This document shows positions 1 through 32,485 of a stretch of 32,485 nt of DNA, piece by piece. The translations under genes were made by a program, and so were the position numbers. The stretch is from Lenisia limosa. Its lineage: Eukaryota; Protista; Breviatea. The stretch spans positions 1 to 32,485 of the forward strand of contig LPNZ01002774.1 of assembly GCA_001655205.1 (NCBI GenBank), written 5' to 3'. Below the pieces are notes generated by a model that did no database searches, had not been told where the DNA came from, and was given only the letters and a program-made list of their open reading frames with translations. Each line of letters opens with the position of its first letter. The stretch's first letter is position 1.

Positions 1-3000
1 GGACCCCCGGGAGACCAAATTCACGGATTTTTGACGTTTGCTCAAAATTGAAAAAAAAGTGCAATTTGGCTGTGTTAGTTGCAATAAAGCCCACAATTCA
101 CAAGATGCCATGCATGATATATTTCAGACGGCGGAAATGGTACAGTATTCCAAATGCGAAACCACAAAGAGCACGTTATGTTCGAGTCAGGAATTCAAAG
201 TAGGGCACGTTCTTTCATACACATTCTACATGAAATAATCAAAATATCTTCAGCATTATTTTCGTTTACCGGTTTAGTGCCAAATATCAGCAACATGCAG
301 GTTGTAACTGCTACTGGAAGTGACATGCCCTGGGCAGTTTTGGTCAATTCAGGTATGACTCTCCTTGAGCCCGTTGTTGACATTACAGGAAGTGAATGGT
401 TCTTCAGCAACGGATTATCAGATGTTCCACTTGAAATGACAGGATCTTCTTATCAGAAACCGGACTGCTCGTTTTTCTCCGGAGCAGCATACTGTAGGGG
501 GTATTGTGGGTGATGTTCGCACTTGTTGCCAGTTTTTTTATGACTTAACTTGATATGTTGTAGATTTAATTTCAACAAAGTAAATTCACTAATTAAACCT
601 CCTTAAAGATCTAATAAGCTCCTCATTACCAAAATAGGCTTGAACCAGTTTGTTTTCCAGTCTATTCCAACTCCGGAGTTGAATTCGATTGTAAGCAAAT
701 AGCAGAAAATGATTTTTGAAATTTTTCAATACGTGATATGTTCAAGTTGGAGCTTATTCGAAGTATACAAATTTAGCACTCAATTTTGTACAGTTGTTAC
801 CAACAATCACTAAACATGCTTTAGGCAAACATTGAGTTGGTTATTGACTACAACCCCGCTGCAGTTCTTCTCAGTTAGCTACGTGATTCCCTCTTTTTAG
901 TTCTGATTTATATGATAAGCCAGTGGACTTAGGATTGTATGTTTCATGACATCAGGTAATGGACAGTTGGTGATGCTTCCTTCCAAAGCGATTCATAACT
1001 TTGCGGCAATGGCAACGGTTGGCTCATGATCAAAATTTGACAGTAATAACATTGAATCATTGGGTGACTCCATCTCTCTAATTTTTGAAGCCTGTCAAGC
1101 TTGGAAACTATATTGAAGCGGACTCAACCTTCAAAGAAATCTCTGATATCGCTGGCGTTTTCTTTGGTAGGTAACTGAGGATGTCTCTAGATGAAATCAT
1201 CTCGAGGTACATGTACATTGTGTATAAAGATATTTAAGTCTGGATGCTGTCTAGAGGCCCTTGGGTTGGTAGTCCGTTCTAGCGTGTATCTACTGCAGTA
1301 TATATGGAAGCTATTGTTATTGCATATGTAGAAATAAATACATCACATGGTACGTGGCCAAAATGCTTGTGCTTTCATCTTTATTCTTTAGACAACCACC
1401 ATATCGCTTTTGTATCAACTGGAATGAACCAACAACGTAAGGGAGACTTTCACATTTACGTTCAATGCTGTAACCTCAAATATCATGGATATTTACCATT
1501 TGTTATTGGAAATGAATTGCCCCAAGACCCTTTAAAGAGTTTAGCGAAGCACTTGTGTCAGTCCATCACAACGTCCAATGTTGAACAATGGAATAACCAG
1601 AGAGAATTCAAGGACTATGCTTGTCGTGATGACCGTTGTAACTTCATTGGAGGTTGGAGAGACATTCGGGGTTGTTTAGGTTAGCATTATTAAATTGAAT
1701 TGAATGCTTTTTAAATAGAACGTACAAATCTCAAAACAACTTATCAATGTTCGATACCACAAATACACATATTTCAGTTGATGACACTGTGTGGACTTGC
1801 AATGCCTCTGGAGCCATGGCAAAGGTCGACTTTGGAATGACGGTCAAACGTTCTATCACGTTCAATACTTGGGAGTTTGGTTGGTGGTTGTTGGTTTTTA
1901 ATTCCCGGAACATCAAGTTGACAGCAGCGGGTTTCTTGCTGTAAGCACGTTAAAATGTTGTCACGGTGCAAAATTAACACTAATTTGCTCAGAAGATGGC
2001 CAGTCGTTCATGTACGTTGAAGGAAACGTGATTGTTGCTGTAAGTAACCAGAAAATTCGTGCCATGAAGGGACTTCAGCATCCCGTTACTTTATCATGTT
2101 TGGGGGGCTTATTTGTCATTTTGCAGAATTGTTAAATAATTCATACATATATTATATTACATTACTCTTTGGATAGCTTATATCACAGATGGTGGGGTGC
2201 TGACGCTGTTCCAAGACCATCTTGGAGATTTCCAACACACTATCAGTGTCAATGAACCTGTAACCGATTTGCTCATGGGTTCCGGATATGTTGCTATGGT
2301 AACATCCGGTTGGTGATAACGGGTGTGTAATTGGAGTGCATATTCAGTGTTGAGTTGACTTATTGACAATTTATAGGGGATTTGCCTGAAATGTCGCCTG
2401 TATTCACGTCCGTCAGCCCAACAGTAGTATTTCAAGGCGTGCCGTATATCATGACTACTCATTTCGTGGGTATTTGGGTATATCTACTGTATCACCATAC
2501 AGTTGACAGTCTTTGAGTAAATAGAACACAATTGCTAATGATTGTTATAATTATCCAAAGTTCTCCACCCAGAGCTCCCTTGAGGTTGTGATCAGCCTCT
2601 CTTAGTCGAGCCCAGCCTGTTAACTATTCATGAAATTGATTTTTTAGCCTGGGATGGTTGGCAAGGCTGTTGAGTCAGCCTATTGTGTCGGCAATCGATA
2701 TGCCAATCCAGCAACACTTACTGCAGACGGAGGTTGGATATTTTGTGCGTTCTGTCTTTTGTCACAGATGACAATTCAAATTTTGACAAATTAACCCTTT
2801 TTGATATGAAATGTCTGATTCCGTCAAAATCCGTCTTGGAGTCCCCTCACATCGAATTTGACGGCCAAATGACACAACTTCAAACTGTGGGGGAGGGGCA
2901 ACACTAGTTGAATCCCTCACACATTTCTTGGTTTCTTTCATTTTTTAGAGTACCACGGTTCTCCTTGCATTCAATTACGAGGTGTCATCAGGGCCATTGG

Positions 3001-6000
3001 CCATTATCAACACCCTTTTGATGAGCCAGTCTCTCAACATCATCGACCTCAGAAATCAAGTTGGTTGTGTCTTGTGAATTTGGATTATTGGCAATCATCT
3101 TTTTGAGCGTCTTATTCAATAAAACTGTTGATATTGGGGGTTTCGACATCATATCAATTTACTGTGTGATAGTTTTTTATGTTTCAGATGCAACTTCAGA
3201 TGCGCTACAATGATTCTGTCATGGTTGTTTGTGACCTGGTTGCAACCGAAGTACCTGGCCAGGTGAGATACTATTTGCTGGTGGCTCAACCAAGTCCCTT
3301 CACAAAGGGTCACTTTGTATCCACAAGAATTGTCTGTTTACTATTTAGGTTGCCAGCTCATGTATTTTCCCTGCAGCATACCATCATCTCAACTTCCACT
3401 CAGAGTTCAAGGTCTGATGTCAAAGCAATGCACCGTCGAAACAGAGTCCTCAATTAACCTTACAGGTGTTTGCAACAGATAAGATCATAACCTACTCGTC
3501 AAACACTTATATTCCTCTAAGGGATCCCGAAGAACTTGACTTGATCACTCAATCCGTGAGCTTGGGGTGCTGTTATCTGAAATAAATTCACAGAATACAA
3601 CTCTCAGTTGTTCTAATTCTTCAGATTCTTCTAGATGGCTCAGAGGTTGCCAAGTCCATTCTGATTCAGGGGAAATACCTGAACTTTGATGATCGTTCAA
3701 AGTAAGACTGTGAAATAATTTATGCTTGATTGTTTATTATTGGGGAGATAAAGTGAAATAACTGTTCAGATGCTTGCTTGAAAGAAAGTCAGACCCTTTC
3801 CAGAGTTTTATTCTCCCTCTCATTAGTTATTCTGAAACTGTATGGATGGTTGCAACAAGACACCACGCAACACATACGAGAACCAGTTTTACGTTTCTAG
3901 ATTGCAGCATGTCAACTTGAAACAGCGCTTGCATCAGGAGTGTACAAGGTGTCAATAAATGGCTTTGACAAAGGGGCAGAGGAGTTGCCATCCCAACTGA
4001 TTGTCAACATCGTTTCCAACATGATAGTGAGTGTTTGACTAAATCGATATTAGATGAACAAGATATGTACCACAGTTTAACTTGTTAGTTGACAACGCCA
4101 TTGCCGAGTTTTGTTTCAAGGGAACCTTTTGATCTCGAGTTATTTGTTAGTGGAATTGTGTATCAAATTGATTTGACAAGAAATTAACAATAACACTTTC
4201 AGTTTCATACTTTAGACATCTTATGAAGGTGGCAAATTAGAAGAGGTTAACTTTTGCACGATCACAATTTTGATTGAGCCGCAACCCGTTATACTGTCGG
4301 CGACTTCGGCAAGTTGCAATAAAGGAAACATCACTTTCCAAGGTGTGAAGCTTCATCTTTTCCAAGGTATTGACTACCAGGTAAGAAGGGGTGAGTTGAT
4401 AATTGTATGTTTGAAGTGATATTACCCTTTCAGATTAGTTTTATATCCAATGTTCCTTCCGTTCTGACACTTGCTAACTTGGTGAGAGGTTGCTACCTTA
4501 TTCATAAGTATACAAGGCCATCACTTAGAATAAAACAAAGTTACATTTCAGCAAACATTCCGATCCACTCCCTGTGACAGCCTTTACCCGGGGTAGGGAA
4601 GATGATATGTCAACTGTAACATTTTTGAGACATTAGTGCAAACTATGTGATTTGTTAATAACGTCAGCGCAATTACCGATGGCGAGAACTGCGTTTGTCC
4701 AGACGGACACGGTCTTGACGCCATTACCGCTTCCTGCACCAGCTGTCTCTCGGGATACTACCGCAGCGGACCAACTCTGACAGTGAGAGGCATCATTCAC
4801 GACAATTCATTTGATAGCATCATAGGAAAGTGTGAGTTTGTGTAACTTTTTGCAGCCATGTATATCGTGCCCAGGGTCGTTCTCTACGACCGCAATAAAC
4901 TCGCACTCAATTGAAGATTGTGTCTGCATTGACACCTTTGTTCAGAACAACGAGACTCGTGAGTGGAACCTATGAAAATTGGCATATTTTTGAATTAATA
5001 TCATTTCTTGTTATAGTATGCTATTTAATTCACCTATTTCAGTCGCATGCAGCTGCCCGAAAGACTACTACCTTGCCTCTAACAACCTCGAGTGTTTAAA
5101 GTGCGACCAAAATGCCAACTCTGAAGAGAATACTTCAAATGATGCATGCATTTGCCACCCTGGTAGGTTTCAAGATTTCCTTGTCTGGATTTCTATTTCA
5201 GTTTTACTTGGACAGGGTATCGCTTTTCGCTCTCTCAAAAGCAATGTGTCCAATGTGAACGCGGGTACCACAAGTCAGAGTATGGTCGAAATCAGTGTAC
5301 CAAGTGTGAAGGAGACTTAGTCACAGCAAGGTCAGTTTTTCAAAGAGGAGTTTTTAAAATATCATATAGTTACTCAGAGAGTTTTATGATTTTAGCCGAG
5401 CCTCAAAGTCTCAAGACGATTGTCAGTGTCCAACTGGCAGTACTCGTAATAGTGACGACCCCACCCTCTGTGAATGCAAGTATGAGGCCAATCTCATTCC
5501 TGTCCCTTTGATAGCCCTTAGTTGGGTACTTCAAAGAACACCTTTTTCAATACAAATTGACTCTCCAGGGAACCCGCTGTGTTTTGGGAAGGTACCTGTA
5601 TTACATGTCCAGTTGGACAGGTTTGTGAGCAAGTTGAATATACTAGTACATATGAATAACACTTTTAGGAGTGGCAAGGAGAAAAATGTTACTGTAGCAA
5701 AGGATACACGAGTGACGGCGAAGGAAATTGTATTGCTTGTGAACACGGAAGTTACAAGAACGTCACTGGTCTTGGAGTATGCTGGGACAAAAGGGTGACA
5801 TAAGTGAAAGGCAATAGTGTGGGTGAATCACAACATCATTGTGCCAATAATCCCATGAACACTCTAGGAATGCAAACTTTGCTCCGGATTCCTTCAATCT
5901 ACAGAGTCACATGCATCAACAGATATCTCTGATTGTATCTGTTCCAAACACAGCATGCCAACAGGTAGTGAGAATCACTGCGCGTGTGTAGCCGGTAATT

Positions 6001-8779
6001 GGGGAGGAATTTGCATCTGTATTGTCAAAGCATGACCAAGCTTATAGTCAAGGTACATGGTTCAACAGTATGTCAGCAGCATGTGAACTGTGTCCGGTGA
6101 ACACGTTCAGAGCCGCCAACATGGCTCCTGAGAAATGTATCACCTGCGACAGAACAACAGAATCACCCGTCTTTGGCTCACAATCATCGGAATCCTGTAA
6201 GTGTCTCGCAGACTTCTATCTTGCTGAAGTGTTTGCCCCTGACACGCCTCCAGTCTGTCAGCAGTGTCCTATTGGTTTGAGGATCATGCAGCACTACCGA
6301 AATGGCTATCTGATTTTACAGGAGCTGTATGCAATGGAGCTCTTGCAAGGCCTGAGGCTTCAGAGGGTTTTTATCATAGCGAAAGTGAGGAACACTTCCT
6401 TCGGTGTCCCAGTGGTATGCCTCATAGAACGTCATGTTCCTTACATGTTGGTGTTCTCACAAAATTCAATTACGGCTGTTTTTGTTTCTGACATGTGATT
6501 TTATTGTCAATAACCACCCCAGGGCTTGATGGATGTTAATAATCACCCCAGGGCTTGATATGGATGTTAATAACCACCCCAGGGCTTGATGGATGTCTTG
6601 GTAAGTCTAATTGTGCGGAAGGATACACGGGAGATTTGTGCAGTAGATGCGAGAGGAACTACTACAAACGTCAGTCAAAATGCCACATTTGCGATGAAAT
6701 GTCTTTATACATGCTTCCTATGGTGCTTGTTGGTATGAGGGCAATCCATAACAACTTTCACTTTTAAACGAGTAGTTATGACAATCATTTGTTCCATTAT
6801 CTATGCTGTTGGATGGAACGTGGGGCCAACAGCGACTCACTATGGTAGTCTCAGAATTCTCATTCAGTTCCTTCAGGTGTGTGGGAACACTGTGTTTGCA
6901 AGGTATTAAAATTATTTGTCGATAACGAGTTATTTTGATTGCATGGTTTTTGTCCTATACAATAAATGACGTTTTGGTGCTAAAATTATTGACGTAAATT
7001 ATTACCCAATTTTAGGTTGTTGCTGTGTACGGTGCTTTTGAGATTAACTGGCCATCCTTGGTCAGTACCCTCTTTAATCATCTCCAAGCGTTTGTTTTGG
7101 ATGTTGAGGTGAGATTTGGCAAAATTGCTTTTGGACAATTTATCTTCATATTTGACACTCACAAATATAGATTGCCAATCCAGAATGTACTTTTGGAGTT
7201 TCAATGACATTTATTGAGGTAGGGATGGCCGTTTTGGCTGTGTTAACATTTTAGAGGTACATTATGGGTGCCATGCTACTTCCAATTTCAGTTTTCATTG
7301 CCACCGTTATTTCATTGATTATTTTGGTTTTCGCCCGTTCAGAAGTAGCCAAGTGGGCAAGCGGCTACATAAAAATTATGTAAATCAAATGCGCATAAGA
7401 AGTGTATCATAAGTGTATTTCTTACACAACTAAATGCAGGGCATTACAAACAATCATGTGTCTATGCACTGTCGCTGACATTGACCAAAAAGGGACTGTA
7501 TGATCCGAACAATTCTGGTAGTCGCCACAGTGATGCATTTGGCGGGTTGTCTGTCCAGTCTGGACTATCTCAACTGCCGTCTGGCTGAAGATGGCAGATG
7601 GCTCTCTGTGTCATGTAGGGACTTTTAGCAGCTGTTGTTACTATGTAGACCCCTCACAAGAATGTTATGATCAGACCTACAATGATGGGATTCCAATATT
7701 CATTGGATTTGCATTTGTCAATGCCGCACTACCGGCACTTCTTGTTTACTGTTGGTCATTGATTTCTCCTACTTGTACTTTTTATCAAATGACTTTTATC
7801 TTCATATCTATCCATCCGAGCTATTGGGATTATTGTAACTACTCAGTCGAATAGAAGATATCGTACTTTAACCTTTCAGATTTGGTTCAAAAGAACCATG
7901 ACGTTCTTCTTGAAGAGAACTCAATAAGAAAGTGAGTCCCATTGCTGGTCTTTCTCTAACTTTTAATGAAACTTGAAGACATACTAGTGGTTCACCTTTC
8001 CCTCTCCATGACAATTGTCTAGGTATGGCTTCCTGACAGCTCGCTTTGACCCTGACCTGTGGTGGTGGGAAATGGTGTACTTCACAAGATCCCTTACTCT
8101 TGCCGTTGCGACTAAAATCTTATCGTCCAACACAATGGCACAGGTATAGTTGGAGTAATGTGTATTGGAATACGTCTGGCATCTAAAGGTTCCAGATTAT
8201 GCTGGTGTTTATTATTTTGATGGCAAGTCACGCGCTGTCATCGCACAAACAGCCTTACCTGGCTACCAGCCTCAACCGACTGGAGGCGACGTGCAATGTA
8301 GTCAACCTGTTGGTCTTGGCCATATCGCCGTCATTCGTGGCAGATGAAGTAAGCAGGGTAACAATGGCGTCTTCGAGGAAATAGTTAATAACAAGGAAAT
8401 AATGTTTATAATTTCATATAAGAGGTAGAGTCCAACAGTTTACTTCGAACACATAAAAACTATATGTAACACAAACTGTAGAGCGGTGAAGAACCCGAGG
8501 CCTCCAACAATGTTATTTTGGAAACTTTCCTTCTTCTCTGTTTCTTGACAACGCCTGTCATGACTGTCATCTCTTTCTACAATGTGGGTGCTTGGTTACA
8601 CTCATGGCAGCAGAGTCGTCACCTTGCTATTTACTTCTATCATATTGTCTCAGAATTATTGGTCAATCTCACATTCTCATTTCACATTGTAGGAAATGAG
8701 AACGGATTTAAAGGAGGAGGATCCTTACAACATGGTATGCCCAGAAGAGAAACACTTGGCAGAATGCAAAATAGAATGA
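1..8779 (+). CDS. Multi-exon gene, probably 5'-partial: large cell-surface protein with beta-rich ectodomain, Cys-rich (ephrin-receptor-like/GCC2-GCC3-type) repeats and a C-terminal multipass TRP-like (PF06011-type) membrane domain
   Basis: GT-AG bounded exons join in phase. Cys-rich exons include CVCPDGHGLDAITASCTSCLSGYY and CELCPVNTFRAANMAPEKCITC...GSQSSESCKC. These are followed by CAEGYTGDLCSRCERNYY, LRILIQFLQ...INWP, YGFLTARFDPDLWWWEMVYFTR and KQPY...NRLE. Last exon is 8693..8779 (EMRTDLKEEDPYNMVCPEEKHLAECKIE, TGA). N-terminal exon boundaries are approximate. Confidence 0.8.
4668..6700 (+). other. Cys-rich repeat region of gene 1 (ephrin-receptor-like/TNFR-like repeats)
   Basis: Repeated CxxC, GxY/F and S..DC/SC patterns occur across successive exons (e.g. 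ORF 6022..6498 and 5018..5320 fragments). Confidence 0.7.
6509..6596 (+). repeat. About 29-31 bp tandem repeat x3 spanning an intron 3' splice site (taaccaccccag|ggcttgatggatgt)
   Basis: Read directly: AG at 6521-22, 6550-51 and 6581-82. Unit 2 differs (taat, extra AT). Confidence 0.95.
6700..8583 (+). other. Multipass membrane domain of gene 1 (about 8-9 hydrophobic segments)
   Basis: Hydrophobic exons: MLPMVLVVMTIICSIIYAVGW; YIMGAMLLPISVFIATVISLIILVFA; MIRTILVVATVMHLAGCLSSL; IPIFIGFAFVNAALPALLVY; MLVFIILMASHALS; VVNLLVLAISPSF; ETFLLLCFLTTPVMTVISFY. Confidence 0.75.
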
Positions 8780-9482
8780 CATTCAAACGTCTAAAACTAC
8801 AACCATTGTCATTCTCACGACCCAGGTGATCAAGGCCCCAAACGCCGACATTGTCGTTGTTGTGGGCGAGACGGCCATGTCGTCTGCCTTGTACACTGTA
8901 GATGCCTAGTGTAACTTTTGTATTTTTAATATGCAAGTTTATTGTGCTTTAAAAGCATGGCCAAGATATAATTATCATCATATTTCTTATGATATATAAT
9001 AATAATTTTTATTTTCATATGCTGCATAGGTTTTTTAAAAATATTGTGATTCGTTTGAGGAAGAGTGACTTGTGTAGTAAATAACCTATTGGTGATCAAA
9101 GCACATAATTTGAATACTACGGAAGTGTGATGATTTGTTATCTGCTAATCTGCTTGTGCTTGATGGCTTGATGATTGATGTTGATAAATCAATGGGGAAA
9201 ACAGGTAAAGATTGCTCTGATTTATCGAATAATCTATTTGATCACAATATCCCCTTCATCCTACCAACATGAATGTTGGGTTGGTTGTGGGAGGGCGGAG
9301 GAGTTGTGGATTACTCCACTGATATTTTTTTTTTGTCCCAGGAGCGGCGGTAGGGGAGAGAAAGGAAATTTGATCCTCCAGATCACCATAAATACAAGTT
9401 TATTTTAAAGCTGCCCCTTTGCCTTATTCATCTCTAGTATATGTACAGCACAAAGTAGTTATTATTATCAGGTTGGGTAGAA

Positions 9483-12400
9483 ATGTCAGACGTGGACGCA
9501 GACGTTCCAACGCCGCGCTCTTCATTGCGACAAAGGAGTCCTGACGCTGAGTTCACCTTCACTGCACCAAAGCCGAAAAAGAAACGTGCATGTTGTATTG
9601 TAGGTGCTTTTGAGGGCGTTCTTATCCTTTAGCCACAAGCCTCATCCCCTGCCACTGTCACCTCTCCCTCCCCTCCCCCTTCCATCTCAGCCGCTCTCCC
9701 CAATGCCTATTCCCCACAGACAAAAGTCAAAGTTGGCTGTGGTTGTGTCATCGGAGTAAGGGTTTTGTTGGTCTTATAAAAATGGGAGATCAGTCATGGT
9801 TGATCACCTTGCACCTTCCGTGTTCGAAAGCACCTCTTTCTTTTCATGAGAGTAGATTACTGGCGAGCCATATTACGGCCTCTACGACACTTTTGACGAA
9901 GCGCAAAAGTCTTATCCCCTCCGAAGTATCATTGTGGGTATTCTGTCGAGTCTCGTCTCTCATTTCTCTCTCTCCGGCTGCAACGTCATGACCATATAGC
10001 CGCTTGAGGACTCGGCAATCCCGGAAGACTCTTGCGCGCTCTGTCTTGCTGGTGGGCCCACAACCGTGATTCTTGCCTCTAATTGCACTCACGGTTGCAG
10101 TGGTCGATGGAGATGACTTCCTAATGTGCTGCGAGTGCTCGTTGGTCTTCCACATCACCTGCGCATATCCCGGTAAGTTTTGGCGCGCAAATCTGGTTCT
10201 GGAGGTAACATCACTACGGTCCAGAATATTATGAAGGACGATAAATCAGCCTTTTTTTGGAACGCATAAGTCTAGCCTTTTTTGGAACGCATACCTTGTG
10301 GAGGAAGGCATCTGACTTCATCACATTTTTCGATTTGATTTTTTTATTTTTATTTTTTATTATTATTATTTTTTTACCCTCAACCCGATATCGTATTTGA
10401 ATTATGCTGAAATTCCTATGAACACTTCACGATAATAACCACATAGATGCGGACTCCAGCCCTGAGCTCCCTTTGAACAGACGCACGGATTGGCGTTGTT
10501 GTGCATGTAACTTCTGCCCCAACTGCGAAGAGCGCAATGCGGTTCTCGAGGCCGACACTGTTGGGGGGTCAGTTATCTTCTTTCATGATTCTTCATTACT
10601 ATTATGATTTCTTGAACTTTCTCTGACCTCCAAGTTGATGTGCGACTGCTGTGACAGAGCCTACCACCGTGGCTGTCTAACTGAAGTTGAGAGCAGAGGT
10701 CCGCCTGGGTATCAATGCGCATTGAAGCTTTTTCTGAACTTTTTGCTCAATTGAATTGAAATTGAGCTTTCTTTGGATTCCACAAGAATGTACATATTTC
10801 CAAATGAATCTTTAAATAGCAATATTTCAGGGCTTTTTACAGAAAAGCCAATCAATTTCCCCTATTTATTAGTGACCCTCCAGATGTCCTTGAGACAGAT
10901 CGGTTTGTGTGCACATGGTGCCGATGCTGCAGCGGCTGTGGGCAGTGTACGGTCAAGTCTGGTCGGGACGGCAAGTGTTTGGATTGTTCGTCAAGCGAAT
11001 CGTCAGCATGCCCAGTGTGTCGACGGGTATGCATGATTCCGAGATTTTGGCAAAACTCTTAATTTGTGCATTCTATGATCATTTTTTGGAATTTAATGCT
11101 TTAGCTCTATAACGAGCAAACAAAAGACCCGATGATTCAATGCGAGAAATGTGACAAGTAAGTCTCATTGGTGGGATTTCGTTTCACCTTCAGATGGGTG
11201 CATATCGAGTGTGACGGGATTGCTCCGGAGCTTTACGACGTACTCAGTGACTTCCCTGATGACATGCCTGAGGAACAGTACTTCTGTCCGAGTTGTGATG
11301 GCAGACTTCCGTGTTTGTTCACTGTGGGCAATTTGATTTGGCTTCTAAGCTTCGTGTTTCTTGACTTGGGTTATTCATTTCTGATTGTTTGATTTTTGAA
11401 GGAAAAGCATCCGCGTTTCGAGTCTCTGGATCCGCTGAAGGACTACTCCAATCAGCTGAAGGTGAGATCTTAAAGACGGCTTTGTTTTTTGGGTTTGAGT
11501 CCAACAAAGGCTTAATTTCTAATTGTTTTTTCTGTTGATTACTGCTTTAGTGTCGTTCTTATAGTGTTTTTATTGATACCTTGTTGAATAATAATGATAT
11601 TTTCTTGCACTTTTTTTTTTTTTTACTTAACCCTTTTAGAAAGCACCCGCTCCGAAACTCGAATCAAGTGAGTACCCTCCCCCATTGTTGTTTGCTTCAT
11701 AGTGATGGGATTTCTCCTTCATAACCCCTAGATGTTGCATGCAGTATCAATACGGCTTTCAAGGGGCTGACTCCAACAACGGTAAGCACTGGCAAAGAGG
11801 TAGCGTATCAAAGAAGGTTTTTTTTTTAACTAATTTCACTCACAAAATTGTGACATGTTAACAATGTTTTTTTTTTTGATAATCTTTGAAAATGGTAGGC
11901 CTTTTCATTGTTGTTCTACAGCATGAGAGGCTGACCAGACAGGATTCTGTGACCGTTCACCATTGTCCGGAAGTGCCGTTCTCTGAGACCATTCGCGACC
12001 TTACCCTCCCATCTGACCAACGAGGTACGTGGGGGGCTTTGAGATGCCCTTTCCAAGAGATAGACTGGGCCCCCATATATGTGTTTCAGACACTTCGTTA
12101 ACGAGCTTTGTTTTCACCCCCCCCCTCCTCAGATTTTGAGATCAAAATGGCAATACCTGTGCCGGCTAAGAGGCCTGTCATCAAGTNNNNNNNNNNNNNN
12201 NNNNNNNNNNNNNNNNNNNNNNNNNNNNNNNNNNNNNNNNNNNNNNNNNNNNNNNNNNNNNNNNNNNNNNNNNNNNNNNNNNNNNNNNNNNNNNNNNNNN
12301 NNNNNNNNNNNNNNNNNNNNNNNNNNNNNNNNNNNNNNNNNNNNNNNNNNNNNNNNNCCCCAGGGGTGCTTTGCTTACTCCACGCAGGTCCACCCCTCTT

Positions 12401-15400
12401 GTCTGTACTGGGCCTCTCGCTTGAAGCTCCACGAAGACAGTAACAATAAGGTCGCATGCCTGGCGTCACCGATGGTCGAAATTTGCCAGTACGCTCCACT
12501 ACCTTCATACCCATCTATCAAACACAACTTTATAATGTAGTTCAAATATTTTGATAGTTTGTTAGTAATAGTATGTATGATATGATATGATATGGCATTC
12601 CACACCGACCTATCTAACACTTAGCCCCTCAACTTGCGACGCATCTAAGTGCGTAGCCGTTCAGCCCGCTACNNNNNNNNNNNNNNNNNNNNNNNNNNNN
12701 NNNNNNNNNNNNNNNNNNNNNCCGTGTCCGAAGGTCATGCATTTACCGTGTGCTGTAGAGGATGGTGGGGGCAGGGGCAGTTCTCTCTCTCTCATATTCT
12801 CCAGTTTTTTTTTATTAGCATATTGGTAGAATTCTCTCGTGTTGGCATTGATTCCACTGACGTGTTAGGATGGCAGTTCTTCAGTCCGCGCCACGCTGTT
12901 TGTCCTGAGCACGTCTACTCTGTAAACGTCTGTGGCTCTTTTTGTTGTCGCATTTCTTTCTCGCAATACGTGCATACTTCATAGAATGGACCATTATCTT
13001 CATCGTTTATGTTTCCTGTTTATTGCAGATATCCTATCAGTTTATTCTTTTAACACCAGCAGCATTTGAGACGAAGGGTTGATCCAGCCTGTTCCATAAG
13101 AGGACTTGTTGTTGTCGCCGCCATAACGGAAGAGGCTGCAAGGAGCTATGCTCGGTATGAACTTACCACCCGTTTGTTAGCATCTTTTCATTTGGGGTAT
13201 TCCCATTGCATGAGCAACTTATCACATAATGAGATATATGTACATACGTAAATGTATTTCTATTCTCATATTGCGTACCACATCCGTTGTTATCGAACCA
13301 GCCTGATCTCGCGAATGGCGCACAACTCAATAGGGCGCTATCGTGACTCACTGTTCACTGTCTATGATGCCATTCCAGGCACCAGAGTATCAAATTTGGT
13401 GAGAGTGATGGGCATGGGTTCCTTTTGATTCTGGAACCTTTCGTGCGACTTTCCAGTTCCTGTTCGTGATTAATATCGTAACTTCTGCAGGTGCTGCAGT
13501 CTTCAGACGCGTCACATGCCTTCAGCGAAGAGAACGGTGTCCCCGAAGCGCTGGTCAGAAACAAGCTGTACGAGGCAGAAGCCAAACTCTCCACTTTCGG
13601 TAGGGGGGTAATAGTTGGTAAGGAGAAGACTGTACTATTGTTCGTTCAGCACCCCTCTTTCCTGATGCCATTAACTGGAAAAGGTCTCCGGTCTCCCAAC
13701 GGCGTTACAATCTTATCTCCCGGTCGCATTGTCTCAGGCCCTCACGCCAAACGATGGAACTACAGGAATACCATCAATACACTTGGTAGGACGTAGCTTT
13801 GGTTCAATGGGTATAATGTTCATTTTATTGTGATGGGATGCGGTGCTGCAGAAGCGNNNNNNNNNNNNNNNNNNNNNNNNNNNNNNNNNNNNNNNNNNNN
13901 NNNNNNNNNNNNNNNNNNNNNNNNNNNNNNNNNNNNNNNNNNNNNNNNNNNNNNNNNNNNNNNNNNNNNNNNNNNTGTAAATGGTCCTTTTCGCCAGTTA
14001 AAAGGTCTACTCGCGCACTCTTTGTCATTCAGGTGTATTGGGCTGTCCATCATGAATCCTCGGGTGATACACTTATGTTCTTTTCCTGTTACGCTCATTC
14101 CTGTTTAACTTCTTTAGTGTATTTCGAAGTCCAACGCTGCTCTCCCTGACTTTTGCGTTATTTCCAAATGCTCCCCTGAGACACCCGATACCTCAGGGTA
14201 AGCTGTGTTTATTGGCAACAGTTTGTGCATTATTTCTTTCCGAACGAGTGTGAATATGTCTTTTGATATTACCACCCTCTGGATGTATGAAGTGTTTTGG
14301 ATGAGTGGTCAGCTGATAGAAAACAGTAGTAGTCCGTTAATGTAATATTTGCCTCTCTCTTTTAGTTTGTTCTGTAGTTCACGGATTTCACCCCCACAGT
14401 TCCGGAGTGATCACGGCGGCGTCAACGGTGACGTCATCATGGGGCCATGTTCAGACATACAAGGGCGCCGACGCCACCAAGGACGAAAGGACACTCAGCA
14501 GTGGGGGGGGGGGTCATCGCCGTTACTTTTGATTCGTCGTGCGTTCTATTGCTTTTTTCCCTTGGTAACACAACAGGCATTGCACAAGAGCGTTACGATT
14601 TCTTCCACGCCAATACGCCCTGGTCTGGCCCCTGGCTCGAGAGAGCAGCAAGAATGATCGACAGTCGAACTGGTCTGCTGCATTTCCGTGTATTTGTCAT
14701 ATTATCGTAGCGGCTTTTAAGGTTTTCTTTACGTTTGATGTCAGGGTGTCTCTTTTCAATCCTCACAGTTTAGAAATCATCACTCGGCCTGTTGTGTCAC
14801 ACAATCGAAGCGAACTCTGCATCAGAGACCTCAACAAACTCTATTTGGAGCTCAACAACATCGACATTGACAAGATAGGACAGGAACCACGCGAGGTTGC
14901 TGAAGAGCAGGCAAAGGACTCAGATGAGTGTCCAATTGAACCTCCCACTGGAGAAGATGAGTGTTCTCAAGTTGACAAAACAGAAGAAGGCCAGACAAAC
15001 AAACCCCCACGCCCTTCCACGCCTACCACAAATAGCAGTAGTGACGATGACGCGTTCTATACTCCCGACCCGCCGGACAACTCCCCAGTCTTCGTGACAC
15101 CCAGCAGCCAGTCACCGTTAACACCAAAGCCGGCACTGGACGACATTGCCAAGCTCAACATCTCCTCCACGCCCTCATCTCCGCCGTGCCAGCTGTTGCC
15201 AGTGAGCCCTGAGCCGCAGCTCACGTGTGATACTCGAGACCCTCTAACACCTTTGAAGCAACACGATGTTTCCTCATCCCCTCCTGAAGACAGCCCCGCC
15301 ATCACTGTAGAGGAGAACGTAGACCCTGCGCAGGCTGAAAATGACGAGCCGATTGCCCTTGATGGAGAGAATGACGAGCCAGTTGCCCTTGATGGAGAGA

Positions 15401-18225
15401 ATGACGAGCCAGTTGCCCTTGATGGAGAGAATGACGAGGCGACTGTAGTTGATGGAGAGAAGGGTTCCAAGCCAAATGAACAGGTGGATCCGCTACTCGA
15501 TATTACAAATTTGCTTCTGAAGAACCCGGAGGTTGGGGGAGGGTGTTATCCAAACGAACATTGGTAAAACCTGTATACACAGAGTTGTAATGCAAATGAT
15601 CCATTAATATAAGACAATAATGCAATATTTCTTATAAGCATGATGGTGTGGAAGGCTTTGACCAGTTACAGCTTTTTTTTTTTTTTCGCATCTCTTTATG
15701 ATTGATATATACACTGTCAAATATGACACGTGGGTGTGGTCAATTTAGCGCCTCATTGTGTTTTAGAGTCTAAAATCTGAGTAGCAGCCAATAATGTACT
15801 TTCAATATCATATTTATACACATTCACCCAACGGCCAGGTTCACACCCCTCACATTATTAGTGGAACGGCCAGGTTCACACCCCTCACATTATTAGTGGA
15901 ACGGCCAGGTGTCCCACGATTACGCAGTGGACGAAATGTTGAAAGCAGGCCCATGGTATCGAATTTCGGTGCTGCATTTCGAAGACGACGAGAACCCTGT
16001 TGTCTACCAGGTATGGCAATACAATCCCAAAAACGATATTATCTGTCTTTATTTTTGACCAAAACGAATCACCGATTTGTGTAGATGTTGTTTCTGCCGC
16101 AAGTTATAAAGTGAACATAGAACAATGCAGATAGTTGACAGTTTCAGGGGACTTCGCTCACCACCATTTGGAACAACATCCTCCAAGACGTAGCGGAAAT
16201 CAACAACAGTCCACCGCCGTCCCCCCAGGTGCGGAGGCTATAATGCAAGGATTCTTCAAAATAATGGACTGTAGTCATTTTTTTTACCTGTTTAGACTGA
16301 GGTGCAAGTGCGGAACTGGCTTGGCCTTGGAGGGGTATGAGCGGATTGTGATGCTCGATGTGAACTTATAGTATTCATTCTAGTATATATTTTTTAGAAC
16401 TTATTGTGTGATGAGATATTCTACCTTGTTAGCGGCTAACGCGACCAGGAAATGCATCGAGCCTTAGAACACTTCGATGGGGCCGATAGCTTGACTCCAC
16501 ACTACACGCCCAAGTTTGCTGTTGCACCAAAACCGTCTACTGACTCCATTGGTATGGGGATTATCAGAGCAATACTCAATTATCTCTGTTTTTGTTTCAC
16601 ACCATTCTGATATTACATCATAGCAGCCACATCATCTGTAGCCTTATTTCCGTCTATGCGAAGGCTTTTTTTTTTGAGGAAATTCTGTCTAAAAGTAGAT
16701 TTATTCAGAAGGGCCCTTCACCTCCCCCCTCCCCTCCACCAGGCGACTTCAAGGTGGATATGGACCCTCCAATCCCGCCCAAGGACCAGTGCTCACGGAC
16801 AGCACCGTATAAGAAGCGAGACGCGTCAGAGAAGGCACGGTTCCACCCCGTTTGTTTCGGTGGGATCCTGTTCCTCTGACATCTGTTGATCCTTCAGATA
16901 TGAAGTAAAATTAATTTCATAATTTGTGATTCGAGATTGCTCTCAGCACCCAAAATGTTTACGATTACAGGCTCCACACAGAACCCTCACGCTTGGAAGT
17001 TTGAGAACCGTGAAGTGCTGCACGAGTACTTGAAAGTTGCTGAGAAGGTGGCGCCGACGCACAGCTCTGTAAGCACCGGGTCAAAATGGGCAGGACAAGG
17101 CAAATTCAAGGTTTTGCTTTTTTGAAGCGTTGCGTTTTGAAACTGTCGAAAAGAGACATGATTACGTTTCGTTCCCCTCTTTGTAACCAAACTGCAGCAG
17201 TTGGAGTCGACGTTTGAGGGCAGGTACCAGACTTTTGTGAAGCATCGCGCGGCACTCCTTCCGAGAATACAGTCTAGACGCTCTCCGATCCATGCCTGGG
17301 GAGTGCTGACATTGGCGCCTCTTGTCAAGGGTGAAATCGTAGGGGGTCGTTTGGGTTGATGGAGGACCGGGAGTTGCTTGGTTTTGATTGAACCTCAAGA
17401 TCATCGAGTATGTTGGTGAAGTAATCAACAACAAGACATGCGAAGATCGCGAGTGTATCTACCATGAAACTGGCCAGGACTGTTATATGTTCCGTGTGTC
17501 CGACGACCAAGTCATTGACGCTACCAAAATGGTGAGGGAGCTGACTAACAACTTTCCTCTTCGACTTCTTCGCATCCCAGAGTAGCTTCATGTCTTATGA
17601 TATGCATCTTTTTTAGATGAGGTTTCTTTGCTTTGCTATGAAATAGACTTCCATGATATCGATATTTATAATGATTTCATCATTTTGGATCTCCTGAAAA
17701 CCCTATTTGTATAAAATTATTATCGTATGTTAAGTCTTTAATTGGGTTCAAGAGGAGAATGTGACATTCTGTAGGGAAATATGGCGCGGTTCCTCAACCA
17801 TAGTTGCAGCCCAAACTGTCAGACAGTTGACATCTGCGTCAATGGTGTCAATCGCATCCTCATCACAGCCAATCGTGACATCAAAGCGGTGGGCTAGAAT
17901 AGAGGGCACATGTGCAGTAATGATAACTAATGGCTTGAGGCTTAGCTTGGGCTTTACTTAAATATTGGTATTTATCGAGGATTTTTCGAGGATTTATCGA
18001 GAAATTCTTTGGGAACGTAAGGAAGCCAGAGGCTTTGTGTTCTGTCTGGTTGCTGGAACGTTTGGTTAATAGTGTGCTAATAAGGTCTTTGAGCGTTGGT
18101 TCAAACAACTTATGATCACTTTGCAGTACGAGGAACTGTGTTACGACTACCACTTCACGGAACACACCTTCGAAGAGCGAATGCGCTGTCTCTGTGGAGC
18201 TTCAAATTGTCGCGGGTTCATCTAG
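9483..18225 (+). CDS. trx: Multi-exon Trithorax/KMT2A-B (MLL1/2)-like histone H3K4 methyltransferase
   Basis: ATG at 9483 (MSDVDADVPTPRSS). PHD1-3 include CALC...LMCCECSLVFHITC, LMCDCCDRAYHRGC and MIQCEKCDKWVHIECDG...LYDVLSDFP...YFCPSC. ePHD, FYRN, FYRC and a WIN motif follow. SET exons 17198..17338, 17400..17531, 17775..17888 and 18127..18225 join in frame: RSPIHAWG...IIEYVGEVI...CYMFRV...[21 protein letters not shown]...EELCYDY...CLCGASNCRGFI, TAG. Exact orthology is not established. Confidence 0.92.
10021..11323 (+). other. PHD finger cluster (PHD1-PHD2-PHD3) of the KMT2-like gene
   Basis: Three C4HC3 fingers spread over about six exons. The third closely follows the MLL1 PHD3 pattern (CPVCRRLYNE...MIQCEKCDKWVHIECDGI...LYDVLS). 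Confidence 0.88.
10248..10292. repeat. Intronic direct repeat (agcc-T6/7-ggaacgcata x2)
   Basis: Read directly. Confidence 0.9.
12187..12357. other. Assembly gap (N run)
   Basis: N bases. Confidence 1.
12358..12920 (+). other. Extended PHD (ePHD/PHD4), interrupted by assembly gaps
   Basis: QVHPSCLYWASRL, KVMHLPCAVEDG and GWQFFSPRHAVCPEH match the H-x-x-C-x-x-W, HxxC and CxxH pattern of the MLL ePHD. Confidence 0.75.
12673..12721. other. Assembly gap (N run)
   Basis: N bases. Confidence 1.
13690..14200 (+). other. FYRN-like domain
   Basis: GVTILSPGRIV...NTINTLG and a downstream CISK...PDFCVIS resemble FYRN (GSLxIHSLGxIV...YPVGY...CxI...PxFxV). Confidence 0.6.
13857..13975. other. Assembly gap (N run)
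   Basis: N bases. Confidence 1.
15337..15456 (+). repeat. Coding 30-bp tandem repeat x4 (ENDEPIALDG, ENDEPVALDG x2, ENDEATVVDG) in an acidic, Pro/Ser-rich low-complexity exon
   Basis: Read directly in DNA and in ORF 14746..15567. Confidence 0.95.
15830..15910 (+). repeat. 35-bp tandem repeat (2 full units plus a partial) spanning a 3' splice site
   Basis: aacggccaggttcacacccctcacattattagtgg x2, then aacggccaggt. CAG|GT falls at AG 15837-38, 15872-73 and 15907-08. Confidence 0.95.
15909..16551 (+). other. FYRC-like domain
   Basis: Exons join in phase as WYRISVLHFEDDENPVVYQ-GTSLTTIWNNILQDV...-VRNWLGLGG-EMHRALEHFDGADSL, matching the FYRC pattern S..xW.xIL...xLG...VxxLIExLxGA. Confidence 0.65.
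16790..16810 (+). other. WDR5-interaction (WIN) motif, CSRTAPY
   Basis: PPIPPKDQCSRTAPYKKR aligns with MLL1 PPLNPHGSARAEVHLRK, just upstream of SET. Confidence 0.75.
17260..18225 (+). other. SET and post-SET domain
   Basis: RFLNHSC, ELCYDY and CxCx4C are intact, and exon lengths (132, 114, 99 nt) preserve the frame. Confidence 0.95.
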
Positions 18226-18335
18226 GTTGCTGGAATATTTGGAATTGATGTGGGTTCGTTGTTTTTGAGTGGGCAAAGGGGGCGCATTTCTGATAAACTC
18301 CTTGTATTATTGCTGACACTTTAGGTATTTCAAGT

Positions 18336-20427
18336 TTAGTTTATTGTATTCTTATGGTGTATATTATTGAATTTAAATTGTATCCTATTATGTGGTTCAT
18401 CTGTAGAGGGTCAGAAATGCCTCTCCAGTTACCTGAACAATTTTTTGGAATTGTGGAATTGACAGGCGGGCAACTTATTAGCAATTTCCTTAACCAACAC
18501 AAGAAAGATCAGCTGTGACGGTGAACATCATTATTAAGGTCAGATCATGAACAAGCCAATTTACAATAATTAGAATAAACTTCACTTCACCACTGCTGCA
18601 TCGTTTTTGGGTAAGTGAGAATTGCGGTTGTTAACACAGTCTCGAAAGCGGATCTGCTATTCCTCTTTTCCGTAAATGTTTTCTGTGTTTGTGTTGTGAC
18701 AGACATTTCCAAATAAGGAAATATGCTCTGAAAAGAGGCCCAAGATTGTAGGAAGGATTCTGAGCGGATACCACTGCAATTTTAGTTTTAGCCCTGTTGT
18801 TAATAGCATACATTCATTCACCTTTTCGTTGGTGTTTGTTAGGAATTTAGGAAGGAACAGTTTGAAAGAAATTGACCTACCATGAAATGCCCAATATTAG
18901 CAGACAAACTGAACGAATCTTTATCAAAAGACTTGAAAGAAAACTGCGATATGAGTGTACAATTTTGAATGGTTTCTTAACTATTCAGGTATATTTTTCC
19001 ATTCGCGCACTCGCTTGAGACCACATCATATAACCATTCCTTCAACTTCACTGAGTTTGGTATGTTTTCCGGGTAACATCCTATGAATATGTTAGTCTTC
19101 TGTAACCGTTTAGACTCCGTAAACCATCGGGCAATTGCCAATAAACTCCAGCGAAGGGAGTTTTCTGTGTCAGACAACCTAGTACTGTTGATCTAAAAAT
19201 GGTGTTTATTATATATGGCTCTATTGCTTAAGTATTGAAGTGAACAAATTACACTGTACATAATTTACATTGATCTTCACGAACCATGACAAACTAACAA
19301 CAGACAGCGCTTCTGAACGTCTCCTCAACCCTGGGCATTCTGAGTGTCTCGTTAATGAGAGTCTCATTGTTAATCCCTAGAATTGTTAGATTTATCATGA
19401 CAACATGGAGAGCTTCTTGATATTCCGATACAACAACATACAAATTGATAGATAACAACTTACCAAATTCCATGAAAGGGTTGTTTTGGTAACAGGCGTG
19501 TTGTAGTGATTTGGAGAATGGCATAATAATAAATCTGAGGGATTTAGATTTTACTCTAAGAGTAGACAGGCAAAATGGCATCTTTCAAATTACTTGCTCA
19601 TTGTCAGGTTATTTTATCTGCAATACAAACAATAAAAAAATAGAGTACAATGTATAAATATAAATACCTTGTCTCCATACCTAAGTTTAAGAGAAATATG
19701 TTTCAAAAACCATGATTTGGACTCATCCCTCTGGGCTTCCTGCCAATATGGCTGCATTTCCTCTTGTTCCAGCTCGATCCATTTGAAGGTTTGGAGAGCT
19801 GGCATGAACAGGTAGCTGTTGAAGATCGTAAAATAATTGGTTACCTACCTTTGTGAGGCCATTTTAACCAGTAGCTGAGCTCTGACAATAGGGTCATCTT
19901 GGGGTATTAGCAAAAAAATATTAGCATCAAAATAGTTTGCAAATTTTCAATAGAAAACAACGCGTTTGTGTTGAAAATACTCATACCGGTTGTTGGTAAG
20001 AGCGAGGTGTATCTGAAGTGTTTTTGGATATCAGAAGCCAAAAATAATTTGAACACTAATTCACGAAAATCTTTCCTAGAACATAAGTTTGCACGGCGGT
20101 AATGTGGCAAACAAACTTATTGACTTTGTCAGTGAGAAAGTTCATATCAATGTGGTTCAGTAATTTGAACATTTGACTGCAGCTGTACATGGTTAGCACC
20201 TAAAGTAATAAACAGGCATAAGGCGTTTTGATACGTTATTATGATGATAAGCAGGCACATGACATCTTGATACATTATGATGATTGTAAAATTAATTTTT
20301 TATAACATTTAAGAAATACTTACCGTGACGCCAAAGTACTCTTGATCAAGGGGATGGTTTCTTGCATAGAGCTCTTCTGCTGGGAGTCTGAAATGTTGGA
20401 GTTGATGGTACAATTCTTGATAATCAT
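18336..20427 (-). other. Degenerate protein-kinase-like (TK-like) domain, probably catalytically inactive
   Basis: Motif relics appear in kinase order: FRLPAEELYARNHPLDQEYFGVT; KDFRELV...KHFRYTSLL; LRFIIMPFSKSLQ; SLLAIARWF...IFIGCYPENI...VKLKEW; FMWYPLRIL...LFSEHISLFG; FETVLT...TYP; IPKNCSDE; PHNRIQF. There is no HRD or DFG. Confidence 0.55.
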
Positions 20428-23400
20428 CTATCATATATTACTTGCATTGGATGACAGCCCGTAAATGTAGATCCCCAGCTTACCCGAAATGACCAACTTC
20501 CAATGCTGTTAATGCAACAAGAATTGCCAGAATCTCGACGTCAGTGTAGAATCTGAAAGTTCAATACACCAAACATAATGTCTAGAATAGTGAAAGCAGT
20601 TTTAAGAAAGACTAAAAGGATCGAATACGAGAATTACAATGTACATTTCATTATCATCAAACCCTGGTAGAACCTTGCTCGCGGGTATTGTCTCTACTTA
20701 TCAAAAGACTTACTTGGGACTCTCAGAAAAGACAAGGCCGAAGCCAAAGCTGAGAACCTTAGCTGTTAATAATTACGAAATCATGACACAAAACATGTTC
20801 ACTTATGTCACTGCAAGGGTCGTACCTGTGCAGCCCTTGTTGCACAATGGAACTTATTATTTTGGTAACTCGCCTCGATGTTCAATACCCAGGACCTAAA
20901 TATTTGAAATTAACTTGTAAATTGTTTGAGGTTTACCACTTATTCTCACTCTGAACAAAATCCCTGGTTTCGCTACCCCAGGCGGCGAAACCGGTGGTTT
21001 AGAAACTTTATTCTCAACTTCCCTCCTACAACAATTTTTGTTGGTCAACAAGAGAGGACAAGTTCCAGTATGATTGGTGCATGATTTGAGCGAAAGTATG
21101 TGTTAGTACATAGTCTTGAATCATCAGCAAACACAATAAGGGGCCAACCAGGGTCAATAGAATGGATGATAAAAGGGTCGAAGTCAAAGCTCAAACATTT
21201 AGCAGTATGCTTTTGGATATCTAGCGAAGACCTTCAATGTTTAGGGCAAGATACAGTTTACATACACACATACATATTCCATAACATTTATGAATTTCCC
21301 TAACGTACATGTTGCGAAAGTCATTTGCAGAATTGGATGAGTTAATTCTACTAGGTAACAGGGATGTTTTATAAGTTTTAGTTATGTGCCGAAAACAATC
21401 ATTGTTAGAAGAAAAAGTTTCACCGCGTACAAAGCTACTGTGGGTTTGAGCACAAACTGTAACTCGCCTTTTTTATTCCAGTCCATAAACCACCATTCTA
21501 CTGGTGAGTCTTTCAGTGGAACTGGGGATTTCTAGTTCATTAGCATTTGAGTCATAAAATCGATATATATATAATATATAGTATATAATATATAATATAT
21601 AGTATATATACATATGATATGATAGTACATACAGTATACCCCCTGATATGAACTAAAAAACCATAACTAACGGTGGAGCCAAGAATAACAGGTTTGCTCT
21701 CTGCTACATAGTCCATTGCATGTGAACTTCCTGAGTAATTACTCAAATGGCTCCTTATATTTGCTTCATACCGTCGTCTTCATTCAGTTGGAGAAGGTCA
21801 ACTCTCGGCAGCCCTAAAATATCAATAAAGTGCTTATACGTACAGATAAAATTTTTAATGTAAGAATCAAAGGTTAACATGTGATCAACATAGACACTGA
21901 GACACATTATTTCCAATCACTGTGAAGAACGCTCATGATGACTCCACAGTGTCGAAGATTACGTTTCTGAGTTGGTTTGCCCAAACGAAGATCCTACAGT
22001 GCAAGAGTATAGTTAAAGAGAGCAAAATAACAGCGTTCTCTATGTCTTCACACAATTTACCTACTAACCTTTAACAGTGACGTTAGCTGGTTTTTACATA
22101 ATTGTAAATGTGTTTCAGGGGAGCTTGTGAAATCAGCCTTGAAGAGTTAGTTGCAATGTTTCTAGGTACAGAACCTTCATAAATGCCATTGACTGTCTTG
22201 TCTTGCTGCCTCGGAGATATATGTGTAACAACACAAAGCCTTAAAGGTGAGTTTGCGAATATCCTACCAATCAGAAAGAGGAATATCATAATTGAAATGC
22301 TTGCTATGAGCATCGAGATGCTGTTCTATTGTGTGAGCGCTGGAATCTGTCGCACAAATACGGAGATATTGTCTTTGTATTCAACTTACATCTTCTTGTT
22401 CTCCAACGGCTGGAATATTGAAGGTAAAGTTTCCGCTGGCTTAATGGTTAGATAGGATGATGGATCCGAGACATCAAATATTACATCCAAAAATATTTTT
22501 ACTTCAATGCCAACCTAAAAGTATGTCTTTGTTGTAGACGAGGATATTGACAAAACAGGTTCCGTCACCAACTACGTCATATCCTTATGGGTAAGCTTGT
22601 TTGTTCAAAGTCTGAGATTTCTAGCTGAGTTATCTACGATATCACATTTCATCGTACCAGAGAGAGACATCGAGCTTCGGGCTCCTTCAAAATGGAGAAC
22701 TTCATCTTTTGGAAATATATAACGTATTTTTGTAGGTGATAAAACCATCTTTCTACTGTAGCCTTTACGAAAGCTAATTCTGTTGTTGTAAAACGAAGTA
22801 AAAAGAATTGAAAAAGTAAAACGCGATGCAATTGTGATTTTGTATTTAGATGGGTAGTGCCGACAAACTAAATGACTCACTTAATGGTTGTGGAATTGCT
22901 GTTATAGTTGACCAAGTCACAAACTTCCACATTGACTTGAAAAGGATTTCTTGTTGCAATGTTAACTATTGTCTTTTGATGAAGAATCAAGTCTAAATTC
23001 CTGAATTTGTGAAAAAGAAAAAACTATCAGCTTTCTGCTTTCCTCTAGTATGCGATTATTTATCAGTAAAATCTATCACTAAAACTATTTGAGTCTCAAA
23101 ATGGTATCATCACTTTAAAAGATGATACTTTTTCCATTCTATTCCGAAAAAACCAAATCATGAATAGTGTATATCCAACCTTCCCAGGTGACTGTCGTTC
23201 TCATAAACTGTTGAAACCACTACAAAGTAAAACGCCAGTTTACAATGCATGCCTATTGTCCCACAAACAAGTGCCTGTTGAATATAAGTTCAGATTAAAG
23301 TGATGTATCGCAACCTTTGAAACGGACCATCTTAAAAGTTAAATTTTAATTGTTGCCTCTGGGCGCCTACATATTCATCCGAATGAGATTGAGTTCTTCA

Positions 23401-25490
23401 TCACTTAAACACGTTTTGTTTGGAAGCACTGTATATGGAGAACAGAAGGGATCAACATTACCACTAAAAAACTCTTCGAATTCGTTATATAACTAAATAT
23501 TAGAAAACACATGCAGCTTCTTACTTCAAATGTCTGGACAGGTAAATTTTCAAGTTTCATTTGGAAATCATTTTGGGTAATTTGGGAGAAGTTTGAGGTT
23601 CGAATTGCAGATAACTACATTTTGGTTCGGTTAAATGTCCATTGATTCGTGAAAAAGTGTAACATTTGTCGTAATGTAACGCCTACCATTGAAGTTATGA
23701 TGGATTTTGTTTGATAAACCTACATTGTAAATCCTCACCCTCAATACACACGTCAATGATCATAATATCATTGTAATTGCTGTCCGCCAACTGTGGATGT
23801 CAACAGTCCATCCCCCAGAATGGACCGGTGCGGGCCAATGTCCGATATACACGGCATATACACGTCAATTGCAGCTAAAGTAGTTATTGTTAAACGTGAA
23901 AATACATATTATACATGTATACCGTGACTCTTACCTCTACAAGCAGAGGTTCCCAACGTAAACGACATAATCACGTCAACCCCCTAAACAATTACAAAAT
24001 ACAACACCACCTTACATATCGTTGACGAAGTAGCAAAGGGCTAATTGAACTGTATATCGAGTCGTAAAACCCAATCCACTCGACAAACACCTTACACTCT
24101 GGACATTTGTATTGTACTCCTATAACGGTAAACTAATGATAGTTTTCAACCTAATGAAAACGCCTGCAGTTGGAGATGCCCGGTCTCAAAGCCGTATACA
24201 ACACCAATCTGATACTTTAAGAAACAATTCATTTTCATTATCCATTTGATATCCCTTACCCGTTTTGACATGCTATTTAGTCCAGCGATAACACCCTTCA
24301 TGAATGGAAAGTGATAACTGGAACAATTAGCGTAATAATTCATGAATGTAATACGTTATTGGTGAAGTCCCGGTATATTTTCCAAAACAATTCCTCCAAC
24401 TCTTCACTTCTGAGGATTTTCAGATTCATTGGAAATATCATGTTTTCTGAAGATCTGAATTCTAGTTAAAACATTTGTGATAACTAACTTAACAAATGGT
24501 ATTTTTTCATTATATGTAAATATCAATGTACATGAATATGTATAAGAACCACGGTGATATAGCACGATAACTATTCATTTTACTCTTTTAACTATGATTA
24601 AGACTTTAATTCTCCGTATTATGTTAAATATTGTCAGGAGATGCATACGCACTGGAATCTCTCTTCAATTGAAACCTACACTAACAAGAAGTGATCATTT
24701 GGAAATTCGCAGGCAAATTTTGCAACCTTTTCTGAAGTATAATAATATCGACATGTACACTCTCCACATTTCGCAATGCCATACTTTGATTAAAGCCTGT
24801 GTTTGGATGTACAATGAACAGGTCAGTCTCATTGGACTCTTTCCTAACAATCTAACAAGTAAAAAACAACTCTCAAGAAATATCTCAAGCGTGTGACTTG
24901 ATCAGCGATATTTGATAAGATCATGACTTTTCAGCCTACATCAGCAATCTGGCCTAATTTGTCTATTGCTAGGTTAACACTCTGGACAATTAAAAACAGT
25001 ACCACCACAGTTCTTCAGCTTACCACAATGTGGTTTTCAGAATCTTCAAAGGATTCCATAACGTTTAAAATGTCTTCCTAACAGAATGAGGACAAATACC
25101 CTCCTTGTTTTTTTGGTTTGAAGTCTCTATTCAAGCCCTACTTACAAATGCTCCATTTGTAAACGAAAGACGCGTCTAGATGGTTAATGTATCAATGAAT
25201 TCAATTTGAGTATCCACCACCTACCGATCCTGCAATGAAAGAGACACTGAATGATTAAAATCTCCATATAAAAAGCAAGTTAATTCTTCCTGGTACCCAA
25301 CAAACCGCATCGCTTTACGATGTTTTGTCCACTGTGCTTCATTTTGCAAGATCACTTCATTGCATTCCGTGATAAATTGAAGATATTCTAAAATGTCAAA
25401 ACTGACAGTCCATTGTTCTAGGAGCAAGTAAAGTGTGAAACAACCTGGGTTATCGTCAAAATTTTCGTTAATATCGGGATTTGCTGACAT
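18336..25490 (-). CDS. Multi-exon gene, putative receptor-like pseudokinase: BMP/PrnA-like substrate-binding domain, unknown beta-rich region, TM-like segment and degenerate tyrosine-kinase-like domain
   Basis: Many minus-strand GT-AG exons join in phase (e.g. 24260..24317, 24151..24208, 24016..24119, 23935..23983, 20324..20427). ATG at 25490 (MSANPDINENF); a further upstream exon at 25779..25806 is possible. Stop TAA is inferred at 18336-38. A few junctions are unresolved, so the single-gene model is an inference. Confidence 0.6.
20228..20284. repeat. Intronic imperfect direct repeat (ttgatac...ttatgatgat x2)
   Basis: Read directly. Confidence 0.75.
21563..21622. repeat. TA-rich microsatellite-like tract in an intron of gene 3
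   Basis: atatatatataatatatagtatataatatataatatatagtatatata. Confidence 0.85.
23290..25290 (-). other. BMP/PrnA-family (basic membrane lipoprotein, type 1 periplasmic-binding fold) domain
   Basis: Spliced peptide: LSFTNGAFEDIL; DLFIVHPNTGF...KVAKFACEFPNDHFLL; FMKGVIAGLNSMSKRIGVVYGFE...AFSLGVQYKCPECKVFVEWIG; GVDVIM; LLTST; FSGNVDPFCSP; LSDEEL...MNIWSVSKV. These follow the order of remembered BMP motifs (SFNQSAYEGL; GYDLII..GF; KVAKEFP; YLAGVxAG..TK.NKIGFVGG; AFALGAxxVNPxxKVxVxWTG; GADVI; VLTS; I.SG..DPFTGP; L.D.EL..M.WFVEGV). Confidence 0.75.
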
Positions 25491-25980
25491 TGTTGCTCTG
25501 AGATCTGGGTATTTCTCTTTTCAGCTTCTGGTTTTGAAAAGCAACAAAAAGTGTTTCCTAAACTCCATCAAATTTTTAAATCTGCAATCTTTCACACGCT
25601 TTAGCGTTTTGTGATGTGGGGTAACAAATTGTTATTAACCATTAGAGACCATTAACGTAGAAGCATAAGGCGTATGATTGGCTATACCAAGGAATTTTCC
25701 GAAAGAACTTCCTTATCAGGTAAGTCAATCATGACAGATATCATCATTTGTTTATTTTGGGTGAGTGATCTTATTCACCCATTCCGAGAAAAATTATAGC
25801 AAACATCAAAAGAGCAAAAGAACGTAATTCTACTCAAGCTCTGTTGCTCAGACTAAGCACAGCATGAAGAATGACGGACATCTCTGACTCATCCAATAAT
25901 TCCGAGCTTCCGAGCCACCATATTCTAAATACTTTTCATTTGTCATCGCTTCTCTGATAGTTCTTAGAATCCATATCACA

Positions 25981-28517
25981 ATGTCTAGAGATGCTAATGA
26001 TGAAAAAGCTGCATGGGACCTCCTAGCCCGTTTGGATGAAATGTTCTCAACTATTGGGAAGCAGAACACCAGGTTTGATTCAGATATGCTCTGAATTATG
26101 TTTTTTACCTTATGATATCCAGCACAGAAGAACTTTTTTTTCATTTTCACGGATTTCATCCTTGAACGATTTAGAAAGGAGCTGTCACAGGAAGCGAAGG
26201 CCGCCAGGGCTGCAATAGTCTCTGATGTTGTCGAGGCTATTTCAAATCACAAAGGTTCGGGTATTGCGGTCACTCTTGTTGATCTTGCTGCTTTTGTAAA
26301 ACCCCTTCTCCACTGAATGGAACTTTGTTCTTCAATGCTCTTTTGTGTACTAATTAAAAACATACTATTGTTTGGTAATCAGCAGTTATTACGCTACACT
26401 CCTTCACGGGGGCAATTTTTTTTTCCCACTTGTCACCCATCCACACATTTATCAGCCGTTTAGAGTTCAAAGAGAGCACCTCCCTTCTCTTCGCCAAGTG
26501 TCTCCAGGTCTTCACTGCCCTGTTTGAAGGCCACAATGGTGGCACTCTTGTTGGTTTGGGTTTGGTGAAATGCTTTACATATTTCAAGAGTGACGGAATT
26601 ATTTACCTTTATTTGAGATTGCTAGTGTTTGATTTGTTGCAGTAGTGGTTCTTTCTTCACATCCAAGTAGTGACCTCCTATTTGGTCACACGTTTTGTTG
26701 AGTTCTTTACGCCTAGCTGTTGGTATTTTGACCTGATAATATGATGAAATCTATTTTACCAAAATCCATCCTCGTGACCCCCCCTCCCCAGGTCCCTGTT
26801 ATTATGTCGATGTCTTTAGTTTCGGTCTTCCAGGCCCAGACAGACGCCTCAGTGCTGACTGCATGTGCTCAATTGGTGGCTGGGCTGTCTGTGTTCTCCT
26901 TTATTACATCTGGAGCCAAGAGCCAGATACTTACAAAGGTAACATGCATAGGTTTCGGCAGTGTGTCGTTTGGCTGAAATAAAGCCTGATCTTCTTGAAA
27001 TGGTATGTTGGTTACTGCAAGCGTAACAATTTTAATACCATAAAATACCTTAACCCTCGCCATTTTGTTTGAGTATATCTTTCAAAGATGTTTTATTTGA
27101 GAGAACAAATCAAAAGCAATTCATGTTCTCATCACATAGGAAGGAGTCAGAGCCACTTTACTGAAGGTCCTCTCAAGCCAAGATGAGACCCCCCTCTTAG
27201 TAGCCGACAGTATTGCAAGGGTATTGAAATCTGTCCCATCTGATGCGGCCGCGCAGCTTGGTTGCTGGGGTTATTAAAGCTACAATCTAGTTTTACAACT
27301 TTTGATGACTGTCCATTTTGTTTTCAGTCATAATCGACCCCCCCCCCTGAACAGTTTCCTCAATCCAAACGGCTGATATTCCAAGTACAAATACAGTGTG
27401 TCTTTGTGACGCCATTTTGGAGCTTTGTGAAAAGACCAACGAGACTCCTCCACAAGCTGCTGGGTGGGCTATCTTCTGGAATGTGATCGTAGACTGTCAA
27501 TTATCACAACTACACATAACTTCCTATTTACCTCACATCAACAAAGCTACTGTGAATTTATCCAAGTAGACCGCTCTTCAGCGAACTAGATCAAATGATG
27601 ACGTCACCAGATATGCTTCTGAGCTACGTTGCCAAGGCGTCAAGGGCAAAGGTCGGCTACCTGGGTACTCTGGAATGGACAATACTGTTATAATAATTGA
27701 ACAGACAGATTATCGGACTCTGTTTTCAGAAAGAGGATTTTGAAGAACATATGATACCATGTACAATGGTTTATTAAATGAAGTTTCTGATCAAATTGAC
27801 TTTAAATTTATTAACACGTCAGTTTTATCGCCTGAGTTCGTGCCCCGGAAGCAGCCCATTTTTAGCAGAAATTGAAAGCAATCCATCTGCATTAAAATTT
27901 GCTGCAATGGGAGCTTCTAATGTGGGTGTCTCCTCTGTCAAGAAAGTGTTGACCCCCGTATCGTTGTTACAAACATATTCAGATGTACATAGTGTTGTAT
28001 TATACTGTTTTGTCGTGATGCCAATAACTGTTTCGCAGTACCGGCAAATAAGCTAACCTTTTTAGTTGAATGAAGTTTCGGCAATTCTCAAAGCAAGCAG
28101 CAAAGTTCTTAGTCTTCATGGAATGGTAAGATACCAGTATATGTTATTCGTTAATATTCCAAAGAACAATTTCATTATATGATTGGCCAAACTTTATAAC
28201 CCATTCACGCCTTTCAGAAGTTTGTGGTGACAGCACTTGGCGAAATGAAGCTCAACGAAGAATCACTGCAGGCGTTTGCAGATGTTCCCGAATGTTTGCG
28301 TTGTTCTTGTATCATGATCATTGAATTTGTTTCACTATTTTCTTTTTGCTTCGTGCTTAGTGCTTCTGTAAATTGGTTTTAATCCTGTTTAGTTTCCAAA
28401 ATGTACTTTTCGGAGCTATCACAATCCTTGATACAAGATGGTATGAACAGCCTGGCACATGTCCTTGAAATCGGGTAGGATTTCGGGTTCTCTTTAGGAC
28501 TGACTGCTACAGTGTAA
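25981..28517 (+). CDS. Multi-exon gene, alpha-helical ARM/HEAT-like repeat protein of unknown function; one apparent frameshift at a T8 run
   Basis: From 26142 onward the exons join in phase: DFILERFRKELSQEAK; QTDASVLTACAQLVAGLSV...KSQILTK-EGVRATLLKVLSSQDETPLLVADSIARVLKSV; ...FSELSQSLIQD-GLTATV, TAA at 28515-17. The start could be further upstream (ATG 25871). Confidence 0.7.
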
Positions 28518-28688
28518 TATCCTTTAGAACGGGAGAGCCCTCGGCTTCTTGTCAAAGGGGACTCAATTCAATCGCCAACAATATGAACGTAAGGGGTTCT
28601 AAACCCTTGAAAAAGATGGAAGAGTCATTTTTATTTGAAGACTTTTTTGCTGTCAAATTATTCCCAAAATCATTTCCCCTCATGTTAA

Positions 28689-31600
28689 TCAGAAGAACGT
28701 CAACGGTGAGAGGCTTGAAGGTCTGGATGTGATGTGTGCATTGTCAGCCTCACATAGGGAGTCCATTCGCATCCCAGGTTGGTGGCACGCTCTTTCACAG
28801 CTCGGAGAGTGTAGGGTATCATAAATTTTCCAATCCCCCTCCCCCTTAGCAGTTTAGCATACCGCTTACTCGCCGCGTTGGCCCGAAGTCATGACGTCAC
28901 TGAAACCCTGCTCAAAAACGAGCTTTTCATCACCACTCTTCTCAAGAGTTCTGTGGTATCACAAAGTGGTATGCAGCATTATACAGGCTAGTACAGACAC
29001 GTCCATTCCAACCAAAACTGACATCTCAGAAGGGCAGTTCCGCTTTGCTGTTGTGTCGTCGATATTGAGTACCGCTCGAAGAGCTAACCTGACTAGCACC
29101 CCAACTGTGGGTAGCCTACCTTATTCGTATTGTTACGAACATATTAACCACATAGGCCCTAGCTCTCATGAACTGGACGGACTCGTCTACAGCAGCACGG
29201 CCTTCAGAATCTCGCTTATTGGTGGAGGACAGCACCTTCTAGGGCCGTTGTGTATTGATGTGCAGGCTTCAGAAGAAGAAGACATCCGTTGGTGGTACCA
29301 AATTTATCTAATACAGACCCCTCAAAACTCTATCACACTCCTTTCTAGTAATACATATTAACTAGTATTGAGGAATCAAGTGCTACACTTGAGCTTGAAA
29401 GACGATGAAATGTTCTGGTATTCGTCCAAGGCATTGGCCTCGGTGAAGTCGGACGCAAAGATCAGCTCTGCAGCCAGGGCAGGCTGGGATGTCAGAAGAT
29501 TCCTAGCACCGTGGTTGCGTGCCTACCTCCACAGAGGCTCCAGTGTGAGGGGGGTTTGCAAGAACCTGCTCGGAGCTAAAGGCAACATTGTACATTCGCA
29601 ACTACCGCGGTCAGAAATAGAGACACAATCAAAACTCAATTTCTCTTTGGGTAGCCGGTTTAACAAACCATTTCGATTTTGCTTCCAGCATAGAGATAAT
29701 TTCCAGCATAGTCTGCACCAGATATATGGTCACCAACAGAGACAATCTAAATGAATATTAATACTCTTATCATTGATAAAGAAGTACTGTCCTCTTACAC
29801 TAGGAGCAGAGGTCGGGACAAGAGTTGGGCATGTGACTGAGCCTTTCTGTCTGGTTAATTATTTTGGAGAACAAAGTATAGTATACCACAAGTAATTCTA
29901 GCTTTAAAGTGAGAATATATCATCTATTGAGAGGTGCTTTTACTTTTCAAAGATCATTAGGGACTAGTTATACAGAGGCTTCAGCCAAAATAAATACTCT
30001 ACAAATCTTTCTCGTTCATCGCTCATAAGTTGTCCCAAGCAAACATCAACGCCGTTGAGGTAGTACGTGTACGTTCCGCTGGTGGCAACAATAGTCATTT
30101 CAGCCCACTGGTCAACTAAAAGTCAGAGGACACTGCCGATGACGGCAATTGCTTACATGGTAAAGTCGCAGCAATGTTTCCGCAATAATTGCCCCTCTGG
30201 TAAATGTTCAAGTATGTATCGAACTAAATGGTGATGCTCAAATTGAATTCAATGAAGTAAGAGAAAAGTAACAGGCTAATAATATAAACCCACTTTCGGC
30301 TTAATACGAATAATACAAAAGCTAAAACAAATATCTTTTTGCAAAACCAAAAGGTAAAAAATAAGATCTTACGTGTCTGAAAATGCTTTGAAAGGTGGTT
30401 GGGGTTGACACGAGATGAGTTGCCATAAAGTGGAAACCAAGAGTAGTTGAAGGGGCCCATATACGGGCTTGGATTGTGTAGGTCTCTTCTGAGAGTTGTG
30501 AATTGATTTCAAACATCAAAGAAGATGAGTCCAGAAAGAACACTGATTTTACAAATAAGTGTTTGGATAAACCACTGCATAAATAAAAAGACAGGAAAAC
30601 AATCCACTCCCGACGACCTGAAGGCCACATGATCGAATCTATCTTGGCGGCATGTGCTGTCGGTCCAGCAGACTCCAAGGCATACTGCTTGTTCACCTTG
30701 GGGTGTCAAACACAGTACTTCTATTCAATACGTTATCGTTATGGACACGTGTGGATACTGGAAACTAGCGGCTGGAATTCCTCCAAACCTCAACACTTGG
30801 TCGACAGACATGTGAGCCAAGAACTCCAGTGCAAACCTGTCCTGTAAGTTGCTCCAAGTATGTATGCCTAATAGTAAAATTTACTCGAAGACAACAAAAG
30901 TTGTCCACACTGGTATCAGAATGTTTCATGACTGTCTCTCTCACTTTGATCACAACCGAGCCACACACAGAGGGGATAACAATGTCCCCGGGTCCAACTC
31001 GTGCGCTGCCAATTGATGCGAACGAAGCGCCATTGATGGATTGCTACTCGGTTATTAGGGCTTATCATAGAAACAGAATTTCATGATGCATTCTCGAAAG
31101 CTATGTGTATCTTATTTTTTATCGCTCTTTTTTCTGGCCAAAGTGAAGTCCAAAAAATGGATAAAAAGGGTTTTTGTATAATATGATGTGTAATAAAGTT
31201 GATGGTTCCAAATACAAATTACGAATCCCCCCGAAGATTTGAGCCTACTTGAACGAAGACAGTCAAATCACTTGGGATGTCTAAAATATTTTAAAAAAAA
31301 AATACAAAGAGAATCACTTTGACCCAACAAACTGGCAATATGGACGGTGGTAGTGTCAAAAGATGTCGACTGAATGGTGTAAACGTTGTCAAAGATGATG
31401 GGGTGAGTAAACAGTACGTGTTGTCAAAGATGATGGGGTGAGTATATATCATCAAAATATTCTCTATTCGATATGCTGATGAAAACGTCATCCCAAGACA
31501 ACCGTTTTTATTGGGCATTAGTACATATTCACAACAAAGGAAGCAGAGTATGATCCATTTACAGTGGAAAACATACGGCAGTGGCGGAGCAATCGAGAAA

Positions 31601-32217
31601 GTCTAAAACAAACTGAAGCGATGACACGATTTCTATACAATAAGATAAAAAACAAAAGACGCTGAAGTAAAATAGGAACAAATCCATGAACAGAGGAATT
31701 TGTTTATTGTCAAGTGGCCTTCATACCAGTCTCCATGTAGAGCTGAAACAATTAATGTTCTGATTGGGAGGGCTTTGTACTGCTGTGATGCAATGAAATA
31801 AACCAAACGCATCATTCATTTCCATTAAACTAGCCATCTAAAGACTCGTACCAGCAGACCTTAGGAACAGCGTCCTTGTCAGAAATCGGATCTTTAACTT
31901 GGACATCAACCATATTGGCACCATCAATGCTGAGAGCCTTAAACGTCAGAACTGGTTATATCCAATCATTATTTTATCTATACTCGGGAAATTGTTTTTG
32001 CTGCCATTTTTTTTTTAAAAAAAACAAAAGCCTAATCAATACTCCTCCTGAGAAGTATTTGAAATACCGAACAAAACCCCAGCCTTAAGCAGGTGAAGTA
32101 CTGTAAAAACAAAAAAAAGGATTGAATGGTTGGTCCGCATCTGTGTGCACAATGACTAACCGCAATAATAGCCGGGCAGAAGAGGAGGAGCAAGGCAAGC
32201 ATTCTGTACAACATCAT
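28689..32217 (-). CDS. Multi-exon gene, secreted protein with LamG/concanavalin-A-like domain(s)
   Basis: Signal-peptide-like start MMLYRMLALLLLFCPAIIA at 32217, followed by a GT donor. LamG-type motifs: ETYTIQARIW; DQWAEMTIVATSGTYTYYLNGVD; IVSVGD...YAGSKIEMLRMYNVAFSSEQV. The 3' end (TGA at 28689-91) is tentative. Confidence 0.72.
31385..31444. repeat. Intronic direct repeat with 35-bp period (gttgtcaaagatgatggggtgagta x2)
   Basis: Read directly. Confidence 0.9.
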
Positions 32218-32485
32218 TGTTATGCTCCTCTAGGATTGTTGCAGGGTTGCGGGCTGCTTTGATAAGGGTGGGGGTGTCTGAGCTGCGTTGGGTGTATAAT
32301 GTATGTATGTTGTTGTAATTGTTGTGCGGAAGGTCGGTTATGACACTCCACTTCAATGCTACCGGTGCTTCCCTTAGCTGCTCTACCTCTCTAACCAAAA
32401 CTCTGTAACCGACGACTACCTATATACCAGGTTGGGCAAGGGGGGTGCGGGCATGGTGCAGGCATGTAGTACAATAATATTCGCC

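Follow-up and report, generated by a model that had tools for sequence, protein, structure and literature searches.

In the window analysed here, a 32,485-nucleotide stretch of Lenisia limosa DNA (GCA_001655205.1, LPNZ01002774.1:1-32485), the minus strand carries two chains of exons, 21 in total, which keep phase and canonical splice sites throughout with no stop and no forced frameshift (Table 1). The upstream chain encodes a domain similar to the BMP/PnrA family of binding proteins, and the downstream chain a domain similar to class I phosphodiesterases (PDE). The presence of spliced coding exons on the minus strand had been proposed in an initial annotation, and is supported by a strand-specific coding signal: a crude spliced-ORF search over 26300-18000 scored 115 on the minus strand, compared with 25-67 in the plus-strand, reversed and shuffled controls. 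The signal peaks at 25.5-23.7 kb (z 6.8) and again at 20.6-18.95 kb (z 7.7), and is lower across the intervening 23.7-20.6 kb (z 2.5-3.8, with the plus strand at -0.9 to 2.8). By region scoring, the minus-strand coding signal is absent beyond 25.5 kb at one end and below 18.95 kb at the other, and the 3' limit of 18336 initially given for the region lies too far downstream, since the coding signal ends at about 18.95-19.1 kb. ENA lists gene calls of a prokaryotic style for this contig, in which TGA counts as a sense codon; they were of no use.

Table 1. Features of the minus-strand region, in order of transcription (positions counted from the first nucleotide of the window).
Feature	Position	Strand	Exons	Basis
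Putative first coding exon	25247..25490	-		Frame reading; ATG at 25490, in-frame stop upstream
Putative BMP N-terminal lobe, three small exons	24940..25175	-	25175-25146, 25077-25024, 24981-24940	GT-AG, in phase
BMP/PnrA-like core, first exons of six	24016..24851	-	24851-24785, 24731-24680, 24454-24401	Intron-aware profile
BMP/PnrA-like core, last exons of six	24016..24851	-	24317-24260, 24208-24151, 24119-24016	Intron-aware profile
BMP second-lobe part (by position)	23774..23983	-	23983-23935, 23874-~23774	GT-AG, in phase
Middle region, without recognisable family	21190..23773	-		Moderate minus-specific coding signal
Candidate exon, 76 codons	22098..22325	-		AG...GT, phase 0 to 0, splice sites checked; hydropathy 2.42 over 19 residues
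First exon of the PDE chain, 23-residue hydrophobic helix	21030..21189	-		Hydropathy 2.5; in frame, GTAGGA donor; within PDE alignment
PDE N-terminal half, exons 1-3 of six	19987..20895	-	20895-20826, 20757-20714, 20552-20484	PDE profile
PDE N-terminal half, exons 4-6 of six	19987..20895	-	20387-20324, 20199-20117, 20075-19987	PDE profile
PDE C-terminal half (by position)	19464..19897	-	19897-19849, 19815-19681, 19555-19464 (perhaps on to 19299)	Open frame, GT-AG
3' end of coding region	18980..19300	-		Candidate stops 19081 or 18980; alternative search paths, region score

The N-terminus encoded by the putative first exon is acidic, with no recognisable signal-peptide-like stretch, and both the donor of this exon and its join to the next are uncertain. 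In a large protein search, the 89-residue first ORF matched only itself.

Domain identities were assigned with profiles whose seeds were validated as PF00233, PF02608, PF07714 and PF00069; typed consensus peptides served solely as bait for fetching real sequences, which were checked by annotation and against Pfam. The BMP profile comprised 21 real BMP-family proteins, annotated as such and Pfam-confirmed as PF02608, and its alignment to the DNA permitted introns. The score reached 44.8 bits at 25.7-23.3 kb of the minus strand, compared with 14.4±1.5 bits for 60 shuffles (maximum 21.5) and at most 17.9 bits for the other 2.4-kb pieces of the window on both strands, and the three best collinear six-frame BMP matches of the whole window fall inside this same locus. 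The similar sequence extends from about 25.18 to 23.77 kb and is interrupted by 10 GT-AG introns of 31-225 nt; its spliced product scored 49.9-50.7 bits over profile nodes 86-197, the HMMER envelope covering residues 80-273 (about 194 residues). Profiles of sister type I binding proteins (RbsB/MglB/RbsR/GalS and LivJ/LivK) found no match, and their intron-aware scores were at noise. The BMP/PrnA-like domain of the initial annotation is thus confirmed, and the stretch at about 25.2-23.8 kb is recognisable by profile similarity as a periplasmic-binding-protein (Venus-flytrap) domain of the BMP/PnrA type.

Confident alignment extends over about 110 of the approximately 300 BMP positions, the rest being at noise. 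The small exons of the N-terminal lobe, which correspond to the S-F-x-N motif region, lie inside the HMMER envelope and are individually not significant, and the similarity of the second-lobe exons to BMP is not significant either. Sub-profiles of the N-terminal and C-terminal parts did not rise above shuffles, the latter with or without frameshifts allowed, and a frameshift-tolerant alignment of the domain brought no gain. The 3' end of the exon that begins at 23874 is ambiguous, with a stop at 23771-23773 and an alternative 25-nt intron at 23804-23780. Compared with bacterial BMP/PnrA lipoproteins (PF02608; e.g. the nucleoside-binding PnrA/TmpC), the locus is alike in the central ~110 residues, the homologous part running from the end of lobe 1 through the hinge and across the first half of lobe 2, with the strings K-V-A-K-x-x-P...F, N-V...G-x-x-A-G, V-G-F-V-G-G-like and G-V...P...V-x-V in common. 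It differs from them in being an intron-split eukaryotic gene with unrecognisable N- and C-terminal thirds, and in carrying H-F-P-F in place of the ligand-loop string E-G-S. No hydrophobic leader indicative of a lipoprotein signal or lipobox was found at the N-terminus, and no ABC-transporter genes were seen in the frames read. A nucleoside ligand would be a guess drawn from the family name alone.

The profile that recognised the downstream domain was built from seven domains of class I phosphodiesterases, and its seeds were Pfam-confirmed at 125-217 bits. At 21.1-19.9 kb on the minus strand this profile scored 29.3 and 40.5 bits, compared with 16.0±1.6 and 17.4±1.9 bits for shuffles, which places the locus 8-12 SD above them; elsewhere in the window the profile scored no more than 23.6 bits. 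A ten-exon GT-AG chain yields an open product of 284 residues that matches the profile at 44.9 bits (E 4e-16), establishing a homologue of the class I 3',5'-cyclic-nucleotide phosphodiesterase (PDEase_I) catalytic domain at about 20.9-19.5 kb. Approximately 160 of ~320 PDE positions align confidently, including the string L-A-S-D-I-Q-K-H of exon 20075-19987, which matches L-G-T-D-M-S-K-H of PDEs; the remaining half is at noise. The exons assigned to the C-terminal half have a strong coding signal and no significant similarity to PDE, and the sub-profile of that half (nodes 186-322, with the A-D-L-S-N aspartate and the glutamine switch region) scored 13.2 bits, compared with 13.7±1.5 for shuffles.

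The His and Asp residues of the HNxxH and HD motifs of PDEs are metal-binding, a role known from PDE4 crystal structures. Exon 20895-20826, which covers the HNxxH region, reads F-H-C-A-T-R, and in the alignment F-H-N-F-Q-H-A becomes F-H-C-A-T-R-A, the second His being replaced by Arg. Exon 20552-20484, which carries the preceding helix and the HD region, reads L-E-V-G-H-F-G, so that V-H-D-V-D-H-P-G aligns to A-L-E-V-G-H-F-G and His-Asp is replaced by Leu-Glu. In this alignment, the alignable metal-binding positions are replaced, and because of these two substitutions the enzyme is probably dead. A search of bacterial genomic sequence for the HD motif of PDEs returned 120 loci, with no PDE among them.

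Searches with single pieces of the locus were empty because exons of 20-45 residues are too short. Among 50 stop-free pieces searched against Pfam, none matched a BMP, kinase, PDE, cyclase or 7TM family, phmmer of four exons against the PDB found nothing relevant, and an ESM Atlas search of two pieces was uninformative. In large protein searches, a 46-residue piece shared no words with any protein, and a 56-residue query that reads through an in-frame intron retrieved only two repeat proteins, both matching the intron-derived part. Two pieces had no relatives in the metagenomes scanned.

Pieces of the middle region had no Pfam match, and kinase, PDE and BMP profiles gave no signal across it; an (AT)n microsatellite occupies 21563-21631. 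The transmembrane segment of the initial annotation, at 20484-20552, exists as a hydrophobic stretch of only about 13 apolar residues with Asp/Glu on its flanks, and its reading as a membrane span is countered by its alignment to the PDE core helix that precedes the HD motif. Judged by hydropathy, the helices at 21.18 and 22.32 kb are better membrane-helix candidates. Some 30 residues separate the former (~21.18 kb) from the PDE fold downstream of it, and the exon at 22098..22325 is a candidate membrane span because it starts with a strongly hydrophobic stretch of 19 residues followed by Gly-Arg. Comparably strong hydrophobic stretches arise by chance in the T-rich DNA of this region (18 on the minus strand versus 13 on the plus strand).

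We propose that both domains belong to one gene of about 6.5 kb and that its product would be a membrane protein: one or more membrane helices would link a flytrap that binds a small molecule to a PDE-fold domain that would have lost hydrolysis of cAMP and cGMP. We assign this reading a probability of about 0.58, the choice between one gene and two standing at about 60:40. The PDE-fold domain could then serve as a cyclic-nucleotide-binding or scaffolding pseudoenzyme, for example by pairing with active paralogues, as PDEs function as dimers. Several observations count for a single gene: the two domains lie on the same strand; the coding signal between them has z values of 3.8 and 2.8 on the minus strand versus -0.9 and 0.9 on the plus strand; minus-strand coding is confined to the interval between 25.5 and 18.95 kb; and the PDE fold begins partway along an exon chain, which itself requires exons further upstream. 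Against it stand the 2.6-kb middle without an exon model, across which short introns would let any two blocks join in frame, and the ATG at 20434, which, like others, could start a separate downstream gene. The acidic N-terminus, in which no signal peptide was recognised, also counts against the proposed reading, and the fact that halves of both domains are at noise also fits a decaying paralogue.

The best-surviving alternative is that of two minus-strand genes, an upstream stand-alone BMP-like protein, cytosolic or secreted, and a downstream membrane-anchored degenerate PDE, with extended intergenic DNA or a small third gene between them. The bimodal distribution of the coding signal, the lack of a family signal in the middle and the in-frame ATGs upstream of the PDE part would all be accommodated by such an arrangement. 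It leaves unexplained, however, why the BMP-like domain is incomplete at 23.77 kb, where its last third must lie further on, and why the strand-specific coding signal persists through the middle with no intervening plus-strand gene, and we regard it as unlikely on balance, though a serious contender.

A lower probability is given to the locus being a young pseudogene, that is, a degenerating, unexpressed paralogue of an active BMP-sensor/PDE receptor family whose frames are still open under relaxed selection. The loss of the catalytic metal ligands and the unrecognisable second halves of both domains would be expected of such a copy, the stretch left no trace in the only RNA run of the study (poly(A)), and a possible frame change near 23.79 kb, after which the BMP-like similarity seems by eye to go on in another frame, points in the same direction. 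Nevertheless, the 21 exons preserve phase, canonical splice sites and open frames, frameshift-tolerant alignment gains nothing, the composition-based coding signal is strong, and pseudoenzymes under selection lose motifs in the same manner; decay appears to us a rather improbable account.

More doubtful still is a class C GPCR-like receptor, with a BMP flytrap and seven membrane helices, fused to a C-terminal PDE as a breviate counterpart of the oomycete 'bigrams'. Both halves of this architecture have precedents, BMP with 7TM being documented in Amoebozoa and a fungus (PMC3251606) and GPCR-PDE fusions in oomycetes (PMC6033456), and the minus-strand interval between the two domains does contain about seven hydrophobic stretches in succession. 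Their number, however, does not exceed that of the other strand, they could not be joined into a supported exon chain, and no piece matched 7tm_3 in Pfam.

The initial annotation had also proposed a catalytically degenerate signalling-enzyme domain downstream of the BMP domain on the same strand, and this part stands with a change of identity, from kinase to PDE. A tyrosine-kinase profile built from seven real TK/TKL domains found no match on the spliced product, for which a kinase fold had been expected, and scored 16.1 bits on the DNA versus 14.9±1.7 for shuffles. The Ser/Thr-kinase profile, which recovered real tyrosine kinases at 65-125 bits as a positive control, gave scores of 13-14 bits (shuffles 14.7±1.0) and of -2 bits. 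A class III cyclase reading, based by eye on L-F-G-N-V... near 18.7 kb, was also rejected: a profile of six bacterial cyclase domains scored 12.9 versus 13.4-14.3 bits and had no match on the spliced product. None of these three profiles gave a signal anywhere in 23.8-18.3 kb. A BMP ectodomain joined by a single transmembrane segment at 20484-20552 to a tyrosine-kinase-like pseudokinase, suggested by short strings alignable by eye (e.g. L-D-Q-E-Y-F-G-V with the glycine loop, R-M-P near the C-lobe), is refuted at the level of the profile tests run and retains next to no probability, since single-piece Pfam, PDB and ESM Atlas searches also lack any kinase signal and the supposed kinase relics are the very residues that align to PDEase_I at 44.9 bits. 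The practical lesson is that visual inspection of motifs mistook a PDE for a 'pseudokinase' and a core helix for a 'TM'.

The BMP domain, initially regarded as belonging to bacterial transporters, had already been described at the N-terminus of class C (Glutamate/GABA-B-like, Grl) GPCRs of Dictyostelium discoideum and Allomyces macrogynus (Krishnan et al. 2012, PMC3251606). As in these receptors, a BMP-type flytrap would here be the presumed sensor of a eukaryotic (Amorphea) membrane protein; whereas their flytrap is linked to 7TM and G proteins, the output at this locus would be a PDE-fold domain, and its membrane part is represented by hydropathy-based candidate helices. Fusion of a membrane sensor and a C-terminal class I PDE catalytic domain in one polypeptide is represented both by the oomycete GPCR-PDE 'bigrams' (van den Hoogen et al. 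2018, PMC6033456) and by the choanoflagellate rhodopsin-phosphodiesterases (PMC8774190). The protein proposed here would share this layout, yet in those fusions the sensor is a 7/8-TM receptor or rhodopsin and the catalytic motifs are kept, in contrast to the soluble-type binding-protein domain and replaced motifs of our locus. In receptor guanylyl cyclases (natriuretic-peptide receptors), a domain with the binding-protein fold lies outside the cell and a cyclic-nucleotide enzyme inside it, with a membrane span between them. The same holds for the receptor-type adenylate cyclases of trypanosomatids (PMC10470820). The likeness to both is one of layout logic only, as receptor cyclases make cyclic nucleotides, whereas the locus carries the fold of a degrading enzyme and neither a kinase-homology nor a cyclase domain. 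Our literature search found no report of a BMP sensor combined with a PDE, receptors with BMP ectodomains and receptor-PDE fusions each being known.

Tentatively, the locus and its paralogues may represent an undescribed class of receptor enzymes in which a BMP flytrap ectodomain gates a PDE across the membrane, this copy being a dead regulatory subunit. Cyclic-nucleotide-producing receptor enzymes are textbook knowledge; to our knowledge, the ligand-gated enzymes described so far that degrade cyclic nucleotides are limited to rhodopsin-PDEs and the uncharacterised oomycete GPCR-PDEs. If this reading is true, BMP-type flytraps in eukaryotic receptors would reach beyond Dictyostelium and Allomyces, a flytrap chemosensor wired to a PDE fold would constitute a new input into cyclic-nucleotide signalling in a relative of animals and fungi, and a PDE gated by a BMP flytrap would be the degradative mirror image of the receptor guanylyl cyclases.

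The window sequence is identical to contig NODE_254 of the ENA metagenome assembly ERZ3820729, which belongs to the same sequencing study as a poly(A) metatranscriptome from 2016. The DNA is eukaryotic and rich in introns, and the gene calls recorded for the contig at ENA are prokaryote-style and useless. One of these calls is a 158-aa 'protein' that requires TGA to be a sense codon; it is an artefact of applying a prokaryotic gene caller to eukaryotic DNA, and large protein collections contain such products. Exons in this region span only 20-45 codons, so that piecewise searches were blind (Pfam with 50 stop-free pieces, PDB phmmer with four and Atlas with two all returned no match), and profiles were therefore built locally from real family members. 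Plasmids supplied the seeds for BMP (PF02608), Ser/Thr kinases and cyclases, with further BMP proteins from a protein collection, and tyrosine-kinase and phosphodiesterase (PDE) domains were picked out of viral contigs by their motif patterns. Binding proteins of E. coli were used as out-groups, and the seeds were confirmed by Pfam. Giant-virus MAG contigs of IMG/VR were observed to carry tyrosine-kinase-like domains in which the HRDLAARN motif is exact, as well as complete class I PDE domains, three of them Pfam-confirmed. Profiles were aligned to DNA by a purpose-written Viterbi search permitting GT-AG introns in all three phases. Each score was set against those obtained from the same DNA after dinucleotide shuffling and from the remainder of the window, a statistic independent of hand-picked exons.

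As judged by these comparisons, the BMP-type ligand-binding domain proposed in the initial annotation is real. The 21-protein BMP profile scored 44.8 bits on 25700-23300 of the minus strand, compared with 14.4±1.5 (maximum 21.5) in 60 shuffles and at most 17.9 in any of the 44 remaining 2.4-kb pieces, both strands included, its path covering profile nodes 96-193 across four GT-AG introns of 225, 83, 51 and 31 nt. An eleven-exon chain completed by hand, with every junction GT-AG and in phase, gave a spliced product matching at 49.9-50.7 bits in HMMER (nodes 86-197, envelope of about 194 residues). Profiles of ribose/galactose-binding plus LacI-type proteins and of LivJ/LivK did not match this product, which therefore belongs with BMP proteins in particular, beyond the mere fold. 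The first and last thirds of the domain, tested alone, were at noise with or without frameshifts, and no signal peptide was found.

The dead tyrosine-kinase-like output proposed for the other end of the exon chain did not survive comparison. A cyclase profile was negative, and a Ser/Thr-kinase profile (eight bacterial kinases; real tyrosine kinases, as positive control, scored 65-125 bits) gave 13-14 bits on 20700-18300, within the shuffle range. With a tyrosine-kinase-type profile (seven domains) the DNA scored 16.1 bits versus 14.9±1.7 in shuffles and the spliced product had no match; both kinase profiles were also negative in the stretch between the two domains. Instead, a profile of seven Pfam-confirmed PDEase_I (PF00233) domains scored 29.3 and 40.5 bits on 21100-18800 at intron penalties of 8 and 6, against shuffles of 16.0±1.6 and 17.4±1.9 (maximum 23.6) and at most 23.6 bits in other window pieces. 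From its alignment, the supposed kinase is a phosphodiesterase-type domain, and the segment V-E-I-L-A-I-L-V-A-L-T-A-L, previously taken as membrane-spanning, aligns to a buried PDE helix running into the HD motif. In PDE4 structures, HNxxH (through its second His) and the HD motif (through both His and Asp) bind the zinc/magnesium pair. Here HNxxH retains its first His and has Arg for the second, H-D-x-x-H-P-G reads L-E-V-G-H-F-G, and L-x-T-D-M-x-x-H reads L-A-S-D-I-Q-K-H; since the second His and the His-Asp pair are lost, no hydrolysis is predicted. For the C-terminal half, where this fold has its fourth metal ligand, alignment did not rise above noise.

Positions of the features discussed
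Feature	Position	Strand	Remarks
BMP domain	~25.2-23.8 kb	minus	
Stretch between the two domains	21190-23773	minus	2.6 kb
PDE-like domain	~20.9-19.5 kb	minus	
Introns of both exon chains (n=21)	19464-25175	minus	all GT-AG, 31-225 nt
Exon beginning with second hydrophobic helix	22325-22098	minus	76 codons, clean; hydropathy 2.42
Exon with 23-residue hydrophobic helix	21189-21030	minus	hydropathy 2.5; in frame with PDE fold, ~30 residues upstream
Segment first read as transmembrane	20484-20552	minus	
(AT)n / ATATAAT microsatellite	21563-21631		within middle of gene
ENA gene call (158-aa 'protein')	24356-24832		
Coding-like signal	25500-26300	plus	clear, z 6 versus shuffles
SET-domain-like reading (KMT2-like gene)	17330-17960	plus	ends ~17.9 kb; convergent with minus gene, 3' end near 19.0 kb
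Open frame, regular Cys spacing	6022-6498	plus	158 aa; by eye only, recalls ephrin-receptor-like / GCC2_GCC3 repeats
Run of N (scaffold gap)	~12150-12450		

A crude spliced-ORF search, scoring open frames, amino-acid composition and GT/AG sites, gave 115 on minus 26300-18000, against 25-67 for the plus strand, the reversed sequence and 20 dinucleotide shuffles. By region, minus-strand signal was high at 25.5-23.7 kb (z 6.8) and 20.6-18.95 kb (z 7.7), low yet strand-specific at 23.7-20.6 kb (z 2.5-3.8, versus -0.9 to 2.8 on the plus strand) and absent above 25.5 kb or below 18.95 kb. On this pattern, the exon chain originally described is real at its ends, doubtful in its middle and shorter at its 3' side, the signal stopping some 600 bases before the proposed limit at 18336. 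Above 25.5 kb the plus strand codes, probably for a divergently oriented neighbour, and this sets a 5' limit to the gene on the minus strand.

Against a single gene stand the in-frame ATGs upstream of the PDE part and the absence of any trace of the region from the study's poly(A) RNA run; in its favour, the two domains share a strand, the signal between them is coding and strand-specific, the BMP domain is incomplete at 23.77 kb and the PDE chain requires upstream exons. We favour a single gene, with a probability of roughly 60% on these sequence features. The hydrophobic helices of two exons (see table) are candidate spans; hydrophobic stretches number 18 on the minus and 13 on the plus strand across the region, and chance alone yields such stretches here.

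The earlier observation is thus confirmed in part and its interpretation partly supported, holding for the ligand-binding domain and failing for the output domain and the membrane segment. BMP domains are not exclusively bacterial: class C GPCR-like receptors with a BMP domain occur in Dictyostelium (13) and Allomyces (2) (PMC3251606), and the Dictyostelium precedent softens the claim that no characterised family with this architecture is known. Membrane sensors fused to PDEs are likewise represented by oomycete GPCR-PDE bigrams (PMC6033456) and choanoflagellate rhodopsin-PDEs (PMC8774190). A limited open-access literature search found no description of a PDE fused to a sensor of the binding-protein type. 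What makes the locus interesting is that flytrap-PDE receptors may form a family in this organism, with the present copy a member that looks catalytically dead.

What the first reader, a model, noticed from the sequence alone, without database searches (positions are those of the whole stretch)
23290..25290. Bacterial BMP/PrnA substrate-binding domain fully intronised in a eukaryote
About a dozen short exons reconstruct BMP-like motifs in the right order across the whole domain, from SFTNGAFEDIL to SGNVDPFCSP...LSDEEL...MNIWSV. Dense spliceosomal introns argue against bacterial contamination and for an old, domesticated acquisition (inference: horizontal transfer). No lipobox is visible, and extra cysteines (CPEC, SAC, PFC, KTC) suggest disulfide-stabilised extracellular use.
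Basis: partly seen in the sequence, partly recalled or inferred. Interest (0 to 1): 0.75.

Follow-up and report, generated by a model that had tools for sequence, protein, structure and literature searches.

The report
Bacterial-type BMP sensor domain, intron-split
A protist gene cut into about fifteen short exons encodes a ligand-binding "flytrap" domain of the bacterial BMP/PnrA type, but this domain type is already known at the front of receptors in Dictyostelium and a lower fungus, so this is a new member of a known kind and not a first.

Summary
On the minus strand of 23.3-25.5 kb lies an intron-dense gene. It has 16 strong donor motifs on the minus strand and 0 on the plus strand, and a phase-consistent chain of about 15 exons.

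Its exons resemble the BMP/PnrA family (PF02608) specifically:
- A profile of 39 Pfam-verified bacterial BMP proteins, aligned to the DNA, scores 34 bits with free GT-AG introns. With my splice graph it scores 47 bits.
- Shuffled profiles, the plus strand and 36 other window segments score about 16-17 bits, at most 21.
- Profiles of three sister binding-protein families stay at noise level.
- Each exon taken alone finds its best place in genomic order (Kendall tau 0.74, p 1.5e-4).
- Two or three other contigs of the genome carry paralogous exons.

Only the core (profile columns 155-272) is significant on its own. Pfam's own model sees nothing in single exons.

The horizontal-transfer reading was not tested. 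The novelty is overstated: 13 Dictyostelium Grl receptors and two Allomyces receptors carry BMP domains (PMC1885808, PMC3251606).

The rest of the protein is unresolved. There is one strong membrane helix, no detectable kinase or 7TM family signal, no signal peptide and no RNA evidence.

The scan has flagged similar "BMP sensors" on other DNA of this genome. The joined spliced protein was not searched or folded.

The parts
25297..25490 (-). Candidate first coding exon (ATG at 25490; ...KAMRFVG). The donor GG|GTACCA at 25296 is weak. Start and extent are uncertain, and there is no signal peptide.
   Evidence: Open frame 25520-25224. Phase fits the next exon. No BMP score of its own.
25225..25246 (-). 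Exon 2 (VSFIAGS), the expected first beta-strand of the N lobe.
   Evidence: Acceptor CATTCAG and strong donor GTAGGT at 25224, phase-consistent.
25146..25175 (-).
   Evidence: It follows the only AG acceptor between two strong donors. At the expected profile column 56 (DDKSFNQSAW) it scores 4.9 bits, rank 2 of 343.
25024..25077 (-). Exon 4 (EDILNVMESFEDSENHIV).
   Evidence: Strong donor GTAAGC at 25023. Best ungapped placement at column 89.
24940..24981 (-). Exon 5 (SVNLAIDKLGQIAD).
   Evidence: Strong donor GTAGGC at 24939. Best placement at column 102.
24680..24783 (-). Exon 6 (YGIAKCGECTCRYYYTSEKVAKFACEFPNDHFLL), the end of the N lobe.
   Evidence: Strong donor GTAGGT at 24679. It aligns to columns 111-132 (...VAKEFPDVKFEHV) with 15.7-16.5 bits, the best N-part hit and collinear. 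hhalign P 0.037.
24260..24317 (-). Exon 7 (YHFPFMKGVIAGLNSMSKR). BMP-like coding sequence (NYYANCSS) continues upstream to about 24349 with no AG acceptor, so the 5' boundary is unresolved.
   Evidence: Strong donor GTAAGG at 24259. Part of the 47-bit alignment. The upstream extension aligned.
24151..24214 (-). Exon 8 (YQIGVVYGFETGHLQLQAFSL), a strand plus glycine-rich turn of the C lobe.
   Evidence: hhalign P 0.039 at template positions directly after exon 7. Donor GTTGAA is weak.
24016..24119 (-). Exon 9 (VQYKCPECKVFVEWIGFYDSIYSSISPLLLRQRY), the most BMP-typical exon.
   Evidence: Strong donor GTAAGG at 24015. hhalign P 1.7e-4 against the BMP alignment. Paralogous exons on C7997, C8746 and C6315.
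23935..23983 (-). Exon 10 (GVDVIMSFTLGTSACR), matching the consensus GADVIFGVAGSTGVGV.
   Evidence: Strong donor GTAAGA at 23934. 12.4 bits ungapped at column 226..
23792..23874 (-). Exon 11 (AIDVYMPCISDIGPHRSILGDGLLTST), with LLTST matching VLTSA. The 3' end is uncertain (weak GTTGGC donor).
   Evidence: Best placement at column 245. Paralogous exons on C8746 and C6315, downstream of their exon-9 matches.
23687..23719 (-). Exon 13 (VYQTKSIITSM). The link from exon 11 is uncertain. One option is a 9-nt exon 23752-23760 reached through a TG-ending 31-nt intron.
   Evidence: Strong donor GTAGGC at 23686. Best placement at column 261. Not significant alone.
23525..23614 (-). Exon 14 (LSAIRTSNFSQITQNDFQMKLENLPVQTFE).
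   Evidence: Strong donor GTAAGA at 23524, phase 0 at both ends. Best placement at column 280. Weak.
23371..23492 (-). Exon 15 (LYNEFEEFFSGNVDPFCSPYTVLPNKTCLSDEELNLIRMN), the C-terminal helix region of the domain.
   Evidence: Strong donor GTAGGC at 23370. Best placement at column 279. hhalign places it at template 359-376, not significant.
23319..23330 (-). Start of exon 16 (I-WSVSK). How it continues is uncertain (GTTGCG donor).
22269..22319 (-). Candidate membrane helix (ISMLIASISIMIFLFLI), in frame with strong donor 22267. Probably the same gene, but the link is not shown.
   Evidence: Kyte-Doolittle mean 2.78 over 17 residues, the highest in 17-26.5 kb. Frame and donor.

Best explanation
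Window 25.5-23.3 kb, minus strand, holds a genuine spliceosomal gene of a protist. Earlier notes of this scan name the breviate Lenisia limosa; I did not verify that.

About 15 short exons (9-40 codons) encode a two-lobed periplasmic-binding-protein domain of the BMP/PnrA type (Pfam PF02608), a 'Venus flytrap'.

Shown:
- The exons and their order.
- The specific BMP likeness of the core (C lobe).
- The absence of likeness to three sister families.
- The existence of paralogous exons elsewhere in the genome.

Inferred:
- The domain is the ligand-binding ectodomain of a membrane receptor. A ligand closing the two lobes would signal through the membrane segment about 1 kb downstream. This is how the BMP-domain Grl receptors of Dictyostelium are thought to work.
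- The ligand is unknown. The aromatic residue of the SF(N) loop is kept, but the acidic loop residues and the LTS..K lysine of nucleoside-binding PnrA/BmpD are not evident. A purine nucleoside is therefore not the default guess.
- The origin of the domain is ultimately bacterial-type. Since it also occurs in Amoebozoa and a lower fungus, it was probably already present in an early common ancestor and is not a recent transfer.
For: Splice evidence:
- Donor motifs number 16 on the minus strand and 0 on the plus strand.
- The exon chain is phase-consistent.

Family evidence:
- The BMP2 profile was built from proteins that Pfam PF02608 hits at 105-298 bits.
- With the fixed splice graph it scores 47.2 bits against 16.0+-1.6, with the reversed profile at 15.9.
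- With free GT-AG introns it scores 34.1 against 15.9+-1.7, max 21.2.
- The 36 other window segments reach at most 21.1.
- Rival profiles PF13407, PF13458 and PF04392 score 14.9-18.9, which is noise level.
- The alignment covers columns 155-272 across four introns.
- Exon-by-exon placement is collinear, tau 0.74, p 1.5e-4.
- hhalign run per exon gives exon 9 P 1.7e-4 and collinear template positions.

Other:
- Paralogous exons lie in the same order on C8746 and C6315, and one lies on C7997.
- A membrane helix lies at 22319-22269, in frame with a strong donor.
- Cysteines are enriched.
- There is precedent for BMP-domain receptors in eukaryotes (PMC1885808, PMC3251606).
Against: - Pfam's curated PF02608 model finds nothing at exon level, neither in the six-frame scan of the whole assembly nor on ten single pieces.
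- PDB sequence searches of single exons give only noise.
- The N lobe and the C-terminal part are not significant alone.
- My first, narrow profile gave a lower score and no collinearity.
- With low intron penalties the free alignment is not better than shuffles.
- Several junctions are ambiguous: exon 6 to 7, exon 11 to 13 and the 5' end. They could mean non-AG acceptors, an assembly frameshift or a decaying gene.
- There is no RNA evidence.
- No signal peptide was found.
- The link to the downstream membrane helix is not shown.
Confidence: 0.8

Rival explanations
1. It is a Grl-type class C GPCR. The BMP flytrap would be followed by seven membrane helices (7tm_3), as in 13 Dictyostelium Grl receptors.
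For: - This is the known architecture for eukaryotic BMP domains (PMC1885808, PMC3251606).
- The minus strand has six or seven hydrophobic 17-residue stretches between 22319 and 20483, against two on the plus strand.
- Several of them are in frame with strong donors at 22267, 21997, 21029 and 20483.
Against: - The PF00003 six-frame search finds nothing in the whole assembly.
- Pfam and PDB searches of the hydrophobic pieces are blank.
- Only one stretch (22319) is strongly helix-like. The others score 1.9-2.4 and could be buried helices of a soluble domain.
- No class C motifs were recognised by eye.
- Earlier notes describe paralogues as single-pass receptors.
Confidence: 0.2
2. It is a single-pass receptor whose cytoplasmic part is a degenerate kinase-like domain.
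For: - There is one very strong membrane helix.
- One kinase-like local match lies at 21354-21271: LVELTHPILQMTFATCTLGKFINVMEYV against ...LRHPNIVQ...IYIVMEYV.
- Earlier follow-ups report this layout for paralogues (unchecked).
Against: - PF07714 gives 134 exon matches in the assembly but none on this contig.
- Pfam finds nothing on ten pieces of 18344-20437.
- The kinase-profile-to-DNA alignment scores 17.9 bits against a null of 15-16+-1.5 (max 19.1). A real kinase gene of the same assembly scores 114.
- Piecewise placements are not collinear.
Confidence: 0.3
3. The locus is a decaying or untranscribed paralogue (pseudogene) of a BMP-sensor gene family.
For: - Junctions are ambiguous. BMP-like coding sequence at 24349-24318 has no AG acceptor in front, and the exon 11-13 link needs a TG acceptor or loses residues.
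- There is no RNA support.
- GC is the lowest of the window, 35-37%.
- Paralogues exist.
Against: - Frame and phase are kept through at least 11 consecutive junctions that use strong donors.
- There is no in-exon stop in the model.
- Earlier notes report functional non-AG acceptors in this genome (unchecked), which would explain the odd junctions.
Confidence: 0.12
4. The resemblance is chance, or reflects a generic periplasmic-binding-protein or Rossmann-like pattern and not BMP.
For: - There is no Pfam or PDB hit for any single exon.
- The free alignment with cheap introns is no better than shuffles.
- The Atlas look-alike of exon 9 is unrelated.
Against: - The score is 13-26 bits above every control of three kinds: shuffled profile, other strand and other DNA.
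- The sister families score at noise level.
- Independent exon placements are collinear.
- Paralogous exons are conserved.
Confidence: 0.04

Closest known systems
Dictyostelium discoideum Grl receptors (GrlA-D, F-H, J-M and others): signal peptide + Bmp domain + 7TM of GPCR family 3 (PMC1885808). Also BMP (PF02608) in two Allomyces macrogynus Glutamate-family receptors (PMC3251606).
   Same: The gene is eukaryotic and intron-bearing. A BMP-type flytrap sits at the N-terminal side, with a membrane region downstream. The presumed role is an extracellular ligand sensor.
   Different: No 7tm_3 signal could be detected here and no signal peptide was found. The lineage differs (a breviate according to earlier notes). 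The exons are far shorter.
Bacterial BMP/PnrA/Med/BmpA-D substrate-binding lipoproteins of ABC nucleoside transporters (PF02608; PnrA 2FQW/2FQY, BmpD; PMC7093131).
   Same: There is collinear profile similarity, strongest over the C lobe. Matches (this gene / BMP consensus): FMKGVIAG / FLAGAVAA, IGVVYG / IGYVGG, VQYKCPECKVFVEW.GF.DS / AKAVNPDVTVEVVYTGTFED, GVDVI / GADVI, LLTS / VLTS.
   Different: There is no lipobox and no transporter context. About 15 spliceosomal introns interrupt it. It has five times more cysteines. The acidic residues before SFN and the lysine after LTS are not evident, so nucleoside binding is not implied. That last point is an inference from a consensus alignment, not from a structure.
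Animal ANF_receptor-type flytraps (natriuretic peptide receptors, class C GPCR ectodomains) and bacterial LivJ-like Peripla_BP_6.
   Same: They belong to the same superfamily fold (Periplas_BP clan) and show the same logic of a flytrap ahead of a membrane span.
   Different: The sequence does not resemble them. The PF01094 six-frame search finds nothing in the window, and the PF13458 profile scores 14.9-18.9 bits, which is noise level.

Membership tests
Bmp / PnrA-like substrate-binding domain (Pfam PF02608) | Match to the curated Pfam model above its gathering score (24.1 bits) | tested here: inconclusive
Only exon-level tests were allowed. The six-frame scan of the assembly gave 0 candidates, and ten single pieces gave no hit. 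Exons of 9-40 codons cannot reach the threshold alone.
Bmp / PnrA-like substrate-binding domain (Pfam PF02608) | Collinear similarity to a profile of verified family members that is clearly better than to sister families of the same clan | tested here: met
   The BMP2 profile scores 47.2 bits (fixed graph) and 34.1 bits (free introns) against nulls of about 16+-1.7. PF13407, PF13458 and PF04392 profiles score 14.9-18.9. Exon order gives tau 0.74, p 1.5e-4. hhalign per exon agrees.
Bmp / PnrA-like substrate-binding domain (Pfam PF02608) | Family sequence landmarks in order: D-x-SFN loop, FP(D/N)..F..VD, F(L)AG..AA, (V/I)G.VGG, NP..V.V.Y.G.F.D, GADVIF..AG.TG.G, IGVD.DQ, LTS..K | tested here: inconclusive
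   Present in order: SFTN, EFPNDHFLLV, FMKGVIAG, IGVVYG, CPECKVFVEW.GFYDS, GVDVIMSF.LGTS, LLTST. Not evident: the acidic residues before SFN, a clean GVD.DQ motif and the lysine after LTS.
Bmp / PnrA-like substrate-binding domain (Pfam PF02608) | Two-lobe type-I periplasmic-binding-protein fold with a ligand cleft | not testable with these tools
Single exons are too short.
Bacterial BMP lipoprotein of an ABC transporter | Lipoprotein signal peptide (lipobox) and neighbouring ABC transporter genes | tested here: not met
   There is no lipobox in the candidate N-terminus. The gene is spliceosomal and its neighbours are eukaryotic-type genes.
Grl-type class C GPCR (Bmp + 7tm_3) | 7tm_3 (PF00003) seven-helix domain after the flytrap | tested here: inconclusive
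   The PF00003 six-frame search found none in the assembly, and Pfam and PDB searches on the pieces were blank. Six or seven hydrophobic stretches do lie on the minus strand between 22319 and 20483.
Grl-type class C GPCR (Bmp + 7tm_3) | N-terminal signal peptide | tested here: inconclusive
   The candidate start MSANPDINENF... has none. A hydrophobic open frame at 25833-25783 (SFALLMFAIIFLGMG) could be an upstream exon, but no link is shown.
Receptor with kinase-like (pseudokinase) domain | Protein-kinase fold detectable by profile | tested here: not met
   PF07714 has no match on this contig among 134 in the assembly. Pfam found nothing on ten pieces. The profile-to-DNA alignment scores 17.9 bits against a null maximum of 19.1, with a positive control at 114. 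Placements are not collinear.

The most novel reading that the evidence does not exclude
The BMP-type flytrap may be the shared sensor of a lineage-specific receptor family in this protist. The family would have at least three or four genes, seen as paralogous exons on C7997, C8746 and C6315. The sensor would be wired not to a 7TM GPCR body, as in Dictyostelium, but to single-pass receptors with varied cytoplasmic outputs. Earlier notes claim a dead kinase, a histidine kinase and a phosphodiesterase. Some junctions inside the gene may also use non-AG 3' splice sites (CG at about 24354, TG at 23761). That would make one bacterial-type sensor a reusable front end for several eukaryotic signalling outputs.
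Probability: 0.3. Interest if true: 0.6.

Novelty: new member of a known kind. Interest (0 to 1): 0.38.

Why it matters
It extends the known range of BMP-type flytrap receptors from Amoebozoa and a blastocladiomycete fungus to another deep branch near animals and fungi. This supports an early, shared recruitment of this bacterial-type sensor into eukaryotic surface receptors.

It is also a useful practical case. A real domain split into exons of 9-40 codons is invisible to Pfam run exon by exon, yet a profile-to-genome alignment with proper controls recovers it.

If the downstream part proves not to be a 7TM body, the family would show the same sensor feeding different outputs.

Tried and rejected
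1. Pfam PF02608, six-frame over the whole assembly: 0 candidates. Pfam on ten stop-to-stop pieces: only noise at E about 0.1.
2. PDB sequence search of three exon pieces: zinc-finger CPEC noise, a rotavirus polymerase, or nothing.
3. DNA-level and protein-level self-searches with the 2.7-kb stretch, the 99-aa, 41-aa and 69-aa pieces: only self.
4. Word search of the 5.8-billion protein set with the 69-aa piece: no candidate.
6. The look-up of encoding contigs showed that an ENA contig (ERZ3820729 NODE_254) is the same DNA at 100% identity. It only has prokaryote-style ORF calls with no Pfam hits.
7. Free-intron alignment with the first narrow profile: 23.9 against a null maximum of 22.8, not convincing. 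With cheap introns it over-fits and equals shuffles. I therefore built a broader profile and used a 5-bit intron cost or a fixed graph.
8. N lobe alone and C-terminal end alone: not significant.
9. 7tm_3 and ANF_receptor six-frame scans: nothing in the window.
10. Kinase tests: negative.
11. ESM Atlas look-alike of exon 9: CxC-cluster noise, with recognition below threshold.
13. The big representative search was not run. Exons of 46 residues or fewer at about 45% identity (32 bits) cannot reach significance among 1.84 billion proteins, and no claim here rests on the absence of relatives.
14. A codon-usage test was abandoned. Kinase exons of this assembly have GC3 from 0.22 to 0.85, so no single coding model fits.

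Full report
**The observation**

The finding concerns window 23290-25290.
- SFTNGAF ends an exon at a GTAAGT donor, and EDIL... begins the next exon after a TTAG acceptor.
- SGNVDPFCSP and LSDEEL lie in one 40-codon exon.
- MN|I|WSV spans the next intron.

The region has no long open frame and the lowest GC of the window at 35-37%. It has a striking strand bias in splice signals. GTAAG/GTAGG/GTGAG occurs 16 times on the minus strand and not once on the plus strand between 22800 and 25700. The window average is about 2.3 per kb per strand.

I used those strong donors, the AG acceptors and the requirement that frame and phase stay open. This gave a chain of about 15 exons of 9-40 codons, separated by introns of 31-72 nt, plus one of 156 nt and one of about 330-360 nt. 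Eleven consecutive junctions use strong donors and fit in phase.

Four places are ambiguous:
- the 5' end;
- exon 6 to exon 7, where BMP-like coding sequence continues upstream of the only AG acceptor;
- exon 11 to exon 13;
- the continuation after 23319.

**Standard searches see nothing at exon level**

- Pfam PF02608 over the whole 49-Mb assembly in six frames gave no candidate.
- Pfam on ten single pieces gave nothing.
- PDB sequence searches of exon pieces gave noise.
- A word search of the large protein set gave no candidate.

This is expected for exons this short and says little either way.

**Building the test profiles**

I fetched bacterial BMP genes through a degenerate DNA pattern. 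I also fetched them through PF02608 six-frame searches of 17 bacterial genomes, where the places score 105-298 bits, so they are verified family members. From 39 diverse proteins I built a profile, BMP2.

In the same way I built profiles of three sister families of the same clan:
- Peripla_BP_4 (PF13407);
- Peripla_BP_6 / LivJ-like (PF13458);
- ABC_sub_bind (PF04392).

I aligned each profile directly to the genomic DNA with a GeneWise-like dynamic programme. No spliced sequence was ever joined or sent anywhere.

**Results of the profile-to-DNA alignment**

With any GT...AG intron allowed at 5 bits each:

| Test | Score (bits) |
|---|---|
| BMP2 on the minus strand | 34.1 |
| 40 column-shuffled profiles | 15.9+-1.7, max 21.2 |
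| Reversed profile | 14.4 |
| Plus strand | 16.7 |
| 36 other 2.7-kb segments of the window | 17.0+-1.7, max 21.1 |
| Three sister profiles | 14.9-16.3 |

With my fixed splice graph and free introns:

| Profile | Score (bits) |
|---|---|
| BMP2 | 47.2, null 16.0+-1.6 |
| Combined BMP profile | 42.7 |
| Narrow first BMP profile | 31.3 |
| Three sister profiles | 15.1-18.9 |

The alignment runs from 24304 to 23789 through four introns and covers profile columns 155-272 of 352. Landmark matches (this gene / BMP consensus) are:
- FMKGVIAG / FLAGAVAA
- IGVVYGFE / IGYVGGIE
- GVQYKCPECKVFVEWIGFYDS / GAKAVNPDVTVEVVYTGTFED
- GVDVIMSF / GADVIFGV
- LLTSTV / VLTSAV

**Is the whole domain there?**

Alone, the N-terminal part and the C-terminal end are not significant. 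However, the best hit of the N part is the expected one: YYTSEKVAKFACEFPNDHFLLV on columns 111-132, in the exon just before the core.

As a test that needs no joining, I placed each exon separately, ungapped, on the profile. The best columns for exons 1 and 3-15 are 142, 184, 89, 102, 98, 151, 168, 192, 226, 245, 261, 280, 279.
- From exon 4 on they are almost perfectly ordered.
- Kendall tau is 0.74, p 1.5e-4, and 0 of 300 residue shuffles reach it.
- The sister families show no positive order.
- The narrow profile fails this test, which I report as a weakness.

The SFTNGAF exon scores 4.9 bits at its expected place, opposite DDKSFNQSAW. That is rank 2 of 343 offsets.

hhalign run exon by exon against the BMP alignment gives P values of 1.7e-4 for exon 9, 0.037 for exon 6, 0.039 for exon 8, 0.084 for exon 10 and 0.14 for exon 7. 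Template positions are consecutive. Nothing comparable appears for the sister families.

**Paralogues in the same genome**

- Exon 9 has protein-level matches on three other contigs: C7997, E 7.9e-6, 47% identity; C8746, E 3.7e-4; C6315, E 0.025.
- Exon 11 matches C8746 and C6315 again, on the same strand and downstream of the exon-9 matches.

So these exons are conserved coding sequence of a small gene family. Earlier notes of this scan flag several "BMP sensor" receptors elsewhere in this genome. I treat those as leads only, but the paralogous exons fit them.

**Context around the domain**

Downstream on the same strand is one very strong membrane-helix candidate at 22319-22269 (ISMLIASISIMIFLFLI). 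Its hydropathy of 2.78 is the highest in 17-26.5 kb. It is in frame with a strong donor. Five or six weaker hydrophobic stretches follow, down to 20483.

I could not show what the cytoplasmic or membrane body is:
- The 7tm_3 six-frame scan is blank.
- PF07714 has 134 exon matches in the assembly but none on this contig.
- Pfam on twenty further pieces is blank.
- A kinase profile aligned to the DNA gives 17.9 bits against a null maximum of 19.1. A real kinase gene of the same assembly gives 114.
- One local kinase-like match at 21354-21271 remains unexplained.

The candidate N-terminus has no signal peptide or lipobox. A hydrophobic open frame at 25833-25783 might be an upstream exon.

**Comparison with what is known**

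BMP domains in eukaryotic receptors are not new. Prabhu et al. 2007 (PMC1885808) describe 13 of the 17 Dictyostelium Grl receptors as signal peptide + BMP domain + seven-helix domain. Krishnan et al. 2012 (PMC3251606) list PF02608 in 13 Dictyostelium and two Allomyces Glutamate-family receptors.

The bacterial members are nucleoside-binding lipoproteins. In them the base stacks between two phenylalanines, and acidic and asparagine residues of the SFN loop contact it (PMC7093131). Here the phenylalanine of the SF motif is kept, but the acidic residues are not evident. The ligand is therefore open. This is an inference from a consensus alignment.

**Verdict**

- The family assignment to BMP is supported by tests the domain could have failed.
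- The contamination argument is right.
- Horizontal transfer and extracellular use remain untested inferences.
- The claim to novelty shrinks to a new lineage and possibly a new partner domain.

**Limits**

- I left out every step that needs the joined protein: Pfam or HMMER on the spliced product, AlphaFold, fold search and phylogeny.
I sent them to no search tool afterwards and masked them in scripts.
- The organism name comes from earlier notes and was not checked here.

Noticed in passing
window 24349-24318 (minus strand): BMP-like coding sequence (TFMNYYANCSSYHF, matching the consensus ...ASNVASLVF) lies upstream of the only AG acceptor of exon 7. The frame-compatible intron end would be CG at about 24354. 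Alternatively there is a 1-nt frame problem against the open frame 24465-24343. The cause could be a non-AG acceptor, an assembly indel or gene decay.
   Followed up: partly
window 24150, 23791, 23318, 23181, 24727 (minus strand): A second class of donor recurs after AG or A at places where the frame logic needs an intron: GTTG followed by A, G or C (GTTGAA, GTTGGC, GTTGCG, GTTGGA, GTTGCA). It sits beside the GTAAG/GTAGG class.
   Followed up: no
window 24851-24684 (minus strand, other frame than exon 6): A 56-codon open frame overlaps exon 6 and contains ...LFIVHPNTGFNQSMAL..., with an exact FNQS as in the BMP signature loop. It cannot reach the strong donor at 24679 because of a TAG. I take it as chance or as a trace of an alternative exon.
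   Followed up: partly
window 21354-21271 (minus strand): A local match to the protein-kinase N lobe: LVELTHPILQMTFATCTLGKFINVMEYV against LAQLRHPNIVQ...IYIVMEYV. VALYAVK lies about 30 codons upstream. It is not significant overall and no other kinase landmarks follow in order.
   Followed up: partly
window 22319-22269 (minus strand): The strongest membrane-helix candidate of the region (ISMLIASISIMIFLFLI), ending at a strong donor at 22267. Weaker hydrophobic stretches lie at 22034, 21870, 21438, 21175, 20621 and 20533.
   Followed up: partly
window 25833-25783 (minus strand): A short hydrophobic open frame (SFALLMFAIIFLGMG) with an internal ATG and a GTGAAT just after it. It could be a signal-peptide exon upstream of the domain.
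   Followed up: no
G000 contigs C7997:3878-3991, C8746:39810-39893 and 40220-40315, C6315:3557-3667 and 4578-4676 (all plus strand): Paralogous exons of exon 9 and exon 11 at 41-55% protein identity, in the same order. On C7997 and C6315 the exon-9 match lies in open frames of 105-109 codons. Those longer exons might reach Pfam's threshold alone.
   Followed up: partly
whole window / L144: ENA contig ERZ3820729 NODE_254 (33,094 nt, coverage 33) is 100% identical to window 15221-32485 over the 17,265 bases compared (L144 holds only that part). Its gene calls are prokaryote-style open frames with no Pfam hits, so public annotation misses this gene.
   Followed up: yes
G000, 19 kinase exons on other contigs (L004-L022): GC at third codon positions ranges from 0.22 to 0.85 among kinase exons of the assembly. 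The assembly may mix organisms or have very heterogeneous genes. Introns in this gene (31-72 nt) are also longer than the 21-29-nt class that earlier notes describe for this genome.
   Followed up: no
They lie inside the possible downstream part of the gene.
   Followed up: no
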